Assembly: GCA_051313645.2 (NCBI GenBank)
Contig: JBNRSN020000904.1
Location: 1 to 64,000 of the forward strand
Direction of reading: 5' to 3'
Source of the DNA: Centroscyllium fabricii
Taxonomy: Eukaryota
Length of the DNA stretch: 64,000 nucleotides
Shown: positions 1-64,000 of the stretch, one piece after another
Numbering within the stretch: the first letter of the stretch is position 1
Layout: each line of letters starts with the position of its first letter
The notes under the pieces: model-generated
The model's database searches: none
The model's input: only the letters and a program-made list of their open reading frames with translations
Told to the model about the DNA's origin: nothing
Made by a program: the position numbers and the translations under genes

Positions 1-225
1 AAAGGTCGGCTTTTAATAACTAAGAACTGTGGTGCATGTTCCCACACTGAGTTCTCCAGGTCGAATGGCTCAAGCCGCTCTGGAGTCCTCCGTATAACAA
101 AAGACATGGGCGGAGCCCGACATATACAATAGACAAAGGTGGGCGGTACATACATTCCACACATTCCTAGCACAGGCAAGTCCAGGTGAAAAGCACAGTC
201 TGATGAACATACATATTTCATCACA
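1..225 (-). mobile_element. Partial LTR (Gypsy-type), cut by window edge
   Basis: Minus strand begins TGTGATGAAA at 225; ATTAAAAGCC poly(A)-like motif near 8-17 resembles other LTRs in the window. Confidence 0.45.
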
Positions 226-228
226 CCG

Positions 229-888
229 TCTATCTCTGTTTTAAATGTATTTAATGTTGTCGCTTCCACAGCTCTCTGGGGCAGCAAATTCCACAGACCT
301 CCCACCTTCTGAGTGAAGAAGTTTCCCCTCATCTCAGTTTTTGAAAGGGCAGCCCCTTCTTCTCAGTTTATGCCCCCTAGTTCTAGGTCTCACCCACCAT
401 TGGGAACATCCTCACCGCATCCACCCGATCAAGCCCCCTCACAATCTTATACGTTTCAATAAGATCGCCTCTCATTCTTCTGAACTCCAATGAGTAGAGG
501 CCCAATCTACTCAGCCTCTCATCATATGTTAGCCCCCTCATCCCCGGAATTAACCTAGTGAATCTTCTCTGCACTGCCTCGAGAGCAAGTATGTCCTTTC
601 TTAAATAGGGATACCAGAACTGCACGCAGTACTCCAGGTGTGGTCTCACCAATACCCTGTACAACTGCAGCAAGACCTCCCTGCTTTTATACTCAATCCC
701 CTTAGCAATAAAAGCCAACATTCCGTTGGTCTTCCTGATCACCTGCTGCACCTGCAGACTAACCTTCTGTGTTTCCTGCTCCAGGACCCCCAGATCCCTT
801 TGTACTGTAGTACTTTCCAGTTTCTTTCCCTTATGATAATAATTTACTCTGATTTTTCCTGCCAAAGTGCATAACTTCACACTTTCCA
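229..888 (-). mobile_element. CR1 LINE ORF2 3' fragment
   Basis: ORF 383..880 has LYRVLVRPHLEYCVQFW and LEFRRMRGDLIETYK, typical CR1 ORF2 C-terminal motifs. Confidence 0.92.
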
Positions 889-891
889 GTA

Positions 892-1153
892 CAGGTTGTG
901 CACCGTTAATCCGGCAGCCGATAATTCAGCCCCTTCAGTGGTCCGGCACGAATCACGCTGGCCGACCCACGTGCTCGCGATGCGCGGGCCTCTGCCCGAC
1001 TGGTCTGCGCATGCGCAATGGCCATTTTGACTGGTCTGCGCACATGCAGCAGCCATTTTGACTGGTCTGCACATGCGCAGTGGCCATTTTGACTGGTCTG
1101 CGCACGCGCAGTGGCCATTTTGACTGGTCTGCGCACGTGCAGTGGCCATTTTG
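892..1153. mobile_element. Non-autonomous Tc1/mariner(pogo)-like MITE, 5' half, with five 31-bp tandem units
   Basis: TA|CAGGTTGTGCACCGTTAATCCGGCA terminus shared with 8434, 51405 and 52039; units CTGGTCTGCGCATGCGCA.TGGCCATTTTGA start at 1000,1031,1062,1093,1124. Confidence 0.6.
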
Positions 1154-1171
1154 AAGGTGGTGGTGAGCCGC

Positions 1172-1704
1172 TGTTAACTCACTCACTCTGTGAGGAGGAC
1201 CCACCCTAGCCTGGGGGTCTGGGTTCTTACTTTAGGAGACTAAACACGTCGGTCAGTCTGTCACTTTCTCAGTAATACACAAAGTCAGAGACTGTAAAAT
1301 AATTAAAGTTTATTACCCAGTACCGGTACTTCACTCTGAGAGACCCCTTGTGTTTGCACACAAGCATAGCGACCCAGAAGTGCGCGCTCACACGCTCTGA
1401 GACTGCAATTATTTATACAATACATAAATGCAAAGACCTTGCAAAAAGATTAAACGTACATGCTCAGCGAATAATTCTGAAAAACGAAAACAACCAATGA
1501 AAAAAAATATAGAGACAGTAGAAACCCAATTAAATGTCAACATCTTGTGTTGACTCCTCCTTATCTTTGCAGCTGCAGCTTTGTTATGAAAAAGAGAAGA
1601 TCTCTATGTACAGACAGCCTGTCGCTATACTTTACCTCTTTGCTTCTACTTTTAACCCATGTCAAACTATAGTAAAGCAATCTAAAATTAGCCAAAGTTT
1701 ATCA
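1172..1704 (-). mobile_element. Solo LTR, family A
   Basis: TG...CA ends, perfect 4-bp TSD CCGC (1168-1171, 1705-1708); homologous to 5543-6459 and 59751-60303. Confidence 0.85.
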
Positions 1705-1837
1705 CCGCCTTCTTGAACCGCTGCAGTCCATGCGGTAAAGGTGTTCCCACAGTGCTGTTAGGGAGGGAGTTCCAGGATTCTGAGCCAGTGACGATGAAGG
1801 AACGGTTGATATATTTCCATGTCGGGATGGTGTGTGT

Positions 1838-2787
1838 GATTAAATGTTGTATCTCCAAATTTGCGGATGACACTAAATTGGGAGGCAGTGTGAGCTGCGA
1901 GGAGGATGCTAAGAGGCTACAGAGTGACTTGGACAGGTTGGGTGAATGGGCAAATGTATGGCAGATGACGTACAATGTGGATAAATGTGAGGTTATCCAC
2001 TTTGGCGGTAAAAATGGAGAGACAGACTATTATCTGAATGGTGACAGATTAGGGAAAGGGGAGGTGCAACGAGACCTGGGCATCATGGTACATCAGTCAC
2101 TGAAGGGAATGCAAGTGCAGCAGGCGGAAAAGAAAGCAAATGGCATGATGGCCTTCATAGCAAGGGGATTTGAGTACAGGAGTAGGGAGGTGATGCTACA
2201 GTTGTACAGGGCCTTGGTGAGGCCACACCTGGAGTATTGTGTGCAGTTTTGGTCTCCTAACTTGAGGAAGGACATTCTTGCTATTGAGGGAGTGCAGCGA
2301 AGGTTCACTAGATTGATTCCCGGGATGGCCGGACTGACATATCAAGAAAGACTGGATCAACTGAACTTGTATCCTCTGGAGTTCAGAAGAATGAGGGGGG
2401 ATCTCATAGAAATGTTTAAAATACTGACGGGTTTAGACAGGTTAGATGCGGGCGGAATGTTCCCAATGTTGGGGAAGTCCAGAACCAGGGGGCACAGACT
2501 AAGGATAAGGGGTAAGCCATTTAGGACTGAGATGAGGAGAAACTTCTTCACCCAGAGAGTGGTGAACCTGTGGAATTCTCTACCACAGAAAGTTGTTGAG
2601 GCCAGTTCACTAAATATATTCAAAAGGGAGTTAGATGTAATACTTACAACTAGGTGATCAAGGGATATGGCGAGAAAGCAGGAATGGGGTACTGAGGTAG
2701 CATGTTCAGCCATGAACGTGTTGAATGGCAGTGCGGGCTCGAAGGGCCGAATGGTCTACTACACCTATTTTCTATGTATCTATGTGT
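1838..2787 (+). mobile_element. CR1 LINE, 5'-truncated
   Basis: KFADDTK RT motif, C-terminal CR1 motifs, 3' UTR and TCTATG-type tail. Confidence 0.93.
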
Positions 2788-2794
2788 GATGACA

Positions 2795-2912
2795 AAATGC
2801 TGCAAATTCGAAATAACAACTGAAAATGCTGGAAAAACTCAGCAGGCCAGGCAACATCCGTGAAGAGAAAAATATAGAGTCAACGTTTCGGGTCGGGACC
2901 CTTTATCAAAAC
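2795..2912 (-). mobile_element. Penelope-like short repeat with degenerate hammerhead core
   Basis: Minus strand TTGATAA-AGGGTCCCGACCC-GAAACGTTGAC; similar copy at 43355-43460. Confidence 0.55.
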
Positions 2913-2999
2913 TGAAGAAGCAAGGAAAAGAAACCGATTTAGAAGACCAGTCGGGGACTGAGAGAGAACAAAGAGAAGAGAGAACAAAGAGAAGAGACA

Positions 3000-4447
3000 T
3001 TGGCGCAGAAAGTCGGGTCGGAGGCTTCCCGCGGGCGCGAGCCCCCAACCTGCACTCACCTTGCGCGCCGGCCGTTGAGCTGTGGGCCCACGTGGAATTC
3101 CGATGCGGGGCCTCCTCCAACTGCCGGCGTGCCACGCTCACGTATCCCAGCGGCGAAGATAGTACGAGGGATAGCACAGGATCACGTGGTCCACGGAGAG
3201 CCAATCACAGCACCGAATGCTCCATTCATAAGTTTGACAGGACGACCTGTCAAAAGTATGGAAACTACAAGACCCAAAACATCACTAAATCTGCAAATAC
3301 TTTTTTTTTTTTATCACATTTTTAAAATAGCTATACATTACATTAAATATTTTAAACAATTTAAATTTTTGAAAAAATGTATTTTTTCTAACGGGGCTAA
3401 AAAGAAACTTATCTTTCTTTAAAGTATTTAAAAATAATAAAACTGGACAAAATGTTTTAATTTGAATTAATTCACCACTTACCTTGTTAAAAGCAGGCCT
3501 TAGGCCCGCTTTTTACATTTCTAAAATATTCAGACTTACCCAGAATGACAAACCTGTAAAAACAAAGGGGAAGTCCAGTCACTGAGGGCGAGCATGCAGG
3601 TGCAACAGGCGGTTAAGAAGACAAATGGTATGTTGGCCTTCATATCAAGAGGGTTCGAGTATAGGAATAAGGATACCTTACTACAGCTGTACAAGGCACT
3701 GGTGAGACTACACCTTGAGTATTGTGTACAGTTTTGGTCGCCTCATCTGAAGAAGGATGTTCTTGCCATGGAAGGAGTGCAGCGGCGATTCACCAGGATG
3801 ATACCTGGAATGGCAGGAATGACCTACGAGGAGAGATTGTGTAGTTTGGGCTTGTACTCGCTGGAGTTTAGAAGATTGAGAGGGGATCTCATCGAAACAT
3901 ATAAAATTCTGACAGGCCTGGACAGGTTAGATGCAGGAAGAATGTTTCCAATGGCGGGGGAGTCCAGAACCAGGGGCCACAGTCAAAGGATAAGGGGTAA
4001 ACCATTTAGGACAGATATGAGGAAGAATTTCTTCACCCAGAGAGTGGTGAGCCTGTGGAATTCCTTGCCACAGAGGGCAGTAGAGGCCAGTTCATTAAAT
4101 ATATTTAAGAGGGAATTGGATATATTTCTTCAGGCTAAAGGGATTAAGGGTTATGGAGAGAAGGCGGGGACGGGGTACTGAACTTGAAGGATCAGCCATG
4201 ATCTCAGCCAAAGATCAGCCATGATCTCATTGAATGGCGGAGCAGGCTCGAATGGCCGACTCCTGCTCCTATCTTCTATGTTTCTATGTGCGCACGAGTT
4301 CCCACCGCGGAACCCTTCTGTCAGGGGATTGGAAGTGCCGGTTTTGCGCGCATGCGCTGTGTGTGCACGAAACCGGCACTTTGGATGGGCCTACGGGTGA
4401 GCGCCCAGCGCGGCCTCACGCGTTGGGACCGGACTTTCTGGGCCAAT
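3000..4447. mobile_element. Putative non-autonomous DNA transposon with imperfect TIRs, interrupted by a CR1
   Basis: TTGGCGCAGAAAGTC at 3000 is roughly inverted to GACTTTCTGGGCCAA at about 4432-4446; AT-rich interior. Confidence 0.4.
3570..4290 (+). mobile_element. CR1 LINE 3' fragment
   Basis: ORF 3594..4181 is CR1 ORF2 C-terminus; 3' tail ...TTCTATGTTTCTATG. Confidence 0.93.
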
Positions 4448-4712
4448 ATTAAAGAGGTATTCAAAATGAGATGAGATGGTGACAGGACTATTGGAGACAG
4501 AAGACGGCTCTAGATTAGGGGTGTGTGGCTTGGAGGGGAACTTGGAGCTGGCGGCGTTCCCGTGCGCCGCTGCCCGTGTCCTTCTAGGTGGAACTTACTC
4601 TGCCTCCTGGCTTGGGTGCCACCTCCGCAAACCTGGATCAATCGCTCACTGCAGGTCCGACACCGTTAATCCGGCATATATAGGAGGGAGAGACCAGTGT
4701 AATCTTTACACT

Positions 4713-5070
4713 GGTGTTACGCTGGACTATAACCTGGTGTTGTGTGACAGGTTATAGTCCAACAGTTTTATTAGAAATCACAAGCTTTCGGAGCGCTGCT
4801 CCTTCGTCAGGTGAAGTGAAGAGATGCATATAGGCACAGCATATATAGTCAGAGAACAATGCTAGATGATTACAGGTAATCCTTCCAACTGCCCTTCATC
4901 ACACCTCGGCAGAGAGACAATCACAGCAATCAAAGGTGTGAATGGTGTCCAAACAGGTCAGTCAGCAAAACATTCCATCAAAGAACAATGAGGTGGGGTC
5001 ACAAGGGGTCAAATGTTGCAGATGCTGTTTAAGAAGCGATAGAACATGTCCAGGGAACCAGACAACTTAA
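4713..5070 (-). mobile_element. Penelope-like element terminal repeat remnant
   Basis: Similar to 7357-7660 and 54326-54481; carries a hammerhead motif. Confidence 0.65.
4778..4814 (-). ncRNA. Minimal type I hammerhead ribozyme motif
   Basis: TCAC-CTGACGA-AGGAGCAGCGCTCC-GAAA-GCTT-GTGA: conserved core boxes, stem II, stem I TCAC/GTGA. Confidence 0.7.
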
Positions 5071-5542
5071 CATCAGTGGTAGGAAAAATAATGGCACCTT
5101 GGTTAGACCACATTATGGTCACCATGTTATGAAAAGGATATAGAGACACTGGAGAGGGTGCAGAGAAGATTTATAAGGACGATACCAGAAATGCGAGGGT
5201 TTACATATCAGGAAAGGATGAACAGGCTGGGTCTCTTTTCTCTTAAGAGGAGGCAGGGGGGAGACCTAATAGATGTCTTTAAAATTCTGAAAGGTTTTGA
5301 TAGAGTAGACACCCAGGGGGGGATTTTGCTGGAAGTGCGGGAACCTGGTGGGGGTTGGTCAGGGCGGGTTCCTGTCCCGCCTGGCCAAAGACCTGGGAAC
5401 CCCACGCAATTTTCATTTAATTGAGTTATTAAATCCGCGCCTGCGGCAGCCGGTAATAATTGACCCAATCGAGTCGGGGCTGTGGCGGAGATCGAGCTGT
5501 TTGATTGACAGTTCTAGTACTGGTTGTTGACAGTTCCCATGG

Positions 5543-6459
5543 TGTTAACTCACTCACTCTGTGAGGAGGACCCACCCTAGTCTGGGGGTCTGGGTTCTTA
5601 CTTTAGGAGACTAAACACGTCGTTCAGTCTGTCACTTTCTCAGTAATACACAAAGTCAGAGACTGTAAAATAATTAAAGCTTATTACCCAGTACCGGTAC
5701 TTCACTCTGAGAGACCCCTTGTGTTTGCACACAAGCATAGCAACCCAGAAGTGCGCGGTCGCTCGCTCTGAGACTGCAATTATTTATACAATACATAAAT
5801 GCAAAAACCTTGCAAAAAAAATTAAATGTACATTTTACGGGCATAGTGGTTAGCACTGTTGCCTTACAGCACTAGAGACCCGGGTTCAAATCCAGCCTCG
5901 GGTACTATCTGTGTGGAGTTTGCACATTCTCCCCGTGTCTGCGTGGGTTTCCTCCGGGTGCTCCGGTTTCCTCCCACAGTCCAAAGATGTGCAGGTTAGG
6001 TTGATTGGCCATGATAAATTGACCCTTAGTGTTAGGGGGATTGAATGTGTGGGGTTGCGGGGATAGGGTGGGATATGTGTCGATGCAGGCTCGATAGGGA
6101 TCGAGGGATATGGGGACAAGGTAGGGACAGGGTGCTGGGTTTGGATGATCAGCCATGATCTCATTGAATGGCGGAGCAGGCTCGAAGGGCCGAATGGCCT
6201 ACTCCTGCTCCTATCTTCTATGTTTCCTCGGCAAATAATCAATTAAAATGAAAATAACCAACAACAAAAAATAGAGACAGTAGAAACCCAATTAAATGTC
6301 AACATCTTGTGTTGACTCCTCCTTATCTTTGCAGCTGCGGTATTGTTATGAGAACGAGATCTCTAGACAGACTGTCTCTATATTTTACCTCTTTGCTTCC
6401 AAACTTTTAACCCATGTCAAACTACAGTGAAGCAATCTAGAATTCGCCAAAGTTTATCA
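5543..6459 (-). mobile_element. Solo LTR, family A, containing an HE1 SINE
   Basis: Same sequence as 1172-1704; TSD ATGG/GTGG. Confidence 0.8.
5838..6225 (+). mobile_element. HE1-like V-SINE
   Basis: tRNA-derived head (GGTTAGCACT..GGGTTCAAATCC), V-domain GCGTGGGTTTCCTCCGGGTGCTCCGGTTTCCTCCCACAGTCCAAAGA, CR1-type 3' tail. Confidence 0.88.
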
Positions 6460-7356
6460 GTGGAAACACTCCACTGTGACATCACAGTCCAGTGGAACCA
6501 ATGGGAAAGGTCAAGTGCTGGTGACTGACAGGTGGGCAGGCGGGCTCCGAATCCTTGACAGCTCAGCATCGGCTGTGAGGAAATGTGCAAAGCTGAGATT
6601 TCTCCGTTTTTGCCCACAGCTGGTGCACCCACCACGGAATGACTAAGCTACTGGAGGCATGCCAAGCATTTTGCAGCATGTCCTTCACACCTTGAAGGAG
6701 AAAGTAATGAACAGCGCTGTGCTCCCGCTGGGTTTCACCCAGCGGGGTTTAGGGTGGTGGGGTTAGGGTGGGAAACAGCTGAAAATTGCTAAGGGCCCTT
6801 AAAATGGCATTACAGATGCCAATTAAGGGCCTGAATAACCATCCCCGCCGGCCGCCGGCGGGAAGGATTCGGGGCATGGAAAGAGGCCGTCCGAAAAGGG
6901 AAAAAGCAGCGGGGATCTGGCGGGCTGGGGCGGGACCCAAAAATGTACTATTTTCACCTCTCAGCTGCCCAAAACCCCACCTCACGGGGACATGAAAATC
7001 CCCCCCCCCCCCAGCACCACAGAGAGTGTTTCCACTTGTGAGGAAGAGCAACACTAGAGCCCATCAATATACGACGATCACCAAGAAATCAAAGAGGGAA
7101 TTCAGGAGAAACTTCTTTACCCAGAGAGCGGTGAGAATGTGGAACTCGCTCCCACAGGGAGTGGTCAAGGCGAATAGTGGAGATGCATTTAAAGGGTGGT
7201 TAGATAAACCTATGAGGGGGAAGGGAATCGAGGGTTACGCTGATAGAGTTAGATGAGGAAGACGGGAGGAGGCTCTTAGAAAACAAACATAGAAGATAGG
7301 AGCAGGAGTAGGCCATTCGGCCCCTCGAGCCTGCTCCGCCATTCAATATGATCATG

Positions 7357-7985
7357 ATGTGGAGGTGCCGGTGTTGGACCGGGGTGGACAAATGCAAGAA
7401 GTCACACAACACCAGGTTATAGTCCAACAGTTTTATTTGAAATCACAAGCTTTCGGAGCGTTGCTCCTTCATCAGGTGAAAGAGAGATTGATTTAAACAC
7501 AGCATATATACAAGGGAGAGAGCAATGTAATCTTTCCAACATCACACCTCAGCAGAGAGACAAACAAAGCAAACAAAGGTGTTTTAACATATTTTAACAT
7601 TAATCAGGCACCACTCTGAGATCAATGAGGTGTAGTCACAAAGGGTCAAATGTTGCAGTCTTGTGTCTGTGTGAAAACACACAGAATGATTTAAAAAAAA
7701 GGATTTTCCTTACAAGACAAAGACGACTCGAGTCTGGATGACTCTACGTCAGGCGGGGTCACATGTAGCCAATATCACGGTTGAGGCCGTCCTCATGGGT
7801 GCGGAATTTGGCTATCAGCCTCTGCTCGACGATTTTGCGTTGTCGTGTGTCTCGAAGGCCGCCTTGGAGAATGCTTACCCGAATTTCGCAGGCTGAATAT
7901 CCTTGACTGCTGAAGTGTTCCCCGACTGGGAGGGAACACTCCTGCCTGGCAATTGTTGTGCGGTGTCCGTTCATCCCGGCTTAGT
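7357..7985 (-). mobile_element. Penelope-like element 3' end (GIY-YIG endonuclease C-terminus plus terminal repeat)
   Basis: ORF 7759..7974 (PVGEHFS..RKIVEQRLIAKFRTHEDGLNRD) matches the PLE endonuclease tail pattern. Confidence 0.8.
7443..7479 (-). ncRNA. Minimal type I hammerhead ribozyme motif
   Basis: TCAC-CTGATGA-AGGAGCAACGCTCC-GAAA-GCTT-GTGA. Confidence 0.72.
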
Positions 7986-8289
7986 GACCACCCCGATGCC
8001 GATGGTGAATCCCAGGCCCAGAAGATGAGCTGTTGTGCCAGCCGCCCTTTCGCAGGACGCAGGGTACAGCCAAAACTCGGTGCCCGGCTCCGCCATCGCT
8101 GCTGGAGGCTACGTGCTGACGTCACTGTGTTCCGAAGCTGGCGTGCGGTGGCGTCACGTGAGCCGGGCTTGAGCCGCGCATTGGGCCTCAGGCCTGCTGG
8201 AGCCGTGCAGCCCGGTCCCTGCTCCACCATGGGCAGCAGAATCGAGTGCGTCTTGTGAGTTCCACCCGACCTTTGGGCCGAAAATCACC

Positions 8290-8434
8290 TTCCAGGTACC
8301 GGCGAGCACATGCGCAGACCATTTTAAATTTCACTGCGGCCATTTTGAATGGTGCGCGCATGCGCCGCCGAAGCTTCAATCGTTCGGAGTTTTCACCTGG
8401 TCCCGACCGTGCCGGATTAACGGTGCTCAACCTG
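8290..8434. mobile_element. MITE 3' end (same family as 892 and 51405)
   Basis: CCGTGCCGGATTAACGGTGCTCAACCTG terminus; GCGCATGCGC and GGCCATTTTGA motifs. Confidence 0.55.
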
Positions 8435-8521
8435 CATTAGAGAATCCCACACAGATCAGTTTACAATACCAGGTCGCGTAATCAAACCTTTGGCATATAT
8501 CACTAGGTCCAGACTCTCAGT

Positions 8522-9930
8522 TGTAGAGTGTTCAACACATTGAGACAGACTCAGGATTGTGTGTGTGTTCAGCCATTGCTCGAGGCCTTGTTTAATCTCT
8601 CTCACTTCCTGTTAACCCTCTGTTGCCCCCTACTGGGCAGAGGGTAACTATCACTACATCTCCCTTTCTAAACATACTTTGAAAACTATTCCTTTACTGT
8701 TAACATTTTCAAATCATTACTTTTTTACAGTGCTTAAGAAATAACAAACTCTAACAAACATCATAACAACTCTTAACAAATATAACATCTCTAATGCATC
8801 TTTTTTGTTTAAAAAAATGAATAATACAAGCAGAGTACGCTTGGAGGGACAAGGCGACTGCCTGAACCCTCCACCAAGTACCTCGGGTATTATTCTGACC
8901 CAATGAGGTGTCTTGGTTCTTAAGCTATTCATGTTTCAAAGTCCTGGAGGTATGAAGGAGGCTTGCGGACCCTTTCAGGGTATCGTCTGGAACCCGATGG
9001 AGGTGGGGTATCCCCTGTGGGTGGGGGAGCTCCAGGACCCACATCCCCATTGTCGTCATCGGGAATGGACGGCTCATCAGCGTCAGGGGGCTGCTGTGTA
9101 AGTGCGAGGTGCCTGTGGTTCCTACGAACAATCTGGCCCTGGATATCAGCCAGATACGACCTTGGGGCATTTGCCTGTCCTTGCACAATGCCTCTTTTGC
9201 GGGAGTCCTGTATCCACACATAGTCACCTGGAAGGAGTGGACCCAAGGGCTTAGCTCTGTGGCGCCTGTTAAAGTTGGCCTGTTGTCTTAGTTTAGATTG
9301 TTTATCCTTGTCTGTAAAATTCTGGAGGTCGGGCCAGCCTGGGGTCAGGAGTGATGGCATAGTTGGCACGGTTGTACGAAGTTTCCTGCCTTGTAGCAAC
9401 TCAGCAGGGCTGAATCCGCTAGAAAGAGGTGTGGAGCGGTATGCAAGGAGTGCCCGGTATGGGTCAGGTGACTTTTTAAAAAGATGTTTGGCTGTCTGGA
9501 CAGCGAGCTCGGCAGCCCCATTGCTTTGAGGATACAGAGGGCTGGATGTGACATGGGTGAAGTCCCAGCTGTCGGCAAATGGCTGAAAGGTGACCGAGGC
9601 AAATTGGGGGCCATTATCTGTTCGGACCAGCAGTGGGACACCTAGGCAGGCAAAGCAGGATGTCATACACTCAACGACTGCATGTGAGGTCTGGATCCAT
9701 CTTTAATTTTCCAGATAGTTTAAGATCCCTTAATCCAATAACCAATCTGTCACGAATTAGTTCATCCCGCATATCTCCATATTCACAGTGTTCGCTGAGC
9801 TCATATAGCGCCTTGATGAAGCTATCACATGATTTCCCTCTCCCCTGCATGCGCCTATGGAATCTTGCGCGTTCGAACATCAAATTCCTCCGCGGGATAA
9901 AATGATTAGACAACTCCGATTTAACTGTGT
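8522..9930 (-). mobile_element. Internally deleted Gypsy LTR retrotransposon (gag fragment, integrase C-half, PPT, 3' LTR 8522-8658)
   Basis: ORF 8929..9666 has TDNGPQF and SSPLYPQSNGAAE integrase motifs; gag-like ERARFHRRMQ..LIRDRLVIG at about 9685-9930; purine tract next to a TG..CA LTR. Confidence 0.85.
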
Positions 9931-9969
9931 CGGGCCCGATCCCCATATCCCTCGATTCCCTGAGAGTCC

Positions 9970-10135
9970 AATAATCTCTCGATCTCAGTCTTGGTTGAAG
10001 AATAAATATTGCCCTCAGGACACCAGGGAGAACTTTCCCCTGCTCTACTTTGATATAGGGCCATAGAATCTTTTGCGTCAACCTGAGAGAGCAGATGGGG
10101 CCTCGGTTAAATGTCTCACTGATGGCACATCCGCA
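9970..10135 (-). mobile_element. Deu-domain SINE fragment (SacSINE1/AmnSINE1-like)
   Basis: Minus strand AACCGAGGCCCCATCTGCTCTCTCAGGTTGACGCAAAAGAT..GAGCAGGGGAAAGTTCTCCCTGGTGTCCTG matches my recollection of the Deu core. Confidence 0.7.
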
Positions 10136-10625
10136 ATGCGGCACTCCCACAGTACTGCCTCTCCGACAATGCAGTGCTCCCTCAGTACTGCCTCTCCGAC
10201 AATGCAGTGCTCCCTCAGTACTGGCCCTCCAACAGTGCAGCGCTCCCTCAGTACTAGCCCTCCAACAGTGCGGCGCTCCCTCAGTACAGCCTCTCCGACA
10301 GAGCGGCGCTCCCTCAGTACTGCCTCTCCGACAGTGCAGCGCTCCCTAAGTACTACCTCTCCGACAGTGCGGCGCTCACTCAGTACTGCCCCTCTGACAT
10401 TGCGGTGCTCCCTCAGAATGCTCATCCGACAGTGCAGTGGTCCCTTAGTACTGCCCCTACGACAGTGCGGCGCTCCCTCATTGATGCCTCTTTGACAGTG
10501 CGGCACTCCCTCAGTACCGTCACTCCGAGAGTGCTGCACTCCCTCAGTACTGCACCTCCGACAGCGCTGTGCTTCCTCAGTACTGCCACTCTGACAGTGC
10601 GGTGCTCCCTCAGCACTGCCCAACC
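10135..10625. repeat. 33-bp minisatellite, about 15 units
   Basis: Unit about CCCTCAGTACTGCCTCTCCGACAGTGCGGCGCT; 11-aa periodicity in the ORF track. Confidence 0.9.
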
Positions 10626-10629
10626 CCGG

Positions 10630-13600
10630 GAGAGTCCATTCACAATGAGGAACTCTGAGAGTACATTCACAATGGGGACCTGTGAGAATCCATTCACAAT
10701 GATTACCTGTGAGAGTCCATTCAAAATGGGGACCTGTGAGAGTCCATTCACAATGGGGACCAGTGAGGGTCCATTCACAATGGGGACCTGTGAGAGTCCA
10801 TTCACAATGAGGACATGTGAGAGTCCATTCACAATGAGGACCTGTGAGAATCCATTCACAATGGGGACCTGTGAGAGTCCATTCACAATGAGGACCTGTG
10901 AGAATCCATTCATAATGGGGATCTGTGAGAGTCCATTCACAATGAGGGCCTGTGAGAGTCCATTCACAATGGGGACCAGTGAGGGTCCATTCACAATGGG
11001 GACCTGTGAGAGTCCAGTCACAATGAGGACCTGTGAGAGTCCATTCACAATGAGGACCTGTGAGGGGCCATTCACAATGATTACCTGTGAGAGTCCATTC
11101 ACAATGGGGTCCAGTGAGGGTCCATTCACAATGGGGACCTGTGAGAGTCCATTCACAATGGGGACCTGTGAGAGTCCATTCACAATGAGGACCTGTGAGG
11201 GGCCATTCACAATGATTACCTGTGAGAGTCCATTCACAATGGGGTCCAGTGAGGGTCCATTCACAATGGGGACCTGTGAGAGTCCATTCACAATGAGGAC
11301 CTGTGAGAGACAATTCACAATGAGGACCTTTGAGTGTCCATTCAGAATGGGGACCTGTGAGAGTCTATTCACAATGAGGACCTGTGAGAGTCCTTTCACA
11401 ATGCGGACCTGTGAGAATCCATTCACAATAGGGACCTGTGAGAGTCCATTCACAATGAGGACCTGTGAGAATCCATTCACAATGGAGACCTGTGAGAATC
11501 CATTCACAATGAGGACCTGTGAGAGTACATTCACAATGGGGACCTGTGAGAGTCCATTCACAATGAGGACGTGTGAGTGTCCATTCACAATGAGGACCTT
11601 TGAGTGTCCATTCACAATGAGGACCTGTGAGAGTCCATTCACAATCAGGACCTTTGAGTGTCCATTCAGAATGGAGACCTGTGAGAATCCATTCACAATG
11701 AGGACCTGTAAGAATCTATTCAGAGTGAGGACCTGTGAGAGACCATTCACAATGAGGACCTTTGAGTGTCCATTCAGAATGGGGACCTGTGAGAGTCTAT
11801 TCACAATGAGGACCTGTGAGAGTCCATTCACAATGGAGACCTGTGAGAATCCATTCACAATGAGGACCTGTAAGAATCCCTTTAACAATGAGGACCTGTG
11901 AGAATCCATTCACAATGGAGACCTGTGAGAATCCATTCACAATGAGGACCTGTAAGAATCCATTCACATTGCGGACCTGTGAGAGTCCATTCACAATGAG
12001 GACCTGTGAGAGTCCATTCACAATGGGAACCTGTGAGAGTCCATTCACAATGAGAACCTGTGCGAGTCCATTCACAATGGGGAGATGGGAGAATCCATTC
12101 ACAGTGGGGACCTGTGAGAATCCATTCACAATGAGGACCTGTGAGAGTCCATTCACAATGAGGACCTGTGAGAGTCCATTCACAATGAGGACCTGTGAGA
12201 ATCTATTCACAATGAGGACCGGTGAGAGTCCATTCACAATGAGGACCTGTGAGAATCCATTCACAATGAAGACCTGTGAGAGTCTATTCACAATGAGGAT
12301 CTGTGAGAGACCATTCACAATGAGGACCTGTGAGAGTCCATTCACAATGGAGACCTGTGAGTCTCTATTCACAATGAGGATCTGTGAGAGACCATTCACA
12401 ATGGGGACCGGTGAGAGACCATTAACAATGAGGACCTGTGAGAGTCCATTCACAATGAGGACCTGTGAGAGTCCATTCATAATGGGGACCCGTGAGAGAC
12501 CATTCACAATGGAGACCTGTGAGTGTCTATTCACAATGAGGATCTGTGAGAGTCCATTCACAATGGGGACCCATGAGAGACCATTCACAATGGGGACCTG
12601 TAAGAGTGCATTCACAATGGGGACCTGTGAGAGTCCATTCACAATGAGGACCTGTGAGAGTCCATTCACAATGAGGACCTGTGAGAGTCCATTCACATTG
12701 TGGTCCTGTGAGAGTGCATTCACAATGAGGACCTGTGAGAGTCCATTCACAATGGGGACCTGTGAGAGCCCTTTCACAATGAGTACCTGTGAGAGTCCAT
12801 TCACAATGTGGACCTGTGAGAGTCCATTCACAATGAGGACCTGTGCGAGTCCATTCACAATGGGGAGCTGTGAGTATCCATTCACAATGGGGACCTGTGA
12901 GAGTCCATTCACAATGGGGACCTGTGAGGGTCCATTCACAATGGGGACCTGTGAGAATCCATTCACAATGAGGACCTGTGAGAGTCCATTCACAATGGGG
13001 ACCCGTGAGAGTCCATTCACAATGGGGAGCTGTGAGAGTCCATTCACAATGGGGACCTGTGAGGGTCCATTCACAATGGGGACCTATGAGAGTCCATTCA
13101 CAATGGGGACCAGTGAGAGTCCATTCACAATGAGGACCTGTGAGAGTCCATTCAAATTGAGAACCTGTGAGAGACCACACACAATGAGGACCTGTGAGAG
13201 TCCATTCACAATGAGAACCTGTGAGAGACCATTCAGAATGGGGACCTGTGAGAATCCATTCACAATGAGGACCTGTGAGAGTCCATTCACATTGGGGACC
13301 TGTGAGAGTCCATTCACATTGGGGACCAGTGAGGGTCCATTCACAATGAGGACCTGTGAGAATCCATTCACAATGGGGGCCTGTGAGAGTCCATTCAAAT
13401 TGAGAACCTGTGAGAGACCACACACAATGAGGACCTGTGAGAGTCCATTCACAATGAGAACCTGTGAGAGACCATTCAGAATGGGGACCTGTGAGAATCC
13501 ATTCACAATGAGGACCTGTGAGAGTCCATTCACAATGGGGGCCTGTGAGAGTCCATTCACAATGAGGTCTTGTGAGAATAGATTCACAATGGGGACCTGT

Positions 13601-16600
13601 GAGAGTCCATTCACAATGGGGACCTGTGAGAGTCCATTCACAATGGGGACCAGTGAGGGTCCATTCACAATGAGGACCTGTGAGAGTCCATTCACAATGG
13701 GGGCCTGTGAGAGTCCATTCACAATGAGGTCTTGTGAGAATAGATTCACAATGGGGGCCTGTGAGAGTCCATTCACAATGGGGACCTGTGAGAGTCCATT
13801 CACAATGAGGACCTGTAAGAATCCATTCACATTGCGGATCTGTGAGAGTCCATTCACAATGAGGACCTGTGAGAGTCCATTCACAATGGGAACCTGTGAG
13901 AGTCCATTCACAATGAGGACCTGTGCGAGTCCATTCACAATGGGGAGCTGTGAGAATCCATTCACAGTGGGGACCTGTGAGAATCCATTCACAATGAGGA
14001 CCTGTGAGAGTCCATTCACAATGAGGACCTGTCAGAGTCCATTCACAATGAGGACCTGTGAGAATCTATTCACAATGAGGACCGGTGAGAGTCCATTCAC
14101 AATGAGGACCTGTGAGAATCCATTCACAATGGAGACCTGTGAGAGTCTATTCACAATGAGGATCTGTGAGAGACCATTCACAATGAGGACCTGTGAGAGT
14201 CCATTCACAATGGAGACCTGTGAGTCTCTATTCACAATGAGGATCTGTGAGAGACCATTCACAATGGGGACCCGTGAGAGACCATTAGCAATGAGGACCT
14301 GTGAGAGTCCATTCACAATGAGGACCTGTGAGAGTCCATTCATAATGGGGACCCGTGAGAGACCATTCACAATGGAGACCTGTGAGTGTCTATTCACAAT
14401 GAGGATCTGTGAGAGTCCATTCACAATGGGGACCCGTGAGAGATCATTCACAATGGGGACCTGTGAGAGTCCATTCACAATGGGGACCTGTGAGAGTCCA
14501 TTCACAATGAGGACCTGTGAGAGTCCATTCACAATGAGGGCCTGTGAGTGTCCATTAACAATGGGGACCTATGAGAGTCTATACACAATGGGGACCTGTG
14601 AGAGTCCATTCACAATGAGGGCCTGTGAGTGTCCATTAACAATGGTGACCTGTGAGAGTCCATTCACATTGCGGTCCTGTGAGAGTGCATTCACAATGAG
14701 GACCTGTGAGAGTCCATTCAAAATGGGGACCTGTGAGAGCCCTTTCACAATGAGTACCTGTGAGAGTCCATTCAAAATGAGGATCTGTGAGAGTCCATTC
14801 ACAATGAGGACCTGTGCGAGTCCATTCACAATGGGGAGCTGTGAGTATCCATTCACAATGGGGACCCGTGAGAGTCCATTCACAATGGGGACCTGTGAGA
14901 GTCCATTCACAATGGGGACCTGTGAGAGTCCATTCACAATGGGGACCTGTGAGGGTCCATTCACAATGGGGACCTGTGAGAATCCATTCACAATCAGGAC
15001 CTGTGAGAGCCCATTCACAATGGGGACCCGTGAGAGTCCATTCACAATGGGGACCTGTGAGGGTCCATTCACAATGGGGACCTGTGAGAGTCCATTCACA
15101 ATGAGGACCTGTGAGAGTCCATTCAAAATGGGGACCTGTGAGGGTCCATTCACAATGAGGACCTGTGACAATCCATTCACAATGGGGACCTATGAGAGTC
15201 CATTCACAATGGGGACCTATGAGAGTCCATTCACAATGGGAACCTGTGAGAGTCCATTCACAATGGGGACCTGTGAGGGTCCATTCACAATGAGGACCTG
15301 CGAGAATCTATTCACAATGGGGACCTATGAGAGTCCATTCACAATGGGGACCTGTGAGAGTCCATTCACAATGGGGACCTGTGAGGGTCCATTCACAATG
15401 AGGACCTGCGAGAGTCCATTCACAATGGGGACCTATGAGAGTCCATTCACAATGGGGACCAGTGAGAGTCCATTCACAATGGGGACCTGTGAGTGTCCAT
15501 TCACAATGGGGACCTGTGAGAGTCCACTCACAATGAGGACCATTGAGAGTCCATTCACAATGAGGACCTGTGAGAATCCATTCACAATGTGGACCAGTGA
15601 GAGTCCATTCACAATGGGGACCAGTGAGAGTCCATTCACAGTAGGGACCTGTGAGAGTCCATTCACACTGAGGACCAGTGAGAGTCCATTCACAATGAGG
15701 ACCTGTGAGAGTCCATTCACAGTAGGGACCTGTGAGAGTCCATTCACACTGAGGACCAGTGAGAGTCCATTCACAATGAGTACCTGTGAGAATCCATTCA
15801 CAATGAGGACCAGTGAGAGTCCATTCACAATGAGGACCTGTGAGAGTCCATTCACAATGAGGACCTGTGAGAGACCACACACAATGAGGACCTGTGAGAG
15901 TCCATTCACAATGAGAACCTGTGAGAGACCATTCAGAATGGGGACCTGTGAGAATCCATTCACAATGAGGACCTGTGAGAGTCCATTCACAATGGGGGCC
16001 TGTGAGAATAGATTCACAATGGGGACCTGTGAGAGTCCATTCACAATGGGGACCTGTGAGAGTCCATTCACAATGGGGACCTGTGAGAGTCCATTCACAA
16101 TGGGGACCAATGAGGGTCCATTCACAATGAGGACCTGTGAGAGTCCATTCACAATGGGGACCTGTGGAAGTCCATTCACAATGGGGACCTGTGAGAGACC
16201 ACTCACAATGAGGACCTGTGAGAGTCCATTCACAATGGGGACCTGTGAGAGTCCATTCACAATGGGGACCTATGAGAGTCCATTCACAATGAGGACCTGT
16301 GAGAATCCATTCACAATGAGGAACAGTGAGAGTCCATTCACAATGGGGAACTGTGAGAGTCCATTCACAATGAGAACCTATGAGAGACCATTCACAACGA
16401 GGACCTGTGAGAGTCCATTCACAATGAGGACCTGTGAGAATCCATTCACAATGAGGAAAAGTGAGAGTCCATTCACAAAGAGGACCTGTGACAATCTATT
16501 CACAATGGGGACCTGTGAGAGTCCATTCACAATGGGGACCTGTGAGAGTCCATTCACAATGGGGACCAGTGAGGGTCCATTCACAATGGGGACCTGTGAG

Positions 16601-19600
16601 AGTACATTCACAATGAGGACCTGTGAGAATCCATTCACAATGAGGACCTGTGAGAGTCCATTCACAATGGGGACCTGTGAGAGTCCGTTCACAATGAGGA
16701 CCTGTGAGAGTCCATTCACAATGGGGACCTGTTAGAATCCATTCACAATGGGGGCCTCTGAGAGTCCATTCACAAAGAGGACCTGTGAGAGTCCATTCAC
16801 AATGGAGACCTGTGGAAGTCCATTCACAATGGGGACCTGTGAGAGACCACTCACAATGAGGACCTGTGAGAGTCCATTCACAATGGGGACCTGTGAGAGT
16901 CCATTCACAATGGGGACCTATGAGAGGCCATTCACAATGAGGGCCTGTGAGAATCCATTCACAATGAGGAACAGTGAGAGTCCATTCACAATGGGGAACT
17001 GTGAGAGTCCATTCACAATGAGAACCTATGAGAGACCATTCACAACGAGGACCTGTGAGAGTCCATTCACAATGAGGACCTGTGAGAATCCATTCACAAT
17101 GAGGAAAAGTGAGAGTCCATTCACAAAGAGGACCTGTGACAATCTATTCACAATGGGGACCTGTGAGAGTCCATTCACAATGGGGACCTGTGAGAGTCCA
17201 TTCACAATGGGGACCAGTGAGGGTCCATTCACAATGGGGACCTGTGAGAGTACATTCACAATGAGGACCTGTGAGAGTACATTCACAATGAGGACCTGTG
17301 AGAATCCATTCACATTGGGGACCTGTGAGAGTCCATTCACCATGAGGACCTGTGAGAATCCATTCATATTGGGGACCTGTGAGAGTCCATTCACAATGAG
17401 GGCCTGTGAGAGTCCATTCACAATGGGGACCTGTGAGAGTCCATTCAGAATGGGGACCTGTGAGAGTCCATTCACAATGGGGACCTGTTAGAATCCATTC
17501 ACAATGGGGGCCTGTGAGAGTCCATTCAAAATGGGGACCAGTGAGAGTCCATTCACATTGGGGACCTCTGAGAGTCCATTCACAATGGGGACCTGTGAGA
17601 GTCCATTCACAATGGGGACCTGTGAGAGTGTATTCACAATGGGGACCTGTGAGAGTCCATTCACAATGTGGGCCTGTGAGAGTCCATTCAAAATGGGGAC
17701 CAGTGAGAGTCCATTCACATTGGGGACCTCTGAGAGTCCATTCACAATGGGGACCTGTGAGAGTCCATTCACAATGGGGACCTGTGAGAGTGTATTCACA
17801 GTGGGGACCTGTGAGAGTCCATTCACAATGTGGGCCTGTGAGAGTCCATTCACAATGGGGCCCTGTGAGAGTCCATTCACATTGGGGGCCTGTGAGAGCC
17901 CATTCACAATGGGGACCTGTGAGAGTCCATTCACATTGGGGGCCTGTGAGAGTCCATTCACATTGAGGACCTGTTAGAATCCATTCACAATGGGGACCTG
18001 TGAGAGTCCATTCAGAATGGGGACCTGTGAGAGTCCATTCACAATGGGGACCTGTTAGAATCCATTCACAATGGGGGCCTGTGAGAGTCCATTCACAATG
18101 GGGGCCTGTGAGAGTCCATTCACAATGAGGTCTTGTGAGAATCCATTCACAATTGGGACCTGTGTGAATCCATTCACAATGGGGGCCTGTGAGAGTCCAT
18201 TCACAATGAGGTCTTAGACAATAGACAATAGACATTTACGGCACTTGAACAGGCCAGCCGGCCTACAAGTCGTGCCGCCCGATCCCTCCAGCTTCCCTTC
18301 TAATACCCTTCTCTCCCCATGTGGATATCCAGTTTCCTCTTGAACGCCTCCAGGCTGCCTGCCTCTACAATCCGTGCCGGCAGCCTATTCCAATCTCCCA
18401 CAACCCTCTGCGTGAAGAACCCCCCTCTTCCATCCCTTCTGAACTTTCCTCCCTGTATTTTATACTTGTGACCTCTCGTTCCTATCTCCCCCATCCTTGG
18501 AAACAGTCTCTGTATGTCCACCTGGTCAATGCCCTTCATCATTTTGAATACCTCTATCAGGTCTCCCCTTGCCCTTCTTCTCTCCAGAGTGAACAGCCCC
18601 AGTTGCCCCAGCCTCTCCTCGTACGTCTTCCCTCCCATCCCCGGCAGCATCCTCGTGAATCTCCTCTGCACCCTCTCCAGAGTCTCCACGTCCTTCCTGT
18701 ACCTCGGTGCCCAGAACTGAACGCAGTATTCCAAGTGCGGTCGTACCAGCGTTGTATACAGCCTCATCAACACCTCTCTGTCCCTAAACTCCAGGCCCCT
18801 ATTGATGAATGCCAGTATCCCATAGGCCTTCTTTGCTGCCCTGTCCACCTGTGCGGCCACCTTCAGTGACCTCTGCACATACACCCCCAGATCTCTCTGC
18901 TCCTCCGTTTCCTTTAACACTTTTCCGTTTAGTCTGTATTCCCTCCTTCCGTTCTTGCTGCCAAAATGCATCACCTCACATTTCCCAGCATTGAACTCCA
19001 TCTGCCATCTCTCAGCCCATCCCTGCATTCTTTCTATATCCCTCTGTAGTCTCTCCCCTCCTTCTTCCTCATCCACTTCCCCTCCAATTTTAGTATCGTC
19101 CGCAAACTTACTGACCCACCCCTCTGTTCCTTCCTCCAAGTCATTTATGAAGATAGCGAACAGTAGTGGACCCAGCACTGATCCCTGTGGGACCCCGCTG
19201 GTGACCGGTCTCCAACTGGAGTAACATCCATCCACTACCACTCTCTGTCTCCTTTGCGCCAGCCAGTTCTCTATCCAGTTAGCTATTCCCTCATTTACCC
19301 CACATCCCCTTACTTTCCTCATCAGTCTTCCATGTGGAACTTTATCAAAGGCCTTGCTGAAATCCATATAGATTACATCAACCGCCTTCCCTTCATCCAC
19401 ACTCCTGGTCACTTCCTCAAAGAACTCTATCAGATTTGTCAGGCACGATTTGCCCTTCACAAATCCGTGTTGACTGCTCCTAATGAATTTAACCTCTTCT
19501 AAGTGCCTATACACCCTATCCCTCAGTACCCTCTCCATTACTTTTCCCACCACTGAGGTCAGGCTGACCGGTCTGTAGTTTCCCGGTTCCTCCCTGGACC

Positions 19601-22600
19601 CTTTCTTAAATAGTGGTCTTGTGAGAATCCATTCACAATGGGGAACTGTGAGAATCCATTCACAATGGGGACCTGTGAGAGTCCATTCACAATGAGGACC
19701 TGTGAGAATCCATTCACCATGAGGACCTGTGAGAGTCCATTCACAATGGGGACCTGTGAGAGTCCGTTCACAATGAGGACCTGTGAGAGTCCATTCACAA
19801 TGGGCACCTGTTAGAATCCATTCACAATGGGGGCCTGTGAGAGTCCATTCACAATGAGGACCTGTGAGAATCCATTCACAATGAGGACCTGTGAGAATCC
19901 ATTCAGAATGAGGACCTGTGAGAATCGATTCACAATGAGGACCTGTGAGAGTCCATTCACAATGAGGTCTTGTGAGAATAGATTCACAATGGGGACCTGT
20001 GAGAGTCCATTCACAATGGGGACCTGTGAGAGTCCATTCACAATTAGGACCTGTGAGAATCCATTCACAATGAGGACCTGTGAGAATCCATTCACAATGA
20101 GGGCCTGTGAGAGTCCATTCACAATGAGGACCTGTGAGAGTCCATTCACAATGGAGACCTGTGAGTCTCTATTCACAATGAGGATCTGTGAGAGACCATT
20201 CACAATGGGGACCCGTGAGAGACCATTAGCAATGAGGACCTGTGAGAGTCCATTCACAATGAGGACCTGTGAGAGTCCATTCATAATGGGGACCCGTGAG
20301 AGACCATTCACAATGGAGACCTGTGAGTGTCTATTCACAATGAGGATCTGTGAGAGTCCATTCACAATGGGGACCCGTGAGAGACCATTCACAATGGGGA
20401 CCTGTGAGAGTCCATTCACAATGGGGACCTGTGAGAGTCCATTCACAATGAGGACCTGTGAGAGTCCATTCACAATGAGGGCCTGTGAGTGTCCATTAAC
20501 AATGGGGACCTGTGAGAGTCTATACACAATGGGGACCTGTGAGAGTCCATTCACAATGAGGGCCTGTGAGTGTCCATTAACAATGGGGACCTGTGAGAGT
20601 CCATTCACATTGCGGTCCTGTGAGAGTGCATTCACAATGAGGACCTGTGAGAGTCCATTCACAATGGGGACCTGTGAGAGCCCTTTCACAATGAGTACCT
20701 GTGAGAGTCCATTCACAATGAGGATCTGTGAGAGTCCATTCACAATGAGGACCTGTGCGAGTCCATTCACAATGGGGAGCTGTGAGTATCCATTCACAAT
20801 GGGGACCCGTGAGAGTCCATTCACAATGGGGACCTGTGAGAGTCCATTCACAATGGGGACCTGTGAGAGTCCATTCACAATGGGGACCTGTGAGGGTCCA
20901 TTCACAATGGGGACCTGTGAGAATCCAGTCACAATCAGGACCTGTGAGAGTCCATTCACAATGGGGACCCGTGAGAGTCCATTCACAATGGGGACCTGTG
21001 AGGGTCCATTCACAATGGGGACCTGTGAGAGTCCATTCACAATGAGGACCTGTGAGAGTCCATTCAAAATGGGGACCTGTGAGGGTCCATTCACAATGAG
21101 GACCTGTGACAATCCATTCACAATGGGGACCTATGAGAGTCCATTCACAATGGGGACCTATGAGAGTCCATTCACAATGGGAACCTGTGAGAGTCCATTC
21201 ACAATGGGGACCTGTGAGGGTCCATTCACAATGAGGACCTGCGAGAATCTATTCACAATGGGGACCTATGAGAGTCCATTCACAATGGGGACCTGTGAGA
21301 GTCCATTCACAATGGGGACCTGTGAGGGTCCATTCACAATGAGGACCTGCGAGAGTCCATTCACAATGGGGACCTATGAGAGTCCATTCACAATGGGGTC
21401 CAGTGAGAGTCCATTCACAATGGGGACCTGTGAGTGTCCATTCACAATGGGGACCTGTGAGAGTCCACTCACAATGAGGACCATTGAGAGTCCATTCACA
21501 ATGAGGACCTGTGAGAATCCATTCACAATGTGGACCAGTGAGAGACCATTCACAATGGGGACGAGTGAGAGTCCATTCACAGTAGGGACCTGTGAGAGTC
21601 CATTCACACTGAGGACCAGTGAGAGTCCATTCACAATGAGGACCTGTGAGAGTCCATTCACAGTAGGGACCTGTGAGAGTCCATTCACACTGAGGACCAG
21701 TGAGAGTCCATTCACAATGAGTACCTGTGAGAATCCATTCACAATGAGGACCAGTGAGAGTCCATTCACAATGAGGACCTGTGAGAGTCCATTCACAATG
21801 AGGACCTGTGAGAGATCACACACAATGAGGACCTGTGAGAGTCCATTCACAATGAGAACCTGTGAGAGACCATTCAGAATGGGGACCTGTGAGAATCCAT
21901 TCACAATGAGGACCTGTGAGAGTCCATTCACAATGGGGGCCTGTGAGAATAGATTCACAATGGGGACCTGTGAGAGTCCATTCACAATGGGGACCTGTGA
22001 GAGTCCATTCACAATGGGGACCTGTGAGAGTCCATTCACAATGGGGACCAATGAGGGTCCATTCACAATGAGGACCTGTGAGAGTCCATTCACAATGGGG
22101 ACCTGTGGAAGTCCATTCACAATGGGGACCTGTGAGAGACCACTCACAATGAGGACCTGTGAGAGTCCATTCACAATGGGGACCTGTGAGAGTCCATTCA
22201 CAATGGGGACCTATGAGAGTCCATTAACAATGAGGACCTGTGAGAATCCATTCACAATGAGGAACAGTGAGAGTCCATTCACAATGGGGATCTGTGAGAG
22301 TCCATTCACAATGAGAACCTATGAGAGACCATTCACAACGAGGACCTGTGAGAGTCCATTCACAATGAGGACCTGTGAGAATCCATTCACAATGAGGAAA
22401 AGTGAGAGTCCATTCACAAAGAGGACCTGTGACAATCTATTCACAATGGGGACCTGTGAGAGTCCATTCACAATGGGGACCTGTGAGAGTCCATTCACAA
22501 TGGGGACCAGTGAGGGTCCATTCACAATGGGGACCTGTGAGAGTACATTCACAATGAGGACCTGTGAGAATCCATTCACAATGAGGACCTGTGAGAGTCC

Positions 22601-25600
22601 ATTCACAATGGGGACCTGTGAGAGTCCGTTCACAATGGGGACCTGTGAGAGTCCATTCACAATGGGGACCTGTTAGAATCCATTCACAATGGGGGCCTGT
22701 GAGAGTCCATTCACAAAGAGGACCTGTGAGAGTCCATTCACAATGGGGACCTGTGGAAGTGCATTCACAATGGGGACCTGTGAGAGACCACTCACAATGA
22801 GGACCTGTGAGAGTCCATTCACAATGGGGACCTGTGAGAGTCCATTCACAATGGGGACCTATGAGAGTCCATTCACAATGAGGGCCTGTGAGAATCCATT
22901 CACAATGAGGAACAGTGAGAGTCCATTCACAATGGGGAACTGTGAGAGTCCATTCACAATGAGAACCTATGAGAGACCATTCACAACGAGGACCTGTGAG
23001 AGTCCATTCACAATGAGGACCTGTGAGAATCCATTCACAATGAGGAAAAGTGAGAGTCCATTCACAAAGAGGACCTGTGACAATCTATTCACAATGGGGA
23101 CCTGTGAGAGTCCATTCACAATGGGGACCTGTGAGAGTCCATTCACAATGGGGACCAGTGAGGGTCCATTCACAATGGGGACCTGTGAGAGTACATTCAC
23201 AATGAGGACCTGTGAGAGTACATTCACAATGAGGACCTGTGAGAATCCATTCACATTGGGGACCTGTGAGAGTCCATTCACAATGAGGACCTGTGAGAAT
23301 CCATTCATATTGGGGACCTGTGAGAGTCCATTCACAATGAGGGCCTGTGAGCGTCCATTCACAATGGGGACCTGTGAGAGTTCATTCACAATGGGGACCT
23401 GTGAGAGTCCATTCACAATGGGGACCTGTGAGAGTCCATTCAAAATGGGGACCAGTGAGAGTCCATTCACATTGGGGACCTCTGAGAGTCCATTCACAAT
23501 GGGGACCTGTGAGAGTCCATTCACAATGGGGACCTGTGAGAGTGTATTCACAATGGGGACCTCTGAGAGTCCATTCACAATGTGGGCCTGTGAGAGTCCA
23601 TTCACAATGGGGACCTGTGAGAGTCCATTCAAAATGGGGACCAGTGAGAGTCCATTCACAATGGGGACCTGTGAGAGTCCATTCACATTGGGGGCCTGTG
23701 AGAGTCCATTCACATTGAGGACCTGTTAGAATCCATTCACAATGGGGACCTGTGAGAGTCCATTCAGAATGGGGACCTGTGAGAGTCCATTCACAATGGG
23801 GACCTGTTAGAATCCATTCACAATGGGGGCCTGTGAGAGTCCATTCACAATGGGGGCCTGTGAGAGTCCATTCACAATGAGGTCTTGTGAGAATCCATTC
23901 ACAATGGGGACCTGTGTGAATCCATTCACAATGGGGGCCTGTGAGAGTCCATTCACAATGAGGTCTTGTGAGAATCCATTCACAATGGGGAACTGTGAGA
24001 ATCCATTCACAATGGGGACCTGTGAGAGTCCATTCATAATGAGGACCTGTGAGAATCCATTCACAATGAGGACCTGTGAGAGTCCATTCACAATGGGGAC
24101 CTGTGAGAGTCCGTTCACAATGAGGACCTGTGAGAGTCCATTCACAATGGGCACCTGTTAGAATCCATTCACAATGGGGGCCTGTGAGAGTCCATTCACA
24201 ATGAGGACCTGTGAGAATCCATTCACAATGAGGACCTGTGAGAATCCATTCAGAATGAGGACCTGTGAGAATCGATTCACAATGAGGACCTGTGAGAGTC
24301 CATTCACAATGAGGTCTTGTGAGAATAGATTCACAATGGGGACCTGTGAGAGTCCATTCACAATGGGGACCTGTGAGAGTCCATTCACAATGAGGACCTG
24401 TGAGAATCCATTCACAATGAGGACCTGTGAGAATCCATTCACAATGAGGACCTGTGAGAGTCCATTCACAAGGAGGACCTGTGAGAGTCCATTCACAATG
24501 AGGACCTGTGCGAATCCATTCAAAATGGGGACCTGTGAGAGTCCATTCACAATGAGAACCTATGAGAGTCCATTCACAATGAGGACCTGTGAGAGTCCAT
24601 TCACAATGAGGACCTGTGAGAATCCATTCACAATGTGGACCTGTGAGAATCCATTCACAATGAGGACCTTTGAGAGTCCATTCACAAGGAGGACCTGTGA
24701 GAGTCCATTCACAATGAGGACCTGTGAGAATCCATTCACAATGAGGACCTGTGAGAATCCATTCACAATGAGGACCTGTGAGAATCCATTCACAAGGAGG
24801 ACCTGTGATTGTCCATTAACAATGAGGACCTGTGAGAATCCATTCACAATGAGGACCTGTGAGAGTCCATTCACAATGGGGACTAGTGAGGATCCATTCA
24901 CAATGGGGACCTGTGAGAATCCATTCACAATGAGGACCTGTGAAATCGATTCACAATGAGGACCTGTGAGAGTCCATTCAAAATGGGGACCTGTGATAGT
25001 CCATACACAATGGGGACCAGTGAGGGTCCATTCACAATGGACACCTGTGAGGATCCATTCACAATGAGGACCTGTGAGAGTCCATTCACAATTAAGACCT
25101 GTGAGAGTCCATTCACAATGAGGACCTGTGAGAGTCCAGTCACAATGTGCACCTGTGAGAATCCATTCACAATGAGGACCTTTGAGTGTCCATTCACAAT
25201 GGAGACCTGTGAGAATCCATTCACAATGAGGAGCTGTGAGAATGCATTCACAATGGGCACCTGTGAGAATCTATTCAGAGTGACGACTGTGAGTTTCCAT
25301 TCACAATGAGGACTTTTGAGAATCCATTCATAATGGAGACCTGTGAGAATCCATTCACAATGAGGAGCTGTGAGAATGCATTCACAATGAGGACCAGTGA
25401 GGGTCCATTCACAATGAGGACCTGTGAGAATCCATTCACAATGGAGAACTGTGAGAGTCCATTCACAATGAGGACCTGTGAGAGTCCATTCACAATGAGG
25501 ACCTGTGAGAGTCCATTCACAATGAGGACCTGTGAGAGTCCATTCACAATGAGGACCTGTGAGAGTCCATTCACAATGGGGCCTGTGAGAATCTATTCAC

Positions 25601-28600
25601 AATGAGGACCTGTGAGAGTCGATTCACAATGAGGACCTGTGAGAGACCATTCACAATGAGGACCTGTAAGAGTCTATTAACAATGAGAACCTGTGAGAGA
25701 CCATTCACAATGGGGTCCTGTGAGAGACCATTCACAATGAGGACCTGTAAGAGTCCATTCACAATGGGGACCTGTGAGAGTCCATTCACAATGGGGACCT
25801 GTGACCATCTATTCAGAGTGAGGACCTGTGAGAGTCCATTCACAATGGGGACCTGTGAGAGTCCATTCACAATGGGGACCTGTGAGAGACCATTCACAAT
25901 GAGGACCTGTGAGAGTCCATTCACAATGGGGACCTGTGACCATCTATTCAGAGTGAGGACCTGTGAGAGTCCATTCACAATGGGGACCTGTGAGAGTCCA
26001 TTCAAAATGGGGACCTGTGAGAGTCCATTCACAATGAGGACCTGTGAGAGACCATTCACAATGAGGACCTGTGAGAGTCTATTAACAATGAGAACCTGTG
26101 AGAGACCATTCACAATGAGGACCTGTAAGAGTCTATTAACAATGAGAACCTGTGAGAGACCATTCACAATGGGGACCTGTGAGAGACCATTCACAATGAG
26201 GACCTGTGAGAGTCCATTCACAATGGGGACCTGTGACCATCTATTCAGAGTGAGGACCTGTGAGAGTCCATTCACAATGGGGACCTGTGAGAGTCCATTC
26301 AAAATGGGGACCTGTGAGAGTCCATTCACAATGAGGACCTGTGAGAGTCTATTAACAATGAGAACCTGTGAGAGTCCATTCCCAATGGGGGCCTATGAGA
26401 ATCCATTCACAATGGGGACCTGTGAGAGTCCATTCACAATGGGGACTTGTGAGAATCCATTCACAATGGGGACCTGTGAGAGTCCATTCACAATGGGGAC
26501 CTGTGAGAATCCATTCACAATGGGGACCTGTGAGAGTCCATTCCCAATGGGGGCCTATCAGAATCCATTCACAATGGGCACCTGTGAGAGTCCATTCACA
26601 ATGGGGACCTGTGAGAATCCATTCACAATGGGGTCCTGGAAGAGTCCATTCACAATGGGGACCAGTGAGTGTCCATTCACAATGGGCACCTGTGAGATTC
26701 CATTCACAATGGAGACCTGTGAGAGTCCATTCACAGTAGGGACCTGTGAGTGTCCATTCACAATGAGGACCTGTGAGAATCCATTCACAATGGGGACCTG
26801 TGAGAGTCCATTCACAATGAGGACCTCTGAGAGTCCATTCACAATGGGGACCTGAGAGAGTTCATTAACAATGAGGACCTGTGAGAGTCCAGTCCATTCA
26901 CAATGATGACCTGTGAGAGTCCATTCACAATGAGGACGTGTGAGAGTCCATTCACAATGAGGACCCGTGAGAGTCCATTCACAATGGGGACCTGTGAGAG
27001 TCCATTCACAATGATGACCTGTGAGAGTCCATTCACAATGGAGACCTGTGAGAGTCTATTCACAATGAGGACCTGTGAGAGTCCATTCACAATGAGGACC
27101 CGTGAGAGTCCATTCACAGTGGGGACATGTGAGAGTCCATTCACAATGGGGACCTGTGAGAATCCATTCACAATGGGGACCTGTGAGAGTCCATTCACAA
27201 TGAGGACCTTTGAGAGTCCAGTCCATTCACAATGATGACTTGTGAGAGTCCATTTACAATGAGGACATGTGAGAATCCATTAACAATGAGGACGTGTGAG
27301 AGTCCAATCACAATGAGGACCTGTGAGAGTCCATTCACAATGAGGACCTGTGAGAGTCCATTCACAATGGGGACCAGTGAGGGTCCATTCACAATGGGGA
27401 CCAGCGAGTGTCCATTCACAATGGGGACCTGTGAGATTCCATTCACAATGGAGACCTGTGAGAGTCCATTCACAATGAGGACCTGTGAGAGTCCATTCAC
27501 AATGGGGACCTGTGAGAATTCATTCACAATGGTGACCTGTGAGAGTCCATTCACAATGAGGACCTGTGAGTGTCCATTCACAATGGGGACCTGTGAGAGT
27601 CCATTCACAATGGAGACCTGTGAGAGTCCATTCACAATGAGGACCTGTGAGAGTCCATTCACAATGAGGACCTTTGAGCGTCTATTCACAATGGGGACCA
27701 GTGAGGGTCCATTCACAATGGGGACCAGCGAGTGTCCATTGACAATGGGGACCTCTGAGATTCCATTCACAATGGAGACCTGTGAGAATCCATTCACAAT
27801 TTGGACTGTGAGAGTCCATTCACAATGAGGACCTGTGAGAGTCCATTCACAATGAGGCCATGTGAGAATCCATTCACAATGGAGACCTGTGAGAATCCAT
27901 TCATAATGAGGTCCTGTGAGATTCCATTCACAATGAGGACCTCTGAGAGTCCATTCACAATGAGGACCTGTGAGAGTCCATTCACAATGGGGACCTGTGA
28001 GAGTCCTTTCACAATGAGGACCTGTGAGATTCCATTCACTATGAGGACCTCTGAGAGTCCATTCACAATGGGGACCTGTGAGAGTCCTTTCACAATGAGG
28101 ACCTGTGAGAGTCCATTCACAATGAGGACCTGTGAGAGTCCATTCTCAATGGGGACCTGTGAGAATCCATTCACAATGAGGACCTGTGAGAGTCCATTCA
28201 AAATGAGGATCTGTGAGAGTCCATTCACAAGGGAGACCTGTGAGAGTCTATTCACAATGAGGATCTGTGAGAGTCCATTCACAATGGGGACCCTTGAGAT
28301 TCCATTCACAATGGGGACCTATGAGAGTCCATTCACAATGTGGACCTGTGAGGGTCCATTCAAAATGAGGACCTGTGAGAGTCCATTCACAATGGGGACC
28401 TGTGAGAGTCCATTCACAATGGGGACCTATGAGAGTCCATTCACAATGAGGACCTGTGAGAGTCCATTCACAATGGTGACCTGTGAGAATCCATTCACAA
28501 TGGGGACCTGTGAGAGTCCATTCACATTGAGGACCTGTGAGAATCCATTCACAATGAGGACCTGTGAGAGTCCATTCACAATGGTGACCTGTGAGAGTCC

Positions 28601-29420
28601 ATTCACAATGGGGACCTGTGAGAGTCCATTCACCATGTGGACCTGTGAGAATCCATTCACAATGGGGACCTGTGAGAGTCCATTCACCATGTGGACCTGT
28701 GAGAATCCATTCACAATGAGGACCTGGGAGAGTCCATTGAGAAGTTGGACCTGTGAGAGTCCATTCACAATGTGTACCTGTGAGAGTCTATTCACAATGA
28801 GGATCTGTGAGAGTCCATTCACAATACGGACCTGTGAGAATCCATTCACAATGAGGACCTGTGAGAGTCCATTCACAATGGGGACCTGTGAGAGTCCATT
28901 CACAATGGGGACCTGTGAGAATCCATTCACAATGAGGACGTGTGAGAGTCCATTCACAATGAAGACCTGTGAGAGTCCATTCACAATGTGGACCTGCGAG
29001 ATTCCATTCACAATGAGGACCTGTGAGAGTCTATTCAGAATTTGGACCTGTGAGGGTCCATTCACAATGAGGATCTGTGAGATTCCATCCACAATGGGGA
29101 CCTGTGAGAATCCATTCAGAATTTGGACCTGTGAGAGTCCATTCACAATGAGGACCTGTGAGAATCCATTCACAATGAGGACCTGTGAGAGTCCATTCAC
29201 AATGAGGAAAAGTGAGAGTATATTAAGAATGAGGACCTGTGAGAGTCCATTCACAATGAGGACCTATGAGAGTCCATTCACAATGTGGAAAAGTGAGAGT
29301 CCATTAAGAATGAGGACCTGTGAGAGTCCATTCACAATGAGGACCTATGAGAGTCCATTTACAATGAGGAAAAGTGAGAGTCCATTCACAATGAGGATCT
29401 GTGAGAGTCCATTCACAATG
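10630..29420. repeat. 27-bp satellite array, about 640 units, with higher-order duplications
   Basis: Consensus GAGAGTCCATTCACAATG(G/A)GGACCTGT; interrupted only at 18216-19614. Confidence 0.98.
18216..19614 (-). mobile_element. Young 5'-truncated CR1 LINE inserted in the satellite
   Basis: Uninterrupted RT frame (GNYRPVSLTS, DFSKAFDKVPH, GVPQGSVLGP, KFADD); TSD GGTCTT at 18210-18215 and 19615-19620; TCTATTG-type tail. Confidence 0.95.
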
Positions 29421-31926
29421 TGATCTCCCGGGAGATGCGAAAAACCAGATAAAAACCCCAGTGGCCAATTTGGGAGAAAAAAATCTGGGAAATTCCTCTC
29501 CGACCCATCTAGGCGATCGAAACTTGTCCAGGAGATCACATGGCCAATCTGAACCAAGCCTCACATTCACTTACCTGCCCGCTCACCGTAACCCCTAATT
29601 ACCTTTAGTTTCAAGAAACTGTCAATCTCGGTTTTAAATTTATTTAATGTCCCAGCTTCCACAGCTCTCTGGGGCAGCAAATTCCACAGCCGCACCACCC
29701 TCTGAGTGAAGAAGTTCCTCCTCATCTCAGTTTTGAAAGGGCAGCCCCTTATTCTCAGATTATGCCCCTGATACCGTATCAATGACCTCGGAGACGAGAA
29801 GTTACGAGGTGAACAAAGGCTTTTATTCGCTAAAGGTTGGGCATGCACCAGCTAGTCGACTGCTCCCGGAATGAATGTGGGGAGGGAGACAGTCACCTTT
29901 CTACCTGTCCTGGGAGGAGGAGTCACAGGCGGGGTTAGCATGGGCATGCCCAGACAAGCAGTACACACAGAACTATATACAGTATTACAGGCCATGGATA
30001 TATACACAAAGTGGTTTACCACATTCACCCCTTGTTAAAAAACAAAGTCCTGGCGGGGCGAATGCAGTGCAGTCCTTAAAGATTAAGCCTGTCGGGCGGC
30101 CTGGTCTGCCTCGTCGAGCGGCGCACCGCTGTTGGTGGAGTCGGCGACAGCGGGGTCGGCGAGGGCGTTCGATCCAATGCTTGGCCCCTTGCGGTAACAA
30201 TCAGGGGCGCGCTCTCCCATTCGTCATCCGGCTGGCGGGTGCGTAGATTAGGGGGCCGTACTGTGCTGCCTGCAGGTGCTGGGTGGGCATACCGTGGTGC
30301 TGGTGCCTCGTGGGGAGCAGCGTACCGTGGTGCCGGTGCCCAAAAGGTGGCGGTAGGCGGGGGGGGGGGGGGGGGGGGGCTGCGGGCTGATGGGTCGTAC
30401 TGGTCTCGGGGGCACCCGCGGGTGCCAGGTCCTTGATGGACACCGTATCCTACCTCCCGTCGGGGTACGCCACGTAGGCGTACTGGGGGTTGGCATGCAG
30501 GAGGTGGACCTGTTCGACCAGGGGGTCCGACTTATGGCCCCTCACGTGCCTCCGGAGCAGGATGGGTCCTGGGGACAATAGCCTTGACGGCAGCGAGGTC
30601 CCTGAAGCCGACTTCCTAGGGAAGGCAAAAAGTCGCTCGTGAGGGGTGGCGTTAGTGGCCATACATAAAAGTGACCGAATGGAGTGGAGCGCTTCGGGGA
30701 GGACGTCCTGCCAGCGGGAGACTGGGAGGCCTTTAGACCGTAGGGCTAACAGGATGGCCTTCCAGACCGTGGCGTTCTCCCTCTCTACCTGTCCGTTCCC
30801 CCGGGGGTTATAGCTGGTAGTCCTGCTGGTAGCGATGCCTTTGGCTAGCAGAAACTGACGCAGCTCGTCACTCATAAAAGAGGCCCCCCGGTCGCTATGG
30901 ATGTAGCTGGGGTAGCCGAACAGGGAGAAGATGCTGTGCAGTGCCCTGATGACCGTGGAGGAGGTCATGTCCGGGCAGGGGATGGCGAAGGGGAAACGTG
31001 AGTACACGTCAATGACGTTTAAGAAGTACACGTTTCGGTTGGACGAGGGGAGGGGCCCTTTAAAGTCGACACTGAGTCGCTCAAAGGGGCGGGTGGCCTT
31101 GATCAGGTGTGCCCGGTCCGGCCAGAAGAAGTGCGGCTTGCACTCCGCACAGACCCGGCAGTTCCTGGTCATGGTCTTGACCTCCTCGATGGAGATGGGG
31201 AGGTTGCGGGACTTAACGAAATGGACCAACCTGGTGACCCCCGGGTGGCAGAGGTCGTTGTGCAGGGCCTGGAGACGGTTCACTTGTGCGCTGGCACATG
31301 TACCGTGGGACAGGGCATCTGGGGGCTCATTGAATTTCCCGGGCCGGTACAAGATATCATAATTGAAAGTGGAGAGTTCGATTCTCCAGCTCAGTATCTT
31401 GTCATTCTTGATTTTACCCCGCTCTTTGTTGTTGAACATGAACGCGACTGAGCGTTGGTCAGTCAGCAGGGTAAATCGTTTACCGGCCAGTTAGAGCTTC
31501 CAGTGTCGCACTGCTTCAACAATGGCCTGGGCCTCCTTCTCCACGGAAGAGTGTCGGGTCTCGGGGCCCTGGAGGGTGCGCGAGAAGAAGGCCACGGGTC
31601 TACCCGCCTGGTTAAGGGTGGCGGCCAGGGCAAAGTCGGACGCATCGCTCTCTACCTGGAACGGGACGGCCTCATCCACAGCGTGCATCGCGGCCTTTGC
31701 AATGTCTTGTTTTATGCCGCAGAAGGCCGTGCGGGCCTCTGCCGACAGGGGAAAGGAGGTTGATTTGAGTAGTGGGCAGGCTTTGTCCGCATAATTGGGG
31801 ACCCACTGGGCATAATAAGAAAAGAACCCCAGGCACCTTTTCAGGGCCTTGAGGGAGTGGGGGAAGGGGAGCTCCAGGAGGGGGCGCATGCGGTCCGGGT
31901 CGGGACCGATGACCCCATTCTCCACA

Positions 31927-32350
31927 ACTCGTTGGAGTTTAGAAGATTGAGAGGCGATCTCATTGAGACGTATAAAATTCTGAAAGGTCTGGACAGGTTA
32001 GACTCAGAGAGAATGTTTCCAATGGCAGGGGAGTCCAGAACCAGGGGCCACGGTCTAAGAATAAGGGGTAAGCCATTTAGGACAGACATGAGGAAGAATT
32101 TCTTCACTCAGAGAGTGGTGGGCCTGTGGAATTCCTTGCCACAGAGGGCGGTGGAGGCCAGTTCATTAAACATATTCAAGAGGGAATTGGATATATTTCT
32201 TCAAGCTAAAGTGATTAAAGGTTACGGAGAAAAGGCGGGGACGGGGTACTAGCTTGCTAAAGATCAGCCATGATCTCATTGAATGGCGGAGCAGGCTCGA
32301 AGGGCTGAATGGCCTACTCCTGCTCCTATCTTCTATGATTCTATGATTCT
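31927..32350 (+). mobile_element. CR1 3' end inserted in the Gypsy RT
   Basis: LEFRRLRGDLIETYK..; (TTCTATGA)n tail; separates LAILGSV from ENGVIGPDPD. Confidence 0.9.
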
Positions 32351-34275
32351 ATGATAACACTGCCGAGGATGGCGAGGCGGGTTGTCCTGAACACACATTT
32401 GTCCGTGTTATAGGTCAGGTTCAGATTTTTGGCGGTGTGGAGAAATTTCTGGAGGTTGGTGTTGTGGTCCTGCTGGTCGTGGCCGCAGATGGTCACATTA
32501 TCAAGATACGGAAAGGTGGCCCGCAGTCCGTACTGATCAACTATTCGGTCCATCTCTCTTTGGAAGACCGAGACCCCGTTGGTGACACCAAACGGAACCC
32601 TGAGGAAGTGATAGAGGCGGCCGTCTGCCTCGAAAGCAGTATAGTGGCGGTCCTCTGAGCGGATGGGGAGCTGGTGGTACGCAGACTTCAGATCGATGGT
32701 CGAGAAGACCCGATACTGGGCGATCTGGTTCACCATATCCGCTATGCGGGGGAGGGGATACACATCCAGTTGCGTAAACCGGTTAATGGTCTGACTGTAG
32801 TCCACAACCATCCGCTGTTTGGCTCCGGTCTTCACAACCACTACCTGCGCCCTCCATGGGCTATTACTGGCCTCGATGACCCCCTCCTTCAGGAGCCGCT
32901 TCACCTCAGACTTGATGAAGTCTCTGTCCCCGGTACTGTAGCACCTACCTTTGGTGGCGACGGGCTTGCAGTCCGGGGTGAGGTTGGTGAAGAGCGAGGG
33001 GGTTGACCTTAAGGGTCGAGAGGCCGCAGGTAGCGCGCTGTGGGTACTGCGGGGAGTGCTGGTTGCTGACCGTGAGCGGGGGAAGGGGCCCACCGTACGC
33101 CACAGTCATGCTCTAGAGGTGACATTGGAAGTCGAGGCCCAGCAGTAAGGGAGCGCAGAGCTGCGGCAGCACGAATACTTTAAAATTCTGGAAGTGCACG
33201 CCCCGCACTGTCAGGGTCACTACGCAGCGACCGCAGACATCCGCAGATTTGGACTTAGATGCCATCGAGATTTTTTGGGTAGCCGGTATGACTGTAAGGG
33301 AGAAGCGCTTTACCGTATCTGGGTGGATGAAGCTCGCCGTGCTCCCGCTGTTGAAAAGGCAATCCGTACTCCGCCCGTTCACCTGCACCATCATCATCGA
33401 TTTGCTCAGAGGCTGGCTCCTGTTCTGGTCGAGTGTGATGGAGGCCAGTATCGGGTCGGTCGAGTTGGTTGAGATGTCTGGGGCCTGGTCCCAAGATGGC
33501 TGCCGCCACGCGGCGTGCTGTGTGGAAGATGGTCGTGTCCAAGATGGCTGCCCCCACGGCCCACACACGGCGCTGCCCGGTTTGGAGGACGGTTTTGCCG
33601 CTGCTCTGCAGACCTTTGCGTAGTGGCCCTTCTTACCGCACTTAGAGCAGGCCGCGTCTCTCGCTGGGCAATTTCGCCTGGGGTGCTGGGCCTGGCCGCA
33701 GAAGTAGCATTTAGGCCCTTTTGGGGTCGTAGCCGCAGTCATCTCTTCCGCCGGTCGCAGTGTGGCCGGCTGTGTCCAAGATGGCGGCGTCCGCGATGTG
33801 CCCGCGTGGTCGCCCGAGTAAGAGGACATATTATGGGACGCCAAGTCCAGCGTGTTCCCAAGTTCAATTGTCGCCGTCAGGTCCATACCATTCTGCTCCA
33901 ACAGTCTCTGGCGGATATAATCGGACCTGAGGCCAGTCACATAGGCGTCCCTGATGAGACTGTCCGAGTGCACCAAGGCTGTCTGTGACTTACAGTTGCA
34001 GGCCTGGCAGGGGACCCTCAGCGCTTGTAGGAACTCCACGCTCGATTCCCCGGGTTGTTGCTTTCTGGTGGCCAGGAGGTGTCTGGCGTGGACGATGTTC
34101 AGTGCCCAGGTATACTCGCCCTTCAGGATTCGGGCCGCCTCTATGTAGGATGTAGCATCCGCGATTATAGAGTAGACTTGGGGGCCCACCCGGGCGTTGA
34201 GAAGGCGCAGCTTGTCCTTGTCCGTCTGGACAATCGCCGCGGTGGCTTCGAGGTGTGCCTCAAAGCAGCTGAACC

Positions 34276-35198
34276 TGTAACGGTTTGGTGGTGGGGCCCA
34301 AATGCAAGACACCGGAAGTCAATCTAGCATTAAGATTCCTTTAATTCTCCAAACAATATATACACAAAGTCAATTATTACAATACAAAGATAAACGACAT
34401 TCATAATACGCTTCGGACCCCCAGCGAAGAGCATCAAAGAGTTAGGAACTAGAACAAGTTTTCCTCTGTGAGTAGAACCCTTTACAACGACTACTTCATC
34501 AGAGAGTTTTAGGAACAGAACAAGTTTTCTTCTGTGAGCAGAACCCTTTACAACGACTGCTTCATCAGAGAGTAGGAACTGGAACAAGTTTTCTTCTGTG
34601 AGTAGAACCCTTTACAACGACTACTTCATCAGAGTGTTTTAGGAACAGAACAAGTTTTCTTCTGTGAGCAGAATCCTTTACAACGACTGCTTCATCAGAG
34701 AGTAGGAACTGGAACAAGTTTTCTTCTGTGAGCAGAACCCTTTACAACGACTGCTTCATCAGAGAGCTTTATAATAACAGAATTAATGTCCAAACCTGAG
34801 TTCAGGTGATAGAGAGCAATGTCCAGAATGCAGAAACAGGAATTCTCCAGGGTCCGCTCCACCGAGGAGACTAACTCCAACAGAGCCTTCAGCAGGAGAA
34901 TCCATTTCTTCTACAAGCAGTTTCACCCCACTACACGACTGCCTCCTCAGAGCTAGGACAGCACATCTGTTTCCTAGTAGTAGATTTAACGATCCGGCAA
35001 TCTCCTGGTGTCAACCCAAGGCTTATATACAGCTCAAGCTAAATTGATTGATTAGCTCTGTCCCCTTAATTGCATGCAATAATAAACGAGGTACAATTTA
35101 GCTGTATTCACTGGAAAACGAGGTATAATGAATTTAAACAGAGAAAAGACCACAGAATTTAAAGATGGAATCCTTAAAGGAGAATTCCATCTATGACA
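34276..35198 (-). mobile_element. 923-bp solo LTR inserted in gag
   Basis: TG..CA ends, perfect TSD GAACC (34271-34275, 35199-35203); removing it restores gag SHWF-SCFEAH; TATATAA near 35025 and ATTAAA near 34340 on the minus strand. Confidence 0.85.
34444..34766. repeat. Tandem repeat with alternating 67/63-bp units inside the LTR
   Basis: AGGAAC starts at 34444,34511,34574,34641,34704. Confidence 0.9.
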
Positions 35199-35530
35199 GA
35201 ACCAGTGCGAAGACGTGTTAGAGGCGCCTGGTGTTTGGGGATCCAGTTCTAACGTCGCTGGTTTTAGCATGGTCTCCATGATTAATTTAGCGAATAAAAT
35301 TGATACCGTATCAATGACCTCGGAGATGAGAAGTTACGAGGTGAATAAAGGCTTTTATTCACTAAAGGTTGGGCATGCACCAGCTAGTCGACTGCTCCCG
35401 GAATGAGTGGGGGGAGGGAGACAGTCACCTTTATACCGGTCCTGGGAGGAGGAGTCACAGGCAGGGTTAGCATGGGCATGCCCAGACAAACAGTACACAC
35501 AGAATTATAGACAATATTACAGGTCATGGA

Positions 35531-35759
35531 TGATGTGACATAAGCGACTTACACATCAAATACTTTAAGCAAAGCTTTAATCAGCTATTTACAGAGTTGA
35601 GAGTTTTAACATATTTACATGGAGAAGCATTATCTCAGACTGAATAGCAGCAGAATTTATACTACTACACAGGAAGTGACATGTACAGGAAGTGATGTCA
35701 CTGGAAGTTCATAAGCAGAGTTCATCCGACTTCCTGCCGGAAGTCTCAATATCATTACA
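35531..35759 (-). mobile_element. Solo LTR inserted in the 5' LTR of the Gypsy
   Basis: Absent from the 3' LTR; TG..CA ends; TSD ATGGA/TTGGA. Confidence 0.75.
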
Positions 35760-36377
35760 TTGGATATATACACAAAGTGGTTTACCACAGCCCCCTAGTT
35801 CTAGTCTCACCCATCAGTGGAAACATCCTCACCGCATCCACCCAATCAAGCCCCTTCACAATCTTATATGTTTCGATAAGATCGCCTCTCACTCTTCTGA
35901 ACTCCAATGAGTAGAGGCCCAATCTACTCAACCTTTCCTCATAAGTCAACCCCCTCATCTCCGGAATCAACCGAGTGAACCTTCTCTGAACTGCCTCGAG
36001 AGCAAGTATATCCTTTCTCAAATATGGAAACCAAACCAGTACGCAGTATTTCAGGTGTGGCCTCACCAGTACCCTGTATAACTGCAGCAAGACTTCCCTG
36101 TTTTTATAGTCCATCCCCCTTGCAATAAAGGCCAAGATTCCATTGGCCTTCCTGATCACCTGCTGTACCTGCAGACTAACCTTCTGTGTTTCCTGCACCA
36201 GGACCCCCAGACCCCTTTGTACTTTAGAACTTTGAAGTTTCTCTCCATTCAGATAATAATTTGCTCTTTGTTCAGATGATCCGCTTCTAACTTCAAAGCA
36301 TTTTACAACATGTTTCATAACCTTTTCTGTGTTCAGTTTTTAAACTAACACAATTCCAACATGATTTTTCAAACAGA

Positions 36378-36388
36378 TTTATTTTATT
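36378..36388 (-). terminator. Overlapping AATAAA polyadenylation signals of alpha-tubulin
   Basis: TTTATTTTATT on plus strand, about 115 nt downstream of the stop in an AT-rich 3' UTR. Confidence 0.65.
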
Positions 36389-36499
36389 GATAATTAGTCA
36401 CAATGTGAAATTATTTTTTTTACTTTAAATTAATAAGTCATTTTGTAACATAAATCTAAAATTTAGTTTAACGCTTTTCACTTTCTAAATTAATAAATC

Positions 36500-36799
36500 T
36501 TATTCTTCCTCCTCCTCCGCCTTTTTGTCGAGATCGGCAGAATCGACCCCCACCTCTTCGTAATCCTTCTCGAGGGAGGCCATATCCTCCCGTGCGTCCT
36601 GGAACTCGCCTTCCTCCAGCCCCTCTCCCACGTACCAGTGGACGAAGGCCCGCTTGGCGTACATCTTGTCGAATTTGAGGTTGAGGCGGGTCCAGGCCGC
36701 GGAAATGGCGGTGGTGTTGCCGAGCATACAGACGGCGCGCTGCACCTTGGCCAGGTCGCCCCCTGGCACCACTGTCGGGGGCTGGTAGTTGATGCCCAC
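36500..36799 (-). CDS. TUBA: Alpha-tubulin exon 5 (aa 353-451 plus TAA)
   Basis: cag|GTG acceptor; [43 protein letters not shown]. Confidence 0.96.
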
Positions 36800-36974
36800 C
36801 TGTGGTGGGGGGGGGGGGGCGATGGGGGTTAAGAGAATACGTTAGATTTCAGTTACACAGAAAGAAGCTTCAGAATCACATCTATTGGCCGCCAAATATT
36901 TCAGAAAGATAAATTTATGAATGAGTTTGTGTCTTTCACTGTACAGAAACTAGCATGGTCGTTGCGCATTTTGA

Positions 36975-38027
36975 CCGGGAAAAAAATGGTAGTAAGCTGA
37001 TTTTTGCACCAGCTGAGCAGAATGTGCCATAAAACAACATATCCAAAATCCGCTAAAATCTTCTTTGGGGAAAAAATATTATCCAAGATGAGATTTTTAG
37101 TGCCTTTGAAAAGGTGTAGGGGTCAAATAATTTAATTTTGTACTTATCTAAATCACTATAAATTCTTCTAATTCTTCTATAATTTACTCTGGGTCGAGAA
37201 ACAGAGATGCACTTCCTCCTAAAATGCAAAAAATTCGACAAAACAAGGAAAACATACTTTGACAAACTAGGCCTAGAAATCCCAGATTTCAAAGAATTAG
37301 ATGATACCTCAAAACTAAAAATAATCCTTGGCGAGGGAGATAGGGCACAGCTTGGTGCACAATACGTAACATCATGCCACAACCTGAGGGACAGTGAATG
37401 ACCAACATGCACACACATGCACACACACACAGGCAGAGAATGACCAACATTGACTGTGATACTGTTTGAAACTGCATTTAAACTATATCTATTGATGTTA
37501 TTACAGATGCGGTTGTATATATATTGTTAGTACTGTTGTTATTACGTCTACTAATGTACTGTTGTTATTACGTCTACCAATGTATTATTTTATGTATATT
37601 GCAATGCTTTGGCAACAACGGTTGATACCATTCATGCCAATAAAGCTATTTGAATTGAATTGAAAATTGAATTGAATTGAAATTGAATTGGTGGTTTTAG
37701 ATCCGTTGTAGTTTTGGTATTTCATGCGTAAAATGCATTTTTGGGGCTTTTATGAATTGTATTTAGGTTCCAGTCATCACCCCCGCCATTTTTTAAAATA
37801 ATTTTTAACTACTAAGTCTTTGTATTTTCTTTAATGAAGGTGAATTAACCCCCAAAGTCAAATAAAAATCTTACCTTTGACATTTTTGATACAAAAATAT
37901 GCAAAATATTCCAACGCTCATTAAAAATTTTCCCCAGAGCGGAATTTGGCGGATTTTGGATATGTTGTTCTATGATATATACTAATCATCTGGTACAAAA
38001 ATCAGCTTACTACCATTTTCTTCCGGG
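36975..38027. mobile_element. DNA-transposon-like element with long inverted repeats in intron 4
   Basis: about 36975-37060 is an imperfect inverted copy of about 37945-38027 (ATGGTAGTAAGCTGATTTTTG; ACAACATATCCAAAATCCG). Confidence 0.6.
37190..37690 (+). mobile_element. Non-LTR retrotransposon 3' end (RTE-X-like)
   Basis: ETEMHFLLKC C-terminal motif, AATAAA, (AATTG)n tail; related copy at 43855-44367. Confidence 0.65.
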
Positions 38028-38154
38028 TAGCACCACTCTTTCATCCTCAACAACCATACTAAACCCGGCCCTGGTTTATCACTGAGCTTGTCCCCCAGTC
38101 TTGAAGCTACAGTTTCTGACGGAAGGTCACTGTGTGAAGAGGCTGCTTTCAGGG

Positions 38155-38825
38155 TGATACACTATCTATAACTCCAAAAGACTAGAAGTTATGCAAGTAA
38201 TAGACAGGCTTTTATTCGCTAAAGAACAGGAGCACACCTCTGCTGATTGACTGGTCCAGGACTGAAGGGGGGTTGGGAGACGATCACCTTTATACCTGGG
38301 TCCGGGGGAGGAGCCCCAGACGGAGTCAGCAGGGGCATGCCCAGGCAGGTTACATGCAACAGGTAGAGTGAACTATAATACAGTACATAGAAACATAGAA
38401 GATAGGAGCAGGAGTCGGCCATTGGGCCCTTCGAGCCTGCTCCGCCATTCAATGAGATCATGGCTGATCATCCAAACCCAGTACCCCGTCCCTGCCTTGT
38501 CCCCATATCCCTCGATCCCTATCGAGCCTGCACCGACACATATCCCACCCTATCCCCGCAACCCCACACATTCAATCCCCCTAACACTAAGGGTCAACTT
38601 ATCCTGGCCAATCAACCTAACCTGCACATCTTTGGACTGTGGGAGGAAACCGGAGCACCCGGAGGAAACCCACGCAGACACGGGGAGAATGTGCAAACTC
38701 CACACAGATAGTCACCCGAGGCTGGATTTGAACCCGGGTCTCCAGAGCTGTAAGGCAACAGTGCTAACCACTATGCCACCGTGCCGTACAGAGTGAACTA
38801 TAATACAATACAGTGGTTTACCACA
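38155..38825 (-). mobile_element. Solo LTR related to the 29769 Gypsy LTR, containing an HE1 SINE
   Basis: TGATAC..GGCTTTTATTCGCTAAAG..GTGGTTTACCACA; TSD CAGGG/TAGGG. Confidence 0.75.
38385..38787 (-). mobile_element. HE1-like V-SINE
   Basis: Reverse complement of the 5838 family; flanked by duplicated AGAGTGAACTATAATACA. Confidence 0.88.
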
Positions 38826-39096
38826 TAGGGGCTATTTCAATTCGCTATTTTATCGTCTCCAATGAGGCCTTGATTTTTCAGGAAGCCTTTTCCTTGTTTC
38901 AAGTAAGGGTTTCTCTTGGGACATTCAGGGCTGCGATCAAGGAGTGAAGCGGAGATAATTCCACCTCACGCCTCAGTGGGAGCCCCTCTTTGGGCCAGGA
39001 ATTGGGATGCCCTGTTCCATTACTGTCGCTGAACAAAGGGACATCTTTTGACCCGGACTCTACACTCTTATTGGGAGGTCAGAATGCGGCAATTCA

Positions 39097-39873
<777 letters not shown>

Positions 39874-39907
39874 CTAGTCAAGGGACAGTGAACCCTGGAC
39901 AGGAGTC

Positions 39908-40322
39908 ATAGAAACATAAACATAGAAACATAGAAACTAGGAGCAGGAGTAGGCCATTCGGCCCTTCGAGCCTGCTCCGCCATTCAATGAGATCATGGCT
40001 GATCATCCAAACACAGTATCCCGCCCCTGCCCTCTCCCCAAATCCCTCGATCCCTCTCGAGCCTGCACTGACACATATCCCACCCTATCCCCGTAACCCC
40101 ACATATTCAATCCCCCTAACACTAAGGGTCAATTTATCCTGGCCAATCAACCTGACCCGCACATCTTTGGACTGTGGGAGGAAACCGGAGCACCCGGAGG
40201 AAACCCACGCAGACACGGGGAGAATGTGCAAACTCCACACACATAGTACCCGAGGCCGGATTTGAACCCGGGTCTCCAGCGCTGTGAGGCAACAATGCTA
40301 ACCACTGTGCCACCGTGCCGCT
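39908..40322 (-). mobile_element. HE1-like V-SINE
   Basis: Same family as 5838. Confidence 0.88.
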
Positions 40323-40349
40323 CCCCTCCCCCACTGTGTATTTACAGCA

Positions 40350-40880
40350 ATGGGCAGTGAGCAGGAGGTTGGGATTAGACTAGGTGGGATATTAACGGTA
40401 ATGGGTAGTGAGCACGAGATTGGGATTAGACTAGGTGGGATATTAACGGTAATGGGCAGTGAGCAGGAGATTGGGATTAGACTAGGTGGGATATCGACGG
40501 TAATGGGCAGTGAGCAGGAGGTTTGGATTAGACTAGGTGGGATATTAACGGTAATGGGCAGTGAGCAGGAGGTTGGGATTAGACTAGGTGGGATATTAAT
40601 GGTAATGGGCAGTGAGCAGGAGATTGGGATTAGACTAGGTGGGATATTAACGGTAATGGGCAGTGAGCAGGAGGTTGGGATTAGACTAGGTGGGATATTA
40701 ACGGTAATGGGCAGTGAGCAGGAGGTTGGGATTAGACTAGGTGGGATATTAACAGTAATGGGAAGTGAGCAGGAGGTTGGGAATAGACTAGGTGGGATAT
40801 TAACGGTAATGGGCAGTGAGCAGGAGGTTGGGATTAGACTAGGTGGGATATTTACGGTGAGGGGTAGTGTGCAAGCGGTT
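40350..40880. repeat. 51-bp minisatellite, about 10 units, in intron 3
   Basis: ATGGGCAGTGAGCAGGAGGTTGGGATTAGACTAGGTGGGATATTAACGGTA; 17-aa periodic ORFs. Confidence 0.93.
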
Positions 40881-42020
40881 GGGATGAGATTATGTTTCAT
40901 AGATTATCGACTTGGAATGTTGGTAGCAGGTCGACCGTCCATTGTACACCTTGACCGATTATCATTTCCATTGAGTTCTATTCCATTACAGGACTGACAG
41001 AACATTACAGGCTGCTTGCTGTAATTTCCGGAAGTGCTGTCCCGGGGAGTGAGGCTCCACGACCGGTTCTACAGCCAGGATTGGGAATCTGCCAAAGCTG
41101 TAATTTACCCCCGGTGATGCGGGGGGAGTAGAAACCTGCTCAGCGTCGGGTTTTCAATCCTCGTTCTTTCGGGGTTAGTTTTCCTGTTCGTGTCTCATAC
41201 ATTTTAACTATTTTGTCTTTGTTCTTGAAATGCCTCTCATTTATTCCACAGATGATTTTTGTCATCTCTCGTTTCCTTCATTTACTTTAAGTAGTTTGCA
41301 GGTCAGTAAACTCACGACGTTCCCATTAATCCCTGCCTATTGCCTCTGGCCTCTCCTTTTCCCAGTCCCACTAAAACTGTTCCCTTTGTTGTCAGTCCAC
41401 AGAGAGTTCTCTCCGAACCGTTCCCCTGTCCTTTGTACAGATGCTGTCTGATCCATTGGGTATTTTCACCTCTTCATATCATTGTTTCAGATTCACAATA
41501 TTTTCAGTTTTATCTATTTATTTCCTACTTGACGAGTTTCTCTTCGGTAACATTCTGTGAGTCTAAGATCTGATATCCTGTCAGTTCTGGGATGTTTGGA
41601 TAATCCAGACTCATTCTGTGTCCCTCCCACTTACCCGATGTTCTTGTCCAGTGAAATGCTTCTCGTATGTTAACAACGAGCTGACCCCGTCCACCCCTCC
41701 TTCAATCGCCTGTTCCAGTCTGTCCCGGTAGAATTTCGTCAACTGGAAGAGTTGGTAATCGTCGCACTTTGTCAGGAACTCAGTGATTGTGGAGTTCGGG
41801 TCGGTGTCCAGTCAAGATACAGACTGTCCCTGGTGAGATGGGCTAGTTGGTGGGAGTTTGGGAGATGGGACAGTGGGAGCCTGGGCGATGGAGCATTGGG
41901 ATTTGTCGTGGAGTTTGTAGGGAACCAGGGCTGGAAGGCGCAGATGGAGCTGGGAGACCAGTTGAGTTCAGGGTGTTCAGGGCTTGAGTGGTGATCTAGT
42001 GGAGCGCAACGCACGCTTCT

Positions 42021-42487
42021 TATAGAAACATAGAAATATAGAAACTAGGAGCAGGAGTAGGCCATTCGGCCCTTCGAGCCTGCTCCGCCATTCAATGAGA
42101 TCATGGCTGATCATCCAAACCCAGCACCCCGCCCCTGCCCTCACCCCATATCCCTCGATCCCTATCGAGCCTCCATCGACACATATCCCACCCTATCCCC
42201 GTAACCCCACCTATTTAATCTCCCTAACACTAAGGGTCAATTTATCCTGGCCAATCAACCTAACCTGCACATCTTTGGACTGTGGGAGGAAACCGGAGCA
42301 CCCGGAGGAAACCCACGCAGACACGGGGAGAATGTGCAAACTCCACACAGATAGTCACCCGAGGCCGGATTTGAACCCGGGTCTCCAGTGCTGTGAGACA
42401 TCAGTGCTAACCACTGTGCCACCGTGCCGCCGTGCCGCCGTGCCGCCGTGCCGCCGTGCCGCCGTGCCGCCGTGCCGCCGTGTCGCC
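42021..42487 (-). mobile_element. HE1-like V-SINE with reiterated 5' octamer
   Basis: (CCGTGCCG)n at about 42422-42482; empty site in the pseudogene near 59275. Confidence 0.88.
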
Positions 42488-42714
42488 CTATACAGAACCC
42501 TCCGATTTTCAGCAGGCGGGCAATCAGTCAAACCGGATTTGCGCCCGGGCGGCGAGGACGAAAATCGAGCCCGCCCCGCCTAACCGGAGTGTCCGCCCAT
42601 CTACCGCTGAAATCAGGGCGGCCAATCAGGAGCCTTCCCCAGTAAATTCCAGGTCATTGTTGGCAGGAATGTAATTGGTCTCTTTTTTTGTGAATGGAAA
42701 TATGGGAGTGACAT

Positions 42715-43003
42715 TGTGGGGGACCTTAGGTTCCCACTCTTAAATTATCGAGAAACGGAGGGAAGCAGAGGAGCAAAATCCAGTAAGTCTTTATTCAAGT
42801 ACAACAACGTAGAACTGAGAGAAAACGGCACGAAAACGCAAAGCACGGTGGGGGCCTCTTGAGTGACAGCCCTACGGACCAATGGGGGACCGTAACCGTT
42901 GACCTAACTTGACCAATAGGCGAACGGGGGAGGGCCCGCTCGGGTAAGGTGGATTCTGAGGTCCTAGAGAGATCGGATGACTCTCTGGAGTGGCTACGCT
43001 ACA
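42715..43003 (-). mobile_element. Solo LTR in intron 3
   Basis: TG..CA, TSD ACAT; empty site in the pseudogene at about 57782. Confidence 0.82.
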
Positions 43004-43153
43004 ACATCAACAACTGATACTGGAGTGACTGAGCAGGTTCTGTGCGCTTGGGACACTTTGCCCGATACAAGGCTTTCCATGATATAATTAGAACTGGATA
43101 GTGGGAGAAGGTGAGGCCGGAAATCCACGGCACACCGACGCGACAGAACCTAC

Positions 43154-43302
43154 CAGCTTGCGGAGGCGATCCAGGACCAGATCCACAATCTCTTTGCCGA
43201 TGGAGCAGTGTCCCCGGGCGTAGTTGTTGGCCGCGTCCTCCTTGCCGGTGATGAGTTGCTCGGGGTGAAAGAGCTGGCGGTAGGTGCCGGTGCGGACCTC
43301 AT
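43154..43302 (-). CDS. TUBA: Alpha-tubulin exon 3 (149 bp)
   Basis: cag|AT GAG GTC..CTG|gtagg; [49 protein letters not shown]. Confidence 0.96.
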
Positions 43303-43483
43303 CTGGAGGCAGAGAACGGGGAATTCAAAACAGGAACACAGAACATTCCAGTCACTTAAATAACAACAGAAAATGCTGGAAAAACTCAGCAGGCCAGGCA
43401 ACATCCGTGGAGAGAAATATAGAGTCGACGTTTCGGGTCAGGACCCTTTGTCAAGACTAAAGCCAGGAAATGAAAGAGGGAGG

Positions 43484-43760
43484 TGTAATAAAATCTGTTG
43501 TCTGTATGTATTCGTTGGCACTCATGTATATTATCCTCCCCCACTGTGCATAGTTTCACTTCCTGTTCCCTGACGATACCTGGGAGATTCCAGGAATTGG
43601 CTTTGGCTCCACCCCTGGCTCACCTTACATAAAGATCCAGGATCTGTATAACTCATTCCTGTGAGACAGCCGTCGAGATGTGAGCTCTAATTCTTAGTGA
43701 TTAAAAGCCTTTCTGTTTAAGTCTATAACTTCTAGTTTTGTAGTTATTGAAGGCCCATCA
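43484..43760 (+). mobile_element. Solo LTR in intron 2, shared with the pseudogene (56153-56428)
   Basis: TG..CA; TSD GGAGG/GTAGG here and perfect CCTAC in the duplicate. Confidence 0.8.
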
Positions 43761-43854
43761 GTAGGAAGCGAAGGGAAAACAAAATAGAAAAGAGACATTC
43801 AGGCCTCATTGAAATGCGTTTAGTGAGAGCGCGGACTGAGCAACCCATCAGCAT

Positions 43855-44367
43855 TCAATTCAATTCAATTCAATTCAATTAAATTCAAATTGCTTTATTG
43901 GCATGACAAGATACATCTTATGTTGCCAAAGCACAGAAAAAGGACATATACAATTGAACATACAAACGCAGGTCCAGACATACAGTGAATGGATAAATAT
44001 GCAAACGTATACATATATACCCACATATAAATCTCATATAATCTTTACTTAGCTTCAGTGGTCACTGGTTGTCCCTCTGCTTATGGCAAGCTGTGACGTA
44101 GTTTGCCGATAATTTTACACAGTCCCTCTGTTCCCCCAATAGATATGGGAGTTTTTGGTGGTCGTTCAAATTTTTGAATTCAGGGCATGTTTTTACGAAT
44201 TTTGGGTAGAAATTCCTCCTTATGCCCTGATAGTTTTCACAAGTTGTGAGGAAATGTAGCTCTGTCTCCACCACTCCCTGACTGCAGTGAGAGCACAGCC
44301 TTTCCTCTCTGGGCAGCCAAGTCTGTCTGTGTCTGCCTTTTTCAATGGCTAGGCTGTGCTCACTAAG
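43855..44367 (-). mobile_element. Non-LTR retrotransposon 3' end (RTE-X-like)
   Basis: ORF 44062..44274 VETELHFLTTC; (AATTG)n tail on the minus strand. Confidence 0.65.
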
Positions 44368-44368
44368 T

Positions 44369-44865
44369 GGGAGGCGGTGGCGTAGTGGTTATGTCACTAG
44401 ACTAGTAAGCCAGAGGCTCAGTCAAATGCTCTGAGGATATGGGTTCAAATCCCACCACGGCAGCTGGTGGAATTTAAAATTCAATTCAATTTAATTCTGG
44501 AATTAAATGCTAGTCTTTGTAATGGCGACCATGATACCATTGTCGATTGTTGCAAAAACCCATCTGGTTCACCAATGTCCTTTAGGGAAGGAAATCTGCC
44601 GTCCTTACCTGGTCTGGCCGACATGTGACGCCAGACCCACAGCAATGTGGTTGACTCTTAATGCCCTCTGAAATGGCCCAGCAAGCCACTCAGTTGTAAA
44701 CAACCGCTATGCAACATTGTGGGTGTACCTACACCAGATGGACTGCAGCGGTTCAAGAAGGCGGCTCACCACCATCTTATCAAGGGCAATTAGGGATGGG
44801 CACTAAATGCAGGCCTAGCCAGCCAGCGACGCCCGCATCCCATCAACAAATAAAAGAAAAAAAAA
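44369..44865 (+). mobile_element. tRNA-derived SINE (family not assigned)
   Basis: A/B-box-like head GGTGGCGTAGTGG..GGGTTCAAATCCCACC, LINE-like tail, A-rich end; second copy at about 56608-56965. Confidence 0.75.
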
Positions 44866-44873
44866 GTCTGCAC

Positions 44874-45155
44874 TGTGGTAACTGTAATTACCACTGTAAA
44901 TAGTTAAGCACACTATAGACCAGCATGTATAGTGGCTGGGTGCATTGTACATAGTTTTGTATCACGACACTGTCGCGAGGTCAGGTCAGCCACACCTCTA
45001 ACTCCTCCCCTCAGGTGAGTGCCTCATAGGTGGGGTTTGACCTGCCCCCATTCATTCTGTACTCGATGTTCGACTGGAGAGTAGCTCCATTGTAAAGTGA
45101 ATAAAAGCCTCCAGTTAAGGTAACTACTCGTCTTTGCTTCATTGACGATACGTCA
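44874..45155 (+). mobile_element. Solo LTR (same family as 49621-49901)
   Basis: TG..CA; perfect 5-bp TSD TGCAC. Confidence 0.85.
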
Positions 45156-45282
45156 TGCACATTGTCAGGGTTTTTCTCAGTTTGCTATCTTTCACCATGG
45201 TCAGGTAATCAGCCATGGTGTACGGTCTGTTTAGGGCCAAATAACAATCTAGTTTGCTTTGGGTTTTTGTCACTCCCCTTAC

Positions 45283-45505
45283 CAATCACAGTGGGCTCCA
45301 GATCTATAAACACGGCTCGGGGAACGTGCTTGCCCGCCCCCGTCTCGCTGAAGAAGGTGTTGAAGGAGTCGTCGCCACCTCCGATGGTCTTGTCACTGGG
45401 CATCTGCCCGTCCGGCTGGATGCCATGCTCCAGGCAATACAGCTCCCAGCAAGCGTTGCCGACCTGCACGCCCGCCTGGCCAATGTGGACTGAAATACAC
45501 TCGCG
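45283..45505 (-). CDS. TUBA: Alpha-tubulin exon 2 (223 bp)
   Basis: tttag|CGC GAG TGT..ATT G|gtaag; [46 protein letters not shown] (K40 present). Confidence 0.97.
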
Positions 45506-46037
45506 CTAAAGAGGGCAGAACACAGGATTATTCACACAGCTCGGAGGGCAATGCTTCATATAGTCAGTGGGGGTGGAAGGAGAAGGGTATGTGGGCAGCG
45601 ACACGTTCTGTAACAGGAAGCTGTGTGTGTGTGGGAAGTGGGGAAGATGCTGGAGTCCACAATATAAAATGTAATAGCTGAGCATTGAAAATCAGTGGCA
45701 GGATCGGACAAAGTCAACATGGATTTACAAAAGGTAAATCGTGCTTGACTAATCTACTGGAATTTTTTGAGGATGTAACTGGGAATATTGGTCAGGGAGA
45801 ACCAGTAGATGTGGTGTACTTAGACTTTCAGAAGGTGTTCAACAAGGTCCCGCACAAGAGATTAGCATATAAAGTTAGGGCACATGGGATTGGGGGCAAG
45901 GTATTGACTTGGATTGAGAATTGGTTGGCGGACAGAAAGCAGAGAGTAGGAGTAAATGGGTCTTTTTCCGAGTGGCAGGCAGTGACTAGTGGGGTACCGC
46001 AGGGATCGGTCCTGGGACCCCAGCTAGTCACAATATA

Positions 46038-46243
46038 AAGTCACACAACAACAGGTTATAGTCCAACAGTTTTAGTTTAAATCACAAGCTTTCAGAGCTT
46101 CTGCCCCTTCGTCAGGTGAAAGAGAGAAGGGGCAGAAGCTCCGAAAGCTTGTGATTTAAAATAAAACTGTTGGACTATAACCTGGTGTTGTGTGACTTCT
46201 TGAAATTGTCCACCCCAGTCCAACACCAGCACCTCCACATCAT
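46038..46243. mobile_element. Fold-back Penelope-like insertion with hammerhead motif (46082-46119, minus)
   Basis: about 75-bp inverted arms; flanking direct repeat TCACAATATA. Confidence 0.75.
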
Positions 46244-46821
46244 TCACAATATACATTAATGTCTCCAAGTTTGCGGATGACACAAAGCTGGGAGGGCGTG
46301 TGTGCTGCGAGGAGGATTCCAGGAAGCTCCAGGATGATTTGGACAGGTTGGGCGAGTGGGCTGAGATGTGGCAGATGCAGTATGATGTGGATAAATGCGA
46401 GGTTATCCACTTTGGGGGCAGAAACAGAAATGCCGACTATTATCTGAATGGCAATAGATTGGGAGAAGGGGAAGTACAACGAGACCTGGGTGTCCTTGTG
46501 CACCAGTCACTGAAGGTGAGCATGCAGGTGCAGCAGGCGGTGAAGAAGACAAATGGTATGTTGGCCTTCGTAGCGAAAGGGTTTGAGTACAGGAACAGGG
46601 AGGTCTTGCTGCAGTTGTACAGGGCCTTGGTGAGACCACACCTTGAGTACTGTGTGCAATTTTGGTCTCCTTATCTAAGGAAGGACGTTCTTGCCATGGA
46701 GGGAGTGCAGAGAAAATTCACCAGACTGATACCTGGGATGGCAGGATTGACGTATGAGGAGAGACTGGGTAGACTGGGTTTGTACTCTCTGGAGTTTAGA
46801 AGATTGAGAGGGGATCTTATT

Positions 46822-47375
46822 GAGCCTGTGTCGGGAGCTGGAGCTCCGTGAGCCTGTGTCGGGAGCTGGAGCTCCGGGGGCCTGTGTCGGGAGCTGGAGC
46901 TTCGGGGAGCCTGTGTTGGGCGCTGGAGCTTCGGGGAGCCTGTGTCGGGCGCTGGAGCTTCGGGGAGCCTGTGTCGGGCGCTGGAGCTCCGGGAGCCTGT
47001 GTCGGGAGCTGGAGTTCGGAGCTCAGGGGAGCCGGGACGGAGCACTCGGAGAGGGCTAGGCTTCAGGCCGCTGCGCCCGGAGATCGGAGTTCCGTGGATT
47101 CGGGGAGTCGGACTGAGAGCGGCCACGCTAGGAACAGTGGCAGAGCGAATTGACTGGGCGAGAGAGGACAATTTTACCAACGGTTGAGTGGCCAGAGCAG
47201 GAACGGGATACTCGATGATGGCGCCGTAATTTGGCTGACGTCTTGCGGGCTCGTTCGCGCCGGGCAGCTTAAGTGTTGCGCGGTTGTTGTTGTTGCACGG
47301 TGTGTCAGGTAGCAGTAAGCATTTCGTTGTATGGTGTTTGTTCACTGTACAATGACAAATAAAAAAATTGAACTT
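46822..47375 (+). mobile_element. SINE-like insertion with GC-rich 28-29-bp tandem head
   Basis: (GAGCCTGTGTCGGGAGCTGGAGCTCCGG)n; AATAAA plus TTGAA tail; 3' part resembles 54536-54780 reversed. Confidence 0.6.
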
Positions 47376-47672
47376 GAAACGTATAAAATTCTAACTGGTC
47401 TGGACAAACTTGATGCAGGAAGAATGTTCCCGATGATTGGAGAGTCCAGAACCAGGAGTTATCGTCCAAGGATAAGGGATAACTCATTTAGGACTGAGAT
47501 GAGGAGGAATTTCTTCACCCAGAGAGTGGTGAACCTGTGGAATTCTCCGCCACAGAGGGCGGTGGAGGCTAGTTCATTGAATATATTCAAGAAGGAGCGG
47601 ATGTATTTCTTAAGGCTAAAGGGATAAAGGGATGTGGGGAGAGGGCAGGAACAGGGTACTGAGTTTGGATGG

Positions 47673-47920
47673 TGATGCGCCAATCAATCACGCCAGTCTT
47701 TCGTGGATCGTAATCAAAGGCTTTTATTCGCTAAGAACAAGACCTGGTCCGCGATGAGTCCTGCCCGGAATGAGAGTCAGGTGGGCGGAGCATCCTCCTT
47801 TATACTCATACCCGGAGGCGGGGTCAGCTGGTCCAGGTGCTTACAGAAAGGAACAACTTTATTAACACAAACTATATACAATAATAACACAGTGTGAACT
47901 TCACTAAATGGTTCACCACA
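47673..47920 (-). mobile_element. Solo LTR
   Basis: TG..CA; TSD GATGG/GATGA; GGCTTTTATTCGCTAA motif. Confidence 0.75.
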
Positions 47921-48274
47921 GATGATGAGCCATGATCTCATTGAATGGCGGAGCAGGCTCGAGGGGCCGAATGGCCGACTCCTGCTCCTATCTTCTATGT
48001 TTCTATGTCCCATCCGTTCCCGCATTCCATGTGGACCCTCACTCCCTGCAGATTGCCCCAAGGTCTCAGTGGACCCCAATTGCTGTGTGGATCTCCCATT
48101 CCTGGTGAACTATTGGATCCTGTAAGCACCACCCCCTCTCCTGTGATTGATCCCTGTGGATCTCCCGTCTCTCTCTGGATCCCTCCACTCTCTCTGCAGA
48201 TCCCTCTCTACCTGTAGACCTCTCTATCCCTGTGGGGACACCGCCGCTCTCTCCATTTCACCCAGTGCGCTTAC

Positions 48275-48277
48275 CAT
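48275..48277 (-). CDS. TUBA: Alpha-tubulin exon 1 coding part (ATG only)
   Basis: ..GGACAGC ATG|gtaagc; vertebrate alpha-tubulins have an intron directly after ATG; same context conserved in the duplicate at 52634. Confidence 0.88.
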
Positions 48278-48338
48278 GCTGTCCTTCTATTCTCGCGGCT
48301 CCTGACAACGTGCTGCATGTGTGTTGCCCCCCGCCCTG

Positions 48339-48480
48339 TTTTATACCGCATCCCATTGAGGCAAACCCGGCTCTGATTGGCCCCTGAGAACAAAAGGGGG
48401 GCGGTTGCTTGGAGCAACATCAACAAAAAGTCACAACGGTGCTCAGCGCGGATTGGCTGCTTTGTGCAAAAGGCGGGGAC
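48339..48480 (-). promoter_or_regulatory. Alpha-tubulin promoter: TATA, two CCAAT boxes, GC box
   Basis: TATAAAA 48345-48339; CCAATC at about 48375-48380 and 48451-48456; GGCGGG at about 48472. Confidence 0.75.
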
Positions 48481-48586
48481 CAAGTGTTGGCAACAATGGG
48501 CTATGGGAGGAGCTCCAGGCAACCAGGGAGACTGGCTGTGCCTGCCTTGTATTGGTTAATTAATGTTTATTGATGACATGTATTGT

Positions 48587-48839
48587 TGTAGTGCTTACAG
48601 GACCCAAGGATCAAGCAGGAGCCGAAGAGGGACGATCAACCCTTGTTTATTCAACCAAACTTTAACAGAAAGAGAGTGAGCCACGAGGAGCAGGCTCTTT
48701 TAAAGCCCCCGCTCTGCAACCTCTGACCTCTGACGTCATCACGCTGAGACGTGATGACATCATCACGTCAATCCCGGTGGGCGGGGCTATGCCCCGCAGT
48801 ATTCCCGAAGGCGGATTCGCCAGCCAGCGATCCGCCACA
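48587..48839 (-). mobile_element. Solo LTR (same family as 61819-62054)
   Basis: TG..CA; TSD TTGT/TTAT; contains TGACGTCA at 48731. Confidence 0.75.
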
Positions 48840-48924
48840 TTATCATCAATATAAATTTATCAAATTTGGAGATATTACATCCAATTCCCTTGTCTAGATC
48901 ATTACTAACAATGCCCCCTTACTA

Positions 48925-49459
48925 ACATAGAAACATAGAAGATAGTAGCAGGAGTAGGCCATTCGGCCCCTCGAGCCTGCTCCGCCATTCAATGAGATCA
49001 TGGCTGATCATCCAAACCCAGTACCCTGTCCCTGCCTTCTCCCCATATCCCTTGATCCCTTTAGCCTTAAGAAATATATCCAACTCCTTCTTGAGTATAT
49101 TTAATGAATTGGCCTCAACTGCCTTCTGTGGTAGAGAATTCCACAGGTTCACCGTTCTCTGGGTGAAGAAATTCCTCCTCATCTGTGTCCTAAATGGCTT
49201 ACCCATTATCCTTAGACTATGACCCCTGGTTCTGGACTCCCCGACCATCGGGAACATCCTTCCTGCATCTAGTCTGTCCAGACCTGTTAGAATTTTATAA
49301 GTTTCGATGAGATCCCCTCTCATTCTTCTAAACTCCAGCAAGTACAAACCCAATCGACCCGATCTCTCCTCGTACGTCATTCCTGCCATCCCAGGTATCA
49401 GCCTGGTGAATCTTCGCTGCAGTCCCGCCATGGCAAGAACATCCTTCCTCAGATAAGGA
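48925..49459 (-). mobile_element. CR1 3' fragment
   Basis: ORF 48922..49542 core; TSD CTTACTA. Confidence 0.9.
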
Positions 49460-49591
49460 CTTACTAGAGGGGCACAACACATAAACCGTAAATCCCCCAA
49501 GTGTAGGCAACAATGGGCTATGGGAGGAGCTCTCGGCAACAAGGGAGACTGGCTTTGTCTGCATTGTGTTGGTTAAGTAACGTTTATTGAT

Positions 49592-49901
49592 CTCCATTTT
49601 AATTTTAAAGCTAATAAAATTGACGTATCGTCAATAATACAAAGACGAGTAGTTACCTTAACTATAGGCTTTTATTAGCTTTACAAAGGAGCTACGCTCC
49701 GGTCGAACATCAGGTACAGAATGAATGGGGGCAGGTCAGACCCCACCTATAAGGCACTCACCTGAGGGGAGGAGTTAGAGGTGTGGCTGACCTGACCCCG
49801 CGACAGTGTCGCAATACAAAGCTGTGTATAGTGCACCCAGCCGCTATACATGCTGGTTTATATTGTGCTTCACTATTACAGTGGTAATAACGGTTACCAC
49901 A
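49592..49901 (-). mobile_element. Gypsy 5' LTR (49621-49901) with retained leader and ATG, otherwise truncated
   Basis: Homologous to 44874-45155; followed on the minus strand by ATTTTATTAGCTTTAAAATTAAAATGGAG. Confidence 0.75.
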
Positions 49902-50008
49902 GACATGTACAGTATTATCGTCAACATAAAGGGACACAACATAATTAAACGAAATTAAAATGAAACTTAACGAACTTTTTCTACCAGACCCCCATCTTAA
50001 CCCATCAA

Positions 50009-50790
50009 TCGGTAAAAATAGAGAGACAGACTATTATCTGAATGGTGACAGATTAGGGAAAGGGGAGGTGCAACGAGACCTGGGCGTCATGGTACATCGG
50101 TCACTGAAGGTGGGAATGCAGGTACAGCAGGCAATCAAGAAAGCAAATGGCATGTTGTCCTTCATAGCGAGGGGATTTGAGTACAGGAGTAAGGAGGTGT
50201 TGCTACAGTTGTACAGGGCCTTGGTGAGGCCACACTTGGAGTATTGTGTGCAGTTTTGGTCTCCTAACTTGAGGAAGGACATTCTTGCTATTGAGGGAGT
50301 GCAGCGAAGGTTTACTAGATTGATTCCCGGGATGGCCGGACTGACATATCAAGAAAGACTGGATCAACTGAACTTGTACTCTCTGGAGTTCAGAAGAATG
50401 AGGGGGGATCTCATAGAAACGTTTAAAATACTGATGGGTTTAGACAGGTTAGATGCGGGCAGAATGTTCCCAATGTTGGGGAAGTCCAGAACCAGGGGTC
50501 ACAGTCTAAGGATAAGGGGTAAGCCATTTAGGACTGAGATGAGGAGAAACTTCTTCACCCAGAGAGTGGTGAACCTGTGGAATTCTCTACCACAGAAAGT
50601 TGATGAGGCCAGTTCACTAAATATATTCAAAAGGGAGTTAGATGTAATACAACTAGGGTGATCAAGGGGTATGGCGAGAAAGCAGGAACGGGGTACTGAT
50701 GTAGCATGTACAGCCATGAACATGTTGAATGGCGGTGCAGGCTCGAGGGGCCGAATGGCCTACTCCTGCACCTATTTTCTATGTATGTAT
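50009..50790 (+). mobile_element. CR1 3' fragment
   Basis: ORF 49960..50661; closely similar to the 1838-2787 subfamily. Confidence 0.92.
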
Positions 50791-51181
50791 CTAATCAGAC
50801 CCCATCATTCGGAACCCCATGAACCAGACCCCATCCACCTTCTGACTCTAACTATTAGACCCACATCTATCCGATCATCTGTGGGACCCCCTTCTATCAG
50901 TGCTGCCTCAATCGGCCCCCATCGATCAGATCCCCGTCTACTATAGTCACATTTGTCAAATCTCAGCTTTCGGCTCCCATTCTTTCAGATCACCATGCAT
51001 CATAGGAATATCGGAATGTAGGAACGTAGGAATCTCGGAACAGGAGGGGGCCATTCAGCCCCTCGAGCCTGTTCCGCCATTCAATGAGCTCATGGCTGAT
51101 CTGTGTCCTGTTACGCGCCCTTGTCTCATTCGCTTTGCTTAACTAAAATCTATCAATCTCAGATTTAAAATGAACATTTGA

Positions 51182-52590
51182 TGTCGTGCAGGGGAGCGAG
51201 TTTTCCTATCCTGAGGGAGCCCACACGGAGGGAAGGTTCACAACGGGTCTTTTACTTCCAAACTCCAAATCAACACTGAACACAAAAGCCCGCGAATCAC
51301 GTGATGACGTCATCGCTTTGAGTTACGTGGTTCGTTTTCCCTCGCTCTTAAAGGGAAGGTACATTACACAGGTTAAAGGGAATTATACATAAACGTTTTA
51401 TACACAGATTGTGCACCGTTAATCCGTTACCCGATAAGCCGGAAACTTCAGTCTTCCGGAACAAATTGCCCGACTGCCCGGCGCATGCGCAAAATAGCCG
51501 CCGCGATTGCTGCTTCAGTGAATGATCTGCGCACGCGCCGCCAAACGGCGAGCGCATGCGCAGATCATTCACAATGGCCGCCGAAGTTTTTAATGATCTG
51601 CGCATGCGCTGCCGAACGATGCCGGGCCGGGCCTTCCCGAGCCTCGCTTTACCAAGCTGGGCCGGGGCTTCCCGAGCCTTCCCGAGCTGGGCCTTGCCTT
51701 CCCGAGCCGGGCCTCGCCTCGCCTTACCGAGCCTTCCCGAGCCGGGCCTTGCCTTCCCGAGCCGGGCCTCGCCTCGCCTTACCGAGCCTTCCCGAACCGG
51801 GCCGGGGCTTCCTGAGCCGGGCCTTGCCTTCCCGAGCCGGGCCTTACCGAGCCTCCTCGAGCCGGGCCTCACCGAACGATAAGCGCATGCGCAGACCACT
51901 CAAAATGGCCGCTGGCCTTTCGCGGTGGCCATTTTGAATGGTCTGCGCATGCGCTCGCCGAAGCTTCAATCGTTCGGGATTTTCACTTTCCCGGCATCGG
52001 CCTGGTCCCGCCCGTGCCGGACTAACGGTGCTCATCCTGTACAAGTATCTGCAATGGTATGTGGCCCTGCCACATGCGCCCCCCCCCCCAGAATTGTCTT
52101 TAACAGAGAGGTCAATCGTATGGGCAGCTTGACGAGACGACCAGAATGGCTGTGGTATCCAGACGCCGGAGGCTGTGGCGTGCTCGGCGGACTGGAAGGC
52201 TGCAAGGCAGGCTGGCTGTTCGGTTGACAGGCAGGCGGACTGACGGGCTGGCAGGCAAGCGGGCTGGCAGGCTGGCAGGAGGGTGGACTGGCGAGCGGCT
52301 GGAGCGCCTCAGGGTGAATGCCGACAGGAGGTCTCCCATGTTTCGGTGACATTGCTGGTTGTACTGGGGAGTTGGAGTCCAGGTGTGCCGGTTTGGGGCG
52401 GTTCACCGAGACGTGGTCGGGCTTGCCACCCATGTCCAGGGTGGAGGACTTCTCACCTGCTTCCAACACATGGAAGGGTCCAGTGTACGGGGCCTGGAGA
52501 GGGTCTCTGTGTGCGTCTTGGCGCACAAACACGTAATCCGCCTGCTGGAGGTCCTTAGGCACGTGGGAGTGCTGGAAACCGTCGGGAAAC
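51182..52590 (-). mobile_element. Gypsy 3' end: integrase C-terminus, PPT, 3' LTR (52074-51182) interrupted by a MITE
   Basis: YVFVRQDAHRDPLQAPYTGPFHVL (GPY/F domain); G-tract at 52079-52089 before TGTGGC; LTR ends ..CGACA. Confidence 0.82.
51405..52039. mobile_element. Complete MITE with TIRs and CpG-rich internal repeats
   Basis: CAGATTGTGCACCGTTAATCCG..CGGACTAACGGTGCTCATCCTG|TA; multiple GCGCATGCGC; (CCGAGCC/GGGCCTT)n interior. Confidence 0.7.
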
Positions 52591-52866
52591 ACACACGCAG
52601 CACATTGTCAGGAGCCGAGAATAGAAGGACATTATGGTAAGCGCACGGGGCGAAATGGAGAGAGCGGCGGTGCCCCCAGAGATAGAGAGATCTACAGGTA
52701 GAGCGGGATCTGCAGGGGGAGTGGAGGGATCCAGAGAGAGACGGGAGATCCACCGGGAGTGTCCAGCAATCACCTTTGATTGCTGTGATTATCTCTCTGC
52801 CGAGGTGTGATAAAGGGCAGTTGGAAAGATTACCTGTAATCATCTGGCATTGTTCTCTGACTATAT

Positions 52867-54325
52867 ATGGATAAACATAATTTAATAGGACAAAGCCAGC
52901 ATGGTTTTATGAAGGGGAAGTCTTGTTTGACAAATTTGTTGGAATTCTTTGAGGAAGTAACATATAGGGTGGATAAAGGGGAACCAGTGGACGTAGTGTA
53001 TTTAGACTTTCAAAAGGCATTTGACAAGGTGCCACACAAAAGATTATTGCTTAAAATAAAAAATCACGGAATTGGGGGTAATATTGTGGCATGGATAGAG
53101 GATTGGCTATCTAACAGAAGGCAGAGAGTTGGGATAAATGGTTCATTCTCAGACTGGCAATCGGTAACTAGTGGTGTTCCGCAGGGGTCAGTGCTGGGAC
53201 CCCAACTCTTTACAATCTATATTAACGATTTGGAGGAGGGGACCGAGTATAACATATCAAAGTTTGCAGATGATACTAAGATGGGAGGGAAAGTAGTGAG
53301 GGAGGAGGACATAAAAAACCTGCAAGGGGACATAGACAGGCTAAGTCAGTGGGCAGAGATTTGGCAGATGGAATACAATACTGGAAAGTGAGGTTATGCA
53401 CTTTGGCAGGAAAAACCATAGAGCAAGTTATTATCTTAATGGAAAGGAACTGGAAAGTACTGTAGTACAAAGGGATCTGGGGGTCCTGGTGCACGAAACT
53501 CAAAAGGTTAGTATGCAGGTGCAGCAAGTGATTAAGAAGGCCAATGGAATGTTGGCTTTCATTGCTAGGGGGATACAATATAAAAATAGGGAGGTATTGC
53601 TTCAGTTGTACAAGGTATTGGTGAGACCGCACCTGGAATACTGCGTACAGTTTTGCTGTCCATACTTAAGAAAGGACATACTCGCTCTCGAGTCAGTACA
53701 AAGACGGTTCACTCGGTTAATCCCAGGGATGAGGGGTTGGACATATGAGGAGAGGTTGAGTAGATTGGGACTCTACTCATTGGAGTTCAGAAGAATGAGG
53801 GGAGATCTTATTGAAACATATAAGATTGTGAAGGGGTTGGATCGGGTGGACGCGGGGATGATGTTCCCAATGATGGGTGAAACTAGAACTAGGGGGCATA
53901 ATCTTAGGATAAGGGACTGCTCTTTCAAAACTGAGATGAGGAAAAACTACTTCACTCAGAGGGTAGTAGGTCCATGGAACATGTTGCCCCAAAAAGCTGT
54001 AGAAGCTACATCATTGCATAAATTTAAAACAGAAATAGACAGTTTCCTAGTAGTAAAAGGGATTAAGGGTTACGGGGAGCAGGCAGGAATTTGGACATGA
54101 GTCTAGGTTCAGATCGGTCATGGCCCTGTGGGTAGTGGGGCGGGCCCAGGGACTGCGTAGCCTGATCCTGCTCCTATTTTGTGTGTCTAATTCTGTTAGA
54201 TGCAGGAGATGGTTCTGTGATAGTAGATTGGTTGTCAGGATCAGATCAGCCATGATCTGATTGAATGGCGGAGCAGGCTCGAGGGGCCGATTGGCCGACT
54301 CCTGCTCCTATTTCTTATGTTCTTA
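52867..54325 (+). mobile_element. CR1 LINE (RT plus 3' end, frameshift near 53390) in pseudogene intron 1
   Basis: ORFs 52867..53391 and 53396..54100. Confidence 0.93.
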
Positions 54326-54354
54326 TATGCTGTGCCTATATGCATCTCTTCACT

Positions 54355-54391
54355 TCACCTGAGGAAGGAGCAGCGCTCCGAAAGCTTGTGA
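54355..54391 (+). ncRNA. Minimal type I hammerhead ribozyme motif in PLE remnant (54326-54481)
   Basis: TCAC-CTGAGGA-AGGAGCAGCGCTCC-GAAA-GCTT-GTGA. Confidence 0.7.
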
Positions 54392-54780
54392 TTTCAAATA
54401 AAGCTGTTGGACTATAACCTGGTGTTTGTGTGACTTCTTACATTTGTCCACCCCAGTCCAACACCGGCACCTCCACATCACAGGAGAGGGGGCGGTGCTT
54501 GCAGGATCCAATAGTCCACCAGGAATGGGAGATCCAATTCAATTTCAATTTTATTTCAATTTTAGTTGTCACATGTACTAAAATACAACCAGTGTAATCT
54601 GGACAGTGAAATGTTTTATTCACGGTTCGAACGCACCGCGCAACAAAGAACCCTAAGCTGCCCGATATGCCCGGAGCCCGTGAGACGGCAGCCACCTCAC
54701 CAGCGCCATCAATCACAAGTCCCGTTCTCGTACCGCTCCGGCCTCTCCTGCACGCAAATTTCTTAAAGTTCTTAAAGTCC

Positions 54781-55440
54781 TCAATTCAATTCAATTCAAT
54801 TCAAGTTTTATTGTCATTGCAGAGAACTAGTACAATACAACGAGACGAAGACTCGACGCTCCCGAGAGTAGTGCAAATAAATTACATGCAAATTGCATAC
54901 AGTAAAGTTCATTGTCAGGCGTGCAGGTACCGGAGTTTCTTTTTAGAGTTCAGGAGGCTGACAGCCCTGGGGAAGAAGCGGTTCTGAAATCTGGTCGTGC
55001 GGGTGCGAATTGCTCTGTAGCGTCTCCCGGAGGGGAGGGGTGCGAACAGACTGTGGCTGGGGAGTGTGGGGTCTTTAATAATGTTCAGAGACCTCCGTAA
55101 GCAGCGTTTGAGGTAGATGCTTTCCATTGACGGTAGCTGGGTACCGGTGATTCGTTGGGCAGTTTTGACTACCCGCTGCAGGGTTTTCCGGTCCGAGATA
55201 GTGCAATTTCCATACCAGACTGTGATGCAGCTTGTCAGTATGCTTTCTATTGTGCAGCGGTAGAAGTTGGAGAGGATGCCGGATGACAGCCTGGCTTTCT
55301 TCAGCTTCCTTAGGAAGTATAGGCGCTGTTGGGCCTTCTTAACCAGAGAGGAGGTGTTTAGTGACCAGGAGAGATCTTCCGAGATGTGGACCCCGAGGAA
55401 CTTGAAGCTGGACACCCTTTCCACCTCAGCCCCTTTCTGT
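54781..55440 (-). mobile_element. Rex1/Babar-like LINE 3' end
   Basis: VERVSSFKFLGVHISEDLSWS..KKAQQRLYFLRKL..CTIESILTSCITVWYG; (AATTG)n tail. Confidence 0.85.
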
Positions 55441-55821
55441 TGTTTCACTCGCTCCCCCTGAATCGTCTCGGAGACCTGGGCTCCGGGGGCCGCATTGGAA
55501 GGCCCTGGGCCTACCCTGGTCCGACGCCATGCTGCCCCCCCCCCCCCGCTGAGCTCCGAACTCCGGGGGCAGCGCCCGGAGGCCTGTGACCAGCCTCTCG
55601 GGCTCCAGCAATTGGGGTCCACTGAGATCGGGACTTTCCGAGAGACTGGGGCAATCCGCTGGGAGTGAGGGTCCACATGGAATGTGGGAACGGATGGGGC
55701 ACACAGCTTCCTGTTACAGAACGTGTCGCTGCCCACATACCCTTCTCCTTCCACCCCCACTGACTATATGAAGCATTGTCCTCCGAGCTGTGTGAATAAT
55801 CCTGTGTTCTGCCCTCTTTAG

Positions 55822-55953
<132 letters not shown>

Positions 55954-56965
55954 TGACGACTCCTTCAACACCTTCTTCAGCGAGACGGGGGCGGGCAAAC
56001 ACGTTCCCCGAGCCGTGTTTATGGATCTGGAGCCCACTGTGATTGGTAAGGGGAGAGATTGCTGATGGGTTGCTCAGTCCGCGCTCTCACTAAACGCATT
56101 TCGATGAGGCCTGAATGTCTCTTTTCTATTTTGTTTTCCCTTCGCTTCCTACTGATGGGCTTCAATAACTACAAAACTAGAAGTTATAGACTTAAACAGA
56201 AAGGCTTTGAATCACTAAGAATTAGAGCTCACATCTTGACGGCTGTCTCACAGGAATGAGTTATACAGATCCTGGATCTTTATGTAAGGTGAGCCAGGGG
56301 TGGAGCCAAAGCCAATTCCTGGAATCTCCCAGGTTTCGTCAGGAAACAGGAAGTGAAACTATACGCAGTGGGGGAGGGTAATATACATGAGTGCCAACGA
56401 ATACATACAGACAACAGATTTAATTACACCTACCTCTTTCATTTCCTTGCTTTAGTCTTGACTGTGGTATACCAATGTTTGTACTCTTGCCTGTGTGTAT
56501 ACATGCCTGGGCATGCCTGAAGCCGACTCCGTCCCTAGCCTGCCTGATATAGGCCCAGACTTTGGGAGCCTGGCTCACTACAAGGAGTTGCCAGTCAGCC
56601 TAAGGATGCGTAGTGGTTATGTCACTAGACTAATAAGCCAGAGACTCAGTCAAATGCTCTGAGGATATGGGTTCAAATCCCACCACAGCAGCTGGTGGAA
56701 TTTAAATTCAATTGAATTTAAATCTGTAATTAAATGTTAGTCTTAGTAATGGCGACCATGATACCATTGTCGATTGTTGCAAAAACCCATCTGGTTCACT
56801 AATGTCCTTCAGGGAAGGAAATCTGCCGTCCTTACCTGGTCTGGCCTACATGTGACTCCAGACCCACAGCAATGTGGTTGACTCTTAATGCCCTCTGAAA
56901 TGGCCCAGCAAGACACTCAGTTGTAAACAACCGCTATGCAACATTGTGGGTGTACCTACACCATT

Positions 56966-57376
56966 GGGCGGCACGGTGGCACAGTGGTTAGCACTGTTGC
57001 CTCACAGCACTGGAGACCCGGGTTCAAATCCAGCCTCGGGTACTATCTGTGTGGAGTTTGCACATTCTCCCCGTGTCTGCGTGGGTTTCCTCCGGGTGCT
57101 CCGGTTTCCTCCCACAGTCCAAAGATGTGCGGGTTAGGTTGATTGGCCAGGATAAATTGACCCTTAGTGTTAGGGGGATTGAATATGTGGGGTTACGGGG
57201 ATAGGGTGCGATATGTGTCGGTGCAGGCTCGATGGGGATCGAGGGATATGGGGGGAGGGCAGGGACAGGGTACTGAGTTTGGATGATCAGCCATGATCTC
57301 GTTGGATGGTGGAGCAGGCTCGAAGGGCCGAATGGCCTACTCCTGCTCCTAGTTTCTATGTTTCTATGTTTCTATG
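56966..57376 (+). mobile_element. HE1-like V-SINE, full length
   Basis: GGGCGGCACGGTGGC head to (TTTCTATG)n tail. Confidence 0.9.
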
Positions 57377-57861
57377 TTTTACATACAGAGAGGGTCATAC
57401 ATAAAATGCTGACGGGTACAGATATGGTACATATATATAATACAGTGGTTTACCACACACATATCCCACCCTATCCCCGTAAAGGGTCAATTTATCCTGG
57501 CCAATCAACCTAACCCGCACATCTTTGGACTGTGGGAGGAAACCGGAGCACCCGGAGGAAACCCACGCAGACACGGGGAGAATGTGCAAACTCCACACAG
57601 ATAGTACCCGAGTCTTGGATCACCTACGCAAGCTGGTAGGTTCTGTCGCGTTGGTGTGCCGTGGATTTGCTGCCTCAGCTTCTCGCACTATCCAGTTCTA
57701 ATTATATCATGGAAAGTCTTGTATCGGGCAAAGTGTCCCAAGTGCACAGAACCTGCTCATTCACTCCAGTATCACTAATTGATGTCACTCCCACATTTCC
57801 ATTCATAAAAAAAGGGACCAATTACATTCCTGCCAACAATGACCTGGAATTTGCAGGGGAA

Positions 57862-59127
57862 CACAGACACAGAGAAGATAGGAGCAGGAGTCGGCCATTC
57901 GGCCCCTCGCGCCTGCTCCGCCATTCAATGAGCGGCACAGTGGCACAGTGGTTAGCATTGTTGTCTCACAGCACTGGAGACCCGGGTTCAAATCCAACCT
58001 CGGGTGACTATCTGTGTGGAGTTTGCACATTCTCCCCGTGTCTGCGTGGGTTTCCTCCGGGTGCTCCGGTTTCCTCCCACAGTCCAAAGATGTGCGCGTT
58101 AGGTTGATTGGCCAGGATAAATTGACCCTTAGTGTTAGGGGAGATTGAATATGTGGGGTTACGGGGATAGGGTGGGATATGTGTCGATGCAGGCTCGATA
58201 GGGATATAGGGAGAGGGCAGGGGCGGGGTGCTGGGTTTGGATGATCAGCCATGATCTCATTGAATGGTGGAGCAGGCTCGAAGGGCCGAATGGCCTACTC
58301 CTGCTCCTAGTTTCTATGTTTCTATGTTTCTATCATGGCTGATCATCCAAACTCAGTACCCTGTCCCTGCCTTCTCCCCATATCCCTTGATCCCTTTAGC
58401 CTTAAGAAATATATCCAACTCTTTCTTGAATATAATTAATGAACCGGCCTCCACCGCCCTCTGTGGTAGAGAATTCCACAGGTTCACCACTCTCTGGGTG
58501 AAGAAATTCCTCCTCATCTCTGTCCTAAATGAGTTAGCCCTTATCCTTAGACTGTGACCCCTGGTTCTGGACTCCCCGGTCTCTTTGCACTTCCCCTTCT
58601 CCCAATCTATTGCCATTCAAATAATAATCTGCCCTCCTGTTTTTGCCACCGAAGTGGATAACCTCGCATTTATCCACATTATAGTGCATTTGCCGTGTTT
58701 CTGCCCAATCACCCAACCTGCCCAAATCGTACTGGAGTTTCACGACATCCTCCTCGCAGCCCACACGCCCACCCAGCTTTGTGTCATCTGCAAACTTGGA
58801 GATACTACATTCAATTCCCTTGTCCAGATCATTAATATATATTGTGAACAGCTGGGGTCCTAGGACCGATCCTTGCGGTACCCCACTAGTCACTGCCCCA
58901 CGAGTCACGACCCATTTATTCCAACTCTTTGCTTTCTATCTGCCAACCAGTTTTCTATCCAAGTCAGTACCTTGCCCCCAATCCCATGTGCCTTAATTTT
59001 GCACGCCAATCTCTTACGCGGGACCTTATCGAAAGCCTTCTGAAAGTCCAAATACACCACATCCACTGGTTCCCCCTTATCTATTCTACCAGGTACATCC
59101 TCAAAAAATTCCAGTAGATTAGCCAAG
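57862..59127 (-). mobile_element. Deleted CR1 with nested HE1 SINE (57931-58333) in pseudogene intron 3
   Basis: ORFs 58353, 58534 and 58905; flanking GCAGGG(G)AA duplication; absent from the functional gene. Confidence 0.85.
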
Positions 59128-59750
59128 CAGGGAAGGCTCCTGATTGTCCGCCCTGATTTCAGCGGTAGATGGGCGGACACTCCGGTTAGGCGGGGCGGGC
59201 TCGATTTTCATCCTCACCGCCTGGGCGCAAATCCGGTTTGACTGATTGCCCGCCTGCTGAAAATCGGAGGGTTCTATAAGAAGCATGCGTTCCGCTCCAC
59301 TAGATCACCACTCAAGCCCTGAACACCCCGAACTCAACTGGTCTCCCAGCTCCATCTGTGCCTTCCAGCCCTGGTTCCCTACAAACTCCACGACAAATCC
59401 CAATGCTCCATCGCCCAGGCTCCCACTGTCCCATCTCCCAAACTCCCACCAACTAGCCCATCTCACCAGGGACAGTCTGTATCTTGACTCCTGTCCAGGA
59501 TGCACTGTCCCTTGCCAATGGATTCTATTTCTTGCTCCCTTTTAATGTCTTGTACGCTTTTTGCCCACAGGCTGACCAGTGCACAGGACTGCAGGGATTC
59601 CTCATCTTCCACAGTTTCAGCGGTGGGACAAGCTGAGGCTTCCCTTCCCTCCTGATTGAGAGACTCTCTGTCGACTACGGCAAGAAATCCAAACTGGAGT
59701 TTTCCGTTTACCCCGCGCCGCAGATCTCCACCGCAGTGGTTGAGCTCTAC

Positions 59751-60303
59751 TGATAAACTTTGGCTAATTCTAGATTGCTTTACGATAGTTTGACATGGGT
59801 TAAAAGTTTAGAAGCAAAGAGGTAAAGTATAGCGACAGGCTGTCTGTACATAGAGATCTTCTCTCTCTCTCTTTCTGATAACAAAGCTGCAGCTGCAAGA
59901 TAAGGAGGAAGGAGGAGTCAACACAAGATGTTGACATTTAGTTGGGTTTTGTACTGTGTCTATATATTTTTTTCTCCATTGGTTGTTTTTGTTTTTAAGT
60001 ATTATTCGTTGAGCTTATGTACATTTAATCTTTTTGCAAGGTCTTTTTGCATTTATGTATTGTATCAATAATTGCAGTCTCAGAGCGAGCGGCGCACTTC
60101 TGGGTTGCTATGCTTGTGTGCAAACACAAGGGGTCTCTCAGAGTGAAGTACCGGTACTGGGTAATAAACGTTAAGTATTTTACAGTTTCTGACTTTGTGT
60201 ATTACTGAGAAAGTGACAGACTGACCGACGTGTTTAGTCTCCTAAAGTAAGAACCCAGACCCCCAGGAGGGTGGGTCCTCCTCACAGAGTGAGTGAGCTA
60301 ACA
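59751..60303 (+). mobile_element. Solo LTR, family A, inserted in pseudogene exon 4
   Basis: TG..CA; perfect TSD CTAC; AATAAA near 60163. Confidence 0.9.
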
Positions 60304-61165
60304 CTACAACTCCGTGCTCATCACCCACTGCACCCTCGAGCACTCGGACTGCGCCTTCATGGTGGACAACGAGGCCATTTACGACGTGTGTCGGCGTAAC
60401 CTTGACATTGAGCGCCCCACCTACGCCAACCTCAACCGTATCATCGCACAGATGGTGTCGTCCATCACGGCATTGCTGCGCTTCGACAGAGCCCTCAACG
60501 TGGACCTGACTGAGCTCCAAACCAACCTGGCCCCCTATCCCCGCATTCACTTCCCGCTGGCGACCTACGCGCCCCTTATTTCGGCTGAGAAGGCTTACCA
60601 CGAGCAGCTCTCCGTGCCTGAGATCACCAATGCCTGCTTTGAGCCAGCCAACCAGATGATGAAGTGCGACCCTCGGCAGGGCAAGTACATGGAGTGCTGC
60701 ATGCTGTACCGAGGAGACGTGGTGCCAAAGGATGTCAACGCCTCCATCGAGAGCAAGCGCTCGATCCAGTTTGTTGATTGGTGCCCGACTCAGTTCAAGG
60801 TAAGTGTGGGTTCTATGTCCATAAGAACATAAGAAATAGGAGCAGGAGTAGGCCAATCGGCCCCTTGAGCCTGCTCTGCCATTCAACAAGATCATGGCTG
60901 ATCTGACCCTAACCTCAATTTTATTTTCACTCTCCATCCCGCCCAAACCTATGTGATCACCCGGGAGAGGCGAAAAACCAGATTAAAAAACCCAGTGGCC
61001 AATTTGGGAGAAAAAATCTGGGAAATTCCTCTCCGACCCATCCAGGCGATCGAAACTGGTCCAGGAGATCACTCTGACCCTGAATTTCCTGCAGAACCTA
61101 CCTTCTGTAAGAGGTGATCTCCACCCCAGCCAGGAACAGACCCAATTTACTCTTGAAGGAATCCA

Positions 61166-61577
61166 GGGCGGCACGGTGGCATAGTGGTTAGCACTGTTGC
61201 CTTACAGCACTAGAGACCCGGGTTCAAATCCAGCCTCGGGTGACTATCTGTGTGGAGTTTGCACATTCTCCCCGTGTCTGCGTGGGTTTCCTCCGGGTGC
61301 TCCGGTTTCCTCCCACAGTCCAAAGATGTGCGGGTTAGGTTGATTGGCTATGATAAATTGACCCTTAGTGTTAGGGGGATTGAATATGTGGGGTTACGGG
61401 GATAGGGTGGGATATGTGTCGGTGCAGGCTCGATAGGGATCGAGGGATATGGGGACAAGGCAGGGGCGGGGTACTGGGTTTGGATGATCAGCCATGATCT
61501 CATTGAATGGCGGAGCAGGCTCGAAGGGCCGAATGGCCGACTCCTGCTCCTATCTTCTATGTTTCTATGTTTCTATG
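61166..61577 (+). mobile_element. HE1-like V-SINE, full length
   Basis: Same family; flanked by GAATC. Confidence 0.9.
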
Positions 61578-61818
61578 AATCAGCATGCTGGTTGGCAGCC
61601 TGTTCCCGAGGTCTCCACTACTCCCTGTGAATAGAACCCTCTCCTGACATCTAACATAGAATCAAAACACAAGAAATAGGAGCAGGACCAGGCCATATGA
61701 CTCCCGGGCCCGCTCCGCCTCCCACAGGACCATGGCCGATCCGAACCTAGACTCACGTCCACTTCCCTGCCCACTCCCTGTAACCCCGAATTCCCTTTAC
61801 TTCTGGGAAACTATCTAT

Positions 61819-62054
61819 TGTAGCGCTTACAGGACCCAAGAACCACACAGGAGCCGGAGAGACAGTTAACACTTGTTTAATTAACGACTACATGAGAAAG
61901 AGACTGAACCACAAGGAGCCGGCTTATTTAAACTACCCGCTGCTCGTGACCTCATCACGCCGAGAGACGTGGTGACATCATCGCATCACCCGGTGGGCGG
62001 GGTTATGCCCCGCATGACTCCCGAGGCGGATTCGCCAGCCGGCGTACCGCTACA
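61819..62054 (-). mobile_element. Solo LTR (family of 48587) within a CR1 3' fragment
   Basis: TG..CA; TSD CTAT/CAAT. Confidence 0.75.
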
Positions 62055-62269
62055 CAATCTCTGTTTTAAATTTATTTAATGTCGCAGCTTCTGCAGCTCT
62101 CTGGGGCAGCAAATTCCAATCCATGGAGCCCTGAAGAATCATGGGATTGTGGTATTCTGATCTCCCAATTGTAGTGTTACTATCTTAACATTTTAAATTA
62201 CTGAGAGCCACATGAGATGAGATTCACTCTTGTATGTTTAATTTGATCTCAATTCCTTGCTTGCTCACT

Positions 62270-64000
62270 GCACACAAAACGGGCTGAAATTAGTTTAATG
62301 GAGGCGCGGGTGCCGGGGTGGGACAGGCCATGGAGGGTCTCAAAAATGCGCCGCCTCCATGCGTGGGGGACGACGGGTCTGGGCTGCGGTAACGATACGT
62401 TGCAGCAGACTACGGTGGCCGCGGGGCCGTGTGCGATGTTGGCCAGGCGTAGGCCAGGGAGGTTTTCTGCTGGGTTGAGCAGGTCTGGGTCCGCCTGCTG
62501 GTCTGCTGCCAGCTTGGCGTAATCAACCGCCATTTGGGCGGCGTTAATGGTGGGACGTGACAGGCAGTCAGCAACCACGTTGTCGCGGCCGGAGATGTGC
62601 TGGATGTCGGTAGTGAATTCCGACACGGCTGCAAGTTGGCGCTGCTGCCTGGCCGACCAGGGTTCAGAGATCTTAGCCATTGCGAATATCAGTGGCTTAT
62701 GATCCACGAAAGCTGTGAAGGGACGGCCCTCCAGGAGGAAGTGAAAATGGCGCACAGCGAGGTAGAGAGCGAGGAGCTCCCTGTCGAAGGCGCTGTACTT
62801 GACCTCTGGGGGCCGTAGGTGCCGGCTGAAAAAGGCCAGGGGCTGCCAGGAGTTGCCCGCCCACTGTTCAAAAACGGCCCCGACAGCGTGGTCGGAGGCG
62901 TCAGTGGTGAGGGCCACTCTGGCGTTGGGCCTGGGGTGGGCTAGGAGGGTGGCGTTGGCCAGGGCGGTCTTGGTTGCGGTGAACGCGGTGGCGGCGTCGG
63001 CCGTCCACTCGACAGCGGTTTTGCCGGACTGCCCGCGTGTGGCCTGGTATAGGGGAGCCATGAGAGCGGCTGCACCTGGGATGAAGCGGTTATAAAAGTT
63101 AACCATCCCGAGGAACTCCTGCAGGCCCTTGATGGAGTGCGGGCGGGGGAATTCCTGGACTGCCTGCACTTTGGAGGGCAGGGGTATGGTCCCGGTTTTG
63201 GAAATGCGGTGGCCCAGGAAGTCTATGACTTCTAGGCCGAATTTGCATTTGGAGGGGCTTAATATAAGGCCGTGTTCGGTCAGACGCTGGAACAGGGTCC
63301 TGAGATGCAGGAGGTGCTCCTGGGGGGAGGTGCTGGCCACGAGGATGTCGTCTAAGTAGACGTAAATGAACTGCTAGTCCCGTAGGACTGAGTCCATTAG
63401 GCGCTGAAAGGCCTGGGCCGCGTTTTTGAGTCCGAAGGGCATCCTGAGGAACTCGAACAGGCCGAAGGGGGTAATTACGGCTGTCTTGGGGACATCCGCC
63501 GGGTGCACCGGGACCTGGTGGTAGCCACGCACCAGGTCGATCTTGGAGAAGATCGTGCAGCCCGCTAGCCTGGCGGAGAAATCCTGGATTTGGGGTACGG
63601 GGTACCTATCCGGGGTCGTGGCGTTGTTGAGGCGGCGGTAGTTGCCGCAGGGGCGCCAACCCCCGGCCGGCTTGGGGGCGATGTGGAGGGGAGAGGCCCA
63701 GGGGCTGCTGGAGCGGTGTATTATGCCGAGTTGCTCCATAGTGCCGAACTCGGTGCGCGCAATCTCCAGCTTGGCCGGGTCCAGCCTGCGGGCGTGGGCG
63801 TGCACGGGAGGGCCGGTGGTGTGGATAAAGTGTTCCACCCCGTGTTTGGCCGTGCGGGCGGTGAAGGTGGGGTTGGTCAGGGCTGGGAACTCAGAGAGGA
63901 GCGAGCTGTACGCGTCTGAGTTCCGGGCGCGGCATTGTGCCGCCGCGTGGGCCAGGAGTGCCGGCCCTGTGGAGCATGGGATGGTCGACATATTTTGAAT
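62270..64000 (-). mobile_element. Gypsy pol (RT, RNase H, start of integrase zinc finger), one in-frame stop, truncated at about 62270
   Basis: SPWASPLH, DRYPVP, FLRMPFGLKNA, VYLDD, TTDASD, LHGLSHPG; TAG at 63374-63376. Confidence 0.93.

Follow-up and report, generated by a model that had tools for sequence, protein, structure and literature searches.

Ty3/Gypsy retrotransposons related to a defective copy in the genome of Centroscyllium fabricii probably prime their own reverse transcription, with a segment of the LTR taking the place of a tRNA; on the sequence evidence, this is the best explanation of the complementarity between the LTR and the leader that follows it. The LTR-leader complementarity itself is real, clade-wide and not due to chance. 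It was first seen in a stretch of 64,000 nucleotides (positions 1 to 64,000 of contig JBNRSN020000904.1, forward strand; hereafter the window), where the leader pairs with an LTR segment that contains a poly(A)-type hexamer. Two further proposals made for this helix, that its LTR strand lies inside the transcript and that it masks the poly(A) signal of the 5' LTR, are graded separately below.

A self-complementary leader in a defective element

The element that we call family 1 occupies positions 29769-35789 on the minus strand, is interrupted by nested insertions and has a 5-bp target-site duplication. TG...CA LTRs, a short target-site duplication and a polypurine tract are Ty3/Gypsy traits present in it, and its Pfam domains (gag zinc knuckle, protease, reverse transcriptase, RNase H and integrase) follow the Gypsy order. 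The 5' LTR (35301-35789) is split by a solo LTR at 35531-35759 and shares 94% identity across 231 nt with the 255-bp 3' LTR (29769-30023). A purine-rich tract at 30024-30036 abuts the 3' LTR and, from its position, is the likely polypurine tract. Gag, with two zinc-knuckle motifs, and protease are encoded at 33113-35279, reverse transcriptase and RNase H at 31491-33105, and integrase with a C-terminal tail at 30076-31490, all on the minus strand. This copy is dead. Solo LTRs of 229 bp and 923 bp have inserted into its 5' LTR and its gag, respectively, a dispersed repeat lies in pol (at about 31927-32345, inside the reverse transcriptase and RNase H region), and the reading frames carry stops and frameshifts. 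The 923-bp solo LTR (34276-35198, minus strand) belongs to a different family, has a 5-bp target-site duplication of its own and contains an internal 64/130-bp tandem repeat.

The initial annotation had reported that the nucleotides right after the 5' LTR are the reverse complement of the AATAAA-containing LTR segment, and all of its coordinates were verified. The primer-binding site at 35286-35299 is the exact reverse complement of 29821-29834 in the 3' LTR, and it pairs with the corresponding segment of the 5' LTR at 35353-35366 (AATAAA at 35354-35359) with one G-U pair, as had been noted. The 5' LTR segment, hereafter the partner, is the candidate 3' end of a self-primer, and the predicted cut that would release it falls between 35353 and 35352. 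The leader begins one base (35300) past the terminal CA of the LTR and lacks TGG, which confirms the reported absence of a TGG-type site. Similarly, the ATG after the leader proved to be the gag start: the first codons, from 35279-35277, align with the N-terminus of the relatives, and the gene is broken downstream.

The G-U pair of the family 1 5' LTR appears to be specific to the window copy and a minority state. At 35361, the fully pairing base holds 78-87% of the summed contig depth in all four public runs, which come from one study with two samples and are possibly the source of the window. At 35292, within the primer-binding site, contigs of the four runs contain a variant at 15-19%; a matching LTR variant is hinted at by loose ends and is unphased.

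A second element, family 2, is truncated shortly past its gag ATG (49597-49901, minus strand), with the LTR at 49621-49901 and the ATG at 49597. Its primer-binding site (49606-49619) and partner (49670-49683) pair perfectly over 14 nt, exactly as first described. Family 2 is also represented by a solo LTR on the plus strand (44874-45155) with a 5-bp target-site duplication. Solo LTRs of like design represent family 3 (38155-38387), family 4 (47673-47920) and family 5 (35531-35759), all on the minus strand; the last of these is the 229-bp LTR nested inside the family 1 5' LTR, and its hexamer has the ATTAAA form. In all, five LTR families of self-complementary design lie inside 20 kb of the window, and two of the five (families 1 and 2) have kept the leader.

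A hairpin across the U5 end, which had been quoted for both families, fared less well. A form with 7 bp and a 3-nt loop is predicted, with a probability of 0.72 in family 2 and of 0.16 in family 1, where it would be weak (35299-35315, minus strand). The hairpins as quoted had their letters taken from the antisense strand, and a 1-nt loop cannot form. As a trait of the clade the U5-end hairpin was rejected: it is not conserved, and across 24 families the helix did not exceed that in shuffled sequences.

Several other features of the window were recorded. A tandem array of 18.8 kb with a 27-bp unit (10630-29420, about 695 copies, 83% matches) follows a 33-bp array at 10130-10620. An unrelated second fragment of Gypsy pol with reverse transcriptase and RNase H (about 62250-64000, minus strand) runs past the window end, and its reverse transcriptase motif is reminiscent of the CsRN1 clade. 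An open frame at 54918-55763 (minus strand) in a repeat-rich region has a strong Pfam match to ALKBH8_N (E 3e-19) and is probably part of a dispersed repeat. Within the window, Rfam gave no matches and ARAGORN no tRNA genes.

Pairing and covariation across the clade

Relatives were collected by their Gag protein only, using an alignment of 10 Gag-containing proteins among the 120 listed. In metagenome contigs, 457 pattern matches contained 341 relatives, the best 80 of which were taken, as 79 loci; a Gag scan of genome contigs added 9 further loci, and 35 pattern matches in viral contigs contained no relatives. We used 74 of these 88 loci, having excluded 14 with a match starting no earlier than query residue 48; the two window leaders brought the total to 76 sequences. 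A perfect inverted repeat of at least 11 bp near the gag start was present in 59 of the 76, against shuffle means of 5-7. Intact relatives measure 4.0-4.5 kb, with LTRs of about 120-310 bp. One locus with an LTR of about 120 bp (L080, match at 6001-7035) is on a contig assigned to a bacterial metagenome-assembled genome and is most likely misbinned host DNA.

The 76 sequences formed 29 families at 78% DNA identity, each represented by its best-pairing member. A helix of 12-20 bp, anchored exactly one base past the CA, was present in 24 of the 29 families at a threshold of at least 12 bp, and none of the 24 has TGG at the primer-binding site. Conservation of the pairing in further families, on which the initial proposal had been made to depend, is thus observed. 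Five families fell below the threshold (L017, L028, L065, L075 and L077); one of them has a single internal mismatch, and by eye the other four look degenerate or clipped at a contig edge. A second repeat copy is present in 36 rows; in 10 of them the LTR match ends exactly at the CA, and in the other 26 it extends a few bases or is interrupted by contig ends or indels.

The pairing is specific to each family. With the same scanning freedom, the helix averaged 15.2 bp (12-20) within a family and 6.0 bp between families, and 2 of 552 cross-family pairs reached at least 12 bp. The initial claim of covariation was drawn from the two window families, which differ at about 2 of 14 positions and are too thin by themselves; family-specific pairing in 24 of the 29 families now carries it. 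When the Gag tree was used, columns 1-13 of the helix required 63 or more replacements of one Watson-Crick pair by another in 22 families (L070 and family 2 left out), on a tree that is weak, with 4 of 20 inner branches well supported. Columns 1-12 are paired through selection of the best member, but pairing continues above permutation at column 13 (23 of 24 families) and at column 14 (20 of 23).

Covariation need not reflect selection alone. Should the primer be copied into the cDNA here as it is in Tf1, every cycle would renew the primer site from the LTR, and part of the covariation would be an effect of copying. A coordinated change of this kind is seen in L016, a young copy that has 97.8-98.9% identity to six sisters and differs by one change in the 5' LTR, the 3' LTR and the primer site together, which is what copying of the primer site from a self-primer would predict. 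Within families, 13 sites vary, of which 4 are compensatory and 9 one-sided; the latter would be explicable by decay after insertion or by either resolution of a mismatched site.

The junction at the inner end of the helix is nearly invariant. The last paired base is A in all 24 families, and the next is G in 20 and A in 4 (GCC in 16, ACC in 4). The partner ends in AAA at its 3' end in 22 of the 24, and position -10 is G in 22. The partner junction lies 23-71 nt from the LTR end in the 24 families, and the gag start 14-44 nt downstream of the helix. Folding predicted the helix in all 24 families, each time at a probability above 0.5 (median 0.97), and in 18 of the 24 a hairpin is predicted to stack on the junction, with a mean pairing of 0.69 compared with 0.30 for shuffled loops.

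Priming, transcription start and the poly(A) signal

tRNA-independent self-priming, as first proposed, is well supported by the family-specific pairing, the absence of TGG and the fixed helix junction. The primer defines the LTR end, and the complement begins one base past it; the partner is therefore best read as the primer. We propose that the LTR segment pairs with the site right after the 5' LTR, that the RNase H of the element likely cuts the segment free at its 3' end, and that the freed segment likely primes reverse transcription in place of a tRNA. [quoted passage not shown] A spliced primer was considered and rejected: splice-acceptor-like sites upstream of the junction occurred in 6 of 22 cases, with a shuffle mean of 5.2 (p 0.42).

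The initial annotation placed the partner internal to R, and the promoter motifs on which this placement now rests make it a reasonably likely one, with a predicted start 50-54 nt ahead of the junction. Counted from the junction, families 1-4 have a TATA-like box at -83 to -85 and, at -50 to -54, an initiator-like motif. In family 1 these are predicted at 35430-35435 (-83) and 35401-35406 on the minus strand, which would put the start at 35404 and the paired segment 38 nt downstream of it. The TATA-like box of family 2 is a poor match, the window families are related and hence do not amount to four independent promoter cases, and the pair at the window spacing is absent in most metagenome families. 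In family 5 the motifs lie at -86 and -66. If transcripts of the window families begin about 52 nt ahead of the junction, the primer would measure about 50 nt, of which only the final 14 nt would be paired.

Alternatively, these elements may have the plain geometry of Tf1, with transcription starting at or just before the paired segment, a primer consisting of the first 11-20 nt, and a very short R producing the overlap with the hexamer. The sharp stop of the pairing at 12-20 bp would equally suit a primer 5' end at that point, and the A at -11 (17 of 24 families) and G at -10, preceded by pyrimidines, resemble an initiator (consensus as in the available part of PMC3601003). The self-primers of fission-yeast elements, which lie at the RNA 5' end in the portion of PMC10085805 available to us, provide a precedent. 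Against this geometry, the TATA-like and initiator-like motifs about 30 nt apart in four of the five window families predict the upstream start, and pairing reaches 5-9 nt beyond -11 in 10 of 24 families (16-20 bp). A poly(A) hexamer within the first 11 nt would also be unusual. We regard a terminal primer of this kind as a possible arrangement, though not a likely one, and favour a partner inside the transcript. Contigs that start right at the partner segment were rejected as evidence on the start site, being explained by assembly overlap lengths.

The initial annotation further suggested that the helix could mask the poly(A) signal of the 5' LTR, which is possible and less well supported than self-priming. 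The partner ends in AATAAA in 7 of the 24 families, in ATTAAA in 9 and in a one-base variant in 6, and has no such hexamer in 2; of the 16 hexamer-bearing partners, only 1 has a canonical hexamer in the loop as well. With the leader included, the final 7 bases go from a predicted accessibility of 0.46 to one of 0.04, a drop seen in 23 of 24 families, which makes masking physically plausible. However, 8 of the 24 partners have neither AATAAA nor ATTAAA, and in 2 of these 8 families a canonical hexamer sits in the loop, outside the helix. One family has changed its hexamer to GAAGA with a compensatory change, keeping the helix, and the hexamer is only presumed, from its sequence, to be a working poly(A) signal. 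The claimed asymmetry between the LTRs is weakened as well, since a local hairpin is predicted to sequester the hexamer of the family 1 3' LTR too (unpaired 0.10). This hairpin is formed by the hexamer with the bases just after it (29813-29834 and 35341-35362, minus strand), is predicted to dominate in the 3' LTR and has a layout like that of the HIV-1 poly(A) hairpin.

Retroviruses (HIV-1, foamy virus and MoMLV) likewise have an identical poly(A) signal in both LTRs, and RNA structure is one solution to it. According to the available text of PMC3694450, they suppress the 5' site through U1 snRNP binding at the splice donor, through U3 enhancers or by having weak sites; a local hairpin is a further means, and they prime with a tRNA; in the present elements, by contrast, the occluding strand would be the primer-binding site itself. 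U3 enhancers or weak signals can give asymmetry without a helix (PMC3694450, same portion), which also tells against masking as the function for which the helix was selected, and we consider such a function doubtful. A simpler reason for the overlap of helix and hexamer would be that a poly(A) site soon after the cut supplies the strand-transfer overlap in LTRs of about 120-310 bp. Masking is possible, as a by-product or secondary benefit of self-priming, and the self-priming data do not require it.

A different source of the primer was also weighed: instead of the 5' end of the same molecule, it could be R in its 3' copy, another RNA molecule or a short transcript that terminated early. The partner, being in R, would be present at both RNA ends, sequence covariation is blind to which copy of R is used, and the 3'-terminal AAA of most partners might suggest a tail. 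However, the in-cis helix, at its median predicted probability, would form during transcription, cutting the 3' copy would lose the strand-transfer overlap, and the GAAGA family indicates that the terminal As are templated. This source is improbable, and we retain the 5' end of the same molecule as the primer. Still less probable is a helix that is purely structural, serving packaging, dimerisation or control of translation at the gag start while a tRNA fragment or other host RNA primes elsewhere: the helix lies close to the gag ATG and retroviral leaders form comparable long-range helices, but the LTR end must be defined by a primer, the complementarity starts one base past it in every paired family without TGG, and sites that vary by family, as the few cross-family matches attest, fit no single host RNA. 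Family-specific pairing likewise speaks against priming of the half-tRNA type, in which families would share a site complementary to an internal segment of a tRNA.

Relatives and known self-priming elements

The nearest named relatives of the window reverse transcriptase are from sharks and rays (79-84% identity), and named Gag relatives come from sharks, rays, Trichinella, Trichuris, spiders, a crab, a stick insect, Hydra and corals. All 14 full-length relatives have the pol order protease, reverse transcriptase, RNase H and integrase, and the best match among solved structures is Ty3 (E 7e-58). No chromodomain was found at E 0.01 in any of the 14, nor in the integrase frames of the window.

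The window reverse transcriptase (32341-33105, minus strand) has YLDN at the second catalytic motif where Ty3 has YLDD, as aligned through the relative P0134. YXDN was present in 102 of the 124 proteins with a readable motif (of 237) and in 37 of the 44 loci with a readable motif (of 88), and YXDN families include copies with identical LTRs. That self-pairing requires YXDN was rejected, as YXDD occurs in 3 of the 15 paired families whose motif could be read. In Ty1, the same substitution left polymerase activity in vitro, 223-fold slower, and abolished transposition, which was partly rescued by RNase H mutations (PMC2148107, available in part). No account of a natural YXDN clade was found in the literature searched.

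In the compared literature, self-priming among Gypsy elements is tied to Tf1/sushi chromoviruses (PMC7175516, PMC4600332 and PMC10085805, each available in part). Like Tf1, Tf2, Tj1 and Tf1/sushi elements generally, the elements described here have no tRNA site, the Gypsy order, a similar helix length and a primer-binding site right after the LTR CA that is complementary to an LTR segment. They differ in belonging to a clade without a chromodomain (14 of 14), in their one spacer base and in the YXDN reverse transcriptase of most relatives. Moreover, their partner is predicted to lie inside the transcript and overlaps a poly(A)-type hexamer, whereas the Tf1 primer is the 11-nt 5' terminus. The side helices of the three-duplex 'pretzel' described for Tf1 in the available part of PMC10085805 were not above chance in our families (6.2 compared with 5.7, and 4.4 compared with 4.6, in shuffles; 24 families, by a crude longest-helix test), and a local hairpin stacked on the junction is predicted instead.

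Self-priming has also been predicted for moss Tcn1 chromoviruses and for the plant TAR elements Houba and Osr-1, from complementarity of at least 10 bp between the LTR and the post-LTR sequence (PMC6317226). These show self-priming outside Tf1/sushi, yet Tcn1 groups with Tf1/sushi and TAR elements are Copia; both are plant lineages, and the available text of PMC6317226 reports no overlap with a poly(A) signal. We found no account of self-priming in a non-chromovirus animal Gypsy clade, although older subscription papers may hold one.

Protein names, the ESM Atlas and the supplements of PMC6238403 gave no sequence-based assignment of the clade to a name. A candidate home is the Cigr-1 clade, whose elements measure about 4.2 kb, with short LTRs and marine invertebrate hosts. 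Its hosts include Ciona, molluscs and annelids (PMC6238403 and PMC8556966); the likeness is one of size, LTR length and hosts, and priming is not mentioned in the available portions of these two papers. Barthez elements, at 7.3-8.8 kb (PMC11117352, available in part), do not fit relatives of 4.0-4.5 kb.

Taken to its full extent, the proposal is of a widespread animal Gypsy clade in which self-priming would have evolved independently of Tf1: an internal poly(A) signal in R would be captured co-transcriptionally, shielding the 5' LTR; a cut between A and G would yield a capped primer of about 50 nt; the hexamer of the 3' LTR would set the transfer overlap; and the reverse transcriptase would be a natural YXDN enzyme. 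We advance this composite tentatively, as it is unlikely to hold in every part. If self-priming is true of a clade that lacks the chromodomain and spans sharks and rays, nematodes, spiders, a crab, insects, Hydra and corals, then tRNA-free priming either arose again or is older. Self-primed elements would escape silencing by tRNA fragments at the primer site, and annotation tools for which a tRNA site is obligatory would overlook them. The fixed junction would offer a natural series of 24 substrates for the cutting of an RNA duplex by retroelement RNase H, and the natural YXDN enzymes bear on the role of the third catalytic aspartate of reverse transcriptase.

Follow-up and report, generated by a model that had tools for sequence, protein, structure and literature searches.

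A partial copy of an alpha-tubulin gene lies between two pieces of Gypsy LTR retrotransposon sequence in the 64,000-nucleotide window of Centroscyllium fabricii DNA that we analysed (contig JBNRSN020000904.1, forward strand). It is rather probable that this copy occupies the lost integrase core of a likely single Gypsy element and arose by DNA-templated break repair from the neighbouring tubulin gene. A DNA template switch is favoured over RNA templating because the copy contains bases that a normal transcript would lack, retains introns, runs antisense to the Gypsy and lies adjacent to its parent. The preliminary description had offered both local break repair and copying of unspliced nascent RNA; the same introns, upstream bases, adjacency and antisense layout support the former, while the latter is disfavoured because the copy holds 11-15 nt upstream of the start predicted from the TATA box.

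The parent gene (36500..48277, minus strand) has five exons (48277-48275, 45505-45283, 43302-43154, 39822-39142 and 36799-36500) and 451 codons. On splicing these exons, the coding sequence of 1,356 nt contains no internal stops, and GT-AG borders were found at all four introns. Exon 4 corresponds to alpha-tubulin residues 126-352 in a protein match (E 2e-149), and the Pfam domains Tubulin and Tubulin_C were both detected. A TATA box (TATAAAA, 48339..48345, minus strand, first T at 48345) predicts a transcription start at about 48315-48314 by the TATA spacing rule; in the mouse data as reported, the spacing from TATA to start is 27-34 nt and motifs nearer than 28 are generally non-functional (PMC1779604). 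The spacer between the parent and the Gypsy LTR (48330..51181) holds the parent promoter and later LTR-like, CR1 and SINE pieces. Repeats account for 85% of 48330-52583 and 62% of 29.4-64 kb, and with the latter share a break inside a transposon requires no special cause. An ESM Atlas search with 41635-41808 gave no usable match. Among the 22 listed sequencing runs, four contain 55-60% of the words from 47900-56500, and none of these listed holders is an RNA run.

The copy (52584..62177, plus strand) aligns with the parent in 12 collinear blocks from exon 1 to early intron 4, and the two lie head-to-head, 4,254 bp apart, in agreement with the 4.3 kb given before. The layout described earlier, an intron-bearing tubulin copy from 52588 to about 62180 antisense to the Gypsy, holds, but of its 9,594 bp just 2,531 show homology to parental sequence, and most of exon 3 is lost. 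The other 7,063 bp are inserts without a counterpart at the corresponding positions of the parent, an amount comparable to the 6,741 bp private to the parent. The first block (52584..52758, plus strand) covers the 5' UTR, exon 1 and the start of intron 1 and matches parent 48329-48151. Exon 2 (55822..56045, plus strand) carries a 1-nt frameshift. A repeat insert (56463..57611) stands in place of a 272-bp parental segment that contains most of exon 3; only the final 24 nt of this exon survive. Exon 4 (59571..60800, plus strand) has a nonsense codon and a 9-nt deletion and is split by an LTR-like insert (59751-60303) with a CTAC duplication; its 14 synonymous and 18 non-synonymous codon differences from the parent fit one side having been unconstrained. 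Introns 1-3 and part of intron 4 are represented with their splice sites kept, and no exon-exon junction was found. As had been proposed, the copy is promoterless, with neither the TATA nor the CCAAT box, and ends early in intron 4, where the last homology (62177) is followed by 95 further bp before the Gypsy pol. An exon 5 downstream would have meant an ordinary inverted duplication; no exon 5 motif was found outside the parent anywhere in the 64-kb window. The copy diverges from the parent by 5.2% (131 mismatches in 2,513 sites), and this divergence, together with the separate insertions, rules out an assembly artefact. The copy is dead and broken, and the product of the rearrangement is most likely inert.

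On one side of the copy, the Gypsy pol piece (62273..64000, minus strand) encodes reverse transcriptase, RNase H and the first part of the integrase zinc finger and continues past the window end, with a single in-frame stop at 63374-63376. Its end within the integrase zinc-binding domain, previously put at about 62270, is placed at 62273 by a Pfam H2C2 match to positions 1-35 of 59, which is below the curated cut-off, and homologue alignments agree. On the other side lies the integrase C-terminal region (52113..52583, minus strand), a single open frame with 41-65% identity to 102 of the 120 pol homologues and without any Pfam match. It is followed by a polypurine tract with an 11-G run (52079..52091, minus strand), which adjoins the 3' LTR (51182..52074, minus strand; TG...CA ends at 52074 and 51182). 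This LTR, whose partner would lie beyond 64000, is 893 bp as it stands and about 255 bp without an inner palindromic insert (51404..52039) of about 636 bp with 23-nt terminal inverted repeats. The insert is a putative MITE, and an end related to it also occurs at 8305-8434. Thus, the order and strand of integrase C-terminus, polypurine tract and LTR in the preliminary description stand (the element resumes near 52583 rather than at 52590), but about 636 of the 893 bp taken as LTR are the MITE-like insert. The integrase catalytic core is indeed missing; about 228 codons are absent by homologue alignment.

The pol piece and the integrase C-terminus are probably one split Gypsy element, as judged from their shared strand, correct order, common homologues and the roughly 228 codons missing between them. 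The common strand and order also exclude a simple inversion. The 102 proteins that match both pieces were found with the pol piece, and the gap between the two matches is exactly 228 residues in 64 of them; two other Gypsy C-termini in the window were matched by 1 and 18 of the 120 pol homologues, weakly. The two pieces agree in their ranking of homologues (rho 0.485), a value reached by 33% of 101 true pairs versus 7% of 10,088 mismatched pairs, and by 13-16% of mismatched pairs of close relatives. The closest full-length homologue in the protein search has 65% identity; the C-terminal query against longer proteins gave 0 of 439 candidates, a search of near-length proteins found no long close match, and the metagenome scan yielded one locus at 49%. 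An ordinary inverted duplication with two separate insertions of the same Gypsy clade, later trimmed by deletion at the copy ends, would suit the 95 bp between copy and pol and the unproven family identity of the pieces. It would also suit the apparently greater decay of the C-terminal piece than of pol (2 of 21 versus 5 of 205 conserved positions changed, p=0.13; CpG o/e 0.66 versus 0.83). However, it demands two same-clade, same-strand elements cut into complementary, correctly ordered pieces with an integrase gap of about 680 bp between them, and the ranking of homologues gives odds of about 2-4.5 to 1 for a true pair, so that we regard it as improbable. Somewhat less improbable, but still unlikely, is that a paralogue mosaic, or a tubulin duplicate of greater age and by then in decay, was copied or moved with its inserts into a younger split Gypsy. 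Indeed, the pol piece looks somewhat younger than the tubulin copy on marginal statistics: changes affect 7 of 226 conserved positions in the Gypsy, against 21 of 298 codons for the copy (p=0.05), and insertion sites number one in the Gypsy versus six in the copy (p=0.07). Moreover, divergence between copy and parent varies from 1.7 to 19% by block (chi-square p 1.5e-9) and the mismatches outside coding sequence fall in clusters (58 of 5,000 permutations were equally extreme), a pattern for which CpG decay does not account and which is unexplained by a single clean copying without later gene conversion or a second donor. On the other hand, the age contrasts fade with the threshold (14 of 277 Gypsy positions changed at a looser one, p=0.38), and the one stop without frameshifts in 732 Gypsy codons is compatible with 2.5-5% decay (P 0.23-0.59). 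The neighbour 4 kb off shares introns with the copy at up to 98% identity, and no third tubulin was found within the 64-kb window.

The junctions bear on whether RNA was the template. The 5' end of the copy lies 16-20 nt past the first T of the TATA box, as the earlier estimate of 15-20 nt had it, but this is 10-15 nt upstream of the predicted start and not at the start itself; the upstream stretch is identical to the parent at 10 of 11 to 13 of 15 nt. A possible microhomology of 3-4 nt (GGG/CGGG) was seen at this junction. At the 3' junction, the 95 bp (62178..62272) have no significant match in the parent or elsewhere in the window; against intron 4, an equally high score was reached by 295 of 500 shuffles. 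That they are the end of intron 4, with a 3' break at the splice acceptor, was rejected, since 57 of 500 shuffles equalled the score against its last 150 nt. Repair of a break on or from unspliced nascent tubulin RNA, with the copy starting at the transcription start, would account for a 5' end within 15 nt of the predicted start that excludes the TATA box, and such a transcript would be both close at hand and intron-bearing. However, the shared sequence starts 16-20 nt after TATA versus the 27-34 nt reported for mouse starts (PMC1779604), all three complete introns would need to have been unspliced, and open chromatin, selection against promoter-bearing copies or later deletion could give the same promoterless start; we therefore hold it to be very unlikely. 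Even more doubtful is LTR-mediated retroposition, in which reverse transcriptase would have jumped to tubulin RNA inside the particle, with the chimeric product then integrating close to the gene. Replacement of an internal ORF by host sequence is a hallmark of that process as described (PMC5131818), but here introns are kept and upstream bases included, a co-packaged sense RNA would be expected to give the same orientation as the Gypsy rather than the antisense one, and only coincidence would place the insertion 4 kb from the parent.

For the preferred DNA-templated repair, we propose that a Gypsy landed upstream of the tubulin promoter, at a distance of a few kb, and later suffered a break or stalled fork in its integrase. 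The 3' end would have switched in fold-back orientation, possibly via the 3-4 nt of microhomology, onto the tubulin gene just past the TATA box. Synthesis may then have run through about 3-5 kb of a then more compact gene into intron 4 before rejoining the far Gypsy side, with about 680 bp of integrase lost and 95 unassigned bp left. The resulting copy is broken and lacks the TATA and CCAAT boxes. Duplications at insert junctions suggest that parent and copy each later gained several kb of separate insertions. The nearness of the breakpoint to the start site is not predicted by the DNA-repair model, nor are the 95 bp explained.

The rearrangement resembles known systems in part. In Pack-TIR gap-filling as reported (Tan et al., 2021; PMC8277862), a gap within a resident transposon is filled with DNA from a nearby parent, with small element loss and short or no microhomology; the distance to the parent is at most 15 kb for 160 of 281 animal Pack-TIRs and at most 5 kb for the majority of these. 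Likewise, the parent here is close in cis (4,254 bp) and the introns and upstream bases mark a DNA-level copy; the two Gypsy pieces, alike in clade, strand and order, are probably collinear parts of one element. The host there is a TIR DNA transposon and here a Gypsy LTR retrotransposon, so the case falls outside Pack-TIRs in the strict sense, and the loss of about 680 bp exceeds the median reported there, 4.6% of the element. Loss-invDup, a defined structural variant class (PMC12583596), and the local 2-jump (Li et al., 2020; PMC7025897) similarly combine a deletion with a nearby duplication, inverted junctions and local copy-and-paste. Here, given one element, about 228 integrase codons were lost and a nearby inverted duplication sits at the site of loss, but the event is old, germ-line, overwritten by insertions, inside a transposon and in a non-human vertebrate. 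In LTR-mediated retrocopies (Tan et al., 2016; PMC5131818), host gene sequence also replaces part of an internal ORF, as it does here, and could in principle move non-autonomously; those are, however, mRNA-derived and detected by intron loss, whereas our copy has introns and upstream bases, is antisense and lies beside its parent. Pxyfem, the LTR-linked PxyMasc retrocopies (PMC9674220), shares an antisense gene fragment beside a truncated LTR-element ORF that could yield parent-silencing RNAs, but it is spliced, multicopy and W-linked with small RNAs shown. Narrow keyword searches of open-access papers brought up no account of this locus, nor of any animal LTR element that had captured a neighbouring gene fragment with its introns.

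The LTR-bounded cassette may have been mobilisable at birth, at an estimated 7.5-9.5 kb. Today it is decayed and oversized, with an insert that by itself measures 9,689 bp, no integrase core, an in-frame stop in pol and an interrupted LTR. The proposal that its transcript would be antisense to tubulin fits the geometry, provided that the unseen 5' LTR remains active; six AATAAA motifs on the Gypsy strand within the insert could end such a transcript early. It is a long shot that the Gypsy break was patched at an open, transcribing tubulin start (R-loop or nascent RNA) and that an LTR-driven antisense cassette feeds small RNAs tuning alpha-tubulin, or is copied in trans as an intron-carrying non-autonomous element.

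Finally, this probable capture is a fresh example of an already known, fairly ordinary rearrangement process, and it illustrates clearly how, in nature, DNA repair alone can leave host gene sequence bracketed by an LTR element. Finding a gene fragment in a Gypsy thus does not by itself prove retroposition; repair and retroposition can be told apart by introns, orientation, upstream bases and how far away the parent lies. If the cassette moves or makes antisense small RNAs, it would show how a repair accident can give rise to a regulator of a cytoskeletal gene.

The window consists of repeat-rich vertebrate DNA in which CR1-like LINEs and a 400-bp SINE are abundant, repeats that suggest a cartilaginous fish. 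A satellite of 18.8 kb with a 27-bp unit (10625-29420) gives rise to long spurious ORFs; at about 18300-19600 a CR1-like piece of RT breaks it up. A second Gypsy of a different clade, with gag, RT and integrase, lies at 30050-34320 (minus), its RT split by a CR1 3' end at 31927-32345, and a third Gypsy integrase piece is found at 8932-9702 (within 8300-9710).

The parent alpha-tubulin gene (48277-36500, minus) is intact, with five exons, 451 codons, no internal stops and GT-AG in every intron; its exon 4 matches by sequence residues 126-352 of solved alpha-tubulins. A TATAAAA motif starts at 48345 (minus) with CCAAT-like motifs upstream of it, and a 95-bp direct repeat (89%; 48480-48574 and 49497-49591) lies just upstream of the promoter. 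The C-terminus (36500-36525, minus) reads KAEEEEE, the terminal tyrosine being absent. Intron 3 contains a 58-codon exon-like stretch with a GT donor at its end (41808-41635, minus), which is missing from the copy and which we take to resemble the N-terminal exon found in NLR-like genes of sharks; the ESM Atlas gave no usable match for it.

The preliminary description of an intron-bearing tubulin copy lying antisense inside a split Gypsy was largely right. The copy (52584-62177, plus) comprises twelve collinear blocks corresponding to parent 48329-39062, with 131 mismatches at 2,513 sites (5.2% divergence; 2,531 bp homologous). Between the blocks there are 7,063 bp of private sequence in the copy and 6,741 bp in the parent. 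Because several private inserts carry short flanking duplications, they are read as later insertions, while two stretches present only in the parent, one of 272 bp that includes most of exon 3 and one of 1,906 bp within intron 3, may have been deleted from the copy. The original duplicated unit was therefore perhaps about 3-5 kb. Exon 2 of the copy has a frameshift, and exon 4, which has lost 9 nt, contains a stop codon and an LTR-like insert and shows 14 synonymous and 18 non-synonymous codon differences from the parent. Exon 5 downstream of the copy had been named as counter-evidence; a motif search of the whole window found none beyond the parent.

On one side of the copy, the Gypsy pol piece (62273-64000, minus) covers RT, RNase H and integrase zinc-binding model positions 1-35 of 59, with a single in-frame stop. 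On the other side, the integrase C-terminal piece (52113-52583) is matched by 102 of the 120 homologues found with the pol piece, whereas the two other Gypsy C-termini in the window have weak matches in 1 and 18 of the 120. Leaving aside the 18 homologues without a match to 52113-52583, the missing integrase amounts to exactly 228 residues in 64 of 102 (10th-90th percentile 224-229). In a finer test, the order in which each piece ranks the homologues was compared, using 101 of the 120. The agreement (rho 0.485) was attained by 33% of 101 true pairs versus 7% of 10,088 mismatched pairs, or 13-16% of mismatched pairs from close relatives. This ranking lends moderate support to a single lineage, not to identity of family; searches with both pieces found no close full-length relative. 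The termini of the LTR and the purine tract agree with the earlier description, but the LTR at 51182-52074 contains a palindromic MITE-like insert of about 636 bp, leaving about 255 bp of LTR; a relative of this insert occurs at 8305-8434.

The 3' end of the copy falls in intron 4, as claimed, with homology reaching parent 39062 and dwindling at 62177 (last block 81%). The 95 bp separating this end from the pol piece have no match across the window, and their faint resemblance to the last part of intron 4 is no better than chance (57/500 shuffles). A solo-LTR-like pair, 76% identical, occupies 61819-62055 in the intron 4 insert of the copy and 48586-48839 in the spacer. At the 5' end, homology begins at parent 48329, with a gapless run from 48325, that is, 16-20 nt past the initial T of the TATA box. 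In mouse CAGE data, the TATA-start distance is usually 30-31 nt, mostly 27-34, and TATA motifs less than 28 nt from the start are generally non-functional (PMC1779604). This spacing, applied to the TATA at 48345, predicts a parental start near 48315-48314. Copy and parent share 10/11 or 13/15 bases upstream of it, so the copy would begin before the predicted start, not at it as first thought, and would include DNA outside a TATA-driven transcript. The nearness of the two remains striking; it could be due to open chromatin, to selection acting against copies that bear a promoter, or to a later deletion.

Retained introns, the upstream bases, antisense orientation and adjacency to the parent point to DNA as the template, and the alternative of copying from unspliced nascent RNA finds no support, as bases upstream of the predicted start are included. 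Local break repair, already suggested from the sequence, is thus probably the cause: DNA-templated repair would have put the tubulin copy into the integrase gap. The order of duplicated segment, 4,254-bp spacer and inverted copy replacing a deleted segment shows the same loss and inverted duplication as Loss-invDup and is comparable to local 2-jumps (PMC12583596; PMC7025897). Animal single-copy Pack-TIRs originate in the way proposed here: 160 of 281 lie no more than 15 kb from their parent, and the breaks are internal to the element (PMC8277862). In LTR-mediated retrocopies, too, host sequence takes the place of the ORF, but these derive from mRNA (PMC5131818).

An already decaying duplicate or a second tubulin source, copied into a younger Gypsy, could less probably lie behind the copy. 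The Gypsy appears less decayed than the copy, with 7/226 conserved positions changed versus 21/298 codons (p=0.05; 14/277 at a looser conservation threshold, p=0.38), one insertion site versus six (p=0.07), and one stop and no frameshifts in 732 codons; its C-terminal piece appears more decayed than pol, but the difference falls short of significance (p=0.13). Divergence also varies by block from 1.7 to 19%, and non-coding mismatches cluster (58/5,000 permutations). This unevenness is most simply explained by gene conversion between the two inverted arms. Blocks 55702-56462 and 59135-59489 diverge by only 2-3.5%, possibly through such conversion, compared with 7-19% in the vicinity of exons 1 and 4.

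The idea of a mobilisable cassette is not supported: with its integrase core missing, a stop codon in pol and an interrupted LTR, the element would depend on functions supplied in trans to move today, and such movement is improbable. The insert between the Gypsy pieces measures 9,689 bp and has six AATAAA motifs on the Gypsy strand. Any transcript started in a putative 5' LTR would run antisense to exons 2 and 4. Gene fragments linked to LTRs are known sources of silencing RNAs (PMC9674220). As 62% of the region from 29.4 to 64 kb is repeat-derived, a break falling inside a transposon is unremarkable here.
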